The notes under the pieces are model-generated. The model ran no database searches. It was not told the origin of the DNA and saw nothing but the letters and a program-made list of their open reading frames with translations. Shown here piece after piece: positions 1-64,000 of a stretch of DNA of 64,000 nucleotides. Origin of the DNA: a virus; IMG/VR virus record IMGVR_UViG_3300036715_000875, positions 10,884-74,883 of that record; one strand, given 5' to 3'. The first letter of the stretch is position 1, and every line of letters starts with the position of its first letter. The position numbers and the translations under genes were made by a program.

Positions 1-352
1 TATGAGTATCAATACAGCGATCAAAGTCATTACTATGGCTAAACCAAACATCGACCCAGTAGCTATTATGGCTTCATTGAACCAAGGTCCTGTAACTCAA
101 GAAATTCAGGTTACTCGTGGAATCTGGAAAAATGTTACAATCTGGCCGTTCACAGACAGTACTTTGCCTGATGATTATATCCTTACTCTTGATAAGCAGT
201 ATGCTCTTGAGCGTGTTATTCAAGCTGGAACGGATATTCAGGAAACTGAAAAAATCATTACTCAACAGTTTGATAGCGTTGTTATCTCTATCTCTGATGA
301 TATTTCAAAGATCTTCACTGACGCGATCTTCTTACTCCATATCTCGGCGTAA
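1..352 (+). CDS. Major capsid protein, C-terminal part (probably runs in from before the window)
   Basis: ORF at the left edge, upstream of head-tail and tail genes; codon usage like other highly expressed genes (CGT, ATC, CTT); call rests mainly on synteny. Confidence 0.6.
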   Translation, partial: MSINTAIKVITMAKPNIDPVAIMASLNQGPVTQEIQVTRGIWKNVTIWPFTDSTLPDDYILTLDKQYALERVIQAGTDIQETEKIITQQFDSVVISISDDISKIFTDAIFLLHISA

Positions 353-361
353 GGGTAACAG

Positions 362-553
362 ATGAGAGTTCGAGCCACAGACAGTACTAAAGCGTACTAT
401 GATCGTGAACAAAATGTAGCGATTGATGGGACAGGGAGCTTCCCTGTCAAGCCAACTTCTCTTATCCGTGCCTTAATTGGTAGTGGTGATTTAGTAGAAG
501 TAGAAGAGGTAGTAGCCGAGGTAACTGAGGCAGCTAAGACTTTAAAAAAATAA
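362..553 (+). CDS. Small hypothetical head-associated protein
   Basis: 63-aa ORF with AAGGG RBS directly after the capsid gene. Confidence 0.6.
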   Translation: MRVRATDSTKAYYDREQNVAIDGTGSFPVKPTSLIRALIGSGDLVEVEEVVAEVTEAAKTLKK

Positions 554-566
554 CTAGGGATTGTAG

Positions 567-977
567 ATGATAACACCAGAACAGATTCGGGCCTTATCTG
601 GTCTATCATCCGCAGAACTACCTGACGCTGTTATTACAGCGTCTTTTGTGTTAGACCGTGTAGAGGTAGACTGTAATATAGTTTTCCCTATTCTTGTTGA
701 TATAAAAGACTCTGGACTTACAGACCTTGAAAAGCTAGAAGCTTTCAAGCAGCATGACTATAAAGTATGGAAGGCTATAGTATACTTAGAGAACTATATC
801 CGTACAGCCATACCAAAAACTATAAGTGATAACTTTAATACCTTCACTCGTTTTGATACAGTGGATATAATGTTAGCTGCAGCTAAAACCTTTGTAAGTA
901 ATTTAGAGAGTCCTACAGTAGCTGTTGAATCAATATTCATAGTAGTATCTCCTGATACTGACCCAGTAACGAGCTAA
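567..977 (+). CDS. Putative head-tail adaptor
   Basis: 136 aa; position between capsid and tail tube; MITPEQIRAL-type helical N-terminus. Confidence 0.5.
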   Translation: MITPEQIRALSGLSSAELPDAVITASFVLDRVEVDCNIVFPILVDIKDSGLTDLEKLEAFKQHDYKVWKAIVYLENYIRTAIPKTISDNFNTFTRFDTVDIMLAAAKTFVSNLESPTVAVESIFIVVSPDTDPVTS

Positions 978-978
978 C

Positions 979-1524
979 ATGGACTTATCACTTACTCGTG
1001 CACACTTCTTAAAAAGTATTGATTTTACTATAGAGACGCATTATATTAAAGATTTATCTCACGCGTCTTATAGCTTAAATATGGACTCCCTAAAGAGTGC
1101 TTATATACTGCATATTTCTAACGAAAGCGACTTAGAATTAGAAGGGCACGAAATTAAAATAGGCTTACAGCCATTTATCGTGTATAGAAGCGCTATTGAG
1201 CCTATAAGTTTTCAGCATTATACTTATGAGCTACTTCCTCTAACTACTTATATTGAACTTGCTATAGTAACTAAAGTAACAAACGCTATAGGAGCTGGAG
1301 CGCCTAGTATAGGTACTTATGTGAAGTTTAACTGTTCATTAAGAAATAACTCTGAGACAGGCTCTCAACCAGTACCAGTATTTCAGCAAGAGTTTTCAGT
1401 AGCTTCAAAAGCATATGACCCAACTAAAGAGTATAAACTTAGGTACTTAGGAAGAGCTTATAAGCTTAAATCTAGGCTCATGGACAACGGAGCAACAAAA
1501 CTATACGCAATAGAGGATATATAA
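979..1524 (+). CDS. Putative head closure/neck protein
   Basis: 181 aa, tightly coupled ORF; synteny only. Confidence 0.4.
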   Translation: MDLSLTRAHFLKSIDFTIETHYIKDLSHASYSLNMDSLKSAYILHISNESDLELEGHEIKIGLQPFIVYRSAIEPISFQHYTYELLPLTTYIELAIVTKVTNAIGAGAPSIGTYVKFNCSLRNNSETGSQPVPVFQQEFSVASKAYDPTKEYKLRYLGRAYKLKSRLMDNGATKLYAIEDI

Positions 1525-1525
1525 G

Positions 1526-2011
1526 ATGGCCACACTTATCGACGCAAACACAAGTATCTACAAGTTATTTAATGACTTCCTAGTAGAGCTAGCTTTAGAC
1601 ATAGATCTACCAGCATTCGAGTTTTTAGCTGTATCTTCTTTAGAGTCAGCTTACTTAACCCTTAGTAGTTCAACTAGTAAGATAGTTGTTGTACAGAAAG
1701 AGCAATCAAATACTGGAGCGTTCACTAAAATAGTCTATAGTTTAGTACCTTCATTTTCTGGTTTAACTGGGGCAGTAGATTATAACTCTATATTAACCCT
1801 AAAAGTATTTTCAGCCTTTATGGCTAAGTATCCTAGGTATACAGCAATCCAACTATATGAAGCGATTGGACTAATATCTACACCAAGTATTATTACACCT
1901 CTAGATAGTAAGATGGCTATCATTGAACTAAAACAAAGTATAGTTGGTGCGAGCACACTGCAGAATAACTTCACAGAGCTAGAAATTACGTTCCTAGGCT
2001 ATCTAAGTTGA
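1526..2011 (+). CDS. Putative tail terminator/completion protein
   Basis: 161 aa directly before the tail tube gene; GAGGA RBS; synteny. Confidence 0.4.
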   Translation: MATLIDANTSIYKLFNDFLVELALDIDLPAFEFLAVSSLESAYLTLSSSTSKIVVVQKEQSNTGAFTKIVYSLVPSFSGLTGAVDYNSILTLKVFSAFMAKYPRYTAIQLYEAIGLISTPSIITPLDSKMAIIELKQSIVGASTLQNNFTELEITFLGYLS

Positions 2012-2073
2012 GGTTGTCCAGAACAACTAGCTGCATATAACTCGATGATATAACAAACTAAAAAGGACCTTCC

Positions 2074-2892
2074 ATGGCAAATACAGCTAAAACTGCAGAG
2101 TTTTTTATCGGTGACTTGGACATTCGTGTAAGTACTGATCTAACAAAAGCCGGCGAACTTGGGCCAGAGCATTCTATTGGTCTTTTGCAAGATGCAAAAG
2201 TTACAATGAATACTAACCAAGTTAAACTTCAATCAGGTTTTCCTCAGCGTACGTATGCTTCTGTTGTAACTTCTCGTGAGTTAACAGTAGCAGGTTCGTT
2301 CAATGAGTATTCAATCTCTAACCTTGCACTTATGTATGGTGATAATGACGCTCTTGCAAAAGCTATTTTAGCTTCTCCAAAGTCTTCTGATCTTACAGCA
2401 GTAGCCGCTACAGCAAGTTCAACTTTGACAGTAACTCTTGGAACAGGCTTTACAGCTGGTGATACTGTTTATGTCTACTCTAAAGCTAACTCTTCAGATG
2501 TATTTGTAACCAGTGTTGTTTCTCTTGCGGTAAATGTTATTACTATTGCTGACCCACTTCCACGCGGATTTGCTATTGGTGATATGGTTTCTAAAGTTAT
2601 TTCTGTTGAACTTGGTTCAAGTGATAACACTAAAGAGCTTACAATCCAAGTTGTTGGTACAATGCCTCTTGATGGTACTCCATTCGTCTATGACATTTGG
2701 AAAGGTGTTATTTCTGGTTCTGCAGAAGTTGCAGCTTCAACTCAAAACTTTGGTGCACTTGCGTTCCAAATTGACCCACTACAGCCAACAGCTTCTGAAA
2801 TTGCTGCAGGTAAGTATGGTATTACTGCTGTTAAGAAAGCAGTTGTCGCTCAGTATGCTCAAGGTCGTTTGACTAAGAATATCGTTGCGTAA
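2074..2892 (+). CDS. Major tail tube protein
   Basis: 272 aa, AAGGA RBS, beta-rich, high-expression codon usage, followed by the chaperone pair and tape measure. Confidence 0.8.
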   Translation: MANTAKTAEFFIGDLDIRVSTDLTKAGELGPEHSIGLLQDAKVTMNTNQVKLQSGFPQRTYASVVTSRELTVAGSFNEYSISNLALMYGDNDALAKAILASPKSSDLTAVAATASSTLTVTLGTGFTAGDTVYVYSKANSSDVFVTSVVSLAVNVITIADPLPRGFAIGDMVSKVISVELGSSDNTKELTIQVVGTMPLDGTPFVYDIWKGVISGSAEVAASTQNFGALAFQIDPLQPTASEIAAGKYGITAVKKAVVAQYAQGRLTKNIVA

Positions 2893-2899
2893 CAATGAC

Positions 2900-2981
2900 G
2901 CTAGCTTCGGCTAGCATCCAATTGTTTGATAGTTTATGTTACTGCTCGGGGGATTGTGGCCCGAACGTTTTTCGAGCAGTA
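2900..2981 (+). terminator. Two stem-loops after the tail tube gene (stabiliser/attenuator)
   Basis: GCTAGC-TTCG-GCTAGC (C-UUCG-G tetraloop, 2900-2915) and TACTGCTCG...CGAGCAGTA (2940-2981); U-tract is weak. Confidence 0.55.
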
Positions 2982-3005
2982 TCCTAAGTTATTAAAGGGC
3001 CACAA

Positions 3006-3368
3006 ATGGAAGAATTATATTTACACTTTGAGTTTTATGAGAATATCGCACCTGTTGATGTACTTATAACTTGGGGTATTCATAAAGAACTGAGCAATTA
3101 CCTACTAGCGGATGAAAATCTATTTAACCTATTCACTAATGACACTATCTCAGATATGGTTATAAACATATGCCTAGCTGAACGTGATATGTATGGTAAG
3201 GCTAGTAAGCCATTTGATTATATAAACCTATTAACTACTAATAGTATGATCGCTAACCTAGAGTTAGTATTTAACTACTTTGAGAATTTTTTTTTCCAGA
3301 ATCAGCTGCGCCTAGCGAAGACAACGGAGAAGTTACTGAGCGTGAGATCTCAGAATATAGCTCAATAA
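3006..3368 (+). CDS. Tail assembly chaperone (gpG-like)
   Basis: Between tail tube and tape measure; contains a T9 slippery run at 3287-3295. Confidence 0.8.
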   Translation: MEELYLHFEFYENIAPVDVLITWGIHKELSNYLLADENLFNLFTNDTISDMVINICLAERDMYGKASKPFDYINLLTTNSMIANLELVFNYFENFFFQNQLRLAKTTEKLLSVRSQNIAQ

Positions 3369-3643
3369 ACCTACTATTAGAGGCTAACTCAGATAGTCTA
3401 TTTCTATGGCTCTATGATTATAGAACCGAAGACTATATGAAAGCTTCATTTATCCTCTCTTTAAACCAACTGAAAAAAGCCGCTTCCTTCAAATTGGAGA
3501 TGACCAACAGCGCGCTTTATGATAAGTTCTTAATAATAGCAAAAGCATTTGGTAATGAAGTTAAAACGAACGATAGCAGAGCAGCCAGTAGGCTTCCTCC
3601 AGCGAGTTTTGAAGGTCTAGCCACATTTTTAGGGAGTATGTAA
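3006..3643 (+). CDS. Tail assembly chaperone, -1 frameshift product (gpGT-like, about 212 aa; includes listed ORF 3437-3643)
   Basis: The -1 frame is open from the T9 run (TTT CCA GAA TCA...) into ATG 3437 and on to TAA 3643. Confidence 0.75.
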
Positions 3644-6600
3644 TGGAGTTTAATGCCAGAGACCTAATAGGTCAAATTATGGGAATAAAGAATGCCCAAG
3701 ACGCTACCCAAGTTAGAGCAAGACTTAATAGTCTTAAAGGCAAAGTTACAGATACTCAGTATAATCAATTAACTAACGCATTAGAGTCAAAAACTAAAAA
3801 TATGCCAAGTAACCCTATAGGTAGACAGAGTAATGTAGACTTGAATAGCCTACAATGGGGAACTCCAAATATTGTTCAGCAAGCTAATGAGCTAAAGAGA
3901 AGTGCAGCTCTAGAGCAATTAGCTCTAGATAAGCAAGTAGCTATGGATAATCTTATAGCTAAGACTACAGATCATGGCAGATCAATAACTCCAAATAAAC
4001 CAAATAACTCTAGATATAAGCCACTTAATCCAGCTGTAGCACCATATAGTACCTTAACTAAAGATACAAGTATATCTTGGGAAGTTAATGAGTTTTTAAC
4101 TCGTTACTTTACTCAAAAGTCAGGGCTATCTGCAGATACTCAGTGGAAAGCGTTCGTTAGAGGTAGTAGTATGCCAAAGGGCATGCAGTACAATAGTAAC
4201 TTAGAGCAACAGGTTCTTCAAGAGGTTAAAGCTTTAGAAGACCGCCTAGGTGGCTCAAATCAGGCAAAACAACACTTTAGTGGTATGTCATACCAGTCTA
4301 CTGTGAGAGAAATCGAAGGTGTTAAAGTAGCTCTTAATACAGCTTTTTCTAATGATAAGAAGACTGCACTACTCTTCGCGCTAGATAAAGGCAATGAGGA
4401 TACACTATCTAAGTCTTTAGCTCAGATGTTTAGCTTATATAAAGGCTTAGAAAAGATTGAAGTGGCTACTAAGTCAGGGGTTAAGACTTTTACACGAGAT
4501 AGCAATATTATCTCTGGACCTACTACTGATAATCTATTACAAGGTAAAGCTAAACTTGCGCAGAATGCTAATAGACTTAAGAAAGATCATATAGGTACAA
4601 CAAACTATTATAAGCCAACTCAAGCTGCAAAGACTACGTATGAGAATACTCAAGCAGAACTTCAGGCTATAGCACTTAAGCAACTTGAAGATCTATCTAA
4701 AACTGCAGTAGCTACTATGCCAGTGGGAGTACTAGAAAAGTTTTTAGCTCATACCAAAGTAAAAGATTTAAAGAAGTATGGGTCATACTTTGGAGACCAG
4801 TTTAGTAAGTTAGCTCAGTATTCACTAAGTGATAATAATACTTTAAGTCAGACTTTATCCCCTGAGCAGGTTAAAAACATAAGACTAGCAACTGCTAGAA
4901 ATCGTGCAGAAGAGTATGCTGTACATGCTAGAGCAGCTCAGAAGCAAACTGTTAACCTAGGTAGTGAACTAGGGGTAAGTAAAAAGGCTATTATCACTGA
5001 GGCGAGTAAAAACCTTGGGCGAGATACTACAAAGCATCTAGAAGCACTACACGCTATTAACTCATTTTTTACAGAGTCTAAGCATGATGCTATAGCCTAT
5101 GCTAGACAAACTGGAAGTAAAGAAACAAATCCTCAAGCCCTCTTTGATAAAAAGTATCCTGAGCGTATTGGGTTCTTAGACCTAATGAAAAGTTCAAGGC
5201 CAGAGGTTTATAAGTCTGCGGTATCAATGCTAATGGCAAATAAAAATAATAGAACTTGGTTAGAGTCGAGAGGCTTATTAGCTGAGAATACAGCTAACCC
5301 AATTCTTAACCTTAAGGGACTTGTACAAGAGAAGTTTACTAGAGTATTAGCTAGATCAATTTCTGATAATCCAAATTCTATAGATGGTAGAATGGACCCA
5401 GAGCTATTAAACTTATTATCAAGTAAAGCACTAGGCCATGCTAATAAGATATTTGAGAGTGAACGTAATGTAGCTTCTCCAGTTGGAGCACTAGCTGTAA
5501 AGAAATTTGAGGGCCGTTTAATAGATAACCTTAATGATATGGTAGAAGGCCAGAAATTTGCTAAGGTGTATAACTCTGCAGGGTTCACACAAGTTGTTAA
5601 TAAAACTCTAATGGGTGATATTGACCTAGGTGATACAGTAGCCAATAGGGCTGAGCAGCAAGAAAAACTTCAGCAAGAGAGTTCTAGAATTTTTAGTGAC
5701 ATGATTAAAAATCATGAGGGTAAAGTTAAAGTTCAAGCTCTAGAGCAAATGAAGCAACAAGCTCATGAGCAGGCTATGTTTAACCTAGGCCTCGACTCTG
5801 ACGGTATGCAGATTGAAACCTTAAGTCTTAAGGAAAAATTCTTTGGTGCTCAATCTCAAGTTAATATTGGAAAACTGCTTAAAGCTAAGAATCTAGATAA
5901 AGTTAACTCAAGTAAATTATCAGAGTTTGATCAACTACAGATAAAGATGGCCAAAGGTACAATGACTATTGAAGACCATAAGAATCTTATGGATACTGCA
6001 GCTGCACTTGGTATAGGTAATTCTAGTAATTTTGGCTCTATTGGTGGACTTCAGAAGATAATTAAAGGGCTTAGAGAAGGCCAGTATGAGTTTAACGCTT
6101 TAACTGTTGAGGGTAAGGCTGATCTTAGTTCTCCTAGAATTCATATTAGTAAAGAACTTCGTAAGAGTATTCTAGAAGGCTTTTCTTCTGACCCTAAGAT
6201 TAATAAGCAACAACTAGCGGAGTATAATAAACTTGGATTATATAATGAAGTAGATGGAAGACTTGAAGTGTCTAAGATTATGAAGACAGCTTCTGAGTCA
6301 ACTCTTATGATGGTTAAAGGGTCTCCAGAGGATAAAAAGACTAGACAGTACTTAACTGAGTATTTTGCTGGGTTAGATGTAGATCAACTTACAGTTGGAG
6401 AAAAGAAAAGAGCTGTAGCTATCCATACAGCATTAGCTAGTGGTGCAGCTGTAACTCAAAAGATGGTAGATATTAGAAAAAATGCTCAAGTAAAAGCTGA
6501 CCCTCATAATATGATTGAAAATATGTATAATACTCTTAGCTTAGACCCTAAGAACGCGCAGTATACAACACTAAAAGCCTCACAACATAGTATTCTTAGA

Positions 6601-9600
6601 AAGAAGTCTGAGCTTACCGATCAAGCGTTACAAAATATGCTTAAGTATGATTCAGTTAAGCAATTTTATAATAACCCAGAAGTAGCCGGTAAAGTTGATG
6701 GGTTCTACGCAAGTGTACCAGTAGATGGAGCAGAGACTAACAAACTAATATCACGCTTAGGTGAGTTTGGAACTTTAGAGACAAGTAAGTTGAGAGACTT
6801 TAGAGGTATGAAGCTAAATGATAAACTTAACCTAGTTGGTAAGGCTTTACATATAAAGTACCTAGATAGTCTAGGCACAGATGCTAATGGTAATAAGGTA
6901 CATACAGCTAGATCAATAGCATACTCTTCAGCTATGAATAAACTATCAGGAGATATAGCGTCTCTAACTAGTGGTCAAGTAGGCCGTACAGCAAAGCTTG
7001 ATATAGTTAGTAAGCTACGAGGCACCCCAGTAGCAAGCTTAGTATCCCAAAAGTACTTAGAGAATGAGATGGCTAATACAATAGCGTTTGCTCATTTAAA
7101 CACTGGAGGAGACCGTAAGTTCCAGTTAGGGGATATAGTTGATGACTTATCTAAGGCAAGACTAAAAGCAGAAGCCCTAACTAACATAGAGCGTGACTTT
7201 GGTATACATAGAGAGGGTCTTGGAGCAGTTCAGTACCCATTTAAAGCATTAGCTGGACAAGGTACAACTGAGTTGAGAGCTTCTAGACTTAGTATGTTAG
7301 ACTCACTTAGTAATGCAAGCCCTCTGGGTGGGCAGTTCTATGATAGTATAGACTTAGACCCAGGCGCATTAGGCTATGTAGCTAAAAGCACTAGGGAGGT
7401 AGCTATTAATAATCATAAGAGAAACCTAGCTACCTCAGCCCTTATGAAGGGTAGACAAGTAGAACTACCTTCTGAAGAACCTAGGCTAAGACCATTCATA
7501 AGAGCAGCTAGAGAAGGTAAAGTTAAGTTCTCAGCAACTGATCTACTAGAACTAGCTAAGCATGTACCATTCTTACGCTTAGCTACTGGAGGAAAGATTC
7601 CAGGTAAAGGCCATGTTGATGAAGTTCCTGCGCTATTAATGAAAGGTGAAATGGTAGTTGATAGAGCTACTACAGAGAGTTTAGGGATTCATACAAATAG
7701 CGATTATAAAAGATTTAAGCAAGCAATAGCTAATGGTAAAGTCAAACACTTTGCAGAGGGTGGTATGACAGATGAGGAGAAGCAAAAAATTCAAGATGCA
7801 CTACTATCTCAAGGCATTAGCCTAGAGTCAGCAGCTAAGATTCTAGAAAGTAGTGTTGGTAAGGCTCCTGGGGCTCGCCTAGGAGAGTCAGTACTAAGTC
7901 TAGGAGATGAACCTGAGTATAACCATACTCCTGCGGCAGTTGCTGTAGATAATGGAGTTAAGCCAAAAGCTCCTAGTGCATTGAAAGCTATTAATACTGA
8001 TACCATAGCTAAAAAGACTGAGAGTGCGAATGCTTTTAGGGAACTAACTAACCAGCTTAAACGAGGAACAATACTTGACGCTGCAACAATGCTTAGCCCT
8101 AAGAATCTTCTAGAACTAGAACAAGCTCATGGTTCAGGCTTTGTAAGTAAGCTGAAACCTTACCAAGAGTTAGTAGCTAATAGTGGTAGCTTATCTAAGG
8201 TAGACTCAATTGAGTCTATATTATCAGTTAATAACTCTTCATCTTTAGGGGCAGATCAAGCGGCAATACTTAAGAAGATTAGTAGTAGTAAAGCGCAGAC
8301 TCTTAATATAAAAGAGAGAACTGACTCAGCTAATGCAGACTTTGTTAGTAACATGAATAATACGGCTATGAATGAGTTAGCTGAAATGTGGAAAGACCCT
8401 CGTAAAGCTAAGAACATGATGAGTAGAGTTCTAGAGGCTGAGACAACAGCTACTAATCCTAAGACAGTTAAAAATGTCTCTGATATGAAAGTAAAGATGA
8501 CTGAGCTAATGCTAGGTTCATCTTATGGTGAAGTAACAGACGCTTTAAGAAAAGGTGATACTAGCACACTATCACCTTTAGGTAGAGCCGCTCTTGATGG
8601 ACTATCATCTAACTCACAGCAGTTACAAGACTTTAAGAAAGTAGCTACTCCAGATATAGCTGAAGGTGTGCATAAGTATTCTGGAGCCAAAGATGATGGG
8701 CTAACAAACGCTATGAAGCTTGTTAATAATAACTTAACTGAGGTGTCTAAGATTCTTAGAACTGAGGCTAAGCCAATAACTAATAGAGCTGAGTTTAACC
8801 AGTTTATAGGCGAGGTTCTTAAGAATAATGCTGATGGAGGTTTCACTGCAGCTAATGTTGATGGTGGAGCTAAAGGGGCAGCAAAAGCTAAAGATATGTT
8901 TAATACTCTAAAAGGTGGTATTGATAAGAATCAAGACTTTGACTCTTACCACTCTATGGGTGAAATGGGTAGACAAGCAGAGTCTGTACAGCGAATCAAA
9001 GAGTCATCACAAATGCGATGGGCGAACTTTAAAGACTTAATGGTACAAAATACAGCCTTCGCAGCTTCATATGCAGTACTTGGTGGGGCTACTAGTTCAA
9101 TAGTTGGAGCTACTCAGTTTATAGTTAATCTTGATGAGAAGATGAAAAACTTACAAGCTATTACAGGGTCCACTACTCCTGAAGTAGCTAAGATGGCAAG
9201 TACTATTAAAGAGGTATCAACTCAAACTAAGTTCTCAGCTGGAGAGATTGCTGATGCGGCAACAGTTCTAGGGCAAGCTGGGTTTAGTGCGCAAGATATT
9301 TCAGAGTCTCTTGGTGGGGTTGTTAAGCTAGCAACAGCTACAGGGTCCAGCCTAGATGAGGCTACACAAACATTAACATCAGCCCTAACAATTTGGGATG
9401 CTCCTATGAAGGCCTCAGAGAGCTATGCTAATGAGTTTACAGCAGCAATCAATAAGTCTAAGCTTGATATTAACTCTCTAGGTATGGCATTACAGTATTC
9501 AGGTAGTATTGCTGCTGAAGGTGGTATACCTGTAGAAGACCTTGTAACTGTTACATCTCTAATGAAAGATGCGGGGGTTAAGTCAGCATCAACTTCTGGG

Positions 9601-12600
9601 ACAGGCCAGCGATTAGTCTATAGTGATATTTTAGCCCCGTCGTCTAAGTTCACTAAGTCTCTAGCTCAAGTAGGTATAACTAAGAAACAAATGGGTGAAA
9701 AGTTTGATGAAGAAGGCGTACTTGGTGTCTTGAAGCTGATGCGTGATGAAGGGTATGGCTTTGGGCAAGCAACCTCTGGTATGGAAGTTCGTGAGAAGTC
9801 CGCCTACTTAACAGTAGCGGGGCAACTTGATAGAGCTAGTAACTTTAGATCAAGTATTATGGGGACTAATGCAGCTGGAGACGCTAATAAGGTTCAAATG
9901 TCTTCTCTAGCTAATCAAACTAAAAATATGTTTAACTCTTGGGGTATTGCACTAGATACTATGGCTGGAGATAAGTTATCCTCTGTTGGAAGATTCTTTG
10001 AAGCTATTACATATTCTCCAAATAAGACTAATAACTTACAAGTTGGAGCAGGAGTAGACTACTATAAAGAGACCCAAGATGGGATTAATGGAGGAAACTC
10101 TGGAGTAGGCGGAGCAATTATTGGGGGACTAGCTATAGGTGGAGCTGGATATGCCTTACATAAGTTTGCTAAGAATAACCCAGGTGGAGGCCTAGGTAAG
10201 ATAGGGAGTAAACTCTACTCTCCTCCTATAGAAGGTGGAGGGTTTAAAACCGCTTCAGGTGGGTTCTTTGGTGGGGCAGTAGATAAATTTAAAGGCTTAT
10301 CAGTAGGGGCAAAAGCAGGTGGAGCCTTAGGTATATTAGAGACTGGGTATAACTTAGTTCAAGCTAGTCAGTCTAAAACACCAGTTAGAACATTTATTCA
10401 GGATATGATGCCAACCTTAATAGGCATAGCTACTGCGGCTATAGCAGCCCCTCTTCTAGGCTTAGGAGCAGTTGCAGCTGGGGGTGTAGGAATCGGTGCA
10501 AGTTTATTAGGTGGGTCAGCTCTTAAAGGTAGTACTGATAAGGCTGTTGATAAAGTAGGTAATTTCTTTGGGACAGACTGGGGCAAGCCAACAGGTAACG
10601 AAATTCTACAAGACGCTGGAGCTCGGTTAGCGGGAAGTAAGTCTACTCTTAGTGACTTATATAAATACGAGAACGCTGTAGGTAAGGCAAAAAATAACCC
10701 TTTAAGAGATGGTAAAGACGCTACAGAGGCAGATAAGGCTATTACTAGGTCTAATATAACTAAGCAGGGGTTACAATTTAATGAGTCATTTAAGGCTGAA
10801 ATAGACCAGCTAGAGAAAGCAACTGGCCAAGTAACAGACTTCTCTAATGCAGGAAGTGCTGATGAGTTACAGAGCCAGCTTAAAAGCTTTAGAAAAAGCT
10901 TTAAAGAGAATATAGTAGTCAAGTCATTTAAACCTATGATGGAAGCTTTAGAAAAGACTTCAGCAACACCTATAGAAGACCTTACAGGTAAAACTGTAGG
11001 AGATGCTACTAAAGCTGCAGAGAGTAAGATAGGCTCTACACTTGCTAACTTAGCAACAGTAGCACCTGAGTTGCTTCTAGCTCAAGGTAAAGAACTAGAT
11101 AAGGTAACTAGAAAGTATTTTGCTGGAGCTCTTAAACAGGATACTAAGCTACTCCAAGATAAGCTAGCTGGAGAAGTCTCTAGTGGTGAGATAACTAAAA
11201 CTGAGAGTGGTGCTAAGTATATTAAGGAAAAAGCAAAGCTAACGAATGAAAATACTAAGCGTGAAAAAGCAGTACTTGATAGTAGACGATCTGAAGCATT
11301 GACAGGGTATGTTAATCTTAACTCTTCAGATGAGGTAATGAAGTATGTAGCTGACTTGAAAGGAAACACTGCAAAAGGGGCTATTAGAACAAAAGCTGAA
11401 GTAGCAGATAATAAGTTCACACAAGCTGAGTTTGCTAGTATTGAAAAAGGTTCAGCTACTCAGTACCAAAGACATAGAGAAGAAGAGACTGGGATAGATA
11501 AGATTAAAGCTCAGGTTGTTGAGTTAGTGAATCAGACAGATGAGATTAACCAAGCGTTTAAAAGTTTCTACAAAGATACTATATCTCAAGTTGGCCAGCA
11601 AGCAGTAGACCTAGGAAGAAAGTTTGGTAATACCATGCTTAAGGAAGCTTCAAACCTTGGTAATAGCAATTGGGGTGATACAGCTGGGCTACAACATACT
11701 CTAGGGAGTATGGCAGTAAATGGCCTAAATGAAAAGTATATGAAAACTAGCCCAACAGACCTTGAGTCTAAGAGTGTTATTAGCCTACTTAATAAAAATA
11801 TTAAGTTTAATACTCTTGGAGCTTTACAAGCCGGAGGAAATCAAGCTGGAGCTAAAGAGTTTAATGCTATGCTAGCAGCTGAGCCAATTGCAGCAGCTAT
11901 TGCAGATATGCCTTCTACTCTTGAAGGTTTAATTAATAAGCATGGACAAGATCCATTTATGCTTAAGCAGTTTAATGCTAGAAAAGATGCCTTAGAGAAT
12001 AATGGTATTAATAGAAATGTTGATATTGATGCTCTTAAAGGACTAAGCTTCGAAAATATTCTGGCTATGTCAACTAAGCAGAAAGAATCTATAGTTGACC
12101 CGCTAGCTAAAAAGAAGATGGAGACTAGTAAGAATTTTGAAATTTATCAGCTTGATGCTAAATATGCCTCAATCAAAGAAATGCAAATTGGTGGTAAGAA
12201 TATTTCTGAAAATCAGTCTGAAAAAGGCTATGCTCTAAAAGAGAATCATAGGCAGTATGAGTTAGGAATAGCAGCATTCAATAGAAGTCAAGAGTTCCAA
12301 AAGACTCAGTTGATGACAAACTATTCTAGAAATATAAGGGACTTTAGCGCTAGGATAGACTTCCAGCGCCAAGAAATGGGAATAGGTTTTGCTCAGTCAC
12401 AAGCAGCAGCTCAAAGACAATATGACTTCCAACAGACTATGATAAGGATGCAAGCTGGATGGGCAAAAGCTGATGCGTTAAAAGGGTCAGGAGATAGTAA
12501 AGATGATGCAGGTAAGAAGAGAGACTATGCTATCCAAGACCTAAACCTAAATACTAAGTATAAGACTGAGGATGTTAATAAAGACTTCTCTAGAACAGTA

Positions 12601-14751
12601 GCGCAGCTGAATACAAGCCTTACTAGACAGATAGATGGCATTGATAGAGCTATGCAGTTCTCTAGAGATATGTTTAACCGTAGTATGGATAAGCCAGTTA
12701 ATCTTACCCTTAATCCAGCAGCCTTTTTAAAAGTTGCGGATAACTTGAATGATAATACTCTAGCTCTAGATGCCCATAAAGCAGAGCTAGGTGCTAATAC
12801 TACAGCTATCCAGCAATTAGTAGGTCTTCAGCAAACTAAAGAATCTTTAGTAAAAGACGCTTATAAGTATGCTTATAAAAGTGTAGGTGGCGCAGTAACT
12901 AATGAAGATGGGACCACAAGTGCTAAGTTTACTGAGATGTATGATAAATATATGCAAAATAATAGTGGGCAGTTATTAGATACTGTATTGAATCAGGCAA
13001 TGAATAAAACTTTCGCTGGTGCAGGCTTTGATGCAACTAAAGCTCTAACAGACTCTAACTATATTGCTCAGTCAGTTGCGAATCCTGGAGAATCAACTAC
13101 CCCTGCAGGTATTATGCAAGGTAGCGGATACTCAGTAGAAGACTTTGTTAATGCCCTATTTAAGGATGGTAGTGGTGAAATCCACGTAACTACATCTCAA
13201 GGGGTAGTACTTGAAGCTCAAGGTAACTTGGCTGGAGCCTTATTTGATTTAGAGACTCAGATGGTAAGCTATCAGAATCAAATATCTGAGGTAGGTATAG
13301 CTTTCTCTCAGAATATGGAGGACGCTAGACTATCGCTTAAGTATTCTTTAGATGATATAGCTACCGCTTATCAAAGAGGTCTTGATGCTATCAATACAGC
13401 CTATGCTAGAGATATTGAACAAATTAGTGATTCTTTACAGCGCGCTATGGAAGCTATCTCTACTAACCTGGATAGACAGGCAGAGTCAGCTGCTTTACAA
13501 CATCAGTTCCAAATGCAAGAGGCTGCTATACAGTTCCAGCAAGCTTTAGAAGCTCTATCTAGACAAGAGGCATTTAATAAAGCACAAATGGAGCAAGGGC
13601 TTAAAGATGCTCTTACTGACTTAGCATCAACAGCAGAGTTTAAACTTGGGGAATCGGCTATAAATAATGACCAGAATATAATTAGTATTAACGATCAGTT
13701 CGGCAGGCTTATAGAAAAGCTTGACTTACAAAAAGAAGAAAACATTAGAGCTCTTGAGCAACAGTATAATGATACTCTATCTAAAGTTATAATAGATGCC
13801 CAAATAATGCTAGAGATGTTTAATAGATCATTAAAGGCTGCATTAACTGAGCAACTACCAGATCTAGCTTATGCAGTTAAGTCTATTGAAGGAGGGATAA
13901 ATAAAGCTGCAACTGAAATGGACTGGAAGTTTGCAGGGGCAATTAAAGCTATCTCTGAAGGCTGGGATAAGGCATTCAAAGATGATGCAACATCTAAGGC
14001 TATTAGAGAACTTGGTGGGGCTACTCTTAGATCAATAGTTGACTCTATGGGTAAAGACCAAGATACAACTATTAAGGATGTCTGGGCTAAGTATGATGAG
14101 CCTATTAAGAACGCCTTTAAAGCCTCATATGACTCATTAGCAACTAATGTACAAACAGCGGCTACTGAGTCAGGAAAGAAAATTGTAGAAGCGGCAGCTG
14201 TAGTTCAGCAAAACTCAGTAGCACTAGACCAAGCATTAACTAAATTAACCACTTTTGGTGAAGCTAGAAGCTCTGACTTAACAAATATGACAACAACGCT
14301 AGCTAGTTTAGCAAGCACAACTATAAATGCTATGTCTACAATGGCTACACAAATAGCGGCTGCAAGAGATTCTATAGCTCGTGCAGCATCAGCTGGAACA
14401 GGATATAACACTGGAGGGGCAATACCAGGGTATGGTGGAGGAGACTCAGTCCCAGCTATGCTAGAACCTGGTGAGTATGTACTACGTAAAGAGGCTGTAA
14501 GGTCTTTAGGAATAGACTATGTGGCTGGACTAAATAATTCAATAGTCGGGGCTAAGCTTGGTGATGGATTGTCATCAATATCTATCAAGAATGTAACAAG
14601 TTTACCAACGCAAGCCACAGAGGCTAAAAGTGGTGATAGTAATATCTCAGTAGGTATTTCAGTTCATCCAGAGATGACTATTAGGTCTATCCAGGATAAT
14701 ATAGAAAAGATTGCTGATGGGGTTCATAAAGTATTTCAGGAGTATATGTAA
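3643..14751 (+). CDS. Giant tape measure protein (3702 aa)
   Basis: TP901-type TMP core near 9100-9900 (TKFSAGEIADAATVLGQAGFS); Gly/Ala hydrophobic segment; coiled coil; C-terminal TGGAIPGYGGGDSVPAMLEPGEYV motif. Confidence 0.92.
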   Translation: MEFNARDLIGQIMGIKNAQDATQVRARLNSLKGKVTDTQYNQLTNALESKTKNMPSNPIGRQSNVDLNSLQWGTPNIVQQANELKRSAALEQLALDKQVAMDNLIAKTTDHGRSITPNKPNNSRYKPLNPAVAPYSTLTKDTSISWEVNEFLTRYFTQKSGLSADTQWKAFVRGSSMPKGMQYNSNLEQQVLQEVKALEDRLGGSNQAKQHFSGMSYQSTVREIEGVKVALNTAFSNDKKTALLFALDKGNEDTLSKSLAQMFSLYKGLEKIEVATKSGVKTFTRDSNIISGPTTDNLLQGKAKLAQNANRLKKDHIGTTNYYKPTQAAKTTYENTQAELQAIALKQLEDLSKTAVATMPVGVLEKFLAHTKVKDLKKYGSYFGDQFSKLAQYSLSDNNTLSQTLSPEQVKNIRLATARNRAEEYAVHARAAQKQTVNLGSELGVSKKAIITEASKNLGRDTTKHLEALHAINSFFTESKHDAIAYARQTGSKETNPQALFDKKYPERIGFLDLMKSSRPEVYKSAVSMLMANKNNRTWLESRGLLAENTANPILNLKGLVQEKFTRVLARSISDNPNSIDGRMDPELLNLLSSKALGHANKIFESERNVASPVGALAVKKFEGRLIDNLNDMVEGQKFAKVYNSAGFTQVVNKTLMGDIDLGDTVANRAEQQEKLQQESSRIFSDMIKNHEGKVKVQALEQMKQQAHEQAMFNLGLDSDGMQIETLSLKEKFFGAQSQVNIGKLLKAKNLDKVNSSKLSEFDQLQIKMAKGTMTIEDHKNLMDTAAALGIGNSSNFGSIGGLQKIIKGLREGQYEFNALTVEGKADLSSPRIHISKELRKSILEGFSSDPKINKQQLAEYNKLGLYNEVDGRLEVSKIMKTASESTLMMVKGSPEDKKTRQYLTEYFAGLDVDQLTVGEKKRAVAIHTALASGAAVTQKMVDIRKNAQVKADPHNMIENMYNTLSLDPKNAQYTTLKASQHSILRKKSELTDQALQNMLKYDSVKQFYNNPEVAGKVDGFYASVPVDGAETNKLISRLGEFGTLETSKLRDFRGMKLNDKLNLVGKALHIKYLDSLGTDANGNKVHTARSIAYSSAMNKLSGDIASLTSGQVGRTAKLDIVSKLRGTPVASLVSQKYLENEMANTIAFAHLNTGGDRKFQLGDIVDDLSKARLKAEALTNIERDFGIHREGLGAVQYPFKALAGQGTTELRASRLSMLDSLSNASPLGGQFYDSIDLDPGALGYVAKSTREVAINNHKRNLATSALMKGRQVELPSEEPRLRPFIRAAREGKVKFSATDLLELAKHVPFLRLATGGKIPGKGHVDEVPALLMKGEMVVDRATTESLGIHTNSDYKRFKQAIANGKVKHFAEGGMTDEEKQKIQDALLSQGISLESAAKILESSVGKAPGARLGESVLSLGDEPEYNHTPAAVAVDNGVKPKAPSALKAINTDTIAKKTESANAFRELTNQLKRGTILDAATMLSPKNLLELEQAHGSGFVSKLKPYQELVANSGSLSKVDSIESILSVNNSSSLGADQAAILKKISSSKAQTLNIKERTDSANADFVSNMNNTAMNELAEMWKDPRKAKNMMSRVLEAETTATNPKTVKNVSDMKVKMTELMLGSSYGEVTDALRKGDTSTLSPLGRAALDGLSSNSQQLQDFKKVATPDIAEGVHKYSGAKDDGLTNAMKLVNNNLTEVSKILRTEAKPITNRAEFNQFIGEVLKNNADGGFTAANVDGGAKGAAKAKDMFNTLKGGIDKNQDFDSYHSMGEMGRQAESVQRIKESSQMRWANFKDLMVQNTAFAASYAVLGGATSSIVGATQFIVNLDEKMKNLQAITGSTTPEVAKMASTIKEVSTQTKFSAGEIADAATVLGQAGFSAQDISESLGGVVKLATATGSSLDEATQTLTSALTIWDAPMKASESYANEFTAAINKSKLDINSLGMALQYSGSIAAEGGIPVEDLVTVTSLMKDAGVKSASTSGTGQRLVYSDILAPSSKFTKSLAQVGITKKQMGEKFDEEGVLGVLKLMRDEGYGFGQATSGMEVREKSAYLTVAGQLDRASNFRSSIMGTNAAGDANKVQMSSLANQTKNMFNSWGIALDTMAGDKLSSVGRFFEAITYSPNKTNNLQVGAGVDYYKETQDGINGGNSGVGGAIIGGLAIGGAGYALHKFAKNNPGGGLGKIGSKLYSPPIEGGGFKTASGGFFGGAVDKFKGLSVGAKAGGALGILETGYNLVQASQSKTPVRTFIQDMMPTLIGIATAAIAAPLLGLGAVAAGGVGIGASLLGGSALKGSTDKAVDKVGNFFGTDWGKPTGNEILQDAGARLAGSKSTLSDLYKYENAVGKAKNNPLRDGKDATEADKAITRSNITKQGLQFNESFKAEIDQLEKATGQVTDFSNAGSADELQSQLKSFRKSFKENIVVKSFKPMMEALEKTSATPIEDLTGKTVGDATKAAESKIGSTLANLATVAPELLLAQGKELDKVTRKYFAGALKQDTKLLQDKLAGEVSSGEITKTESGAKYIKEKAKLTNENTKREKAVLDSRRSEALTGYVNLNSSDEVMKYVADLKGNTAKGAIRTKAEVADNKFTQAEFASIEKGSATQYQRHREEETGIDKIKAQVVELVNQTDEINQAFKSFYKDTISQVGQQAVDLGRKFGNTMLKEASNLGNSNWGDTAGLQHTLGSMAVNGLNEKYMKTSPTDLESKSVISLLNKNIKFNTLGALQAGGNQAGAKEFNAMLAAEPIAAAIADMPSTLEGLINKHGQDPFMLKQFNARKDALENNGINRNVDIDALKGLSFENILAMSTKQKESIVDPLAKKKMETSKNFEIYQLDAKYASIKEMQIGGKNISENQSEKGYALKENHRQYELGIAAFNRSQEFQKTQLMTNYSRNIRDFSARIDFQRQEMGIGFAQSQAAAQRQYDFQQTMIRMQAGWAKADALKGSGDSKDDAGKKRDYAIQDLNLNTKYKTEDVNKDFSRTVAQLNTSLTRQIDGIDRAMQFSRDMFNRSMDKPVNLTLNPAAFLKVADNLNDNTLALDAHKAELGANTTAIQQLVGLQQTKESLVKDAYKYAYKSVGGAVTNEDGTTSAKFTEMYDKYMQNNSGQLLDTVLNQAMNKTFAGAGFDATKALTDSNYIAQSVANPGESTTPAGIMQGSGYSVEDFVNALFKDGSGEIHVTTSQGVVLEAQGNLAGALFDLETQMVSYQNQISEVGIAFSQNMEDARLSLKYSLDDIATAYQRGLDAINTAYARDIEQISDSLQRAMEAISTNLDRQAESAALQHQFQMQEAAIQFQQALEALSRQEAFNKAQMEQGLKDALTDLASTAEFKLGESAINNDQNIISINDQFGRLIEKLDLQKEENIRALEQQYNDTLSKVIIDAQIMLEMFNRSLKAALTEQLPDLAYAVKSIEGGINKAATEMDWKFAGAIKAISEGWDKAFKDDATSKAIRELGGATLRSIVDSMGKDQDTTIKDVWAKYDEPIKNAFKASYDSLATNVQTAATESGKKIVEAAAVVQQNSVALDQALTKLTTFGEARSSDLTNMTTTLASLASTTINAMSTMATQIAAARDSIARAASAGTGYNTGGAIPGYGGGDSVPAMLEPGEYVLRKEAVRSLGIDYVAGLNNSIVGAKLGDGLSSISIKNVTSLPTQATEAKSGDSNISVGISVHPEMTIRSIQDNIEKIADGVHKVFQEYM

Positions 14752-15371
14752 TGGCTGTTATTAAAAACTTTCTCTACGACAGTCTATCATATATGGTAAC
14801 AACAGGTGTTAGTCCTGTTGTTGTAAATAACCAAGTATATTTGCCTAAAATAAGTATGCCAACTGTTCAATGGTCTATTAGCTTTGGGAATATAAAATCT
14901 GACCTAGCTAATTTTATCCAAAATATGATCTGGGAAGACGTGAATAACTTATACCTAGCTTCTAATGTATTTCCATCTATGAAATTATTTAAAGTCACTG
15001 GTGGAGTATCACCATTCTATACTTATAGGTATACTCATGAAGAAGTTTTTTATGGGGGTAGCTACTATGATATCACTAATAGAAAGCTATCATTCACAAC
15101 TGATGGAACTAGTGATTTTATAACTGATGGAGATCTTATCATAACAATAGCTTCTATAGGGACTATTAGTCTAGAAAATAAGAGAGTTCCTCATTATGTA
15201 CATTTTACTGATGGAACTTTTAAACTTAAGCATACAGCTATGGGCATAGTAGATACTAGTGCAATGTTTACTGAGTATTTTACCCCAACGTTAGATACGC
15301 TAATCACTGGTACGGGCCAGGTAATTACATATGTAGGACGCTCAAATGCTAGTGACTCTGGAATTTTATAA
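14751..15371 (+). CDS. Putative distal tail protein
   Basis: First gene after the TMP, overlapping stop/start (TAATG). Confidence 0.45.
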   Translation: MAVIKNFLYDSLSYMVTTGVSPVVVNNQVYLPKISMPTVQWSISFGNIKSDLANFIQNMIWEDVNNLYLASNVFPSMKLFKVTGGVSPFYTYRYTHEEVFYGGSYYDITNRKLSFTTDGTSDFITDGDLIITIASIGTISLENKRVPHYVHFTDGTFKLKHTAMGIVDTSAMFTEYFTPTLDTLITGTGQVITYVGRSNASDSGIL

Positions 15372-16194
15372 CTCATTTAAAATAGCTAATCATAACCTTG
15401 ATAGTACAGCTATATTTATAGATAGGCTAGAGTTTACTGGACTATCTATAAAACGAGGTATAACAACTGATACAGCTACACTAGTGATTAGTAAAACAGT
15501 CTTTGATAGTTTAGGAATGTCTCTAATATACTTAGTAATGAATACTCCAGTTAAAGTTAGCTTCTATGATCTTAATACTGAGACGTTTAGACCAGCCTTA
15601 GATGGATATGTAGCTAAGATGTCTAACAAGGGAACTGATAGTGTATCTATGAGTCTAGAGTCTAAGAGTTCTTTTCACTCTAAGCAATTCTTTGTACCTG
15701 ATATAGACTCATCATGTCAGAATCAAGCTTACTCAAAGATGTGTGGCTTAAATAGAGATCTATTTAAAGGTGTAGACCCAGTTATATCAATAGACTGTTT
15801 AACTGGGGCGATAGATTATACTCCAGCATTACAAGGAGCTTTTGGAGATATAGATAATATTTATCTAGCTCATATAGTCTTAGGTGGCTTATTTAATACC
15901 CGTGTAGTTAGTATTGATAAAGTGGCTAATAAGTTTTATGTTCTATTAAACTACTATGACATGAGTATAACTACAAGTCTGACTGCCTATCTATACTGCA
16001 ATAAAACATTTGGAATGTGTTATGAGAGGTTTAATAATGTTAAATCATTTTATGGGTTTCCTTCAATGAGCCAAGGGGTTAAAACATTTAATATATTCTC
16101 CGCTACAAATATTACCTATTGTGGGCAAAATATAGCTACAACAGATACAGCTAGTTGTAGTAGTGATACTAATTTATTCGGGATACAATTATGA
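15346..16194 (+). CDS. Tail tip/hub protein, DUF2163/BR0599-like (lambda gpL-like Cys motifs)
   Basis: C-x7-C (CQNQAYSKMC) and CNKTFGMCYERFNNVKSFYGFP resemble the BR0599 C-terminal pattern. Confidence 0.75.
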   Translation: MLVTLEFYNSFKIANHNLDSTAIFIDRLEFTGLSIKRGITTDTATLVISKTVFDSLGMSLIYLVMNTPVKVSFYDLNTETFRPALDGYVAKMSNKGTDSVSMSLESKSSFHSKQFFVPDIDSSCQNQAYSKMCGLNRDLFKGVDPVISIDCLTGAIDYTPALQGAFGDIDNIYLAHIVLGGLFNTRVVSIDKVANKFYVLLNYYDMSITTSLTAYLYCNKTFGMCYERFNNVKSFYGFPSMSQGVKTFNIFSATNITYCGQNIATTDTASCSSDTNLFGIQL

Positions 16195-18464
16195 CAGGAC
16201 TATTAAATAGCTTCGTATATGCGGAGAACCTTTGTACAGGCTCACAAGGAGATCAGCTCTCAAACTGTATAACAGAGAATCTAAGGTTTCTACCTTACTT
16301 AGATGATAAGACTGAAGCTACAGTTAAAGATATTGGGTTTATAAAGGCTAAGCAACTTCCATACTTATCAGGTAAAACCTATGTAACTCTACAGCCAATA
16401 GGCATAGCTAATGCCACTGCTCAGATGATGCAGCAGAATGACTATGGGGTTATTTCATTCAGATGTCTAGAGGCATTTAGTCGCCCTATGTTAAGTATCC
16501 CTAGACTACAAGACCTTGGGCTTCTTGCAAAAGAAATTAATATTACTGAGACTATTATAGTAGAGCCTACAAGTGTAGTAACAGGAGGAGTACCTTTAAG
16601 AGACATTACAGCCTGTTTAGGGGATATCTGGTGTATAGCTGATGCTTATTTATTCAATACTAGAAATCTTTCGCTAAGCTATAGTACCAGTATTGCAACA
16701 GTTATTTCTGGACTTGAGGCGATAAAGAAGCTTATAAATGGGACTGGCGACTATTATACTCTTCCAAGTTTAGCTAGTAAAGTATCCACAGCTTTAGCTA
16801 GTGCAAATACAGCCAATAGTACAGTTATAAACCAATTTGATCTGGCTATTGCTCATGTGACTTCTATGCCTGTAACATGGGATAGAACATATCTACTAGA
16901 TACATTTAACTCTGCGAAGACTCTAATAGTTAGTTCCTTTGATTTAGCTACCTTAAATACTTCAATTCAAACTAATGTAGTCACGCCTCTTAGTGTCATA
17001 ACAAGTGCAACAGATTTCACTATCTTTGACTTTAATATAACTGATGGTGTAGCTGTATGGATAACCGCGCTAGACTTATCTAATAGCCAGCAAAAGATCT
17101 TTTCTACTCAACAATTATTGGGCTCTTGGGGAACTCCTCCATCATATGACCCTTCAGTGACTAACGCTAAACAGTACTTGATTAGAAACGTAGCAGTTAT
17201 GTATATTTATGAAATATTCAATGCAATAACTTATATTCTAGATAAAGTTCAAGTGCTTTATAACGTGTCTAATGTATCTCAGACTATTAATGAAATTACT
17301 GAATACGAAGCTAAATTAGCTATTTATGCTAGTTATCAGGACCATTCTTATAGTTCTATTATATCTCAGTTCACAGATATAACCTTATCAGTAGATAGTA
17401 TATCTTATGGAGCTAAATATACAGCTGCCTTAGAGGTACTAAATACCTTAGTAACTACTTTTAGTACTGGAACAGTTAAAGCAGATATACTAGCTCTAGA
17501 CCCAGCACTAGATACCTATAGAGTTTCAGTAGAGACTAGAATAGATGCTTATTGGGATGCAGCTGGAACTAGTTTTAAAATTCAATTATCAAATATGAAA
17601 ACTTTAATAGAAGATGCTATTAGAGTACCAAGTGCTATAGACCTATCAGGGGGAGGGTTAGCCACAAACCCAAATACTCCAACGGCTGTTACCTACTCAG
17701 CTTCTGGAGAGGTAATGACTTTAAACCTAGGGTATGACTTTAAAGATAAGAATAAGTATTACTTTGCTGATGTAGCTCTTGCAGTTGGCTTCGGTAGGCT
17801 TACACAGCTACATTCTATTCAAATAGGAGAAGAGCTCTATTTAGCTGAGAATATGCTAGACTCTGCAGGAAACCCAGTAACTGGGATATCTGAGGCTGGG
17901 GCATCTAAGTACACCTTTACTCGTAATGTATTACCTACCTATAGTCCAGTAGTTCAAATGTATATTTACCCTGGATTGCCTAACCAACCATATTGCCCTA
18001 CAGTAAATGCCTATAATAACTTCGCTGTAACTAAGTATTCTGGAATGTTTACAAAGCTACTACCTATATCTGCACAGAATCCCACGGGTTCAACTATGGG
18101 ACTATATGTATTTACAGGGTATAAACCCTTAGAAGCAACTGTAGAAAATATATACCAGCTTGGCTCTATAGATATAAATTCTATAAATCTAAATGACCCT
18201 ACTATAGATGATAAGTCTTATGAGGCAATGCTACAGAGGCAAGTAGTAAGTCTAACAAACTCAAATTCTCTATTAAGAGATGGTGTTATAACCACAGATG
18301 ACTTAAAGTACTATTTTAAAGCAGAGATATTTGATACTACTAACACTATGTCATTATCTAATCTAGCCATTGTTGAGTTCATAAATTTCCCCTTAGGGTC
18401 TTCAGTTAAAGTCCCTGAGATTATTATGAACTTCACTGTAGCTGACCCATATCCAAAGGCTTAA
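16191..18464 (+). CDS. Tail tip/central tail protein
   Basis: 757 aa; YYFADVALAVGFG...IQIG and YPG..NQP segments resemble gpJ-like host-specificity N-terminal domains. Confidence 0.5.
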   Translation: MTGLLNSFVYAENLCTGSQGDQLSNCITENLRFLPYLDDKTEATVKDIGFIKAKQLPYLSGKTYVTLQPIGIANATAQMMQQNDYGVISFRCLEAFSRPMLSIPRLQDLGLLAKEINITETIIVEPTSVVTGGVPLRDITACLGDIWCIADAYLFNTRNLSLSYSTSIATVISGLEAIKKLINGTGDYYTLPSLASKVSTALASANTANSTVINQFDLAIAHVTSMPVTWDRTYLLDTFNSAKTLIVSSFDLATLNTSIQTNVVTPLSVITSATDFTIFDFNITDGVAVWITALDLSNSQQKIFSTQQLLGSWGTPPSYDPSVTNAKQYLIRNVAVMYIYEIFNAITYILDKVQVLYNVSNVSQTINEITEYEAKLAIYASYQDHSYSSIISQFTDITLSVDSISYGAKYTAALEVLNTLVTTFSTGTVKADILALDPALDTYRVSVETRIDAYWDAAGTSFKIQLSNMKTLIEDAIRVPSAIDLSGGGLATNPNTPTAVTYSASGEVMTLNLGYDFKDKNKYYFADVALAVGFGRLTQLHSIQIGEELYLAENMLDSAGNPVTGISEAGASKYTFTRNVLPTYSPVVQMYIYPGLPNQPYCPTVNAYNNFAVTKYSGMFTKLLPISAQNPTGSTMGLYVFTGYKPLEATVENIYQLGSIDINSINLNDPTIDDKSYEAMLQRQVVSLTNSNSLLRDGVITTDDLKYYFKAEIFDTTNTMSLSNLAIVEFINFPLGSSVKVPEIIMNFTVADPYPKA

Positions 18465-18466
18465 CT

Positions 18467-19087
18467 ATGGAACTAACTAACTTCACTAATTTTAGAAATG
18501 ACTTTCTATCGGACTTAGAATCTATAGATAGGTTTTCTTTACAGAATGCCCCTCTAGACTATGGGTTAAATCTGCAGTTTAAAACTTTAAGGGACTTATT
18601 TGCCTACTTAGTAGGTATACATAATATGGAACCTATATTTGGTAATGTAAACACTTTCATAAAGCCAAATGCCCTACTAGCTAACTATACTAAAACCTAT
18701 GAGCAGTTTATCACTGAGTCAACCATAAGTGGTGTTAATACGTTTAGCTTCTTACCTATAACAGGACTAGATGAGTCAGGGCTAACTTTCTTTGATAGTG
18801 GTTTATATGGAGAGAGAAATAACTATAAGCCATTAGGTGCAGTAGGAGAGGCTATACTAGACTCTAAGATAACTATGTCTCTTCAAGAAGCTATACAGTT
18901 CTTTGATTCCAATTTTAAAAATAAGTATTTTAAAGGGGCAGTAGTGTTTACTAGCGTCAAGTTCTATACAAAAGGCGAGGTTATTTATATTTCAGATAAG
19001 AATTTCTATATCCTAGTAACCTCCTATAAAGATGAACGTGAAGGTGTTTATTCTTACTCTGGCGTACTAACTGTGAAGGGTTCCTAA
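18467..19087 (+). CDS. Hypothetical tail protein
   Basis: 206-aa coupled ORF in the tail operon. Confidence 0.5.
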
Positions 19088-20571
19088 TGATAAACTATTA
19101 CCACGCATATAATACTATAGACCCTACTAAGCCATATTCTATTCATATGGTAGAGGCTGGACTATCAACAGCTAATATAGCTCTATATGTTAATAATACT
19201 TTTATCAAGTATTTTACACCCAATAAAGTATCAGGTGGGAGTTTAGTAGTAACTAAAAAGTTTAACCACGGCTATAATATACTAGAGAATTTACACTCTG
19301 GTACGATAGCTACTTATATAGACCCTAGAATAGATAGCGCTATATTTAATGAAAATACTTACATTTATGTAAAGAATACCCTAGGTAAGTTTTTACATAG
19401 GGTACCAGATACTACAGATAGTTATGAGTGGCATGATACTAGCCGGACTAAGTTTTTCTTTAATCCTTATTTTTGGGACTCTAAGTATCTATGGGAAAGA
19501 CTCTTTGGGTATGTACCCACAGGTATTAGCTTAACTAGCCAATGGCCTGAAGTAGACGAAATAAATCTATTCTCAAAAAGAACTTTAGTAGTGCAAGATA
19601 CCTGGACTGGTATGAGAACTATTACTACTATAGTACCAAGTAATATTAACTATTTTACAAATAACCTTACTGGAACAGAAGTCACTATTAATCTAAGCCA
19701 TGAACTAGACCTAGACTTAGAAACTGGAGATGAGGTAATTTTTACTAATGGTAAAGATAGACTAGCCTTTACATATAACCCTGAGAATAACGCTAGTGTT
19801 AAAATTAATGGTATCTTAGTCCCAGGAGTAGTTAATATTCCTAACTATACTAGACCTATAATACATATACCTGTAGTTACTATCCAACCTAATAAGACCT
19901 TACTTTTCACTAAGAGTTTGCTTAATGGCGTGAATAACTTTACAATTGACTATAGAGGAGTTATTTATCCAGTTAGTGTCACAACAACGGCTCACCCAAA
20001 TAGCTTAACTATGTATGATCTAGCACCACTATATGATATGACACAAGAGCATATAATACAGGGACCACTAAGTCTACCTGGAGACGAAGACCTTTTATCA
20101 GGCTTTGTTGGTCCTGCTGGACCAGCGGGCCCCGCAGGTTTTACCGGGCCTAGTGGCCCTCAAGGTCTTATAGGTCCAGCTGGACCTGTAGGTTTTACCG
20201 GACCTAAGGGTCCTACAGGTCTTACAGGTCCTGCAGGTCCTGTTGGACCTAAGAGTAGTAAGGTAGTAAAGTATAATATCACAGGACCTCTAGAGTCATC
20301 TATAGGTAGCTTAAGGTGGTATCCTGAAGATCTAGTCACTCTTACAGGAGTGTATTTTATACTAGGAGCTCCTAGTACAGGAGTTCCTAGTATAGATGTG
20401 AAAAAGAATGGACTAACGGTTTTAACTACTCTAGTTTCTGCTAATGTAGGCGCATATAAGTCTACAATAGTTAATCTAAATGTACCGTTAACAACGCTAG
20501 ACTATTTAACTGTTGATATAGTCAACCCAGGTAATGCCGTAGACGCTACCATATGTATAGTATATTTTTAA
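19087..20571 (+). CDS. Collagen-repeat tail fibre-like protein
   Basis: 494 aa with 17 Gly-X-Y triplets and a C-terminal beta domain. Confidence 0.7.
20101..20253 (+). repeat. Collagen-like (Gly-X-Y)17 coding repeat
   Basis: [51 protein letters not shown]. Confidence 0.9.
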
Positions 20572-20580
20572 GGAGTCATC

Positions 20581-22617
20581 ATGTCAGTAACCGTAAATAA
20601 CACAGGTCCAGCTTCGCGCCAAATAGTAGTATTAGATGAAGTTACTTCTCAAGGTATAATCGCAGGAATCAATACTGCACTTATAGCCCTTGGCTGGACA
20701 CTATTTGATTCAGCTACATCAGGGTCAAGAGGTATGTTAACAACTAAAGTATACTCGGCTGTGAATAATGATAATGCCACTACACCAACGACTAAGTATA
20801 TGATTTTACGCTATGATTTACCGAAAGCGTATTTCTATGTAAGCTGCTGTGAGTCCTGGGATGCAGTTAATAAGCTAGCACTCAATGAGTCGTCTTTACC
20901 TAAAACTAGGTCATTCCCAATACCTCTACAGCAAAGTTCATATACTTTATATATCTTTGCCTCAGCTAGATATGCTGCGTTTATGCCAGTACTTGGACAA
21001 GAGCCAGGTATGTGGCAAGGTGTATTTGAATTTGAACGAGAAGCTACAGAAGATATTACAGACCTAGCCATACCTTGTTTTGGTTGGACAAGTGCAGTCA
21101 CCTTAGGTGCTAACTATGGTAATGCTCCTGCTGCTACAGGTACATATGGTGCAGCTCCTCAAGTATTCTCTGTACCTAGGGATAGACTTGGTAATACTGG
21201 AGTTCTTGCCTCTCAAAGATTTGCTATTTCTACAGCCTTTGGTGTGTACCCTCCACCAAAAGATATAGTCCCTAACTTATATACTGCAGGAGGGCTCACA
21301 ACAGCTATAGCACCGGCGAATGGTATGCTCCAGGCTTTTGGTACAAACCTCAGTTATACTTGGAATGTCTCTAAGAGAGTTATTAGTAATTTAAAGCTTA
21401 CAGGGATAGACGCTGCCTATGTTGCTGGTAGGTTATATGGCCTAAAAGTTATACCTTCTCTAGGTAATGCTCTTGATACAGTAAGTATTCCAATTGACTC
21501 ATCTGGTTTTTTCGTTGACTCTGGAGGGGTCTCAACTAGTCATATTATGCTAACCCTACCAGGAGGGTACCCTGATACTAACTTAGTAGCCGCAAATAGG
21601 CTCATTTATACCCTCTTAAACTCTGGGCCAGCTACGGCAGTTGCAGCTGGAATGGTTCTTAAGGGAACTTTACTCTACTACGTAACTGGGAGTCAATTAC
21701 GGAAAGCTTCAACAATTACTGGTTTTGACTCATTAGTAGCTACTTTACCGTCTGCAGGTAATGATTTAATATTTGATGGGACAAACACGCTCTATATTAG
21801 TACAGCTTCAGGGGTATCTAGACTAATAGTTAGTACTGAAGTTCTAACGAATCTTGATATAGCTGGAGGAATTGCATCCTTAGGCATAGATGATAACTTT
21901 TTATATGGCGCTTATATGACAGTTAGTACAACTCCAGCATTGGCTATAATTGATCTAGGTGCATTTAGTCTTACTAGAACTTATACTTCTACATTTAATA
22001 CTACTACAGCCTGTAGATTTACAGGTATTTTTGTAAGCGATTATACTGGGGCTGTAATAACAACTAATTTAGGGAATAATATTGCAGCCGCCGCGAACTA
22101 TAAAGCCTGGAGAATCTTGGGAGCAGATGCTTCCGGAGCAGTGTCATCTTTTGCAGTTTCAGTGGCTGCATCTTTAACCCTAGGGACTAGTGCTCATTAT
22201 GATGGTACAGCTCTTTGGTTATGTGGGTCTGATAACAATGCCTATGCTATCTCTGTGGACCAATTAACACTACTAGCAACTGTAGCTATGGGAGCAATCT
22301 CAACAACTGGAGGTACGGTCGCTACCTTTATATCTCCAGTATTTAGAGGTATGTTTGCTCTAACTAATAATGCTACTGCCGCACACTATTTTACAAACTT
22401 TAGGCACGGCCAAGCAACTGGGGCAACCTTAACAGCAAGTAGTGTAGGGTCAGCTCTTACAGGGGCAGGAAATAACGCGGTAAATGTCCCTTCTATTAGT
22501 GATGGTATTAGTCTGTACCGCTGTAACACAGGTAATGCGATTTCTAAGTTTTCATCTCAGTACATTGGTAGAAGCTCTATAGGTACAGCTGCTGCGAATA
22601 TCTTATTACCTTTCTAA
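20581..22617 (+). CDS. Virion structural/receptor-binding protein
   Basis: 678 aa, AAGGAG RBS, Ala/Thr/Gly-rich, propeller-like C-terminal half. Confidence 0.55.
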   Translation: MSVTVNNTGPASRQIVVLDEVTSQGIIAGINTALIALGWTLFDSATSGSRGMLTTKVYSAVNNDNATTPTTKYMILRYDLPKAYFYVSCCESWDAVNKLALNESSLPKTRSFPIPLQQSSYTLYIFASARYAAFMPVLGQEPGMWQGVFEFEREATEDITDLAIPCFGWTSAVTLGANYGNAPAATGTYGAAPQVFSVPRDRLGNTGVLASQRFAISTAFGVYPPPKDIVPNLYTAGGLTTAIAPANGMLQAFGTNLSYTWNVSKRVISNLKLTGIDAAYVAGRLYGLKVIPSLGNALDTVSIPIDSSGFFVDSGGVSTSHIMLTLPGGYPDTNLVAANRLIYTLLNSGPATAVAAGMVLKGTLLYYVTGSQLRKASTITGFDSLVATLPSAGNDLIFDGTNTLYISTASGVSRLIVSTEVLTNLDIAGGIASLGIDDNFLYGAYMTVSTTPALAIIDLGAFSLTRTYTSTFNTTTACRFTGIFVSDYTGAVITTNLGNNIAAAANYKAWRILGADASGAVSSFAVSVAASLTLGTSAHYDGTALWLCGSDNNAYAISVDQLTLLATVAMGAISTTGGTVATFISPVFRGMFALTNNATAAHYFTNFRHGQATGATLTASSVGSALTGAGNNAVNVPSISDGISLYRCNTGNAISKFSSQYIGRSSIGTAAANILLPF

Positions 22618-22620
22618 GCC

Positions 22621-23076
22621 ATGGCAGATATATCTATTGTGGTTGTATCAGCTTCAGTCTTAAAGCGTGGTGCTAGAGGACTTGTAATAGCACCTGCTAA
22701 GCTAGGTGTTAGAGTTACTCAAGTAGTTGCATCAACAGTAGCTCAATTACGAGTAGCTAGAAACCTAACTAAGCCTATTTCAGCCTCCAGCTTAAAGCGT
22801 GGCGCTAGAGGACTTGTAATAGCACCTCCTAAGCTAGGTATCAGAGTTACTCAAGTAGTTGCATCAACAGTAGCTCAAGTACGAGTAGCTAGAAACCTAA
22901 CTAGGCCTATTTCGTCATCCGTCTTAAAGCTAAGTGCGGTGAGTCTATCTAGGCCTGTATCTACTAGAGCTCAGAAATCTAAAGGTAGTAGTATTAATCC
23001 ACTATCTATACCTATTAAGGTATATAGTCCTGAGCCAATAGTATATACTAGAGCTACATCGTATACTTGGGGTTAA
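22621..23076 (+). CDS. Basic hypothetical protein with an internal 44-aa duplication
   Basis: LKRGARGLVIAP.KLG.RVTQVVASTVAQ.RVARNLT.PIS occurs twice. Confidence 0.6.
   Translation: MADISIVVVSASVLKRGARGLVIAPAKLGVRVTQVVASTVAQLRVARNLTKPISASSLKRGARGLVIAPPKLGIRVTQVVASTVAQVRVARNLTRPISSSVLKLSAVSLSRPVSTRAQKSKGSSINPLSIPIKVYSPEPIVYTRATSYTWG
22659..22931 (+). repeat. 132-bp tandem repeat (2 copies plus the start of a third)
   Basis: CTTAAAGC recurs at 22659, 22791 and 22923; copies differ at about a dozen positions. Confidence 0.95.
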
Positions 23077-23153
23077 GTAGCTGTATGCCTAGTAGGGTAT
23101 GCCAAAGCTCTATAATATACTAAGGGTAATTAATATTGATTAAGGTGTATAGT

Positions 23154-23678
23154 ATGAACATAGAGCAAGAAGCCGACTTTGAAAGACGACTTAGAATAGT
23201 TGAGAGCTTAGTAAGTAAGATTGAATATTTAATTAATCTTATGACTAATACATCTAACAGGGTGGATAGCCTAGAAGAGCATGATAAAGAAATTCTAGAG
23301 TTACTACATCATACTTATCAGGTACAAGATAAAGATATCCAAGGGGCTCGTGAAGGGGCTATTAAGATAGCCACAGAGCATACAAACAAACTACATAGCA
23401 TTGCTATTGAACAGACAAAAGATATGCACAGAGCAGCCATAGAACACTCTACAGAGAACCATAAACAAACTATAGCTCTACTAGCTGGGCAGTTTAGTTT
23501 ATTTATAAGCGCTGTTGTTGGAGGGGCTTTATTTGTTTTATCTCTAAGTAACGCTATTGTAGAAGATCATACAGACGCTAAGAACATAACTAAAGTAGTA
23601 GAGAAACTTGATAGTAAGCTTGATATAGTAGTTAAAGAGATTCAGGATAATACAGTACAAGATGCTAGGTCAAAATGA
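23154..23678 (+). CDS. Single-TM coiled-coil membrane protein (holin/antiholin candidate)
   Basis: ATG 23154 with AAGGTG RBS; TM segment LLAGQFSLFISAVVGGALFVLSL; first gene of the lysis cassette. Confidence 0.5.
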   Translation: MNIEQEADFERRLRIVESLVSKIEYLINLMTNTSNRVDSLEEHDKEILELLHHTYQVQDKDIQGAREGAIKIATEHTNKLHSIAIEQTKDMHRAAIEHSTENHKQTIALLAGQFSLFISAVVGGALFVLSLSNAIVEDHTDAKNITKVVEKLDSKLDIVVKEIQDNTVQDARSK

Positions 23679-24022
23679 AAATAGAACTAAGTCTTCCAGA
23701 TAACTATGATCGCCCACATAAGTGCGGCTGTGGAGCAGATAGTGCTAGAATTGACTTAGTACCAGATAGTATATTATTAGTATCAGTTAGGGATGCATGT
23801 TGCCCTCATGACTTTGAGTATACAGTAGGTGGTACACAAAAGGATAAGACAAGAGCTGATAGGAGATTTCTAGCTAATATGCTGAAGATTATTAACTCTC
23901 AGCCCTGGTACTATCCTAAGGAGATAGCAAAAGGTATAGCCTTTAGTTATTACTATGCAGTTAGACTAGAAGGTGATAAACACTTTAATTTTACACAGGA
24001 GAAGCCAGATGAAGCTGTCTGA
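23675..24022 (+). CDS. Phospholipase A2-like protein (prokaryotic PLA2/DUF1353-like)
   Basis: CGCG...DACCPHDFEY...ADRRFLANM: His-Asp dyad and downstream Asp helix of the PLA2 fold. Confidence 0.6.
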   Translation: MKIELSLPDNYDRPHKCGCGADSARIDLVPDSILLVSVRDACCPHDFEYTVGGTQKDKTRADRRFLANMLKIINSQPWYYPKEIAKGIAFSYYYAVRLEGDKHFNFTQEKPDEAV

Positions 24023-24365
24023 AGAACAACAAAAATTTTCAAGAGACCTATGTATCTTTTTAACCTACGTCTTTTCACAAGGTTACGAAGTTACCTTTGG
24101 TGAAGTCCTTAGAACAGAGGCTCAGCAAAAGCTGTATATGGCCGGTGGCCAAAGTAAGACTATGGACTCAATGCACCTTATCAAGTGTGCAGCTGATCTT
24201 AGCTTCTTTAAAGATGGAAAGCTAGTAGCTACACCTAGGCCTCTAGGAAAGTACTGGGAAAGCCTTGATGAAGTTAACCGCTGGGGTGGTAGCTGGAGAG
24301 GCAAAATTGAGTCTGGTGCGAGTACATTTGTAGATGGACCACACTTTGAACGAAAGGTAGGATAA
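24009..24365 (+). CDS. Endolysin, peptidase M15 family
   Basis: R..EAQ, SMHLIKCAAD (SxH-x6-D), RWGG, DGPHFE; start moved to ATG 24009 behind AGGAG. Confidence 0.9.
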   Translation: MKLSEEQQKFSRDLCIFLTYVFSQGYEVTFGEVLRTEAQQKLYMAGGQSKTMDSMHLIKCAADLSFFKDGKLVATPRPLGKYWESLDEVNRWGGSWRGKIESGASTFVDGPHFERKVG

Positions 24366-24367
24366 CT

Positions 24368-24568
24368 ATGTATTGGAAAGACTTACTAAGCACTATTATA
24401 CCCTTACTAGTAGAGCCACTTATTAAAACCCTTATTAGTTCTTTAACTAAACATAAGGGCATAGATAATAGTATGGCTAAAGTCATGATAGAAGAAATTG
24501 GTAAAAGTGACTTGAATGATATTAATCCACTAACAGCTGAGAGTCTAGCCAAAAGTCTAGACCGTTAA
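24368..24568 (+). CDS. Small lysis-cassette protein with hydrophobic N-terminus
   Basis: 66 aa, AGGA RBS, directly after the endolysin. Confidence 0.5.
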   Translation: MYWKDLLSTIIPLLVEPLIKTLISSLTKHKGIDNSMAKVMIEEIGKSDLNDINPLTAESLAKSLDR

Positions 24569-24654
24569 GGCTGCCATAACTATAGTATTCTATAGATTAG
24601 TGGTATAAATAATTAACCGGGCAAGTTATTATTCACTAATTAAAAGGAACTACT

Positions 24655-26355
24655 ATGGCTCTAACTCCTTCCGACTGGACAATTGCATCTAATGGAGCAA
24701 TCAGATATATTGGGGCAGCCCATGGCGTAGCGGGAGCATCGTATGCAACTGTTATTGAGCTACACAGATGGTTACAAGATAGAGCCGATGATGCTAGTGC
24801 ATCTGGTGATGATATTCTTGATATCACCTACGTAACACCTTCAGGGCGGGATACTGATAACATTATTAATCTTCTAGGTACCTACAATATTGACCAAGTT
24901 GCTTCAGAGCATCTATATGACGGCACAATCAAACAAACAAGTGGCGCTGATATCTGGGATGGTATTGTAAACTATGGAAATGAGGGTATTAATATCCAAC
25001 TTATCCAAAATGGCACACTGGTTGCTAATGCTTTTTGGAATGCTACCCCTAGCGGTCAAGTACTACCTGGTCTTAATCGAGACTTAGTTCAAGGTATCTC
25101 ACATCGTTTTATGATTAAGACTCGTACTGCGGGAGTAGATATTGATAATAAACGTATTCTTGGTATTACTCGTGAGTATGGTAAAACATATGCAGAGTTC
25201 AACATCAATGCGACTGCCTCAGGCAATAACGTACTCGCACTTGTTAATGCTGTTGATGGTAACAATGGTACCGCTTCTGGGACAGTGGCAACTTGGACAA
25301 CTATTACAAATGTTGAAGGCTATCAGGCAATTGATATTAATAATGATAGTATTAATGAGTATTACTTTTCTCAATGGAACCGAGATGTTTACTCTATCAA
25401 TCAACTATATGAGCGGGCAAAGTACTTAACAAGATTTGGCTCTGCTAGCATACTATATGGTATGGATGCACAGATTTTCCGAGGCATTACTCATGAAGTT
25501 ACAGTAAATACACCTACTGGTACTATGCCAGCATTTGGTGCAGCTTCTTGGGCAACTGGTACAGGGCAAATGTTAGCAGTTAATAGCCCTACTGCAGGTA
25601 CTAAAATGTGGATTCAGTTATTAACTGGTACTGCACCAGCTGCACTTGCTGTAATCACTGTTGGTGCTGCTACACTTAAGACTGTATCAGTGGTAGAGCG
25701 GACTGCATTGTTGAAGCAGCCATTTATTGGTACTTCTACTGGGTCTGCCCTTTCAGGTGCTTATGGTATTGGGGTAGAGAAAACTGACCTTGCGGCAGCT
25801 GATAAAGTATTTGACCTTACTAATACTCAATATTCTTCACCTGACTATCGTGTAACAACTGTTGCTGGTCTTATTAATACAGAAGACCGTGTTCTTGTTG
25901 GACCAGATAATGCTGGTACATTACAGAATGGGCAATTCCAACTAAATGCTGGTATTACCTCTGGAGCCGCTACAATCGTATTGAAGGTTGGAACTGAAAC
26001 TCCAGGGACTGGTACTCAATCTGCTACGGATACTCCAGCAACCGGTACAATCCGTGTTCAAGATAATAATGGAGTATATCAACGGGTTACATATACTGGT
26101 TTCTCAGTTGCAGCCAGTACTATGACATTTACTGGATGTTCAGGTGCACCAACAGCTGCTGCAAGTAATAAAGTCTTTATCTCTTATATTGATAATATTG
26201 CATCTGGAACTAGCATTACCTTTGCAACTATCTATAATGGGGCTCGTACATTATTTGCTCGTGTTCGTGACGGTGGCGTAACTCCTATCAAAACCTTTGA
26301 AAATACTGTTGCGCTTGGCGGGTCAATCTCCGCAATTCGTACACCAGACCTTTAA
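24655..26355 (+). CDS. Virion structural protein
   Basis: 566 aa, AAGGA RBS, Thr/Gly/Ala-rich, followed by a hairpin. Confidence 0.6.
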   Translation: MALTPSDWTIASNGAIRYIGAAHGVAGASYATVIELHRWLQDRADDASASGDDILDITYVTPSGRDTDNIINLLGTYNIDQVASEHLYDGTIKQTSGADIWDGIVNYGNEGINIQLIQNGTLVANAFWNATPSGQVLPGLNRDLVQGISHRFMIKTRTAGVDIDNKRILGITREYGKTYAEFNINATASGNNVLALVNAVDGNNGTASGTVATWTTITNVEGYQAIDINNDSINEYYFSQWNRDVYSINQLYERAKYLTRFGSASILYGMDAQIFRGITHEVTVNTPTGTMPAFGAASWATGTGQMLAVNSPTAGTKMWIQLLTGTAPAALAVITVGAATLKTVSVVERTALLKQPFIGTSTGSALSGAYGIGVEKTDLAAADKVFDLTNTQYSSPDYRVTTVAGLINTEDRVLVGPDNAGTLQNGQFQLNAGITSGAATIVLKVGTETPGTGTQSATDTPATGTIRVQDNNGVYQRVTYTGFSVAASTMTFTGCSGAPTAAASNKVFISYIDNIASGTSITFATIYNGARTLFARVRDGGVTPIKTFENTVALGGSISAIRTPDL

Positions 26356-26363
26356 ACTTATTG

Positions 26364-26392
26364 TCTCCTCTTTGGAGGAGATTCTTAATTTT
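26364..26392 (+). terminator. Rho-independent terminator-like hairpin
   Basis: TCTCCTC-TTTG-GAGGAGA followed by TTCTTAATTTT. Confidence 0.55.
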
Positions 26393-26411
26393 AATAAAAT
26401 TTGGAGACTAG

Positions 26412-28700
26412 ATGCCTAAAATTAGAGACTGGACTTGGCAATATGGTACAAGTACAAGTGCTACTACTATTGCCTGCGCACTACCATCATATCAACAGAA
26501 TGATTTATTATTGGCAGTATGTAGTGCAGATACAGGAACTACGCAGGCATGGTCTGCTTCTGGTTGGACACAATATCTATCACAGTCAAACACATCTAAC
26601 CTCGCAATAATGTATAAGATTGCTAGTGCATCTGAGACAGCCCCTACATTCACATACTCTAGCTCTGAAACTGCTGACGTAAGACTATTATCAATTATGG
26701 ATATAGATACGACTACGCCATTTGCAGCCAATAGTAATCTAAGTACAGCAGCAGCTCGGGTAGCTATGTCTACTGTTGTTACGACCAGAGATAACTCATT
26801 GATATTATATATGGTCGCTACTAGTGCGGTATCTGTACCAGAGATTATTGAGGGGGCTGTTACTCTTGAAATGGGTTCTGATGGTACAGCACACTCTGAT
26901 GGGTTATCTTGGGGGTTTCAGGCAAAAGCTGGAACTACTCCTAGTAATATCTATATGACAAATATTTCAGCCTCGGCTGCAATAGCGTTTACAGTAGCTA
27001 TTAATCCCCCTAGTGGTGGGGCTACTGTAATACCTTCCTATTGTGCAGGGGACTTATCAATATACATTGACCCTATCAACGGTACTTCAGCATATAATGG
27101 AAATACTGCTTTTGCTGCAACTACTACAACATATTTTGGGTCAACATTAGCAGGTAATCCATTAGGAAATGGTACAGCTGCTGCAGCAACTGACGTTGGG
27201 ATTAACTCCTTTCACTCTATGGGACAATTAACAGGGGTTGTAACTGATGGTACATATTCTGGGTCTACACTAGTCTTAGCTACTGCTAATAAACCTAGTG
27301 TTGCTGGTAAAAATATATTATTACACGTAAAAACTTCAACACCAAAGGTTATTCAAACTACTGACCCAATTACAAAAGCAACCACAAAGGGTCTTGTTTT
27401 TGGTATGTGTAGTGTAGCAAATACAGACTATAAAGTATGGCACGTACATGGCGCTGGTACTGCTTGGGATAGTGCGTCACATCTTCCTATTGTTATTAAT
27501 AGTAATGCAACAGGTGGACTTATTCAAAATACTGGAACACTTAATGCAGCATCTATTCTAGCATTTGGTGTAGCTATTTCTGGATTTACTATAGCCCCTA
27601 TTTGGCAGTTTGGGTCACTTTGGGTATTAGATACTACAACTATAGCTGGAGGTAATGCTGTTCAACCAGTTGATATTGGAGGTATTTGGAAAGTATGTTC
27701 ATCAGGTAAAGAGAGAATGAGTGTTCTACAACAGGGAGCTTCTCAAGCCCTTGTTTTACAGCCTATTCAATTTGGTAATGGTGGAACAGATGCGCTTTAC
27801 TTAGACCTAAGAGAAACAGCTATTGAGTTTCCACAGCAGTATAACGTTACTAGTAGAAATATATTCTATTGCTCTGCAGATAATGTGGCTGGATTAACAT
27901 ATTATGCTGGAGCAACCGATACTATTATTCATAAAAATGCTGTTGTATCTAGTAAGTCAAAATTCCACTGGAGAATTAGTGCGTTATCTAGCACTAGTGC
28001 TACTTATGACTTTAGTGGGCTATCAATAATTGGAGCTGGAGATGTAGTTCTTAGGGCTGTAACTACTTTTAATAAAATGAGCTTTACAACTTGCCCATCA
28101 ATTACACAGAATGGCGCGCTCATAACAAATAGTACTTTTACTAACTCCCAAATAAGTATGGATAATTTAGGGCAAATGTCTGGGTGTACACATATATCTA
28201 CAGCCACTGGTTATGCAATTATAATTACAACCCCAGGAACTTATACCTTTACAAATAATGTATTTACAGGCTATGGAGCTGCAGGTACAACTAATGCAGC
28301 TATCTATAATAACTCCGGTGGGGCAGTAACTATTAATGTTATTGGAGGTAGTGGAATTACAGTTAAGAATGGTACTTCAGCTACAACTACACTTGTAATT
28401 AACCCAGTAACTACTTTAATCACAGTTAAAGATATTAATACAGGGGCTGTATTAGTAGGAGCCAGAGTTTATTTAGCAACTTCTGGAGGGGCTTTAGGAA
28501 CTGGTGTGGTTATCTTTAATGCTTTAACAAATACTAGTGGTCAAGTATCAGATACTAGGTCATATATAAGTGACCAACCTGTTACTGGAAGAGTTCGTTT
28601 CAGCACTTCTCCAAACCTTTATAAGACGGTGCCAATTTCTGAAACAATTAGTAGTACAAGTGGGCTGACTTTAAATATATCTATGATACCAGATGTATAG
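26412..28700 (+). CDS. Virion structural/fibre-like protein
   Basis: 762 aa, GGAG RBS, Thr/Ser/Gly-rich with beta-helix-like and Ig-like C-terminal segments. Confidence 0.55.
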   Translation: MPKIRDWTWQYGTSTSATTIACALPSYQQNDLLLAVCSADTGTTQAWSASGWTQYLSQSNTSNLAIMYKIASASETAPTFTYSSSETADVRLLSIMDIDTTTPFAANSNLSTAAARVAMSTVVTTRDNSLILYMVATSAVSVPEIIEGAVTLEMGSDGTAHSDGLSWGFQAKAGTTPSNIYMTNISASAAIAFTVAINPPSGGATVIPSYCAGDLSIYIDPINGTSAYNGNTAFAATTTTYFGSTLAGNPLGNGTAAAATDVGINSFHSMGQLTGVVTDGTYSGSTLVLATANKPSVAGKNILLHVKTSTPKVIQTTDPITKATTKGLVFGMCSVANTDYKVWHVHGAGTAWDSASHLPIVINSNATGGLIQNTGTLNAASILAFGVAISGFTIAPIWQFGSLWVLDTTTIAGGNAVQPVDIGGIWKVCSSGKERMSVLQQGASQALVLQPIQFGNGGTDALYLDLRETAIEFPQQYNVTSRNIFYCSADNVAGLTYYAGATDTIIHKNAVVSSKSKFHWRISALSSTSATYDFSGLSIIGAGDVVLRAVTTFNKMSFTTCPSITQNGALITNSTFTNSQISMDNLGQMSGCTHISTATGYAIIITTPGTYTFTNNVFTGYGAAGTTNAAIYNNSGGAVTINVIGGSGITVKNGTSATTTLVINPVTTLITVKDINTGAVLVGARVYLATSGGALGTGVVIFNALTNTSGQVSDTRSYISDQPVTGRVRFSTSPNLYKTVPISETISSTSGLTLNISMIPDV

Positions 28701-28709
28701 GGATTAAAA

Positions 28710-28919
28710 ATGGCAGACGCATATCAAGAACTTAATCAGAGGAACTTTCAAGCTCTATCAGAGGGTCTTAAAAGTGTTAGAGCGCAATGTGAGGGTTTAG
28801 CTGAGGAAGTTAAGTCTATGAGAGAAGCTAATAGTGATCTTTTACAGCAGGTAGCTACGCTTAGACAGCAGAATGGGTACTTACTTGCGAGATTCCATGG
28901 TACAGGGAGTACATCATGA
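28710..28919 (+). CDS. Small coiled-coil protein
   Basis: 69 aa with heptad pattern. Confidence 0.6.
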   Translation: MADAYQELNQRNFQALSEGLKSVRAQCEGLAEEVKSMREANSDLLQQVATLRQQNGYLLARFHGTGSTS

Positions 28920-29443
28920 TTATAGATTGGGGAAATAAAATTATTAATGTAGAGAAGGCTGATCTTTTACAGCTCCAAACTATTCCTTACGAAATATTCC
29001 AATTGGATATCCCTACGTTTAAAGCTATTCTAGGTGATTTTATGAGTAGTGACCAAGGCATGATATACTCTAGTATATTTAACCATAATCCAGCTATAAC
29101 TATTGGTGGTGTTACTCTAGCAAAAGTAGTAGAGATTCTAGACCCTTATACTATTACTTTTGAAGATGGTCAGTATGCAGTTAACTTAGTTGGGGCTAAT
29201 AGTAATATTGGAGATAGAGTTAATCTTAACCAAGTATCTATTAGATCAGCTAACTCCGCGGGACTAGCTATAAGTAGTGGTGGAAATGTTACTAGTAGTG
29301 GTCTAACTCTAGAAGAGCATAATAGACTCATGGATATACCAACTAATCCTTCAGGACTAACTACAGCCCAGAATAATAAACTTATGAGCTTACCAGCTTC
29401 AGGAGTAATTGCTGATGCTGTATGGTCAAAGGCCTTATCATGA
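28916..29443 (+). CDS. Hypothetical virion protein
   Basis: 175 aa, ATGA overlap; short SGLT...N.LM..P duplication. Confidence 0.55.
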   Translation: MIIDWGNKIINVEKADLLQLQTIPYEIFQLDIPTFKAILGDFMSSDQGMIYSSIFNHNPAITIGGVTLAKVVEILDPYTITFEDGQYAVNLVGANSNIGDRVNLNQVSIRSANSAGLAISSGGNVTSSGLTLEEHNRLMDIPTNPSGLTTAQNNKLMSLPASGVIADAVWSKALS

Positions 29444-29712
29444 CAATGGGACAATGGCTACTCGGGGTAGCGACAGCAACAAACCCAGGCTCTACTCCTA
29501 CTGGTACAGCCTTTGACTTATTAACTTCTATAGGTGTAGTATATACCCCTTATTCTAATTTAGGTGCTAACCTAGAGGATATGACCTTTAGTACAGAGGT
29601 TGCTGAAAATGACTTTGATGCAGATTTACCAGAGGTTATATTTAGTAGTAGTATAGAGGAAGTTGAAACTGAAGTTATACTATCTACTCAAATGGAGGCC
29701 AAAGTTGGCTGA
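29440..29712 (+). CDS. Acidic hypothetical protein
   Basis: ATGA overlap with the previous stop; in frame with listed ORF 29422. Confidence 0.5.
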   Translation: MTMGQWLLGVATATNPGSTPTGTAFDLLTSIGVVYTPYSNLGANLEDMTFSTEVAENDFDADLPEVIFSSSIEEVETEVILSTQMEAKVG

Positions 29713-30001
29713 GAAAACCTATAGAAGAACTGTTGGAGATACCTACATTCTAAAAGCTACATTTACTATCGCAGGAACCCCGGTTGACTTAACCGGCTAT
29801 AGCCTAGCGTTTAACTATAAGAATTCAAAAGTAGGTGGAACTATAGCTGGAGTAGTTACTGGAACTGGTACTGGAGAGTTTACACCATCAGCTTTAGACT
29901 TTCTAGACCCTGGAGAGTATAAGTTTAATATCAAGGCTACTAAAGGTACAGAGATCACTACTTATCTAAAAGGTAGGTTAATTCTGGAAGAGGACCTATA
30001 A
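29705..30001 (+). CDS. BppU N-terminal-like (Ig-fold) baseplate/adaptor protein
   Basis: GDT...PVDLTG...PGEY.F.I pattern; TTG start behind GGAGG. Confidence 0.55.
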   Translation: MAEKTYRRTVGDTYILKATFTIAGTPVDLTGYSLAFNYKNSKVGGTIAGVVTGTGTGEFTPSALDFLDPGEYKFNIKATKGTEITTYLKGRLILEEDL

Positions 30002-31989
30002 TGGATGTTTCGGGCTGGGAAATCGTAGAGCAAGAAAAGTGTAAGCTTATCTATGCTCAATTTTTTGATGGGGTTCAATGTTTTGATTCTGGGCTTGGAA
30101 GGCTTCATATAGCTACACCAGATTTTGAGTTTAATACATATGACCCAGTGCTTAAGAAGCTAACTACCAAAACCTATTCTATTTATCCTGTCACACCTTC
30201 TGATCTTAACTATATCCAAAGACCTCTATTATTGCTTAACATAGATATGAGTATCTCTGGTCTAGTAGTTAAACTCACAGCTGATGCCTATGAAAAAACT
30301 AGGATTATACCTCTATTCTACTTAACCTCTTGTAATACAACGAACTATGATGGGCTTAATATCTGTCTAGCTATATATCAAGAAGAATTAGTCACATCAG
30401 TATCATTTGAAGCCGGTAGAATAGATTTTTTGTCTTCATCTGTTTTTAAGTATACAGACGTAAAAAATGTGGCCCATTTGTACCGCCTTAAAGACAATGG
30501 AAAGAATATTATCGTGTATGACATACCAGATAATTTTTCAAATATATATTACTTTCCAGCCGCATACTACGTAGAGAAGCTTCCACCAGAGGTAGAAAGA
30601 GCCATAAGGCATAACTATAAGTATGCTAAGCCTTATAAGACCTATGATATGTCTATTTTCCCTTGTACATATACAGGTAGCTCTACTAGATACCTATTTA
30701 ACTCAAATATAGAGTATATAAAAGATTCTAATAATATATGGAGATTTATACTAAGGCTATATACAGAGAGCTATACTATGGTTGATAATAGATTATCACT
30801 ATCTGTTATCTTAAGAGACTCCGTAACTGGGCTATATAGAGTTGAGACTTATGCTTATGACTTCTTTACTTGGAAGAACCCTATAGACTTAGAAGCTTTA
30901 AGTGAAACAATTGATTCTAAATTTGGGTCTAGAGAGTTTTCTGGAATTATTGGCCCAGCGCAGTGTAAGGCTTACTTTATGGAGTATTTTAAAGACCCAG
31001 TACTATTAGAGGCTGTGTTTAAAGAAACAGTTGAAGTCCCCTCATATGGGTTTCCTACTTGCCCAAATGTAGCTACATATGACATAACTGTTTGTGAATG
31101 TACTGGAGGAAACCTTTGCTGGGATAAGTTTGTTTTACCTTGTGAAGAGTGTAACCCAGATACAGGTGTAATAAAGGATACTTGTACTGCTCCAGCTCGC
31201 TGTACTATATTTGACTGTCATACTAATGCTACACATTATGCTTGTATTTGTGGGTCAGAATTTGGTATAGACACATTTCCAGCTGTGCAAGCTACGTTCT
31301 TAACACCTAGTTGTAAAATGATCAAATATGATAGATATATCTTAACTAGAGATGGTGATGTTAAAGGTCATGTTAGTTTGGCTGAACTACTACCTGCATC
31401 TGAAATGGGCATAATGAGTGGGCCATGGCTAAGGTTCTTTAATATTTATGATCTTATACCAGGAAATAAGTATGACTATGATGGGGTGACAAAGACTGTA
31501 GATCAGCTAGTATTTCTAGCTCTAAAATACCTAAAGGTAGACTTTATAGAAGTCCCAGCTAATAAGACTACTTGGAATAATCCACTTAGAGGCTATGTCA
31601 CTTTAGATGATTTGCTCTCATCAGACTATATAGATATAAGCTACGAAGAGGTTATAGCCATGATACCTGGTGCAGGTAGCATGAAACTAGACTGGGGTAC
31701 ACAGCACTGGGATTCTAAGGGGGCATATACAGTACAAGGCCAGCCTTGTATGTACCAGAGTGTTACTATAACTGTAACTAAAGCTGGGTCTGTAACTCAC
31801 GCGTATAATAGTATTCAAGGCTTTTACTTTATCTACCCTATGGTCACGGTACAACCAACAGCTCATGAAGCTATTCTAGCCTACTCAGAATATTGTGAAA
31901 AAGTTAAATGGCTAGGTCATCAAGATGCCTATACCTTTGCACTATATAAAGATACTATTTCTAAATCAGCCACGAGCCTAGAAATCTAG
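30001..31989 (+). CDS. Cys-rich hypothetical protein, last late gene
   Basis: 662 aa; dense Cys cluster near 31060-31315; stop overlaps the convergent sbcC-like gene. Confidence 0.6.
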   Translation: MDVSGWEIVEQEKCKLIYAQFFDGVQCFDSGLGRLHIATPDFEFNTYDPVLKKLTTKTYSIYPVTPSDLNYIQRPLLLLNIDMSISGLVVKLTADAYEKTRIIPLFYLTSCNTTNYDGLNICLAIYQEELVTSVSFEAGRIDFLSSSVFKYTDVKNVAHLYRLKDNGKNIIVYDIPDNFSNIYYFPAAYYVEKLPPEVERAIRHNYKYAKPYKTYDMSIFPCTYTGSSTRYLFNSNIEYIKDSNNIWRFILRLYTESYTMVDNRLSLSVILRDSVTGLYRVETYAYDFFTWKNPIDLEALSETIDSKFGSREFSGIIGPAQCKAYFMEYFKDPVLLEAVFKETVEVPSYGFPTCPNVATYDITVCECTGGNLCWDKFVLPCEECNPDTGVIKDTCTAPARCTIFDCHTNATHYACICGSEFGIDTFPAVQATFLTPSCKMIKYDRYILTRDGDVKGHVSLAELLPASEMGIMSGPWLRFFNIYDLIPGNKYDYDGVTKTVDQLVFLALKYLKVDFIEVPANKTTWNNPLRGYVTLDDLLSSDYIDISYEEVIAMIPGAGSMKLDWGTQHWDSKGAYTVQGQPCMYQSVTITVTKAGSVTHAYNSIQGFYFIYPMVTVQPTAHEAILAYSEYCEKVKWLGHQDAYTFALYKDTISKSATSLEI

Positions 31990-33909
31990 GTCTCCGTGAG
32001 ATATGTAGATAAGCTGCATATCAGTTGACTTAAGTATATCTAAGAGTAGAGACTCTTTAACGCTATCAAATGAAGCGGCTATTTCATCAAGCATCATCGT
32101 GTTGAAGTCTCCGAGTCTAGATATTTGAGCTACCGCTAAACGAAGCGCAAAGTTAACAGAATCTTCTTCAGAACCGCTATATAGGTCATAGTTTTCAATA
32201 CTATAGTCTTTATTAATTTGGACATGAGTAAATTTCCCTTCTGTTAAATAAGACATAATTTTACTGACGTTATCAGTCAATAGTGGAACTATGTTATCTG
32301 AGAACTCTTTACGATAAGCATCAATAAACTTAACTAGCCGGGACTGTTCAATTATTAAAGTTTCTTTATCTAAGAAATCTTTATAGTATTGGTCATGAAT
32401 AGCCTGAGCTCTAAGCTGAGCTTCTAGCGCTTTACCCTTAATAAGGATAGAGTCATTAACTTCTACTAGTCTAGCTTTAAAACTTTGAAGGTCAACTTTA
32501 ATAGGCTCTTCTGTTACTTCAGAGTACTCTTCTAGTTTTTTAAATCTAGATACTCTTTCACGTAAATTAGATAGCTCTGTCTCAAGACTATGAATATCCA
32601 CAGCTTCAATGTACTCAACACTAGCTATATCAGCTAGCCTATCAAGATAAGGTTTTAGTGTAACAACTTTAATAGCCTCTTCTACATCTAAGTCCTTACC
32701 TAGAGGTAGTTCCTGTACACGGGCTGATAGATTAAACTTATCTTGCTGAGCTATCTGTTCTGTAACCTTAGCCTGGAGCTCTTCAATATCTTTAGCTAGA
32801 ATAGCTATTCTAGTTCTAGTCTTTTTAATATCTGGCATATCTTGGCCACATGAGCTACAAGTATCTGGACTATTAACCAACTGCTTATGCTCTCTAGTCA
32901 TAGCCGTTAAGGATTCTTTTGCTTTAACTAACTTATCTCCATGATTCATAGCTATAACATTAGCTACTAAATCTAGGTCAGATTGCAATAAATTGTTATG
33001 TTTTAGTATACTTTTGTGATTCATTAGGTCTTGTATAGAATACTTGAAATATTCTTCGAGTACATTTATACCAGCTGTTTTTTTCAATAATATCTCTTTT
33101 TCATCAAAAAGTTTATTATTAGCTTCAGCTTGTATAGATACTCTTAACTTAGCCTCTTCTTCAAGTATCTTAGTTTCAGTGTCTTCTAAAGTAGAGTGTT
33201 CTGGAATCAAACTAAGTAGGACTTGCTTCTTGTTCCACTGAGCAAGTTGAGTCTGGTATATAGCGTCTTGACCAACTAAAACTGTCAAGTCTTGGGATAG
33301 TGTATCATGTACTATTTTCAAGTCATCAAGTTCTTCAGTTAACTTAATAATAGTATCCTCAGAGTAAATAGCTTCATCGAGTTTATTCTTAAGACTAGAT
33401 ACTTCAGCCTTATTGAACTTAATACTCTCGCTTACTGTTTTCTTTAGGGTATCAAGAATATCAATACGTAAAAGCTTCTCAACACGCTTAGTTCGCTCCA
33501 TAGGAGAGAGCCCTGCAAAGCTATCAACGTCTTTTTGCCCAATATAAAATGATGTTTTAAAGAGCTCTGGTACTAGACCGTACCGCTGCTCTACCCATTC
33601 GTTAATACCAGTATGGCCACGAGCAATAATATTACCTTCAAGGTCAGATACTGTTTGCTTATTAGTATGGCGGCTAATAATATACTCGTCAAGATATAGG
33701 TCAACCCCACCATTGGTTTCATCGTTTCTTATCCATGCGTTACTTTTGCCCTTCTGAACTGAGCTTCCTTGTAAAGCATAAGCAATAGCTTCAACTATAG
33801 TACTCTTCCCTGTACCATTTCTACCCTGTATAACATGAAGCCGTGGATTAAATTCAACAGTCTTAGTACCAAACTGTCTATAATTATATAAGTCAATTTT
33901 GTGTATCAT
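31978..33909 (-). CDS. sbcC: SbcC/Rad50-like ATPase
   Basis: Walker A GRNGTGKS, coiled coil with CSSC hook, YSGSE signature, Walker B MMLDE, ISH. Confidence 0.93.
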   Translation of the reverse strand: MIHKIDLYNYRQFGTKTVEFNPRLHVIQGRNGTGKSTIVEAIAYALQGSSVQKGKSNAWIRNDETNGGVDLYLDEYIISRHTNKQTVSDLEGNIIARGHTGINEWVEQRYGLVPELFKTSFYIGQKDVDSFAGLSPMERTKRVEKLLRIDILDTLKKTVSESIKFNKAEVSSLKNKLDEAIYSEDTIIKLTEELDDLKIVHDTLSQDLTVLVGQDAIYQTQLAQWNKKQVLLSLIPEHSTLEDTETKILEEEAKLRVSIQAEANNKLFDEKEILLKKTAGINVLEEYFKYSIQDLMNHKSILKHNNLLQSDLDLVANVIAMNHGDKLVKAKESLTAMTREHKQLVNSPDTCSSCGQDMPDIKKTRTRIAILAKDIEELQAKVTEQIAQQDKFNLSARVQELPLGKDLDVEEAIKVVTLKPYLDRLADIASVEYIEAVDIHSLETELSNLRERVSRFKKLEEYSEVTEEPIKVDLQSFKARLVEVNDSILIKGKALEAQLRAQAIHDQYYKDFLDKETLIIEQSRLVKFIDAYRKEFSDNIVPLLTDNVSKIMSYLTEGKFTHVQINKDYSIENYDLYSGSEEDSVNFALRLAVAQISRLGDFNTMMLDEIAASFDSVKESLLLDILKSTDMQLIYISHGDLDF

Positions 33910-34828
33910 TTATAAACCCTTCTAACATTTGCTCACTGAATCCTGCCTCAATGGCTGCTTTTGTAAAGTCTGCTAAGATATCAATCTTAAGGTCTTTACT
34001 CTCCATTTGAATATCATCAATAGATACTTCTTTGGCTGTTTTAATATAGTATGCTTTAGACTCATCTATAATAACTGGCTCTTCACGTAGAAGAAGAACA
34101 TCACAAGTAGATTCATCAGTACCTACTCCGTGATTTATATCTTTAAGACCTTCGCCAATTACATAGTAAGCCTTCTTACCAAGTTCAGCTATAGTCATAG
34201 GCATAATAGCACCAAGGTGAATAAACCCTTGTTCATCATGAAAAGTATGTTCATGCCCAGATAAGATCAGCATACCCTTCTTTTCAAACTTATTGAATAA
34301 GGCAGCTGGCATTGCGTTATCCATTTCATTACCCCAATCAGCCCAGTTACAGTGAAGACAGAGAATATCTCCCTCTTTACCCTGCTCTAGAGCATCTTGT
34401 AGAATACTTTCAAAGAGCTCTTGTGTGTCGCACCAGCCAATGCCATAGACATTAATAGCCACTTTATCTGGTACAAACATATGAGCCAGTTTATTTTTTG
34501 ATACAATACAAACGTTTGGAAGCGTGGCTAGCTTTTCAAAGGCATACTCTCTCTCAACCTTAGGACGGTCATGGTTACCTTCAAGTATCCATACATTTGG
34601 TACATTAATAATAGTAGCAATAAACCTACCATAACTAAGGCTATCAGGATTTGCAGTATCAAATACATCACCCAGTAGTGTAAGTCTATCTGGCTTTTCT
34701 TGTTTAATAATCCCTGCAAGAATATCAAGAGGTTTATTATTCCAAATTTCTGGATTTCCATAGGTCACCTTTCGCTTTTTATCACAGTGTAGATCAGCTA
34801 CAAAAATACTTTTCATCAGTGTCTCCAA
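33893..34828 (-). CDS. sbcD: SbcD/Mre11-like metallophosphoesterase nuclease
   Basis: DLH, GDVFD, GNHD, GHEH motifs; adjacent to sbcC. Confidence 0.92.
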   Translation of the reverse strand: METLMKSIFVADLHCDKKRKVTYGNPEIWNNKPLDILAGIIKQEKPDRLTLLGDVFDTANPDSLSYGRFIATIINVPNVWILEGNHDRPKVEREYAFEKLATLPNVCIVSKNKLAHMFVPDKVAINVYGIGWCDTQELFESILQDALEQGKEGDILCLHCNWADWGNEMDNAMPAALFNKFEKKGMLILSGHEHTFHDEQGFIHLGAIMPMTIAELGKKAYYVIGEGLKDINHGVGTDESTCDVLLLREEPVIIDESKAYYIKTAKEVSIDDIQMESKDLKIDILADFTKAAIEAGFSEQMLEGFINDTQN

Positions 34829-35250
34829 AATTCAAATTTTATTTCATACTTATACTTAGCCAGCTCTTCCCATTTCCATGATGCAGCTGGTGACTTAAAC
34901 TTATCCATAACTATAGAGAATGGTACAAAGTACCAAGATTGTGTAGGAAGGTGGTGGAGGATAAACATACTTCTCCACCCAGCCTTAATATAGCGCATAG
35001 CAAAACCAAGCTGAGAGCCAGATATGTTCTTTAATGGAAATCGTATAAGGTCTACTGAAGATTTAACTTCAACTAGCCAGGGCTGACTTCTCCAAGTAAT
35101 ATAGTAATCACTAGGAGCTGGCTGTACTAGATTACGAGCATCAGAAGAGTCAGTGAATCTACCATAGATAAACTCATGATTAGCTTCCATAATACATTTT
35201 AGATGGGCTAAATACTCTTTTTCAGAAGGCTTACCGTTATTTTTTGACAT
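34816..35250 (-). CDS. PD-(D/E)xK nuclease, RecU/Holliday-junction-resolvase-like
   Basis: GK..E, PSDY, VEVKS, I..SQ pattern. Confidence 0.75.
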   Translation of the reverse strand: MSKNNGKPSEKEYLAHLKCIMEANHEFIYGRFTDSSDARNLVQPAPSDYYITWRSQPWLVEVKSSVDLIRFPLKNISGSQLGFAMRYIKAGWRSMFILHHLPTQSWYFVPFSIVMDKFKSPAASWKWEELAKYKYEIKFEFWRH

Positions 35251-35692
35251 ACTCATACTCCAGGTAGCTACCACAGTCTATATTGTTAGCTAACTCATAA
35301 CCATTTAAAAAGTCAACCGGAAACGTATACCCTGAATTAAGTTTAGCCATAGCTTGATGGATAATAAGTTTAGCTGGAGAATATTTTTTAAATGTCTCAA
35401 CGCCTCCAAAATTAACTTCAATAGCTAGTGGACTAAGATCATCCAGCGGATTAACTGAGGCTACATTTTTAAACCCGTAGATTCTATCATACGTAGGAAC
35501 ATACCAAGTCTTAGCTAAAGCTAACAACTTTGGGAACTTAGAGATAGTCATAAATGTGCTATACCCCACAAGAACTGTTTTACCTGTAATGAACTCTTTT
35601 ACCCACTGCTTATCTTTAGCTGGACCCCAAGAGACGTCTCCAGTATCATCTGCACAAAACCAGTCACTACTAACTAGCATAATTCCAATCAT
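35237..35692 (-). CDS. folA: Divergent dihydrofolate reductase
   Basis: VSWGPAKDKQW (Trp/Asp27 region), TGKTVLVGYSTF (cf. MGRKTF), FGG motif. Confidence 0.75.
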   Translation of the reverse strand: MIGIMLVSSDWFCADDTGDVSWGPAKDKQWVKEFITGKTVLVGYSTFMTISKFPKLLALAKTWYVPTYDRIYGFKNVASVNPLDDLSPLAIEVNFGGVETFKKYSPAKLIIHQAMAKLNSGYTFPVDFLNGYELANNIDCGSYLEYEYVKK

Positions 35693-35997
35693 ATCTTATC
35701 CTTACCTTGGGGAAACTCTACCCCAAATTTATGTTTCAAGACTATGACAATAGCCTTGAACTGTTCGCGTTGTTCTAGAGTTGGGCTCTTAAGATGAATA
35801 CCTTTTTTCCAAGCGTCAGCTAATCGCCACTGTTCAATAAACTCATACTCACTAACTAAAGGGTTACTTTTATAGGCCGCTGGAATTCCTGTACCTTTTA
35901 GTGTGCTAAAGTTAAGAGTACTTTTAAATGAAGTTTCCTCTTTAATCTCTTTAGTAGTCTTTAGACCAGACAAGTTGATCTTTCTACCTTCTAGCAT
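35689..35997 (-). CDS. Hypothetical protein in the nucleotide cluster
   Basis: 102 aa, AAGGAG RBS, overlaps both neighbours. Confidence 0.6.
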   Translation of the reverse strand: MLEGRKINLSGLKTTKEIKEETSFKSTLNFSTLKGTGIPAAYKSNPLVSEYEFIEQWRLADAWKKGIHLKSPTLEQREQFKAIVIVLKHKFGVEFPQGKDKI

Positions 35998-36392
35998 GTT
36001 ATCTCCTTAACGTCAATGAACTTCTTACAATGTAATAATACCATAGGTTCTTTCACTAATCCTCTAAAGATTATTTTCTGAACCCCAAATTGGACTAAAT
36101 GCTTAGCGCAGTTTTCGCAAGGGAAATAGTTAATATACAAGGTTGAACCTTGTATATCATTAATATCTCTGGCATTAGCTATGCCATTCATCTCTGCATG
36201 TATCACCCGCCAATGCTCAGTCTTACCTTCAGAATCTTCACAGCAGTTGCTATCGCCTTTGATAGTGCCATTAACTCCTGTAGCGATTATATGATTATCC
36301 TTGACAAATATAGCCGCTACTTGTTTCTTTTTACAATGAGACTGAGTAGCAAAAATATCTACTAAGTCTAACCAAAATAAATCGCCCCACAT
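35991..36392 (-). CDS. dCMP deaminase
   Basis: HAE...PCENC zinc motif, SHC...VAA...G.NG. Confidence 0.92.
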   Translation of the reverse strand: MWGDLFWLDLVDIFATQSHCKKKQVAAIFVKDNHIIATGVNGTIKGDSNCCEDSEGKTEHWRVIHAEMNGIANARDINDIQGSTLYINYFPCENCAKHLVQFGVQKIIFRGLVKEPMVLLHCKKFIDVKEITC

Positions 36393-36394
36393 AT

Positions 36395-37231
36395 TTACTG
36401 AACTACTTCTGGCTTAGGATTCCAGTCATTAGGCTTATAAGTTAACATAGCATTAGAAGTGACACTAGCTACAAATAGATCTGGATATAAGCGAGCGTCT
36501 TCAATAGTATCCATAAAGGATACTGTCTCATTAGCTTTATTATATGGTGTTATGAGCATTTGACTACACATAACATAGTGATTCTCATAGATATGAGCGT
36601 GTGCTATAGCATAAGATAGCACTCCTACTTGAACCTCTAGTGAGTTAGCAAGTAACTTTCCTAGTAGCGTATACATTAAAAAGTCATAAGGTAGTCCAAC
36701 GATAATATCATTTGATCTTAGGGTTAAATGGATATTTAGTTTTCCATCGATAATATTAATCACCGCTGTATAAGGACAAGGTACGTTCTTAACTGGAATA
36801 ACATTATCTCTACTTGCATCCCAGCTCATTAACACTTGCTGACGAGATGAAGGGTCAGCTTTCAATTTATCAATGATATTAGCGATTTGATCTACTCCAA
36901 AGGCATGCTGCCATCTATAGCCATAAGCTGTAGAAATAGTCCCAGGGTTATTATCATCTTCAAACATTTTCCAGATACCCGTGTACTTACTAATCCACTC
37001 TGTAGACTGTTCGCCACTAAGCATCCAAGCTACTTCTGCAGCTCCTGTCTTTACAAAACTTTTTCTCAAGTGTAGTAAAGGATAGAAGTCCATATCCCAC
37101 TTAAAGAACATTCCATGAAACGCTATAACATTTGTACCAGTTCGTTCATTAAATTGAGAAGTCCCATTATTTAGGACTCCATTAATAGCTTCTAAATAAA
37201 GCTCATCAAAATATGTGTGTACCTTGTACAT
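36395..37231 (-). CDS. Thymidylate synthase (ThyA) family enzyme, predicted dCMP-specific
   Basis: ERTGT, AEVAW, AYG, catalytic Cys152 in PCP, RSND, GLPYD (Asp183 at the E. coli Asn177 position), HIYENH. Confidence 0.9.
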   Translation of the reverse strand: MYKVHTYFDELYLEAINGVLNNGTSQFNERTGTNVIAFHGMFFKWDMDFYPLLHLRKSFVKTGAAEVAWMLSGEQSTEWISKYTGIWKMFEDDNNPGTISTAYGYRWQHAFGVDQIANIIDKLKADPSSRQQVLMSWDASRDNVIPVKNVPCPYTAVINIIDGKLNIHLTLRSNDIIVGLPYDFLMYTLLGKLLANSLEVQVGVLSYAIAHAHIYENHYVMCSQMLITPYNKANETVSFMDTIEDARLYPDLFVASVTSNAMLTYKPNDWNPKPEVVQ

Positions 37232-39145
37232 TTAGTTTCCTTTCGACTGATAGCCACTTAAGGCTTTTTCAATTGCATTAGATATACTTCCAGCTTCAGA
37301 TACTTCTACCTGATCTGCAAAGTTAATACCGACTGATACTGCAGCTTCTAAAGGTAATGAAAACCCTTTAGGTGTATATTCCATGATTTCTACAATCTTT
37401 GGAATATAGAGTTCAGCCATACTACTCTTCATAGAGAAAACAAATTCGTCATGAATAGGAGCCATAAAAGTTATACCAGAGTTAAAGAGTAATTCTTCAT
37501 GGTCTAGTGTAGTCATTGAGAGTTTCATAAGCTCAGAACAGCTACCTTGAACAATTGAGTTAACAACTTTATTCTTGGCCTCAGCTCTAATAGCTTTAAT
37601 TGGGCTCTGCATCTCAGGAAGGTGCCTTGTACGTCCAAACATAGTTCTTACGTATAGATTCTGCGTTGCGAATTGAACTTGCTCATTCCAGTAGTCATAG
37701 AAGTACTTTGAGTAACCATTCTTATGTGCCATCAAGAAAGCTTCAGCTTCAGCTTCATAACAGTTTAGAAGATCAAACTTAGCTAATCGCTTTGGCGATG
37801 CCCCATACAATGCAGCAAAGTTAAGTGTCTTTCCTTTTTGACGAGCTTTCTTAGCGGCGGCATCGCCATTTGCGAGTAGCGCCTTCATCTCATCGTAGCT
37901 AACACCTAAGATATTCGTACCAGAAACGGTATGTAGATCTTTACCTGTATTATAAGCATCGAGTAGCTTAGGGTCTTGTGACAAGTGGCCAGCCATACGT
38001 AACTCAATTTGAGACCAATCTACTGACACAATAATATCTTCGTCTTTTTCATAGTTAGGGATAAATACCTTACGGACTTTAACACCTTCACCGCGCTTTG
38101 AAATCTGCTGAAGATTAGGAGAACCCATAGAGAATCTTCCAGTAACTGTACCAGTCTGTCTTAACTCAGAGTGGATACGACCATCAGGATAGCGTAAGTT
38201 TGGATAGGCTTTATAGTAAAGCTTCTCTCGAGTCTCAACTGCTTTAGCTTCACCAAGTGCAGCTAACATAGGGTGTTCATGCCCATGGTCTAAGACTAAG
38301 TTAAATAAGGTCTCTTTATCAGTGCTTGCTTGGCCAGACTTACCAACCTTAACAACCGGTAGCTTCAAGACATTGAATAATAGATGACTAAGTTGCTTAG
38401 GACTATTAAGGTTAACACCTTGTAAGTCTGGGTGGGCTGATAATAGTTTACGCTCAGTGGCAATGTCAGCTGCTCTAATAGTATCAAGAAGTTCAAAGTC
38501 AACATTCTGACCGCTAATATAGAGCTTGCTCGCAATAGCTGGAATATCCATTTCAAATGTTTCATAGTAATCCAAGTTAATCTTAGAAGCATATAGATCA
38601 AATAGCTTCAGTGTCCAGGTAGCATCTGACATACCATATTCATAGCCTTCTGCCCCTGTTATATCGGCCATACTTCCATCACCGACAGTCTCTTTATAGG
38701 AGGGCATCTCATGATGGAAAAACCGTTTAACAGAAGGCTTAAGGCCCTGAGCCATATTCTCATTCCAGTTTGTACCCATAACCATAGTATCCCATAGTTT
38801 ACCTTTGAGTTCATAACCGTGAAGCTTAAGTAGTGTGTACTCAAATGAGAAGTTGTGTGCAATCCATTCTTGTGATTTGTTGTTATCAAGAATTAGAGGA
38901 AGGTAATCATAACTTAAGTCTCCGTCTTTATGAGCGAAGTTAAAGTACATTTCAATACCAGAACGTGTAGCGAGCTGTAAGCTTGCAATAGCAGAGTTAA
39001 TACGATTAAGAGGTTTAGTCTTCTCAGTACAGTTGTGAAACCAATCTAGCTTTGTGAATGTTTCAAGGTCGATAGACCAGATTTCTTCTGGGCTATCTTT
39101 AAGGATTGCTAAGGCCTCGTTTATATTCGAGCTTGTTACCAGCAT
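37232..39145 (-). CDS. polA: Family A DNA polymerase (3'-5' exonuclease plus polymerase domains)
   Basis: DLET, HNFSFE, TGRFS, DWSQIELR (motif A), KTLNFAALYG (B), HDE (C). Confidence 0.96.
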   Translation of the reverse strand: MLVTSSNINEALAILKDSPEEIWSIDLETFTKLDWFHNCTEKTKPLNRINSAIASLQLATRSGIEMYFNFAHKDGDLSYDYLPLILDNNKSQEWIAHNFSFEYTLLKLHGYELKGKLWDTMVMGTNWNENMAQGLKPSVKRFFHHEMPSYKETVGDGSMADITGAEGYEYGMSDATWTLKLFDLYASKINLDYYETFEMDIPAIASKLYISGQNVDFELLDTIRAADIATERKLLSAHPDLQGVNLNSPKQLSHLLFNVLKLPVVKVGKSGQASTDKETLFNLVLDHGHEHPMLAALGEAKAVETREKLYYKAYPNLRYPDGRIHSELRQTGTVTGRFSMGSPNLQQISKRGEGVKVRKVFIPNYEKDEDIIVSVDWSQIELRMAGHLSQDPKLLDAYNTGKDLHTVSGTNILGVSYDEMKALLANGDAAAKKARQKGKTLNFAALYGASPKRLAKFDLLNCYEAEAEAFLMAHKNGYSKYFYDYWNEQVQFATQNLYVRTMFGRTRHLPEMQSPIKAIRAEAKNKVVNSIVQGSCSELMKLSMTTLDHEELLFNSGITFMAPIHDEFVFSMKSSMAELYIPKIVEIMEYTPKGFSLPLEAAVSVGINFADQVEVSEAGSISNAIEKALSGYQSKGN

Positions 39146-39156
39146 TATAGTACCTT

Positions 39157-39891
39157 TTATTGAAGGATTAAGATTTGATTTGCATCAAGAAAGTCTTGAA
39201 GCGGGGTGTTGATTTTTTCTAACTCATTGATAGAATAGCCATAATATTGCATAGCTAATTTATGAGACATTATAGCATGAGGTGTAAATAAGTCACTCTC
39301 ATCATATTGCTCATCAGATAATAGTTTAGTTAGTATATCCCGCTCATCAGCTGATAGCTTCTGATAGGCTACTTTACCAAACCCCTTCTTACCAGGGATA
39401 TTATCACTAGAGTCACCGACTAGTGTTTTATATAGTAAGATATGAGCTGGATTGGGGCTAAAGAACTTTTGCTCAATCAGCTGCTCATCTACCTTTGTAT
39501 TACCATTGATATATACAGTCACACCATAACCGGTTAAGTGCCATAAGTCTTTATCATTTGAAACGACTACGTCACCTTTCTTCGCTTGGCATGCTATATA
39601 ATCATCAGCTTCTCCACCCTTAACCTCGATCACACTGACACTATCAAAGTGTCTTCCCATGCTCACGATATTATTATAGATAGAGAAATATACAGGGTCG
39701 TCGGTACTACCTCTACCAGCTTTATACCCTTCAAAGATTCCTTTACGGAAGTTTCTAGAGGAAGCTGTATCACAAACCATTTGAATCTTCTTACCTCGAT
39801 GTTTTTCAAGGAGGGCTAAGAATAGCTCATAAGGGTCTCCACCGCCGTGGTAGATTCTCTTAATATAGTTATTAGTATCAATATAGACCAT
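39157..39891 (-). CDS. 5'-3' exonuclease/flap endonuclease
   Basis: YKAGR, EADD, SNDKD, GDSSDNIPG. Confidence 0.93.
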   Translation of the reverse strand: MVYIDTNNYIKRIYHGGGDPYELFLALLEKHRGKKIQMVCDTASSRNFRKGIFEGYKAGRGSTDDPVYFSIYNNIVSMGRHFDSVSVIEVKGGEADDYIACQAKKGDVVVSNDKDLWHLTGYGVTVYINGNTKVDEQLIEQKFFSPNPAHILLYKTLVGDSSDNIPGKKGFGKVAYQKLSADERDILTKLLSDEQYDESDLFTPHAIMSHKLAMQYYGYSINELEKINTPLQDFLDANQILILQ

Positions 39892-40393
39892 CTGGAATGG
39901 CCTTTCCCTTTGTTAAGGTAACACGTTCAATAGTCAACTCAGGAAATCCTTGAGTAAGATAGTGTGCAGCTTTTTCAAAGGCTTGACGGATAGCTTCATA
40001 GCCATGCTTTTCAAATGGGTCGTTCTCATCATAAGGAGCAAAAGGCTTATTTATAACATAGATAATCCGCTCGGGCATATTATCCTTATATACATAGGTA
40101 GTATACAAATGGATAATATCAGCGGGTTCCATATTATTGAGAAGATACCCTTGATAAGCTAGCATAGAAAGAATATCTCTATCCAAGACTATGTTCTTAT
40201 CTTTACTCTCTTCCCAAAACTTTTGGGCATCGGCGAAGAATAGGAATGGGTTATTCATTTCACCAGAAAATATTAGAGGCCTGACAGTTGGTGATGGTAG
40301 GAATCGAAATTCTCTACCAGTTTCTTCTGCCAATGCCTGGGCCATTGTTGTTTTACCACACCGATCAGGACCTTCAATAAGAATTACTCCCAT
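39878..40393 (-). CDS. tmk: Thymidylate/dNMP kinase
   Basis: IEGPDRCGKTT P-loop, LDR..LS..AYQG. Confidence 0.85.
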   Translation of the reverse strand: MGVILIEGPDRCGKTTMAQALAEETGREFRFLPSPTVRPLIFSGEMNNPFLFFADAQKFWEESKDKNIVLDRDILSMLAYQGYLLNNMEPADIIHLYTTYVYKDNMPERIIYVINKPFAPYDENDPFEKHGYEAIRQAFEKAAHYLTQGFPELTIERVTLTKGKAIPDGLY

Positions 40394-40764
40394 TAGTATG
40401 AACCAGCTGCATTACCTACAGCCCCTATTGTCTCTGTGGTTACTGGATGGCCATTATGCCCAACAGTTAAAGTATGCTCTGGGATAACTCCTTGAGACTG
40501 AAGCGCTTCTAAGGCTCGACGTTTTTCTTCACAAGATGAGCAAGGAACCCCAGTATCAGGTATGACTTGCTGAACTTCACCTGCGGTCTTACAGCCTTGA
40601 CATTTATACGCTTCAACAACCTGGGATACCATATGCTCACAAGTTTTAGTTACTCGGGCTACATTTTCATTAAAGATAGCGAAGGCCTCAAGGTCATTGA
40701 GGTCTACTCCTTTAGCTGCGGCCTTTTTATGCATGGCATTCATAATTAGTACATCAATACTCAT
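40393..40764 (-). CDS. Hypothetical protein with two CxxC motifs
   Basis: CQGC and CSSC; coupled ORF. Confidence 0.6.
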   Translation of the reverse strand: MSIDVLIMNAMHKKAAAKGVDLNDLEAFAIFNENVARVTKTCEHMVSQVVEAYKCQGCKTAGEVQQVIPDTGVPCSSCEEKRRALEALQSQGVIPEHTLTVGHNGHPVTTETIGAVGNAAGSY

Positions 40765-41429
40765 TATGCTTTACCTACCATCTCAAATTCTGCAAGAGAG
40801 TAGCGTTGGTTCTGCTTGTTTTGAACACGCTTGACCGAGATTTTTGTAATAACATCTGATGTACGCTCACTATGGTCTTTTTTCAAAGCTGATACGTAAT
40901 CTTTGAATGCGTACATTGATGATGGTGAAAGGCTAATTTTAGTAAGCTTTGGACCTTCTTCAGCGTAGTCCCAATCAAAATAAACTTCATATCTTGTTTG
41001 AATTTTGATCTTGTCTTCTTCACCAGGGTTAGCAGCTTTAGTCTGCATTAACAAACTGTTCATGTTATCACCACCGGTAGAATTGATACCGTCAAAACTT
41101 TCTGCAATCAAGTTAGACTGTGTATCCCACAGCTGCCATACTTTCTTACCACCAGATAGAACAACTTCAATATCTTTATAAGACATCTCAGATGACTTGT
41201 TTAACAACTCAGTACCATCAAGTACAAAGTAAGGCATGAATGAACCGATAGAATCAAGACCCTCAAAGTCATCATTAAAAGACTGAAGCTCACTTGCGCC
41301 TGGACGAGAGACAGCTACTGCTGTTCCACCTGTAACATTCATATCAATAACTGCGTCTTCAACTGGAGTTGAAACATCTAAATCTTTAACACTCTTACGA
41401 GCAACGGGTGTGCCTTTTTCTTCAGCCAT
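40764..41429 (-). CDS. Putative ssDNA-binding protein
   Basis: 221 aa, own promoter and AAGGA RBS, high-expression codons, LSPSS..F..Y / VITKI / Y...F pattern of phage SSB-like proteins. Confidence 0.5.
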   Translation of the reverse strand: MAEEKGTPVARKSVKDLDVSTPVEDAVIDMNVTGGTAVAVSRPGASELQSFNDDFEGLDSIGSFMPYFVLDGTELLNKSSEMSYKDIEVVLSGGKKVWQLWDTQSNLIAESFDGINSTGGDNMNSLLMQTKAANPGEEDKIKIQTRYEVYFDWDYAEEGPKLTKISLSPSSMYAFKDYVSALKKDHSERTSDVITKISVKRVQNKQNQRYSLAEFEMVGKA

Positions 41430-41511
41430 GGTATATCCTTGTTAATTGTGTATATTTTGGTTGGCACCCTAAGGTGACACCGTAAAACATACTATTGTCT
41501 CTTAAAATTAT

Positions 41512-41525
41512 ATTATATCGCAAGT
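41512..41525 (-). promoter_or_regulatory. Extended -10 promoter ACTTGCGATATAAT
   Basis: Copy of the repeated motif upstream of the SSB-like gene. Confidence 0.75.
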
Positions 41526-41576
41526 TTATGAATAAAGACTTACAATATAATATGTTACGAAATTAATTCACTTAGC

Positions 41577-42161
41577 TTATAAGCGATGTAGGATGCCAAA
41601 TTTTAGACCTAATACTACCTGATCTTTCTTAGAAAGACCTCTAATGTATTCTAAGACTATCTCAAAGCGTTCATCTTCTATAACATCATCAAGCGTAGTA
41701 TCAAAAGTGCTCGCTCCAAAGTCTAGCTGCTCTTCACTTTCATAGTTAGACATATTTTCTGTACTGAGTCCAAGAACTAGTTCAACTATATGTAACTCTA
41801 TACTAAGTTCAGTAGCTATTAATATAGCTTCTGGCTCGCGTTCATGTGTTAGTAGATACTTATCAATGTACTTATAAATCTTGAGCTTAAAGTTAACTAT
41901 ATGGCTAGGAAGTCTTATAGTTCTAGACTTATTAGTTAAGGCTTCTATGATAGCTTGCTTACACCAGAAGTTAGCATAGGTAGAAAACTTAGTACCAAAT
42001 GATGGGTCATATCGTCTAGCCGCTTTAATTAGGCCAATATTACCTTCCTGTACTAAGTCTTCATATGGAATATTCCTACTGCTATACTGTCTAGCCTTTA
42101 TCTTAGGTATATGTAGATGAGTCTCAATTAGTGTGACTTGTTCAAATGTTAGAGCTTCCAT
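41577..42161 (-). CDS. RNA polymerase sigma70-family factor lacking region 4.2
   Basis: EDLVQEGNIGLIKAARRYDP...KFSTYA..W..QAI, TIRLPSH; ends at LSKKDQVVLGLKFG (region 4.1). Confidence 0.92.
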   Translation of the reverse strand: MEALTFEQVTLIETHLHIPKIKARQYSSRNIPYEDLVQEGNIGLIKAARRYDPSFGTKFSTYANFWCKQAIIEALTNKSRTIRLPSHIVNFKLKIYKYIDKYLLTHEREPEAILIATELSIELHIVELVLGLSTENMSNYESEEQLDFGASTFDTTLDDVIEDERFEIVLEYIRGLSKKDQVVLGLKFGILHRL

Positions 42162-43561
42162 GATAACTGGTCCTTTATAGTGATAGATGCTTCAAAAAAG
42201 CTTGTATGTGTTTGATTACCTTTTAGTATCTCTGAAACATAGTTTACATTTTCCATGATACTCTTTAATAGCGCTACAGCTGGTGTCTTCTCAGCTACCA
42301 GTACATAGATATTAGGTTCTCTTGTTTGGCCAGGTCTATGGACACGGTCCATACCCTGCCAGAAATTATCTACTTCATAGTCAAGCTCAAAGAATACTAC
42401 ATTAAAGCAGTGCTGAAGATCTAGACCGACACCCATACTCTTAGCATTACCAATAAGCCACTTAACCTTGCCTTCCTTAAAGTCAGCTATGGCTTTATCT
42501 TTATCTTTAGGAGAGACTCTACCGTCTACTATTCCGTAGGTAATGCCTCTAGAATCAAAATAGTCTCTAATAAGATTAGAAGTGGTATGGTAATGAGCAA
42601 ATAATATACCTTGTTCATCTCCTATTTCCTCTAAAGTTATATCAAGCATATCAAAATAGGCAGACTTCTCATCAACACCGACTATCTCAGGTGAGACTGT
42701 AGCCTGTCTTACCTTATGAAGCAGCGCGCTAGCTTGAGCAAAGATAAATTCATCTTCACCAATACCTAGCTCTAAGAATCCTAGGTCCCAAAACTCTTTG
42801 AGCTTCTTGTAATGCTTCTCTCCTAGACTGAATTGCTTAATGATTAATTGCTTTTCTGGGAGCTCTAAGACATCTTTCTTAAGCTTCCGTCTACAAGTTT
42901 TAGCAACAATCTCGTTAAGCTTATCCAAGTTCTTCCAACCGATAATGACTGGAAAACCTGTAGCGTCTTTTGCATACTTGGCGTGGTGTCTTAAGAAATT
43001 TTTCTCTGTAACATAGATATTTGGATTAATCAGTTGCACTAGAGGAAATAAATCTAGTGGCGACTTTACAACTGGTGTACCATTCATCAACGCTAAGTAA
43101 GGGACTTTATAGGCTACTTTTTGGAAAGCTTTAAAAGCCTTAGACTTAGGAGACTTAATGAACTTATACTCATCAGCTACAAGAGCCATCAAGTTATTCA
43201 TATTAGCCTTAAGGTCTTGAATCTCCTTAGCCATAATAGCGTAAGATACAAGAACTATATCTGCAGACTTAAGAGTCTTAAGTATTTCTTTACGCTCATT
43301 AGGAGTGCCTCTATAGCACACTACTTTACGATCAGACTTAAAATACTCTCCAAACTTTCTAGTCCACTCGTTAAACAAAATAGGTGGAATAACAACTATA
43401 CTCTGACCCTCAAACTTTTCAGCTAGATAAGTTAAGAGTATGTATACGCTGAAGGTCTTACCAACACCTGGCTCGTGAAGAATTCCACCTCTTTTATTCT
43501 GGATAAAAAACTTTGCGTCATCCATCTGGTATTCAAAAGGCTCTAATATGTATTCAGTCAT
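42149..43561 (-). CDS. SNF2-family (SF2) helicase
   Basis: PGVGKT, ADE, NGTP, MGVGLDLQ, Q..DRVHRPGQ. Confidence 0.9.
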   Translation of the reverse strand: MTEYILEPFEYQMDDAKFFIQNKRGGILHEPGVGKTFSVYILLTYLAEKFEGQSIVVIPPILFNEWTRKFGEYFKSDRKVVCYRGTPNERKEILKTLKSADIVLVSYAIMAKEIQDLKANMNNLMALVADEYKFIKSPKSKAFKAFQKVAYKVPYLALMNGTPVVKSPLDLFPLVQLINPNIYVTEKNFLRHHAKYAKDATGFPVIIGWKNLDKLNEIVAKTCRRKLKKDVLELPEKQLIIKQFSLGEKHYKKLKEFWDLGFLELGIGEDEFIFAQASALLHKVRQATVSPEIVGVDEKSAYFDMLDITLEEIGDEQGILFAHYHTTSNLIRDYFDSRGITYGIVDGRVSPKDKDKAIADFKEGKVKWLIGNAKSMGVGLDLQHCFNVVFFELDYEVDNFWQGMDRVHRPGQTREPNIYVLVAEKTPAVALLKSIMENVNYVSEILKGNQTHTSFFEASITIKDQLSWKL

Positions 43562-43579
43562 GATTATTTCTTTTTGTTT

Positions 43580-43593
43580 ATTATACCATAAGT
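43580..43593 (-). promoter_or_regulatory. Extended -10 promoter ACTTATGGTATAAT
   Basis: Upstream of the helicase-sigma genes. Confidence 0.75.
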
Positions 43594-43594
43594 C

Positions 43595-46285
43595 TTACTT
43601 AGAAGACTCTGGAATGAAATTAGATAGGTTAACTTTATACTCTAGGCTCTTAGAAATACTTAAACAGGCTATTAGTCTAGTCTTACTACCAATAGTATTT
43701 TCACGCTTAATATAATCGCAGAACCCTTCTTTTTGTAGCATCTTGATAAATGATGTCATACCCATATCATATAGACTTAAGTGATAGTCTTTATTATACT
43801 TAGAGAATAGCGGGAATACAGTCTCTACATCTATGTATAGTTGGTCTTTAGGTATATCATAGGCATAGTGCACATTCTGTAATACTGGATATGGACTAGC
43901 CTGCACATCAGATAATAGATTCATGATATCAAGAATCTTGATAACGTCATTCTTGTTAATTATACTATCAATAACAGCGTTACCGTGCTGTATAAACTTC
44001 TCATAGTCTTTCATACTGTCTAGTATCTTATCTTTAATATCAACACCTTTAAGAGCCATAAACTCAATAAAGTAGTCAAAAGTGACTCTAAGTACTGTAT
44101 GGTTAAATATAGGCCTTTCTGGGAGATTTAAAGACTTAATATACTCAGCGTGATAGCCCTCAAATTTACTCTTAAGTTCTTCTGGCTTTACAGACATAGC
44201 AAATGTTAAGAATTCTTTACCAAGACTTTCTAACTTCATATCTTTTAAAGCATCTAAGTGCTTCTTAGCATTTGGCTTTTCAGTCAAATACATACGAGTA
44301 AGCTGAACTTCAATAACCCGATGTTGAACAGCTGTCTCAATGATAGATTGCTCACCAAGTAATACAATAGGAGCTCTATAGTAATATGGTATAATCTCTT
44401 GATTAGCTGTACCCCGCTCTCCTCGAGATGAATTATACGCACCACGAATTAGTCTTGAAACAAGCTGAGACTGGGTCTCTTTCATCATCATAGGTTTATA
44501 CTCATCTAAGATTAGCGGTATAAGATTTGAGCTATTACAAGCAGCCATCAAAGAGAACTGTGTAACATCAGAAATAGACTTCAAGGCTGAGTCAGCCATA
44601 GCGAAAAACCTTCTAAGTAATAGCCCAGTAGACGTCTTACCTGCCCCTGCTTCACCAAAGAAAAATAGTAGTGGAAACTGACTATAGACCTTATCATAGT
44701 GAGGCTTAAAGAATGACGATAAGAACCAACCCACAGAAGGAATAACTACCTGAGGTACATTGAAATCAATAATAGAATCAGCGATATTCTGAGCTTCTTC
44801 ATGTGTGAGCTGTGGCCAATCAAAATCAAGCTTAGTATTAACAATTGTTAATGACTTGGCATTAACCTTAATCTTATCCATAACGCCACTTAAAGCAACA
44901 CTACCAGAATCATTTGCATAGTGCCACTCTTTATCAGCCCAGTGTAAACCGATAAAATCTTTGCCTATCTGTTCTTTAGGGTCTTCCTTTCTTAAATACC
45001 AACCAATCATTGCTAACTCTCTTTCTGAGCACCAGACTGGAAAGTCTGGAGATAAAAATTTTGTGAAGCCATTCTTAGTGTTAAAGGCAGCTTCTGGTAC
45101 TGAGATGTTTCTCTTCTTGCCTCTAGCATTAACTAGCTCCATATCATATAGAATCTCACCACTATCATGCTTAATATCATGCTTGATCTTCATAGTGAAA
45201 CCTGTAAGTCTTCTTGAACCTTCAGCTGCCTGTAAGTAGTAGCTATTATTCTTAATGAAGATACCAAATTCCTCATCCATTTCCTCAGCGTCTTCTCCTA
45301 CTTTAATAGGACAAGCCTTACAACTTGGTTCATCAACAATTTTACAAATAAATCCACAGTCAAACTTATACTCTGGATTCTCAACGACAAAGCCATAGAC
45401 ATTTTTAAAGTGGTCTTCTTTATCATCTTGGCTTTTATACACAGACGAATTATACTCCAGCATAGGCTTAAAGTACTTAAGAGCTTGGTCTGGTGACCAG
45501 TTCATTCTAGCTCCATAAGTAGCTGCATTAAGAACTAAGCCATTAAATCTAGCCTGACTATTAACCCCATCTAGATCACGAAGCCTAGAAATACAGTCTG
45601 GAATATTCGCAGCTTGCAAGACTTTTGTATCAACTGTCTCTTTAGACTTAGGAATAACTATATCACAGGCTTTAAACCAGCTCTCAGCTAAAGGATTACG
45701 AGCTACTTTTCCAAACGGTTTAGTAACTTGTCTAGGAGCTCTACAAAGCTGAGCTACATAGTCTATTCCTTCAGTCAATACTTCTGTATATGTTAGCTCT
45801 ACCTTATAGTTGCCGTTATCACGTTCGATATTAGGCAGACGCCACATACGGCCTTTACCACCAGAGTATACAACCATGTCTAGAACTACGCCTGTAGCTC
45901 TACCAATGGATGCTGCCATTAACTTATATCTATAAGGTAGTAAAGCTTTGAACTTATTATCCATAAACACTAATGGATTAAGCTCGATATGAAACCCTTT
46001 TTTACCGGTAGCAAATATTTTTAAGTCTGAATCAGGCTTTAAGTTATATCCAGTTACTAGGTACTTAACTACTTTCTTTAGGTCATCTAAGGCTATTTCT
46101 ATACTTTCATTATCAATGTCAATATAAAAAGGTCCAAAATACTTCTGATCAAGTTTTGTCTCTAGGTCTTCAGGATTACTCTCAATAGACAGGACAGTCT
46201 CAAAATACATACCAGTAGGAGGGTTATGTTCATCAGCTAATATCCATTTAGCCTTACCATCTTTCTTGTAGTATTTTAAGCCCAT
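43595..46285 (-). CDS. Primase-helicase (AEP-type primase plus P-loop helicase)
   Basis: YIDID and TGKKGFH primase motifs, R.WRLPN, Cys cluster, GEAGAGKT Walker A, LILDE Walker B. Confidence 0.85.
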   Translation of the reverse strand: MGLKYYKKDGKAKWILADEHNPPTGMYFETVLSIESNPEDLETKLDQKYFGPFYIDIDNESIEIALDDLKKVVKYLVTGYNLKPDSDLKIFATGKKGFHIELNPLVFMDNKFKALLPYRYKLMAASIGRATGVVLDMVVYSGGKGRMWRLPNIERDNGNYKVELTYTEVLTEGIDYVAQLCRAPRQVTKPFGKVARNPLAESWFKACDIVIPKSKETVDTKVLQAANIPDCISRLRDLDGVNSQARFNGLVLNAATYGARMNWSPDQALKYFKPMLEYNSSVYKSQDDKEDHFKNVYGFVVENPEYKFDCGFICKIVDEPSCKACPIKVGEDAEEMDEEFGIFIKNNSYYLQAAEGSRRLTGFTMKIKHDIKHDSGEILYDMELVNARGKKRNISVPEAAFNTKNGFTKFLSPDFPVWCSERELAMIGWYLRKEDPKEQIGKDFIGLHWADKEWHYANDSGSVALSGVMDKIKVNAKSLTIVNTKLDFDWPQLTHEEAQNIADSIIDFNVPQVVIPSVGWFLSSFFKPHYDKVYSQFPLLFFFGEAGAGKTSTGLLLRRFFAMADSALKSISDVTQFSLMAACNSSNLIPLILDEYKPMMMKETQSQLVSRLIRGAYNSSRGERGTANQEIIPYYYRAPIVLLGEQSIIETAVQHRVIEVQLTRMYLTEKPNAKKHLDALKDMKLESLGKEFLTFAMSVKPEELKSKFEGYHAEYIKSLNLPERPIFNHTVLRVTFDYFIEFMALKGVDIKDKILDSMKDYEKFIQHGNAVIDSIINKNDVIKILDIMNLLSDVQASPYPVLQNVHYAYDIPKDQLYIDVETVFPLFSKYNKDYHLSLYDMGMTSFIKMLQKEGFCDYIKRENTIGSKTRLIACLSISKSLEYKVNLSNFIPESSK

Positions 46286-46537
46286 CTATTCCCCCAATGT
46301 TTTTTTAACCTCTAGTAACGCTTTGGCTTTAGCCATATTCTTCTTTAACAAGGTTTGATAGAGAAGAATCTTTTTCATGTCAAGTTCAGAGTATAAGGCC
46401 TTCCCAGGTTTTCCTGGGACTTTTCCTTTCACTCCTGAGATACTTAGGTCATTACATAGATTGTAAAGGGTATTTATTTTATACCCACAAATAGCTCCAA
46501 TAAACTCTATTGTATAGGCTGGCTCAGTTGTGTACAT
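46286..46537 (-). CDS. MerR/excisionase-like HTH protein
   Basis: YTIEFIGAICGYKINTL...G...YSELD pattern. Confidence 0.6.
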   Translation of the reverse strand: MYTTEPAYTIEFIGAICGYKINTLYNLCNDLSISGVKGKVPGKPGKALYSELDMKKILLYQTLLKKNMAKAKALLEVKKTLGE

Positions 46538-47066
46538 TGTATAATGCCTTCAATTTAGAGTAGATTTCTTCATAGCCATTACAGTAGGCCATTACATCTT
46601 TGAGATAATAGTTATCTTCTTTACCGGACCAAATCTTGGAGTAAGTTCCATTGCCATAGCCATTTTCTTGTCTAAGAACATTTAGAGCCTGCTTACCTAT
46701 GATAATCTTAGTAACAGCAGGATAGTTGTGCATAACTGTAGCGATAAGGTCCTCAAAACGTAGCTCATGGATTAACTTAATCATAGAAGTTAAGAACATG
46801 AAGTCATCAGAAGTAGCCTCTGGCTGAGCTTTACCTGTTCGTAGCTCTGGACGGTAGTATAGACAATTCATACTAAAAATGGTCATATCGACCAACTCAA
46901 CAACCATATTATCTTCGTCTCTTTCTGAGACTTTCCAGTCATGAAAACCTAGTGAGGCTGTAAACTCTCCCAACTCTTCAATCAATGCTTTGTACATTAC
47001 CTCAAAAGTTGTCGCCTTAGCGTAAGTCTGCTGGAAGTGAACTTGACGGTCAATAATTTTATTCAT
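46524..47066 (-). CDS. dut: Dimeric all-alpha dUTPase (family includes T4-type dCTPase/dUTPase)
   Basis: EELGE, WK, ELVD..F, K..LN..RQ..GY..GTY.KIW.GKEDN. Confidence 0.88.
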   Translation of the reverse strand: MNKIIDRQVHFQQTYAKATTFEVMYKALIEELGEFTASLGFHDWKVSERDEDNMVVELVDMTIFSMNCLYYRPELRTGKAQPEATSDDFMFLTSMIKLIHELRFEDLIATVMHNYPAVTKIIIGKQALNVLRQENGYGNGTYSKIWSGKEDNYYLKDVMAYCNGYEEIYSKLKALYNVHN

Positions 47067-47113
47067 AGGGTTACCTTTTTTCTTTAATGTGATTTCACTT
47101 TGTATACTATAAT

Positions 47114-47156
47114 AAAAAACCGGTGGCATACCGTAAATAACGATACGCTACCGGTT
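47114..47156 (-). terminator. Rho-independent terminator
   Basis: 17-bp stem AACCGGTAGCGTATCGT/ACGGTATGCCACCGGTT (2 G-U, 1 mismatch) ending in a run of 6 T on the - strand. Confidence 0.8.
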
Positions 47157-47338
47157 CAGGAGGTGAACGACTACGCTCTTAGAAGCATATTGCAAACGTC
47201 GTCTTGGGTACTCAATAACTTGGAGGTCTTTTTGAGTGATCTTTTATATCGAAGGAGATCGAATATGCACGATTCGACCTAACAGAGAGATAAAATCTGT
47301 TAGGCCTAAACCTACATAAGTAGGTGGAACAGAGAGGA
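47114..47338 (-). ncRNA. Candidate structured RNA/3' UTR with multiple hairpins
   Basis: About 7 consecutive stem-loops in a 225-nt intergenic gap. Confidence 0.4.
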
Positions 47339-47812
47339 TTAAACCTCGTCTGAACCTTCAACTTCAGGAGCAGCTTCTTCAGCTGGAGCTTTTTCAGCTT
47401 TTTCTTTCTTCGCTTTTTTACGAGCAACAACCGGCATTGAACGCTGCTTCATCCAGTTAGCGTACCAGCTGATTGAGTTAGCTGTTGTATCAACACCTTC
47501 AGTTTCAGAAAGGAACTTAGCGAGTTCGCCATAGCTCAAATGCTCAAGAGAGTCATCTTGAAGAACTTTAATTGTCAAGAACGCTTTTGTTTGTGGGTTC
47601 TCACCGAGTGTACGACGACGGCTCATTTTAACAACGTTACCTTCAGCATCAATAGTGAACCCATTCTCATTTAAGAATGCAACAAGAGCGTCTTTATCAC
47701 CAGCTTCTTCCAAGTGTGCAGAGATTTTCTCCAACAAAATTTCTTTTGTATCTTTAGCTTCAATAGCTACGCCTAATTCTGTGGCCCGAACCACTAACTG
47801 TGATTTATTCAT
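47339..47812 (-). CDS. Putative DNA-binding protein (Rho-N/HeH-like N-terminus, HTH-like C-terminal domain)
   Basis: MNKSQL...A.ELG......TKE.L; own promoter; Lys/Glu/Ala tail; similar to 63403-63807. Confidence 0.55.
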   Translation of the reverse strand: MNKSQLVVRATELGVAIEAKDTKEILLEKISAHLEEAGDKDALVAFLNENGFTIDAEGNVVKMSRRRTLGENPQTKAFLTIKVLQDDSLEHLSYGELAKFLSETEGVDTTANSISWYANWMKQRSMPVVARKKAKKEKAEKAPAEEAAPEVEGSDEV

Positions 47813-47842
47813 CTGTGTATCCTTATGTTTTTTGATATTAGT

Positions 47843-47856
47843 ATTATAGCGTAAGT
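47843..47856 (-). promoter_or_regulatory. Extended -10 promoter ACTTACGCTATAAT
   Basis: Upstream of the gene starting at 47812. Confidence 0.75.
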
Positions 47857-47859
47857 AAA

Positions 47860-48801
47860 CTAAATGTTACTTGCGATTTCATTTAGAGTAATTATTGTAC
47901 ACTGGTCTGCTGGCTTATCAGTTCTCTCACGGACGAACTGAGGATGGCGGAGCTTCAAGTTCTTAGTAACTTCATTAGCACTAACTTCACAGACCATACC
48001 TTTGAGGGTGCCAGCGATAGCTCTATCTGTAAAGTCTTGGCGCTGCTTATCAGTCATACCAGAACACTTACCAATTTCTTGGATATTTTTATTATGATCG
48101 TAAAGAGCAATGATAAGTGAACCGAGCTGGCCCTCATATTTACCTTTACCTTTTTCAATCCCTATTACAAAGGCATCAACTGTGAAAGCTTTCTTCACTT
48201 TAGTCCATGACTTTGCGTAGTCTTTCTCAGTAAGGTTCTTAACCATAATACCTTCTCCGCCATTGGAGCTGACTACATAGTCCCATAATGTTTGAAACTT
48301 ACTAAGCTTCCAAGCTCGTGGCATAGCTAAATGACCCATTACGATAGTAGTGTCAAATTCTACAGTATTTTTGAAAAAAGACTTAAGCATATTTCGTCGT
48401 GCTTTATATTCCAATTCTTTGTATGACTCCCCAGCAAGCATTTGAATATCGTAAATTACGTAGTGCGCTTCAGCTAAACCTGGTGTATAGTTATTTGTAC
48501 CCATTACTGAGCGTGCCATTTCCCAACGAGTCACATGTGGTTCATCTAGGTGGATGACTTCGCCATCTAGAATAGTGCCACTAGGAAATGTCGCTAGCAA
48601 TGCCTTTACTATATAAGGAACGTTAGTGGCTCTGTCGATACCATTTCTTGAAATTATCTTTACAGTGCCATCAAATATCTCTGCACCAAAGCGCGAGCCA
48701 TCAAACTTTTCTTCAATGATAAGATCTTCATTAGTTACCAATAAAGGTAACGACTCTAATGTAGCTTTCTTAGTAGCCCGTACAAAATCAAACGTTGGCA
48801 T
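47860..48801 (-). CDS. ATP-dependent DNA ligase
   Basis: EEKFDGSR, ILDGE, YDI, EGIMVK, KVK, OB domain LRHPQF...RTDK. Confidence 0.93.
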   Translation of the reverse strand: MPTFDFVRATKKATLESLPLLVTNEDLIIEEKFDGSRFGAEIFDGTVKIISRNGIDRATNVPYIVKALLATFPSGTILDGEVIHLDEPHVTRWEMARSVMGTNNYTPGLAEAHYVIYDIQMLAGESYKELEYKARRNMLKSFFKNTVEFDTTIVMGHLAMPRAWKLSKFQTLWDYVVSSNGGEGIMVKNLTEKDYAKSWTKVKKAFTVDAFVIGIEKGKGKYEGQLGSLIIALYDHNKNIQEIGKCSGMTDKQRQDFTDRAIAGTLKGMVCEVSANEVTKNLKLRHPQFVRERTDKPADQCTIITLNEIASNI

Positions 48802-48931
48802 GAATATACACCCAAGCACGTGCGCTACAAAATTGTGAAGGCTTTGGAAGACGTTTGTTATCCTTACCCATCATTGCATTAGTTAATGCTTTGAACTGCA
48901 TAACCTGTCTTAGCTCATCTATCTTATCCAT
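48788..48931 (-). CDS. Small hypothetical protein (47 aa, not in the ORF track)
   Basis: MDKIDELRQVMQFKALTNAMMGKDNKRLPKPSQFCSARAWVYIHANV fills the gap between GNAT and ligase. Confidence 0.5.
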   Translation of the reverse strand: MDKIDELRQVMQFKALTNAMMGKDNKRLPKPSQFCSARAWVYIHANV

Positions 48932-48939
48932 AAGGACCC

Positions 48940-49236
48940 CTAATAATAAATTTCGTGCGCGTGGCGCTGCCAGAAGCCTACTGCTGCAGGTACTGGGTTA
49001 AAAGCTAAGACAATGCGATCAAGCTGAGTTAATAGGCTGCTGGCGATGCCTTGGCCTCTATACTCTTCTTCTATGAAGATATTAAATACCCTCACATGTA
49101 GCTCATCCATTTCAAGCTCGACTATGCCTACGGAATTTAACCCTAAGAATATCTCATACTCTTCTGTGTCTATATCTCCGAGGGCAGTGGCATTTGTCTG
49201 TTGACTACCGAGTTTAACTAATTTTATCAAACTCAT
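48940..49236 (-). CDS. GNAT-family acetyltransferase
   Basis: IFIEEEYRGQGIASSLL acetyl-CoA motif A, N.....GFW. Confidence 0.8.
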   Translation of the reverse strand: MSLIKLVKLGSQQTNATALGDIDTEEYEIFLGLNSVGIVELEMDELHVRVFNIFIEEEYRGQGIASSLLTQLDRIVLAFNPVPAAVGFWQRHAHEIYY

Positions 49237-49426
49237 AATGCCCTCTAATTTTTGCTTGAAAGTACTTACCGTGACTCTCTGCATCCATTAGTTCTGTATA
49301 AGTTTCAAACTCAACTTGGGCGTACTTATAGGTACTACCATTTTTAAACTCAATATATAGAAGCTGCTCATCTTGACTGTAGCCGATAGCTGCGATGTTT
49401 GATGACTCTACTTGTTGTAATTCCAT
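49214..49426 (-). CDS. KTSC-domain protein
   Basis: VESSNIAAIGY...L.IEFKNGSTYKY..V....Y..LM.AESHGKYF...IRG. Confidence 0.9.
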   Translation of the reverse strand: MELQQVESSNIAAIGYSQDEQLLYIEFKNGSTYKYAQVEFETYTELMDAESHGKYFQAKIRGHYEFDKIS

Positions 49427-49450
49427 TATGAACCTCCTGTGATTTGTATA

Positions 49451-49464
49451 ATTATACCACAAGT
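49451..49464 (-). promoter_or_regulatory. Extended -10 promoter ACTTGTGGTATAAT
   Basis: Upstream of KTSC-GNAT-ligase. Confidence 0.75.
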
Positions 49465-49494
49465 TTTCTTAATTTAACTTATACTAGAACTAAA

Positions 49495-50295
49495 TTAAAG
49501 GTTTGATATACGCCCTCTATAGCTCTCTGAAGTCTGAGTACCAAAGTATTGCCTTGTATCAAAATATGAAGTCCCTAGATTAGAGATAATAAATTGTTGA
49601 CCACTATGGTCACTTATTGGAAAGACTTCAGTATAACCCCCATCAGTCCAATAGTCTGCTCCAGCCTTTATTGCGTCTAGCGATGTTGAGTTAGGAATAT
49701 ATGTGTACCAGCGTCTAAAATTATAATACTGCTCATAATAGTCGTCAACTGCTTCCTTATAAGTGGGATGCCACAGATTATTTGGCCCTACCCAAGAGCC
49801 ATTTGGAGGTGGAGTGTACCCACCAGTATAGTTAGGAGCACCATAATAGTCTTCCATAAATGGGCCTATTATGTCAAACATATTCTCAGTAACTTCAGTA
49901 GCAGCGTCACAAAGAGCCGTAGTGAAATTATACTTTTTAACTTGAGCGTCTATAGATATACCTATTTCACTTATGTCTGTGGATATCCTAATTGTAAGTA
50001 TATTTGTAGTTACATATACTACTAGTTCACTGACCCCTTTAGAATATAGCCAACAAATAACTCTAGGAGTACCAAAGTGACTTTCAGCGATGCTATAGCT
50101 AGGATTGAAAAAATTTGCAGCAATACCGTGCTTGGCGGTAGCTATATCGTATAGGTATATCCATTCATCGCTAAATATATGATACTTATATATTAATACA
50201 TTATTAAGCCTAGCCTCTAGCAACGTATATTGTGCACAAGTAGGCGGTAAGATTAGCGGAATATTCTTATATGTGTTACAATCTAAACAGGCCAT
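49495..50295 (-). CDS. Hypothetical protein (Cys N-terminus, Tyr-rich)
   Basis: 266 aa, AAGGA RBS. Confidence 0.6.
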   Translation of the reverse strand: MACLDCNTYKNIPLILPPTCAQYTLLEARLNNVLIYKYHIFSDEWIYLYDIATAKHGIAANFFNPSYSIAESHFGTPRVICWLYSKGVSELVVYVTTNILTIRISTDISEIGISIDAQVKKYNFTTALCDAATEVTENMFDIIGPFMEDYYGAPNYTGGYTPPPNGSWVGPNNLWHPTYKEAVDDYYEQYYNFRRWYTYIPNSTSLDAIKAGADYWTDGGYTEVFPISDHSGQQFIISNLGTSYFDTRQYFGTQTSESYRGRISNL

Positions 50296-50304
50296 TATTT
50301 TCCT

Positions 50305-51249
50305 TTACACACAAGGTTTAGTAGCGCCATCACAGCACTCAGTATAGGTTTCATTCTGCCAGCTTGTATACTGAGAATATATATCTATCCAGTGGTAGTA
50401 GTCTATTTTAGTTGGCCCTGAGATAGAGCTACAAAAACTTGGCTGTACTTCATACCTATCAACCACGAAATATTGATATTGTGCAGTCGGCCCTGAAGGG
50501 ACTATCACACCATTACAGCCTAAAATAGCAGCTAGAGAAGCGTTATACCCTGTACTATCAGAGGCCCCAGTACTATTATAGTTAGCTCCAGGGCAAAAGC
50601 CCATACCAGCTGATGATACAGAGTATGACCATGAATAATTATAGGTATTACACTGAGTACCATCGGTAGACCGCCAAAGACCCCCGTTATCTGACATCTT
50701 AGTTAATGGGCCTACTACTCTAGTTCCTGGTTTCTCTCTAGTTAAATCATATCCTGTAATAATAAAATTACCATCACTGAATGTATAAGTACAGTTAGTA
50801 TTCTTCGAAGGGACTCGTACTGCTTCATCTTGTAGGAAAAACCTTATACTAGCCTCAGATAAGTTAAGTAGTTCAACTGTCTCCACTTTATAGTTAAAAT
50901 AGATTAAAGTAACCTTTTTATCAGTCAAGTTATACCAGTAATAATCTACATTATTAATACATAAATGCTCAGCTAGGAAAGCTCCACACCCAGGGGAGGT
51001 ACAGTCTGTTGGAGCACCCTTAGAATTTTTACAAGGCTCATCATAATCAACTAGGTATAGCTTTTCATAGTCTAAAATACCTAAATCACCCATAGCTTGA
51101 GAAAATATAGCGTCATAGTCACTCATTGGAGCTTCTATCTGCTCAAGTGTAGTAAATTCTTTAGCGCTATTTTCATTAAGCCAAGTTTGGTCTTTAGCTT
51201 CTGTAAAGTCTAAGTCTGAATTAGCATCATCTAGAGGTAAAGAAATCAT
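50305..51249 (-). CDS. Cys-rich hypothetical protein
   Basis: 314 aa, ATGA overlap, many Cys. Confidence 0.6.
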   Translation of the reverse strand: MISLPLDDANSDLDFTEAKDQTWLNENSAKEFTTLEQIEAPMSDYDAIFSQAMGDLGILDYEKLYLVDYDEPCKNSKGAPTDCTSPGCGAFLAEHLCINNVDYYWYNLTDKKVTLIYFNYKVETVELLNLSEASIRFFLQDEAVRVPSKNTNCTYTFSDGNFIITGYDLTREKPGTRVVGPLTKMSDNGGLWRSTDGTQCNTYNYSWSYSVSSAGMGFCPGANYNSTGASDSTGYNASLAAILGCNGVIVPSGPTAQYQYFVVDRYEVQPSFCSSISGPTKIDYYHWIDIYSQYTSWQNETYTECCDGATKPCV

Positions 51250-51488
51250 ATATCTTCTCTTTTACCAGCTGTATTTCTTAGTTTAGCCATAGCTGTATCA
51301 ACTATTCGCCATATCCGCTGTCTTGATACCTGAACTATATCAGCTATATCCTCTACTTCATACTCTTTTGGCATTATAGAAATATCTAATGAACAGTTAC
51401 CTTTTTTATTTCTATACTGACAAAACCGTGAATTACAGGCTAGAGAGTCAGGAAGACTCTCAGGACATAGATCAATTGGCTTTAGCAT
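51246..51488 (-). CDS. Stand-alone sigma70 region 4.2 HTH protein with Cys-rich N-terminus
   Basis: YEVEDIADIVQVSRQRIWRIVDTAMAKLR resembles TLEEVG...VTRERIRQIE.KAL.KLR. Confidence 0.8.
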   Translation of the reverse strand: MLKPIDLCPESLPDSLACNSRFCQYRNKKGNCSLDISIMPKEYEVEDIADIVQVSRQRIWRIVDTAMAKLRNTAGKREDI

Positions 51489-51801
51489 CTGACTCGCCAG
51501 CAGTTGTACCCATAATTTGGGCAGTTAGTTTTTCAAGGGAGTAATCCTTGTTTTCTACTGCAAAGCGAATCATCGTAAGCTCTTCAAGAAGCTCAGGATT
51601 ATTTAGGCCAAGGCGGCTAACAAGCTTACTGATAAGCAACTTAATTGGAAAGTTATCCTTATTTGTATTCAAAAGCTGTAAGCTTTCACCAACAAGGGAA
51701 AGACCCTCAATAAACATCTCATAAGCATCTTTTGTTGATACTTCCTCATCCGCTACTTGTACAGTATTATCTACTGGTACTAACTCTTCATCTTTTGGCA
51801 T
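51472..51801 (-). CDS. Acidic hypothetical protein
   Basis: 109 aa, AAGGA RBS. Confidence 0.65.
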   Translation of the reverse strand: MPKDEELVPVDNTVQVADEEVSTKDAYEMFIEGLSLVGESLQLLNTNKDNFPIKLLISKLVSRLGLNNPELLEELTMIRFAVENKDYSLEKLTAQIMGTTAGESDAKAN

Positions 51802-51811
51802 TTTTGTTCCT

Positions 51812-52474
51812 TTATGGTATTAAGATTGATGATCTAAAAGATCTATTTTTATGGATATCTATTGTATACGCGTATACTCTAGCTCCAGAAGCTCTAGCTG
51901 AGCTAAATGTAGCAGAGTTAAGTGCACCTGTATTAGCAGCTGTACCTGTAGCTAACGTTGTACCGTCCTCAGCCTCTATAACATAAGCGGACGGGGTGCT
52001 TAGGGTTATACTAACATTTATTGAAGTGGGCGAGCTAAGAACTGGTCCAGCTTTTGTAATCTGAGCGAGATTAGGAATATTTACAGTAGTTAAGACTTCT
52101 ACAGTTCCATTATCCGTGAATACTATCTCAGTATTACTGATTGACTTTATCTTTTTTAGCCCAAATGTTAGTACATTAGTTCCCTTTAAGGTAAACGAAC
52201 TAGTCCCTATGTATAAATCAGGATTTCCTAGAGTTGCGTCAAAAATAATAGGTAGATCAGAAGTTTTAACCCCTACCTGTAAAGCTCCTGAAGCATCTAG
52301 CACTTTACCAATCTTAGACAAAGCTGCATAGTTTAACCAGAAAGTCTCTACACCAGAACCTCTATTAATGGCTACACCTAGCGCTGAAGGACTAATAACT
52401 ACTTCTCTAGTTACTAGTGGGTCTGTAGCAAAAGCTGCGTGAGAAAGACTTCTAAGGAGAATACCTGCATACAT
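51812..52474 (-). CDS. Hypothetical beta-rich protein (Ig-like C-terminus)
   Basis: 220 aa, GAGG RBS, promoter motif at 52503-52516. Confidence 0.55.
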   Translation of the reverse strand: MYAGILLRSLSHAAFATDPLVTREVVISPSALGVAINRGSGVETFWLNYAALSKIGKVLDASGALQVGVKTSDLPIIFDATLGNPDLYIGTSSFTLKGTNVLTFGLKKIKSISNTEIVFTDNGTVEVLTTVNIPNLAQITKAGPVLSSPTSINVSITLSTPSAYVIEAEDGTTLATGTAANTGALNSATFSSARASGARVYAYTIDIHKNRSFRSSILIP

Positions 52475-52502
52475 TTTTACACCTCTGGTTAACTGAAATT
52501 TT

Positions 52503-52516
52503 ATTATACTACAAGT
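52503..52516 (-). promoter_or_regulatory. Extended -10 promoter ACTTGTAGTATAAT
   Basis: Upstream of the operon containing the region-4.2 gene. Confidence 0.75.
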
Positions 52517-52520
52517 AGGC

Positions 52521-55500
52521 TTAGCTATACTTGTTAAACTCTTTACCCACTATAAGCTCTTTGGTAGCCAACTTTGTAAGGTCACTTATTAAAGAGTAAG
52601 AAGTGATATTATACACCCCTTCGTGTTTCCATACCATTGTTGCCCAGTAGTCTATGCCATTAATAATGATTCTGCCTGCTAGCTTAGCTTCTGATCTAGC
52701 TATTTCTATAGTATTAAAGTTATTGGTGGTATATATTGTGGCTATACTTGCACGCTTTTTAATTATCACAGGTATTGTAGCGTTTATTAAGGCTCCCTTA
52801 ATCTGAACTATTGTTGTAGAAAGTATATCAATAGCTACTCCATTAAGCTTCCATACACCAGGGTCATAGCTTGAGGCTACTACAGATACTGAAGTACTAT
52901 AGTCTCCATTTATAGCATTAGCAAATGATACAATAGGGGTAGCTTCAACTTCACTTAATGGAGGTGTTTCAAAGTAATAGAAGCCATTAGCATCATAGTA
53001 TATATTTTCTCCTCCCCTAATTACGTTTAAGTTTCCTATAACTGGAAGTTTTATAGCTGCAACACTTACGTAGCCCTGTAAAATAGCTATAAAATCTTCA
53101 GGTAAGATATTATGATTACTGTTATAAGTAGGCCAAGTACCTACTATGTTAGACCTAGACTGGACAGTCGTATTAGTTATTGACTGGATATGGTACTGTC
53201 TATTATAGCCTAGGTTAAGAACAAAAGTTGTCTCAGCATTAAGCACTCCAATATAGTTTTCATTATGCTTTAGTGGAGCTGGCTTTAGTAGTATATCTCC
53301 ATAAGAAGAGCTATCAACTATGGTATAAACATAATAGGCTTCTGTTATCCTAAGTATCTGTATATTATCTATTACTTGGTATCTTAAATTAGGGTTAAAT
53401 ATTATACCATTTATAGTTATATAATTACCTATATCTCTTAAGTCTATCTTTCCATGGAATACTACATCACCTATGTTATCAACATCAGAGAAATCATAAG
53501 GGTCTATTTCATTATAGTCTTCAGACGTAGAAGCTTCAGTGTTAAAGTACTCATTAGCCTCTATATTCATTAAGTTCCCATCTAAATATTCGAATGGCTG
53601 TGGTTCCCAGAATTGTAAGTTTCCATCTAGGTATGTAGGCCATGTAGGTACTGCCTCTGTATATGACTGAGTTATATATGTACCACTACGGTTAGCTTTA
53701 TCCTGCTTAAGATTTAGAACATTTGTCGTATTACGCCGGCTTTGCCATTTAATGCTTAAGCTCTTACTTATTGTGCTATACTTATGGCTTAATAGGGCTA
53801 TATTAAGGTGCTCATATGAATACTTATATAGCCTATAAAGTAGGGCTATACCATAAGAAATCATGCTTTTATTACTAGAAAGGACTAGTAAGTTTCTTGT
53901 TATCCATAGACCTTGTTTATTAAAGGATAAGTCTATCTTCTTCTGGACTTTAGTGTAGTTCTTTGTATAAAGTAGTTTAACGTGATAGATAAACGTAGAG
54001 GTACTCTGGGTTATACTATTTCTTAGGGCTAAGACTACTTGTATCTTACGTGAGCTAGTATACTTTAATTTATTTACAGCGTGGACTTTTACAGCTGATA
54101 GGGCATATCTAAGACCCTTAACACTATTAAGCCTAGGATTAGCCCCTATACTACTAGTAGTGTTTAAATAGTTTATTAACTTTCCAGAAGCATCAAATAG
54201 GGTTGTTTTACCCTTTATTGTTAAACCTGAGGATAAGTCTAATGACTGAGCTAAGGTTACTGTTGATAGTATCCCAGGGTTATCCTCGTATGTAACTAGT
54301 GCCCTATCTATTGTTAAGTCTATACTTACTAGCTTATTGCCTACTATGATATAAGCTACTTTACTATCAGGGCTTATATCTATGAATGTAAATGTTTGAT
54401 TATCAAAGCTAACTGGTAATGAAGGGCTATATACTGACTGGCTATCCATAGCTATAGAGTACGCCTTTGTAGCTAGATTCAAGTTAAAGACTATAACTTT
54501 GGAGAAGTATAATAGAACCGCTTTAGCTCCATCAGGAGAAATAGCTGTTCTTCCCGTACCCATTAACTCTGGAAAACTCCTACCATAAGTAGACCCAGCG
54601 GCTATATAGCTAGTTATCTGGTCATTTATAAAGTCAACCCTTTGTACATTACCATTAATTAAAAGAAACATACAATCTACTTGAGGTACATACCAGTACC
54701 TTTCTGCAGAACCATAGATACTATATAAGGGTAATGCTTCTCTATTAGTTAATACCCCATTAGGTTGTATAAAGGCCCTATAAATTGGTATACCTGACCC
54801 TTGGTTGACCTCTCCTCCATAGTATAGCCAGCCTTTACGGATAAACATAGAACCGCACATACTCTGGTAGTCTAATAGCTTATCTGCATAGGGCTGCCCT
54901 GTTAACCCTGTAGTATACTCTCCAGGAGAAGCTTCTCTTATATAGTTTATCTTATCTACATAGTTCCCATTAAAGCTTACATAGAATAAAATACTACTAC
55001 TATCAAGCTGGGATAGTGGTGGCGCAAAGTACTTTCCAGTTATAGCTATAGTACCTACTTGAGTTAAAGTATTAGCATCTGGGGCAATAGCGGGTATAGG
55101 GCTATTATAGCTATATTTAGAAAAAGCTACGCCCAAGCTCTTAGAGTTAATTGAGCCTATAGCCTTATTATACATAAGTTGTATAGGCTTACTTATAGGG
55201 CTAGTAAGTTGGTAGACTAGCTGCATCTGACTAAGAATAGTCGCTACTTTAGGGTTAGCGACATTATAGCTTAATATTCTACTAGCACCTACCTGGCTAA
55301 AATATTTAGTCTTATTAAATAGTAAGCTATTACTAGTTTGAATCTTAGTGATAAGTGTATTATATACTAAGACTCTAATAACCTGTAAACTACTAACAGC
55401 CCACATACCTGATATATTATATAATAAGACTATAGCTTTTGCTTGAACCTTAGGCTGTATAGAACTACGTATCCTTAAGTTTACTTGCCCTAAAGGCAGT

Positions 55501-55544
55501 TCTTCTTGATATCCGGTTTCAACATACCCTAATTCAAAATACAT
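52521..55544 (-). CDS. Large mosaic virion-like protein
   Basis: 1007 aa; MYFELGYVETGY N-terminus; ISPDG/ISPDS propeller-like repeats. Confidence 0.55.
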   Translation of the reverse strand: MYFELGYVETGYQEELPLGQVNLRIRSSIQPKVQAKAIVLLYNISGMWAVSSLQVIRVLVYNTLITKIQTSNSLLFNKTKYFSQVGASRILSYNVANPKVATILSQMQLVYQLTSPISKPIQLMYNKAIGSINSKSLGVAFSKYSYNSPIPAIAPDANTLTQVGTIAITGKYFAPPLSQLDSSSILFYVSFNGNYVDKINYIREASPGEYTTGLTGQPYADKLLDYQSMCGSMFIRKGWLYYGGEVNQGSGIPIYRAFIQPNGVLTNREALPLYSIYGSAERYWYVPQVDCMFLLINGNVQRVDFINDQITSYIAAGSTYGRSFPELMGTGRTAISPDGAKAVLLYFSKVIVFNLNLATKAYSIAMDSQSVYSPSLPVSFDNQTFTFIDISPDSKVAYIIVGNKLVSIDLTIDRALVTYEDNPGILSTVTLAQSLDLSSGLTIKGKTTLFDASGKLINYLNTTSSIGANPRLNSVKGLRYALSAVKVHAVNKLKYTSSRKIQVVLALRNSITQSTSTFIYHVKLLYTKNYTKVQKKIDLSFNKQGLWITRNLLVLSSNKSMISYGIALLYRLYKYSYEHLNIALLSHKYSTISKSLSIKWQSRRNTTNVLNLKQDKANRSGTYITQSYTEAVPTWPTYLDGNLQFWEPQPFEYLDGNLMNIEANEYFNTEASTSEDYNEIDPYDFSDVDNIGDVVFHGKIDLRDIGNYITINGIIFNPNLRYQVIDNIQILRITEAYYVYTIVDSSSYGDILLKPAPLKHNENYIGVLNAETTFVLNLGYNRQYHIQSITNTTVQSRSNIVGTWPTYNSNHNILPEDFIAILQGYVSVAAIKLPVIGNLNVIRGGENIYYDANGFYYFETPPLSEVEATPIVSFANAINGDYSTSVSVVASSYDPGVWKLNGVAIDILSTTIVQIKGALINATIPVIIKKRASIATIYTTNNFNTIEIARSEAKLAGRIIINGIDYWATMVWKHEGVYNITSYSLISDLTKLATKELIVGKEFNKYS

Positions 55545-56224
55545 TATACAGGGTCAAAATAAAATGTTAGCCTAGAAGTATTACTCAGCTGCTCCGCTGA
55601 GTATGCTTTAACTGTTTGTTTTACCCAGATACCTTTATACGCAGCTGGAGCTAAAGTACCAGCCGCTATATTCGCGGATACATAAGTATTATTAAGTATA
55701 ATGCCTATTGGTATGTCTTCTACTACTGTAAGGTTTGTAGAAGTGATAGCTGCGATTGTGGCAGACGCTAGCTTTGCACCAGAAGTAGAGTCATAAAAAG
55801 TAACCCTATCAGCTACTTGAAACAAGGCTGTTGCTCTAGTCGGGTCTTCTAATTGAATAGCTACAGCTTTTGTAGTTCTATTCAACTCTCCGGTTGTTTG
55901 AGCTACTCCGTAGAATCTCATCCCAGTGAACGTTTCAGTTGAAGATGTAGTAGCGTTTGCAGTAGAGACCCCTAGCTCAAAGTTATCATCCCCTAAAGTG
56001 AAAGCTGATAAAGCTATAACAGAAGCTAGCATTGAGTCTACACCATTAGTATTCTTAACATAGAACTTTTTATACTTAGTAGCACCTAACTCTGACTCTG
56101 TAGCTGAGACTGCAGGTATTAAGGCATGGAGTACATTAGTAACAATCTCAGAGGCGGTATTGATATCTCCACCTGTGGCTGTTAATGCGTTATAAAATTT
56201 AACGTCTGTAGATATAGCGGCCAT
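55544..56224 (-). CDS. Virion structural-like protein
   Basis: 226 aa; L.P.VS..E...G.TKY.K.Y.KN pattern seen in phage tail proteins; AAGGA RBS. Confidence 0.55.
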   Translation of the reverse strand: MAAISTDVKFYNALTATGGDINTASEIVTNVLHALIPAVSATESELGATKYKKFYVKNTNGVDSMLASVIALSAFTLGDDNFELGVSTANATTSSTETFTGMRFYGVAQTTGELNRTTKAVAIQLEDPTRATALFQVADRVTFYDSTSGAKLASATIAAITSTNLTVVEDIPIGIILNNTYVSANIAAGTLAPAAYKGIWVKQTVKAYSAEQLSNTSRLTFYFDPV

Positions 56225-56285
56225 TTAATGTTCCTTTTAGGTCGTATTATTGCTTTAATATATGTTTAATATTTAATGGTAGCTG

Positions 56286-57734
56286 CTAAACTAGCACCGC
56301 TGTTCGTATCCCTAAGCTAACTGTCTTTACTGCAGAGGCATTTTTAGTAGTGTTAACTACCACTACTGGACTAGCATCCTTAGAAGGCGTTACTACCTGA
56401 GTATAGTTAACTCTAAGCAAATTAGCTGCCCAACTAGTCGTGCTTACAGCTGGGGCAACTCCATTACAAAGAACCGCTGGGGCAATTCCAGTGTAGATAT
56501 CTCCAGTTGGAAACACTGTAGGAGAGACTGCAAAGTTATAGGTATACTTAACACTATTTAGTCTAACAACGTCTAGCTCAGCTGTGGTTAGTAACCCACT
56601 AAATATATGACAAGAGTCAATAGCCCCATACTCAGCAGTCTTATTAGTCTGAAATCTTGTTATCTGGAACTTATTAGTATTTACAAATGTAGGTCTAGTA
56701 AGATTTATACCTTCATCAACCCCATCTATATAGCATGTCATAGCCCCAGCAGTCGGTATAAGAAGCTGTACACAATACCAAGTATTTAATACCATAGTCT
56801 GTAGTACAGCTGTTGTTGTAGCCCTATTATTTATAGTTATATAGATTTTACCTGCGTTTGCATAGATCTCTATATTTCCGCCTTTATTATACTCTCCAAT
56901 AGCGAAGTTAATACCATCAAGAGTTAGGTTAGATACATTTAGCCAGAGGCTCACTGTATAAGCTTGTCCAGCCGTAAACCCAGTAGCTTTTGTACTAAGT
57001 AGCCCTGTACCTCCATAAGCAGTCATTCTCATGCCATTACCATACTTACCAGTGATATAAGATACAGTGGCTGAGCCTACTACCCATGGGTTAGCGTTTA
57101 TAAGCTCAGTTAAATCACTAAACGCCCAAGACCAGAGCAATGGCTTTCCAGAAAAATTAGATGTAGTCTGTGTCTCTAAAAAAGATATATTAATAGCTGT
57201 TGTTGTTGTAAAGGATAATATAACTAGCTTAGTAGCGGTTGATACGAACCATACAGCTGCTTCAGGAATAGCTACCGGTGCATTAAGGAATAGCTGCGTT
57301 CCTGAATACCCTATATAAGCAGTTATCGGTGTAGCCATTACTTCTAGATAATTAAGTATATAATACTGCATAGGGGTAGGTAGGTTATAAGTTAGGTCAT
57401 AGCCAGTTCCTCCAGAGCCTATAGGTAGGGACTGCTGATACACCTGTAGCGCTGCTGAATCTTGCCAGTTAACTATTGGAGTAGATAAAACTAGGCTATC
57501 TCGCTTACCTTGAGAATATGCTATAGTCTTTACTCTAGTCGCTTCAATTTTAGACATAGCTATGCCTTCAGGAGCTACTACAGTTAAAACTATAGGTACC
57601 CTAGTTGAATTCCAGTACTCAATAGTAGTATCTGTAGGTTTGGCAGTTATTTGGCTCTCTAAGAAAGTCATGTTACCATCAGCTTCTACTATGGTCAATT
57701 CTCTATCTAAGACTGATTTTAAATTTAATGGCAT
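56286..57734 (-). CDS. Tail fibre-like protein with LamG/concanavalin-A-like domain
   Basis: GKYGNG, YTVSLWLN, LNTWY, YIDG, GAID...F...LT..E; N-terminal LT..E.DGN motif. Confidence 0.7.
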   Translation of the reverse strand: MPLNLKSVLDRELTIVEADGNMTFLESQITAKPTDTTIEYWNSTRVPIVLTVVAPEGIAMSKIEATRVKTIAYSQGKRDSLVLSTPIVNWQDSAALQVYQQSLPIGSGGTGYDLTYNLPTPMQYYILNYLEVMATPITAYIGYSGTQLFLNAPVAIPEAAVWFVSTATKLVILSFTTTTAINISFLETQTTSNFSGKPLLWSWAFSDLTELINANPWVVGSATVSYITGKYGNGMRMTAYGGTGLLSTKATGFTAGQAYTVSLWLNVSNLTLDGINFAIGEYNKGGNIEIYANAGKIYITINNRATTTAVLQTMVLNTWYCVQLLIPTAGAMTCYIDGVDEGINLTRPTFVNTNKFQITRFQTNKTAEYGAIDSCHIFSGLLTTAELDVVRLNSVKYTYNFAVSPTVFPTGDIYTGIAPAVLCNGVAPAVSTTSWAANLLRVNYTQVVTPSKDASPVVVVNTTKNASAVKTVSLGIRTAVLV

Positions 57735-58033
57735 TATGCACTCCAGGTAACTATTACAATATAGGGTATAGGGAGCTGATTAGGTGTATGGTATATAAAG
57801 CTAAGCTGTACTGAAGAAGAAGGCATTGTAAATGATATAGAGCTTGGGTATATAATAGAATCTTCAGTATCTAAGGGGTCTAGAGCCGCGTTAACTGTTA
57901 TAGCTTGTCCTGTAGTCCCAGATAAATTACCTGTAAATACTGGAGTATATCCCCGTGCTTCAAAGTATCTAAAGTTAGCATCAAGTTCATTATAAGTTAA
58001 TGTGCTACCTTTTGTTACATATTTTGTAATCAT
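57734..58033 (-). CDS. Small fibre-anchor-motif protein
   Basis: KGSTLTYNELDANF. Confidence 0.65.
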   Translation of the reverse strand: MITKYVTKGSTLTYNELDANFRYFEARGYTPVFTGNLSGTTGQAITVNAALDPLDTEDSIIYPSSISFTMPSSSVQLSFIYHTPNQLPIPYIVIVTWSA

Positions 58034-58079
58034 AAGCTATATCCTTGAGTAATAACGAGTAAATCTGCAGCTGATAATG

Positions 58080-58355
58080 CTACTGAACTGCGGTTAAGTT
58101 AGATAAGATTTTACCTTTTTCTAGACTTGTAATAGAACCTACACCAGGGAGATTTATAACTTCTCCTGTAGCTATCTTAATAATAGGGTTAAACGTGCTA
58201 GAGTAATAGCCCGCTAAAGGGTTAAAATTACTAATTATAATGCCTGATATAATAGGCTTAGGTGTGACTAAAATAGCCGATATATCTGCTTCAATATAAT
58301 TAGCTTCAATCTCTGCATCAGAAAGATAAGAGCCTTTAACTACTCTATAAGTCAT
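58080..58355 (-). CDS. Small fibre-anchor-motif protein
   Basis: KGSYLSDAEIEANY. Confidence 0.6.
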   Translation of the reverse strand: MTYRVVKGSYLSDAEIEANYIEADISAILVTPKPIISGIIISNFNPLAGYYSSTFNPIIKIATGEVINLPGVGSITSLEKGKILSNLTAVQ

Positions 58356-59050
58356 TAGTAGAGCTCCCCTGAGTTATTTATTATATACTGAAACTCAACC
58401 CAGTCTAAGTATGTAGCGTGTGAACGCTGTTTCTTCCTTATAATGAAGTTTATAAAATGGTATTCTCTAATATTTTCTCTTAATATTCTAGCTGTGTCAA
58501 ATAAGAGATAGATATGCTTTAGCTCGTCTGGCCATTCACCTTTACCATACATGAGTAGAGGTGTGAAGTCAAAGCTCTTACCATTTGGTACTCTCTTCCA
58601 GATAAAGATAAACTTAGACTGTCTAATATAGAAGTGGTAAGGATGAATGCTAGCATCAACTGTAAAGTTCATCCCAACTTCTGGAATAAAAGTTCTTTTA
58701 GTGGACTTTGGCATATATACCTCGTGGGCTACGCCTTCAAAAAATACTTTAGTCTTGACTACATCTAAGTCACTTCTTGATGTAGGGGTTTTAATATTTT
58801 TATTGGCTCTTCTAGTAAATGAGCCAAATACTGTTTTTGACTTCATCTTTCTAAAGGCTTTATCTTTCCCTGCATTATAATAATGTGTGTCTCTCCAGCC
58901 TTCTCTATAGAACGTATTTGTTGACCCTTGTACCATATGTTGACCAAGTAGGAATAGATAAAAATCATTATTACGCCATTGAAGTATCTCATCTTTAGAG
59001 AAAACAAAATTACAATCCCAATCTGCTACCATATCGAATACTTCTAACAA
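58355..59050 (-). CDS. Basic/aromatic hypothetical protein
   Basis: 231 aa, TTG start behind AAGGT. Confidence 0.6.
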   Translation of the reverse strand: MLEVFDMVADWDCNFVFSKDEILQWRNNDFYLFLLGQHMVQGSTNTFYREGWRDTHYYNAGKDKAFRKMKSKTVFGSFTRRANKNIKTPTSRSDLDVVKTKVFFEGVAHEVYMPKSTKRTFIPEVGMNFTVDASIHPYHFYIRQSKFIFIWKRVPNGKSFDFTPLLMYGKGEWPDELKHIYLLFDTARILRENIREYHFINFIIRKKQRSHATYLDWVEFQYIINNSGELY

Positions 59051-59109
59051 TTTTGCTACCTTTCAAGTGTGTTTACTGATCGTGTGGGGTCCATAGAACC
59101 TTAATGATA

Positions 59110-59280
59110 TTATTCTGGCTGTAGAATACTTATACGCATTTTTTCATTATTTACTGTAGTATATCCGATTAATGCCCAAATAGCAAATAGCTCATATTCT
59201 CTTAATACTAGGTTAGCTATAGATAGACCTATAGAGGCTATTATAATAATGAATGCAGCCCACTGTTTAAATGTTTCCAT
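59110..59280 (-). CDS. Small membrane protein (56 aa, not in the ORF track)
   Basis: AAGGA RBS; METFKQWAAFIIIIASIGLSIANLVLREYELFAIWALIGYTTV... Confidence 0.65.
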   Translation of the reverse strand: METFKQWAAFIIIIASIGLSIANLVLREYELFAIWALIGYTTVNNEKMRISILQPE

Positions 59281-59288
59281 GATAATCC

Positions 59289-59825
59289 TTAGAAGTTCTT
59301 ATAACGTATGGCTAGCACACGCTGAGCATAGGTTCTACCCATAGGTGAGTAGCCTTTATAATGAGTTAACGCTTCAAGGTAGTTACCTTTGGACTCTTTA
59401 AGGTAATAGGATAGTATCCAGGCAGCTGCGTAAATATTACCTCGCTCAGTATAAGGGTCGTATGGGCACTCCTCTTTCCAAACCGGCGCATTAATACCTG
59501 CTAAGCCGACCCAGTCTTTATTCGCATGATGACACGGCTTAAACTCAGACTCTGAGTAAATGAGTGCGGCTAGGACCTTATAAGATACTTTGCTCTCCTC
59601 AGCAGCCTTAAGTACGTGCATTGCCTGTTCTCTAGTCCGGGCTAGTTCCATTACACTAGTAACCTTGGCTGCGTAAGACTCTTGGGCTTTAGTCTCGGCT
59701 TGCTTAGTAACATTAACCTTCTCAACGGCAACTACTTCCTCATTTACCTGAGTACTTTTATTATGCTCCATAACTATATAGCCAAGGGCCATAATAGCGC
59801 ATACAGATAGAATTACTTTAATCAT
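59289..59825 (-). CDS. Lytic transglycosylase (SLT domain) with N-terminal TM segment
   Basis: ALIYSESEF (catalytic Glu), GLAGIN, NIYAAAWIL, ALTHYKG...YA.RV. Confidence 0.82.
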   Translation of the reverse strand: MIKVILSVCAIMALGYIVMEHNKSTQVNEEVVAVEKVNVTKQAETKAQESYAAKVTSVMELARTREQAMHVLKAAEESKVSYKVLAALIYSESEFKPCHHANKDWVGLAGINAPVWKEECPYDPYTERGNIYAAAWILSYYLKESKGNYLEALTHYKGYSPMGRTYAQRVLAIRYKNF

Positions 59826-60312
59826 AAAGCTCCTTTGGTAACAATATTATATCACAAGTTAATAGGTCATTCCCTTGTGACTTATTTAGTTTGATAATAT
59901 TATTTGCTAACTTAGAGCCATAGATAGTAAGCTCTACGTGTTTTGTCAAGCTATGAGATATCTTACTTTTAGCTGGTTCTCCCCACATATCTCTAGAGAG
60001 AAACATACTCCAGCTATCCATAGACTTAAAGTTATTACTTTCTTTGGCCATATAGGCTGCTAATTGAGATTGAGAAACACCTAAGCAGTCTTTAAATACC
60101 CAGTATAGGCTATTTGTATTGTAGTGGTAGCTGGCGTGTTCAATAGTATCATACCTCATTAGAATATCAATATCAACATAGCTCTGTTTTCCATCGACCT
60201 TATACCAAGGTGGTTGTACCCCATGAAACTTCTTATAAACATGAACATGCTGAGCGATAGTGGCTAATGACATTATACCCATAGTGACTATCTCTTGGCT
60301 TGGTCTGAACAT
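59818..60312 (-). CDS. Hypothetical protein
   Basis: 164-aa coupled ORF. Confidence 0.6.
   Translation of the reverse strand: MFRPSQEIVTMGIMSLATIAQHVHVYKKFHGVQPPWYKVDGKQSYVDIDILMRYDTIEHASYHYNTNSLYWVFKDCLGVSQSQLAAYMAKESNNFKSMDSWSMFLSRDMWGEPAKSKISHSLTKHVELTIYGSKLANNIIKLNKSQGNDLLTCDIILLPKELYD
59846..59859 (-). promoter_or_regulatory. Extended -10 promoter ACTTGTGATATAAT
   Basis: Upstream of the lytic transglycosylase, inside the previous gene's 3' end. Confidence 0.7.
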
Positions 60313-60512
60313 TACTCTTCCAAAAGCTTACAAGATTCTCTACTGAATACATAGCCCATCTCATAGTCTACAATATCTTCTTTATAGACTGTGTAGTCTG
60401 TGAGTGCTTTTCTCACTCCAAAATCTTCACATACCATTGGCGGTTGACTTGGCTTATTTTGGCACCCTAGAAAGGTCATTGAGATTAACAGTAGTATTGA
60501 GGTCTTTAACAT
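60312..60512 (-). CDS. Small lipoprotein
   Basis: MLKTSILLLISMTFLGC: signal peptide plus lipobox; AGGAG RBS. Confidence 0.7.
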   Translation of the reverse strand: MLKTSILLLISMTFLGCQNKPSQPPMVCEDFGVRKALTDYTVYKEDIVDYEMGYVFSRESCKLLEE

Positions 60513-60531
60513 ATTTGGCTCCTATAGTATT

Positions 60532-60717
60532 TTAGTCATTGTTTGTATTCATACTTTGCTCATGAGCATAGGCGTCTTTGGGTATCTGCCTTACTTGAAC
60601 AACATTATCTGGCCAGAAGCCATACCGCTCACGACATATAGCCTTAGCTTGAGCTACTCCTACAGCTGTAACTACCCACACTTGATTTGAAGTGCTAACT
60701 GTACAATGATAGGTCAT
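60532..60717 (-). CDS. Hypothetical early protein
   Basis: 61 aa, overlaps the upstream stop. Confidence 0.55.
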   Translation of the reverse strand: MTYHCTVSTSNQVWVVTAVGVAQAKAICRERYGFWPDNVVQVRQIPKDAYAHEQSMNTNND

Positions 60718-61091
60718 AGCTGTGCCCAGATTTCTAAGATTTCTGATAGATATACTAACTCTTGAGTAACATTATCTACTTGGCTTGATATCAAGGCTAG
60801 AAGTGTGGCCTCAAGGTCTCTATCCTCAAAGGCTGTCCAGACGTACTCTGCAAGCTGAAAGTTGTTCTCTAGATCAGTATTGGTAGAGAACTGGATAAAG
60901 CCAGAGAATAAGAAATACCCAATAGGGCAAGTCTTACTCATATTGTTAACCATGTATACACAGATGACTGCTTTCCACTGGTCTTTCAATGTGGCATGTG
61001 GTACAAGCCGACGAGCAAGACTCAATGGTCTGCCATCACTTACGATAAAGGCAAGTAGCTCTGGCGTCACCGGCGCCCATGACTTAATCAT
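60714..61091 (-). CDS. Hypothetical early protein
   Basis: 125 aa, ATGA overlap. Confidence 0.6.
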   Translation of the reverse strand: MIKSWAPVTPELLAFIVSDGRPLSLARRLVPHATLKDQWKAVICVYMVNNMSKTCPIGYFLFSGFIQFSTNTDLENNFQLAEYVWTAFEDRDLEATLLALISSQVDNVTQELVYLSEILEIWAQL

Positions 61092-61300
61092 ACGTAGTCT
61101 CTACAGTCTACTTCAAAGCTTTCGCCCTCGACGATGACTGTTGCTGTATTTGGCCACTCACTCGTGTCTTCACCAAACATATCAATCAATTGGTCTTGTA
61201 CATCGTCAAAGTCCGATGGCTCTAGCTCTATCATTTCGATATCGATACCACGGTTCCCGTCAGCATCAGCCCCATAATTTTTTTCAGTCCAACGTAACAT
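61088..61300 (-). CDS. Acidic hypothetical early protein
   Basis: ATG 61300 with AAGGAGG RBS and own promoter; YGADADGNRG motif. Confidence 0.7.
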   Translation of the reverse strand: MLRWTEKNYGADADGNRGIDIEMIELEPSDFDDVQDQLIDMFGEDTSEWPNTATVIVEGESFEVDCRDYV

Positions 61301-61325
61301 CTCAGCCTCCTTATTTGTTCTTATA

Positions 61326-61339
61326 ATTATACCACGAGT
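61326..61339 (-). promoter_or_regulatory. Extended -10 promoter ACTCGTGGTATAAT
   Basis: Upstream of the gene starting at 61300. Confidence 0.75.
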
Positions 61340-61358
61340 TCTACACTCATTACTTGTG

Positions 61359-61577
61359 CTAGCTAAATGGGTCGAAGTCAGCAATCTCTTGAAGACGGGC
61401 TGTAAGACCCTTAGGATTATTTTTACCTTTACGTTCTAGCATCTTAGCTACATTAAGGGCATACCGGCAGGGCATTGAGGAGAAGGCTATTAGCCCTTCC
61501 TTACCTTTCCAATAAAGCTCTGGGTCATAATACTGGTCATTCCAGGCATCTTCAGTCATCATCATATCATCAAACAT
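61359..61577 (-). CDS. Hypothetical early protein
   Basis: 72 aa, AAGGTG RBS. Confidence 0.6.
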   Translation of the reverse strand: MFDDMMMTEDAWNDQYYDPELYWKGKEGLIAFSSMPCRYALNVAKMLERKGKNNPKGLTARLQEIADFDPFS

Positions 61578-61581
61578 TTTA

Positions 61582-61794
61582 TCACCTTACTACCCTATAC
61601 CAGTCATCGGCTACTTTGGCATACAGTATCTCACTAACATAGACTGAGCCTATTTCATCGAAGTAGCCATTGACTCCTAATACACGGACCATACGGAGAC
61701 CTCCACGCATGTTATCATACATCTCGGCTTCTCGGCCACCTGTGAGTCGTAGGACTGTGCCTTTCTTAACGTCATTACTTTTGACTTCATTCAT
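61582..61794 (-). CDS. Hypothetical early protein (SH3-like beta pattern)
   Basis: 70 aa, AAGGAG RBS. Confidence 0.65.
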   Translation of the reverse strand: MNEVKSNDVKKGTVLRLTGGREAEMYDNMRGGLRMVRVLGVNGYFDEIGSVYVSEILYAKVADDWYRVVR

Positions 61795-62153
61795 TGGACT
61801 ACTCCTTCTAGTGAAGATAGGTCTAAGGGAATATTCTCTGTCACTTGGACTTCTATACGATTGACATAGAGTTTCATCTGGTTAGACTTCCATTTTAGGA
61901 GTTCAGCATCACTGGCCTCAGCATTGTCATCATCGACCATTACATCATAGAAAAGGGTATCGCCATCCACTACTGAAAAGGCCATGTCAAACTTGTAGTA
62001 GAGGACATTAGAAAAGTACTTGTGTATGGCATCACCTGGGTCATTGGCCTCGATAGTCCTACTCTCTTTATACCAGTTAACTTGGGCACCTTCACCTTGC
62101 TCAAAGTCATCTTCACTGATGATATGAGTCGAGCGTACGAAATATGTTTTCAT
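61791..62153 (-). CDS. Acidic hypothetical early protein
   Basis: 120 aa, AAGGA RBS. Confidence 0.65.
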   Translation of the reverse strand: MKTYFVRSTHIISEDDFEQGEGAQVNWYKESRTIEANDPGDAIHKYFSNVLYYKFDMAFSVVDGDTLFYDVMVDDDNAEASDAELLKWKSNQMKLYVNRIEVQVTENIPLDLSSLEGVVQ

Positions 62154-62166
62154 CTTTTTTCCTTGC

Positions 62167-62358
62167 TTAGAGTTTTACTTGGTTAGCCGGCTTGAGTATT
62201 TCCATAATGGCAATGACATGGGCAACTTTAATGTTATGTACTTCACAGTATGCTAGTATAGCATCAGATACTGTAATGTCCTCTGTTGTATTAGGATATA
62301 ATAATATATCCCGACGAATTACTGCTGGAAGTTTAGCCAGATCAACCTTGAGCTCCAT
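62167..62358 (-). CDS. Hypothetical early protein
   Basis: 63 aa, AGGAGG RBS. Confidence 0.6.
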   Translation of the reverse strand: MELKVDLAKLPAVIRRDILLYPNTTEDITVSDAILAYCEVHNIKVAHVIAIMEILKPANQVKL

Positions 62359-62696
62359 TAGAATCCTCCTACTTGGGTAGCGATCATAAAGAGACTTATA
62401 GCCCCATCATGAATTTTCTCAGAATAAACAGCACCGCCGTAAACATTTACTGTGGCCTCACACCAGTCTTGTCCTTCCTTTAACACGAAAGTATTTGATA
62501 GCCTTGAATTATAGGAATAGAAACCCATTACTTCGTGTGTATAAGGTATACGCATAAGGCGTAAGGCATCCGCCTCGATGAATTGTAGATGCTCATCATA
62601 CAATGGATTATCATACGTTTTAATTAGGGCTGTTGCCAGCGCCTGTTCCATTTTGGTTGTGGCGCAAACATAGCGCTCAATTAATGCTCGGTTCAT
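62358..62696 (-). CDS. Hypothetical early protein
   Basis: 112 aa, AAGGAG RBS. Confidence 0.65.
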   Translation of the reverse strand: MNRALIERYVCATTKMEQALATALIKTYDNPLYDEHLQFIEADALRLMRIPYTHEVMGFYSYNSRLSNTFVLKEGQDWCEATVNVYGGAVYSEKIHDGAISLFMIATQVGGF

Positions 62697-62699
62697 AGT

Positions 62700-62888
62700 T
62701 TACTCCTTTTCGTATCCATCGAACCAAGGTCCGTGTTTTCTAGTTCGGGCTGTTCCTTTAGCGTCTGTACATGTTTGACTAGACGCATTAAGATTTGCAC
62801 AATGTGCTTGGGCCTCCTCTAATGTTAACCCGGTACTGATTACTCTACTACCTTTTTTGAAATAGAGTCTAATTATCTTGTATGCCAT
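62700..62888 (-). CDS. Hypothetical early protein
   Basis: 62 aa, AAGGAG RBS, promoter at 62911-62924; GLTLEEAQAHC motif. Confidence 0.7.
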   Translation of the reverse strand: MAYKIIRLYFKKGSRVISTGLTLEEAQAHCANLNASSQTCTDAKGTARTRKHGPWFDGYEKE

Positions 62889-62910
62889 TTGTCGCTCCTT
62901 ATATGCTGTA

Positions 62911-62924
62911 ATTATAACATAAGT
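62911..62924 (-). promoter_or_regulatory. Extended -10 promoter ACTTATGTTATAAT
   Basis: Upstream of the gene starting at 62888. Confidence 0.75.
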
Positions 62925-63060
62925 AAATGTGTAAGTTACTCTATCACTATAAAACTGCCAAATGTTTTTCGGCGACGCCCAATTTGTTGTTGTTAGATGT
63001 TTATGTTTGTTGTTTTATGTTCGTTGGGTGTGCCAATAACAGTGGCATTGCTTAAATCTG

Positions 63061-63212
63061 GCTTAAAGTATATATATTTCTGATTCATACGGTATAGCGT
63101 GCACGGTAGCGTGTTCGATAAATTAAAAAATAAAAATAGCTGCGCTGTGCGTTCGAAAAATCGCTACCGCTGCTCATTTTTGGTATGATTCATAAATCTA
63201 TATACTTTAAGC
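63061..63212. repeat. Nested inverted repeats sharing one dyad axis (63136/63137)
   Basis: 63061-63090 vs 63183-63212 (27/30 complementary); CGGTAGCG 63104-63111 vs CGCTACCG 63162-63169. Confidence 0.9.
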
Positions 63213-63251
63213 AAAGTTTAATTAATGCTGATTTGAGCGCTCGGTGTTCAG

Positions 63252-63401
63252 TTAGCGCTTTTTCTTGCGCTGTTCTTCCGCCTCACGCTTCAGGAGATGC
63301 CTCTGCTCCAGCCAAATGGCAATGTCCCAGGCACCACGCAGCGCCCAGTAGACCGACCATATCCATAGAATCGGGTAGAGAACCCCGGCGAGCAGCCCCA
63401 T
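63252..63401 (-). CDS. Small Trp-rich membrane peptide (49 aa, not in the ORF track)
   Basis: MGLLAGVLYPILWIWSVYWALRGAWDIAIWLEQRHLLKREAEEQRKKKR; starts 1 nt after the upstream stop. Confidence 0.55.
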   Translation of the reverse strand: MGLLAGVLYPILWIWSVYWALRGAWDIAIWLEQRHLLKREAEEQRKKKR

Positions 63402-63402
63402 A

Positions 63403-63807
63403 TTATTCGGCTACTTCAGGCTCTTTATGCTTACTCGTACGGATTAATAATCGATCAGGCAACTGCCAGTCGTCTCTTTTCTTTGACACATACGAGGCGA
63501 TTGACTTAGAACTTGTGTTAGCGCCAGGGATTAGCAGACGACAGGCTTCAGCCACAGTTTCATAGTTACAGGCAATACATTCTTCGTCTTGCAAGATTGC
63601 TTTGGCGACACTCTGAACTGTAATACCACGGGCTGGTGACTTTGACTCCGACTTAACGATCAACTCTACAAGCTGAGCCTTAGTTAACTTTGACAGTTCT
63701 TCTTCACGAGCACTTGTATCCGGGACCTCGACAGTTTCTACTCCGTCAACTAATGAGGCAAAACGCGTTGCCAACTCTTGGGCGGTATATTGGTTAATCT
63801 TTGACAT
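63403..63807 (-). CDS. Putative DNA-binding early protein, paralogue of 47339-47812
   Basis: AAGGA RBS, promoter at 63834-63847; LSKLTKAQLV motif and shared LQD...Y...A...T...SI..Y domain. Confidence 0.65.
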   Translation of the reverse strand: MSKINQYTAQELATRFASLVDGVETVEVPDTSAREEELSKLTKAQLVELIVKSESKSPARGITVQSVAKAILQDEECIACNYETVAEACRLLIPGANTSSKSIASYVSKKRDDWQLPDRLLIRTSKHKEPEVAE

Positions 63808-63833
63808 CTTATATCCTTTGTTTTGATACGATA

Positions 63834-63847
63834 ATTATATCGCAAGG
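63834..63847 (-). promoter_or_regulatory. Extended -10 promoter CCTTGCGATATAAT
   Basis: Upstream of the gene starting at 63807; adjacent palindrome at 63850-63872. Confidence 0.7.
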
Positions 63848-63912
63848 TAGAGACTCAAGACTCTTGAATCTCCTTTAGTCTTTTCAGACACTCATCTTGT
63901 TTTCGTAGAGAT

Positions 63913-63926
63913 ATTATGACACAAGT
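63913..63926 (-). promoter_or_regulatory. Extended -10 promoter variant ACTTGTGTCATAAT
   Basis: Tandem copy upstream of the 63834 promoter. Confidence 0.55.
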
Positions 63927-64000
63927 ATGTGAATCATTACTTTAAAGATTGATGGTAACAAGTGAGTCTTATATTACTCTAAGAGTATATTCATGTATGG

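Follow-up and report, generated by a model that had tools for sequence, protein, structure and literature searches.

An Xp12-type pathway for 5-methyl-deoxycytidine nucleotides predicted in a roughly 75-kb uncultured siphovirus

Cassette, genome, and related contigs

The window, a 64,000-nucleotide stretch of IMG/VR record IMGVR_UViG_3300036715_000875, is part of a phage genome that is complete at 74,883 bp (about 74.9 kb) and AT-rich (62% A+T; 38% G+C). ORFs for a ThyA homologue, a deaminase, and a DHFR-like protein were confirmed at the coordinates originally assigned to them, together with a 102-aa ORF that the original prediction had not listed. All ORFs of this cassette are on the minus strand and abut or overlap. 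The cassette and the additional genes considered here are as follows.

35237..35692, minus strand: divergent protein with a DHFR fold, 151 aa; predicted to act as a dihydrofolate reductase (profile and fold)
35689..35997, minus strand: conserved 102-aa ORF inside the cassette, no assigned function (position kept in relatives)
35991..36392, minus strand: deaminase of the zinc-dependent deoxycytidylate family, 133 aa; predicted substrates 5-methyl-dC mono- or triphosphates, predicted products dT nucleotides (PF00383, phrog_174)
36395..37231, minus strand: ThyA-family enzyme, 278 aa; predicted deoxycytidylate 5-methyltransferase (5-methyl-dCMP synthase) (PF00303, signature, tree)
37232..39145, minus strand: family A DNA polymerase, 637 aa, immediately upstream of the cassette (matches phage DNA polymerase I genes)
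39878..40393, minus strand: P-loop kinase resembling thymidylate kinases, 171 aa; may act as the dNMP kinase on 5-methyl-dCMP and dTMP (phrog_761, PF02223)
46524..47129, minus strand: nucleoside triphosphate pyrophosphohydrolase of the all-alpha (dimeric dUTPase) type, 201 aa; candidate for clearing dCTP/dUTP (PF08761, phrog_173)

The polymerase ORF abuts the thymidylate synthase (TS) family gene, an adjacency kept in contigs L010, L011, L013, and L014, and its best relatives share at most 31% identity with it. The order of the cassette is the same in four related viral contigs, while a fifth carries the three genes in another order. Homologues of the 102-aa ORF, which had no match in Pfam or PHROG and for which the ESM Atlas returned nothing informative, lie between the deaminase and DHFR-like genes in L010, L011, and L013. 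Each of the three complete related genomes encodes a single TS and a homologue of the NTPase.

The source phage is an uncultured long-tailed siphovirus of approximately 75 kb. The stretch was present in four sequencing runs from mat and sediment samples, in the form of contigs, which cannot show base modification; a search of cultured phages for near-identical DNA found none. An N4-like phage had been suspected from a 3,702-aa ORF, but this was ruled out, as the ORF contains a minor-tail/tape-measure domain and the genome encodes a terminase of the lambda gpA type and a portal of the Mu type. The original prediction that neither an Asn-type ThyA nor ThyX was present in the window holds for the whole 74,883-bp genome, in which the product of 36395 to 37231 is the sole PF00303 match, with no second ThyA and no ThyX. 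A C5 DNA methyltransferase was likewise absent from the complete genome, and Pfam identified neither a glycosyltransferase nor a dioxygenase in any ORF scanned, in line with the earlier remark that no glycosyltransferase was visible in the window.

Residue signature and phylogeny of the ThyA homologue

The ThyA homologue matched Thymidylat_synt (PF00303) at 6.7e-47, with 160 bits against a cut-off of 24.3. Using phmmer against PDB sequences and MAFFT, with E. coli ThyA as the reference, Cys152 was aligned to Cys146, Pro153 to His147, and Asp183 to Asn177, with a spacing of 31 residues between the Cys and Asp183 as between the Cys and Asn177 in E. coli. GLPYD therefore stands at E. coli GLPFN and PCP at PCH, as had been read from the sequence originally. 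Also kept are Glu66 (Glu58), Tyr103 (Tyr94), His213 and Tyr215 (His207 and Tyr209), and Arg172-Ser173-x-Asp175 (Arg166-Ser167-x-Asp169). In E. coli numbering, which is used from here on, the catalytic and nucleotide-binding set of Cys146, Glu58, Tyr94, Arg21, Arg126', Arg166, Ser167, His207, and Tyr209 is complete, and Arg127', here Gln, is the single altered nucleotide-binding residue. The position of Leu143 is occupied by Asn149, which is non-acidic as in the enzymes of Xp12 and PaMx74. The tail after Tyr209 is 63 residues long and ends in NPKPEVVQ, compared with tails of 61 residues in Xp12, 55 in E. coli ThyA, and 28 in T4 gp42.

Across 119 database homologues examined, Asn143 and Asp177 were found in all and Pro147 in nearly all; these substitutions are thus not due to chance, and fit a specificity under selection better than a variant that is tolerated. 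The two positions that best discriminate C-modified contigs are 177 and 147 (PMC8670742). By phmmer, the ThyA homologue scored 159.5 bits with PaMx74, 151.6 with Xp12, 98.7 with E. coli ThyA, and 24.2 with T4 gp42; identity was 33.7% with PaMx74, and 28 to 31% with Xp12 and PaMx74 in the MAFFT alignment. In a maximum-likelihood tree, the 10-row clade of the ThyA homologue (support 99/99) was sister to the Xp12/PaMx74 clade (98/92), the 13-row clade that includes Xp12 and PaMx74 had a support of 98/92, and T4 gp42, RB69 gp48, and Xp15 lay beyond a long starred branch. The Xp12 enzyme yields 5mdCMP in vivo, and five of seven Asp177 TSs made 5mdC in vivo, the other two making none (bioRxiv 10.1101/2024.12.05.627091). 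The original prediction of a natural dCMP C5-methylase agrees with the Asp at 177, the Xp12-like signature, and the position in the tree, and everything it led one to expect at the level of sequence was borne out.

The least probable of the alternatives weighed is an ordinary supply of thymidylate, in which the deaminase would convert dCMP to dUMP, the ThyA homologue (despite its Asp) or the host ThyA would methylate dUMP, and the DHFR would recycle folate, as do T4 cd/td/frd or T5 thy/frd. Deaminase, TS, and DHFR are also the classic dTMP trio, T5 thy adjoins frd, and the deaminase described below is most like ordinary dCMP deaminases. Asn-to-Asp TS mutants are reported to retain some dUMP activity (Liu and Santi 1992, cited in PMC8670742). 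However, the pair of residues that marks dUMP recognition in canonical ThyA, Asn177 and His147, is replaced by Asp and Pro, and the three signature residues are invariant or nearly so in the 119 homologues, whereas the canonical phage enzymes of T5, SPbeta, and Felix O1-like phages all read Leu143 and Asn177 in the alignment. Additionally, the nearest characterized relative in the tree makes 5mdCMP (bioRxiv 10.1101/2024.12.05.627091).

A dCMP hydroxymethylase, in which the exocyclic methylene intermediate would be hydrated to 5-hydroxymethyl-dCMP as by T4 gp42, was judged highly unlikely. The alignment to T4 gp42 proposed with the original prediction showed that Asp177 is common to both enzymes, the polar Asn143 might admit water, and the many genome ORFs with no assigned function could hide a tailoring enzyme. 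Nonetheless, gp42 falls in a separate tree group and scores only 24 bits. An acidic residue at position 143 is the mark of hydroxymethylases, and Asn169 that of 5-hydroxy-dCMP synthases (PMC13326640); T4 gp42 and the enzymes of Aeromonas AS-gz, Xp15, and RB69 have Asp or Glu at 143, whereas the Asn found here is that of the 5mdCMP-making Xp12 enzyme. T4-type enzymes also have a short C terminus of 12 to 28 residues after Tyr209 that lacks the TS tail (role of the tail, PMC6400193), compared with the 63 residues here. Hydroxymethylation would make THF rather than DHF, leaving the conserved linked DHFR without a reason, and no glycosyltransferase was found. The earlier preference for methylation over hydroxymethylation is therefore borne out at the level of sequence by the non-acidic residue 143, the full-length tail, and the linked DHFR-fold protein. 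Two further candidate activities were ruled out: a 5-hydroxy-dCMP synthase of the RB69 gp48 type, as Asp175 (Asp169) is kept where RB69 gp48 has Asn, and a CMP (ribo) hydroxymethylase, as Arg126 and Ser167, the marks of deoxyribo substrates (PMC5175136), are present.

Deaminase, DHFR-fold protein, kinase, and NTPase

The deaminase gene starts 2 nt past the TS stop codon, in cis with the Asp177 TS homologue, and this pairing is conserved in five relatives. Its product matched dCMP_cyt_deam_1 (PF00383) at 1.8e-20 and phrog_174 at 2.4e-35, and the HAE and PCxxC zinc motifs align to 4p9c, the dCMP deaminase of cyanophage S-TIM5 (1.1e-19), and to 2hvv. With 74 bits to the S-TIM5 enzyme, 34.8 to that of PaMx74, and 17.7 to that of Xp12, the deaminase resembles ordinary dCMP deaminases more closely than those of the Xp12 group. 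Deaminases in cis with Asp177 TSs prefer 5mC, a selectivity that is polyphyletic and has no known sequence determinant (bioRxiv 10.1101/2024.12.05.627091); context and this literature suggest the same preference for the enzyme here. The one purified deaminase, mSCD-B5, was active on 5mdCTP and not on 5mdCMP (Yang et al. 2024, bioRxiv 10.1101/2024.12.05.627091), and deamination in this phage may thus occur at the triphosphate level. However, mSCD-B5 is 154 aa long and requires triphosphates, while the deaminase here has 133 aa and is most like the monophosphate-acting S-TIM5 enzyme.

The DHFR-like ORF had no Pfam or PHROG match at reporting thresholds, scoring 12.7 bits to PF00186 in the genome search against a cut-off of 25. 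Using a profile built from 17 homologues, it was found that PDB matches were to DHFRs only, nearly full length, with a best E value of 0.0032. The protein was modeled by AlphaFold2 with a pLDDT of 95.2, and approximately the top 50 Foldseek matches were DHFRs or DHFR-like proteins (probability 1.00; TM 0.7 to 0.8). In alignment with the DHFRs of E. coli, T4, Xp12, and PaMx74, it keeps the catalytic Asp27, Trp22, the NADPH-binding Gly43 and Thr46, and the Gly-Gly at about positions 95 to 97, columns that are invariant in those enzymes and within the family. At approximately 21% identity, where the register is uncertain, MAFFT placed Leu56 (with Lys55 adjacent) and a conserved His112 in the columns of the folate-tail residues Arg57 and Thr113. 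The model folds confidently as a DHFR, and activity is predicted. The original assignment of a linked DHFR thus stands with respect to fold and key residues, although the protein misses the Pfam cut-off and its identity needed profile and fold evidence. In AXL1, a relative of Xp12, the DHFR is functional and the DNA is resistant to restriction enzymes with G/C sites (PMC9206674).

The kinase matched the thymidylate kinase family phrog_761 at 4e-17 over residues 3 to 161 and PF02223 with 28.5 bits against a cut-off of 27, and homologues are present in L010 and L011; its substrates would be 5-methyl-dCMP and dTMP. The NTPase matched dUTPase_2 (PF08761; 27.6 bits against a cut-off of 22.9) and phrog_173 (4.4e-10), and its best PDB match was the dimeric dUTPase of Campylobacter jejuni (3.6e-11). 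It therefore looks like a dUTPase by sequence and is only a candidate for a role on dCTP. No match was found when T4 gp56 and gp1 were compared with all ORFs of the genome using phmmer, and thus the NTPase and the kinase are analogues of these proteins rather than demonstrable homologues.

Predicted pathway and its relation to known systems

On the basis of what was observed, namely the residues and folds, the conserved gene order, the place in the tree, and the lack of a second TS, we infer a pathway for 5-methyl-deoxycytidine nucleotides of the Xp12 type in this uncultured siphovirus of approximately 75 kb, including its substrates, its products, and the 5mC content of the virion, with a probability of roughly 0.7. 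The ThyA homologue would take dCMP rather than dUMP, with Asp183 accepting the N3/N4 face of cytosine, and would transfer the methylene of 5,10-methylene-THF to C5, followed by hydride reduction under the closed C-terminal tail to give 5-methyl-dCMP and dihydrofolate. The dihydrofolate from this reductive methylation would be returned to THF by the divergent DHFR-fold protein. Phosphorylation of 5-methyl-dCMP by the Tmk-like kinase and the host NDP kinase would yield 5-methyl-dCTP, for the phage PolA to insert into DNA instead of dCTP, while the NTPase probably clears dCTP, dUTP, or both. The adjacent zinc deaminase would draw on the 5-methyl-dC nucleotides, as mono- or triphosphates, and turn a portion of them into their dT counterparts, and the phage would thus need no dUMP-dependent TS. 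Overall, 5-methylcytosine is probably a building block of the phage DNA and, through deamination, the source of its thymine. The route from dCMP through 5-methyl-dCMP to dTMP that bypasses dUMP, as originally proposed, gains from the absence of any other TS; the idea had already been published, and the nucleotide deaminated may be the triphosphate rather than 5-methyl-dCMP.

Alternatively, dCMP methylation may serve this bypass only, with essentially all of the 5-methyl-dC nucleotide converted to dT and virion cytosine left ordinary or partly substituted, which we consider unlikely. The 62% A+T genome implies a high demand for dT, no enzyme with demonstrated dCTPase specificity is encoded, and the enzyme signature is also found in proteins of cellular MAGs (Patescibacteria, Ktedonobacterales), where full replacement of C is less expected. 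When restriction-site avoidance was tried as a proxy for modified DNA, CATG, GATC, and TGATCA were still strongly avoided, showing that restriction pressure still bears on the DNA; the observed/expected ratio of CpG was 0.46, with no excess of TpG/CpA. On the other side, Xp12 and PaMx74, the characterized phages with this cassette, are reported to have 5mC in place of all C (bioRxiv 10.1101/2024.12.05.627091), pairs of Asp177 TS and deaminase are overrepresented in metavirome DNA resistant to C-directed enzymes (bioRxiv 10.1101/2024.12.05.627091; PMC8670742), and the phage-encoded kinase and NTPase suit replacement of the nucleotide pool.

The cassette of Xp12 (GenBank accession number MT664984) and its relatives PaMx74, PaMx28, and AXL1 comprises an HAD/NTPase, a ThyA homologue, a dCMP-family deaminase, and a DHFR. 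The present phage shares with Xp12 and PaMx74 the signature Asn143, Pro147, Asp169, Asp177, Arg126, and Ser167, a long tail ending in NPKPEV-, and the order of TS, deaminase, and DHFR, which the NTPase/HAD gene precedes in Xp12 and PaMx74. A single TS, a linked NTP pyrophosphohydrolase, and a sister clade in the tree are further likenesses to the Xp12 group. In contrast to Xp12, whose HAD/MazG-type NTPase adjoins the TS gene, the NTPase here is of the dimeric-dUTPase type and lies 9 kb away, the cassette holds the conserved 102-aa ORF, Arg127 is Gln, the DHFR family is much more divergent, and the deaminase is only distantly related. The backbone also differs, with 38% G+C, a 3,702-aa tape measure, and an uncultured source in mat and sediment samples. 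Low identity to the Xp12 and PaMx74 enzymes, the Gln at Arg127, the two of seven published Asp177 enzymes without 5mdC, the ordinary-type deaminase, the DHFR below the cut-off, the dUTPase-like NTPase, and the avoided palindromes were all counted against the Xp12-type reading.

The T4 hmC pathway (gp42, the dCTPase/dUTPase gp56, the dNMP kinase gp1, cd, td, and frd) follows the same logic of dNTP-pool replacement. Both phages encode a TS-family enzyme with Asp177 that acts on dCMP, together with a dNMP kinase, an NTPase, a DHFR, and a deaminase, the roles of those here being predicted. However, T4 gp42 is a hydroxymethylating enzyme with Asp143, Thr147, and a short tail (PMC6400193), and T4 has a separate Asn177 TS (td) for dTMP as well as glucosyltransferases, neither of which was found here. 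The engineered dCMP methylases E. coli ThyA N177D and L. casei TS N229D have the single-residue switch at the same aligned position, whereas the enzyme here belongs to a natural conserved family with the added fixed changes His147Pro, Leu143Asn, and Arg127Gln.

The pairing of an Asp177 TS with an in-cis deaminase, and the supply of dT through 5-methyl-dC (at the triphosphate level in one case), were described by Yang et al. (eLife 2021; bioRxiv 2024), who mined IMG/VR for PF00303 with Asp177 and PF00383 within 3 kb; the locus here resembles that metavirome set, whose members often adjoin DNA_pol_A. As both the mechanism and the gene pairing are already published, the phage adds a further example and opens no new question. 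With it, the 5-methylcytosine pathway of the Xp12 type would reach a phage lineage that is distant and uncultured, in which the DHFR of the pathway can escape standard annotation. The deaminase is an added candidate among the 5mC-selective deaminases used in direct methylome sequencing, from a sequence clade other than that of Xp12. A "thymidylate synthase" with Asn143, Pro147, and Asp177 should not be annotated as a dTMP synthase. More tentatively, and rather less likely than not, an uncultured mat and sediment lineage of 74- to 96-kb siphoviruses, whose tape measures have approximately 3,700 aa, may replace all C by 5mC and draw all thymidylate from 5-methyl-dC nucleotides. Three of the components used would set it apart from the Xp12 group: a Pfam-escaping DHFR family (His for Thr113, no Arg57), an ordinary-type deaminase that independently became 5mC-selective, and the conserved 102-aa protein. 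Elsewhere in the genome, a 221-aa ORF had an ESM Atlas match only to Pam3_Gp34, a family of unknown function.

A four-gene cassette in a complete viral genome

The IMG/VR virus record is complete (74,883 bp, with direct terminal repeats), the window corresponding to bases 10884 to 74883, and the matching sequencing runs came from mat and sediment metagenomes. The ThyA homologue lies in a tightly packed set of four minus-strand genes, listed here with one distant gene by window position.

36395-37231, minus strand: ThyA homologue, 278 aa, Pfam thymidylate synthase domain
35991-36392, minus strand: deaminase, 133 aa, Pfam dCMP deaminase domain, starting 2 nt past the ThyA stop
35689-35997, minus strand: 102-aa ORF between the deaminase and DHFR-like genes, absent from the original prediction
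35237-35692, minus strand: DHFR-like ORF, 151 aa, called DHFR in the original prediction
46524-47129: dimeric-dUTPase-type NTPase, with a homologue in each of three complete relatives

The Pfam domain confirmed the dCMP deaminase expected beside the ThyA homologue, while the 102-aa ORF had no Pfam match. Genes for a family A DNA polymerase, FEN, and a Tmk-like kinase are upstream of the cassette, and those for a RecU-like resolvase and Mre11/Rad50 are downstream. The order PolA, TS, deaminase, DHFR-like, RecU, Mre11/Rad50 is kept in four related viral contigs (TS identity, 43 to 56%), with the 102-aa ORF retained in three of these; in a fifth contig, the order is TS, DHFR-like, deaminase. Each of the three complete relatives carries a single TS. 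No second ThyA, ThyX, or C5 DNA methyltransferase was found in the whole genome, extending the earlier statement that the window lacks an Asn-type ThyA or ThyX. A glycosyltransferase, likewise reported as not visible, was not recognised by Pfam among essentially all ORFs of at least 80 aa, many of which lack an assignment, and neither was a dioxygenase or carbamoyltransferase.

Active-site signature and predicted product of the ThyA homologue

Using phmmer against the PDB and a MAFFT alignment with E. coli ThyA, the motifs originally read from the sequence were verified: GLPYD stands over GLPFN and PCP over PCH, with Cys152, Pro153, and Asp183 equivalent to E. coli Cys146, His147, and Asn177. 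In E. coli numbering, used hereafter, Arg21, Glu58, Tyr94, Arg126, Arg166, Ser167, Asp169, His207, and Tyr209 are retained, and Arg127 to Gln is the sole change within the catalytic and nucleotide-binding set compared. As Asn143, Cys146, Asp169, and Asp177 are invariant across 119 database homologues, and Pro147 nearly so, the Asn143/Pro147/Asp177 pattern represents fixed family characters rather than chance substitutions.

Published rules divide the ThyA superfamily on the basis of a small number of residues. Cytosine is chosen by Asp177, and no positions discriminate C-modified metavirome contigs better than 177 and 147 (PMC8670742). Hydroxymethylases are marked by an acidic residue at the Leu143 position and 5-hydroxy-dCMP synthases by Asn169 (PMC13326640), and a deoxyribo substrate is indicated by Arg126 and Ser167 (PMC5175136). 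For hydride transfer, the site is sealed by a C-terminal tail that T4 gp42, the dCMP hydroxymethylase, is without (PMC6400193). In a single alignment, the window enzyme has Asn143/Pro147/Asp169/Asp177 and 63 residues past Tyr209, ending NPKPEVVQ. The same four residues occur in the enzymes of Xanthomonas phage Xp12, which is reported to have 5mC in place of C, and its relative PaMx74, with 61-residue tails ending NPKPEVIE and NPRPEVVE, respectively. In contrast, T4 gp42 has Asp143/Thr147 and 28 residues past Tyr209, RB69 gp48 has Glu143/Asn169 and 12 residues, and the E. coli and T5 enzymes have Leu143/His147/Asn177.

The phmmer scores with the window enzyme ranked PaMx74 (159.5 bits) and Xp12 (151.6) ahead of E. 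coli ThyA (98.7) and far ahead of T4 gp42 (24.2). A maximum-likelihood tree built from 41 sequences placed the window protein within a 10-member clade (support, 99/99) that was sister to the Xp12/PaMx74 clade (98/92), and a long, well-supported branch set apart the gp42/RB69/Xp15 group. In vivo, 5mdC was produced by the enzyme of Xp12 and by five of seven Asp177 enzymes from metagenomes (bioRxiv 10.1101/2024.12.05.627091). Thus, the signature, tail, phmmer ranking, tree, and published activities make a predicted dCMP methylase the best-supported reading, in agreement with the natural dCMP C5-methylase originally proposed.

Three other ThyA homologues with Asn143/Pro147/Asp177 (P0068, P0076, and P0080) are source-labelled as coming from cellular MAGs (bacterium, Ktedonobacterales, and Patescibacteria), which suggests that the dCMP-methylase type, as judged by signature, may also exist beyond phages. 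Viral contigs L021 (6842-7981) and L022 (6800-8011) encode larger homologues of 379 and 403 aa with Asp143/Asn147 and approximately 100 additional residues at the C terminus; position 177 is Asn in one and Asp in the other, even though the two are sisters in the tree. The annotated "thymidylate synthase" adjoining DHFR in Salmonella phage vB_SenS_UTK0009 (Epseptimavirus; L028, 301-1155) carries Gln in place of Tyr94, Gly in place of Arg127, and Met in place of His147 but keeps Asn177, an active site that is unusual for an ordinary TS. The "pyrimidine hmase" of Caudoviricetes sp. ctXG1253 (L030, 286-1101) combines canonical-type Leu143 and His147 with Asp177, matching no published class among those compared.

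The deaminase, the DHFR-like protein, and the pathway

The deaminase carries the zinc-binding motifs HAE and PCxxC. It most resembles the dCMP deaminases of cyanophage S-TIM5 and of bacteria, and the PaMx74 and Xp12 enzymes are less similar to it. In published work, a preference for 5mC is frequent among deaminases encoded in cis with Asp177 TSs and is polyphyletic, and the one purified example was active on 5mdCTP and ssDNA but inactive on 5mdCMP (bioRxiv 10.1101/2024.12.05.627091). The proposed dCMP to 5m-dCMP to dTMP route stands in outline, with a deamination step that may act at the mono- or the triphosphate level.

By sequence alone, the case for a linked DHFR is weak: the ORF had no Pfam or PHROG match, scored 12.7 bits with PF00186, and matched the Xp12 DHFR at a BLASTP E value of 0.069. 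However, an exhaustive search yielded 16 relatives, and a profile of 17 homologues drawn from this and a further search recovered only DHFRs from the PDB, in register and nearly full length (best E value, 0.0032); the relative in L010, a syntenic contig, matched E. coli FolA directly (6e-05). The AlphaFold2 model (pLDDT, 95.2) had DHFRs or DHFR-like proteins as top Foldseek matches (TM, 0.7 to 0.8; probability, 1.00). In alignments, Trp22, Asp27, Gly43, Thr46, and Gly-Gly are invariant, Arg57 is absent, and a conserved His occupies Thr113. On the profile, modelled fold, and conserved residues, with the apparent departures at Arg57 and Thr113, this is a DHFR-fold protein of divergent sequence, for which DHFR function is probable but not certain.

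Xp12 and PaMx74 have the gene order NTPase/HAD, TS, deaminase, DHFR, and AXL1, an Xp12 relative, shares these genes; its DHFR is functional and its DNA resists restriction (PMC9206674). The gene content supports assignment of the window system, as predicted from genes, to the already known Xp12-type 5-methylcytosine pathway, which was described at gene level from 2021 to 2024, with IMG/VR mined by exactly such criteria. New here are the very divergent DHFR, the additional 102-aa ORF, the sequence type of the deaminase, and an uncultured siphovirus lineage with a 3702-aa putative tape measure.

Additional features of the genome

CpG is strongly depleted genome-wide (O/E, 0.46) without a TpG/CpA excess, and several palindromes are avoided (CATG, z -10.4; GATC, z -9.9; TGATCA, z -8.1; GGTACC, z -5.9; GGATCC count, zero). 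The sole Pfam match of the 3702-aa ORF (3643-14751, plus strand) is a phage minor tail/tape measure domain at residues 1854 to 2048; if it is a true tape measure, the tail would be extraordinarily long. Roughly the first 1800 aa of this protein carry no assignment. A small GNAT-type acetyltransferase (48940-49284, minus strand; weak Pfam matches, best 8.3e-06) lies amid replication genes. A sigma-70 region 2 protein (PF04542, 5.3e-16; 41577-42161, minus strand) adjoins an SNF2 helicase and primase and is kept in the related contigs L010, L011, L013, and L014. Between the sigma factor and the kinase, a 221-aa ORF (40764-41429, minus strand) with Atlas likeness to the Pam3_Gp34 family of unknown function is kept in all four syntenic relatives.
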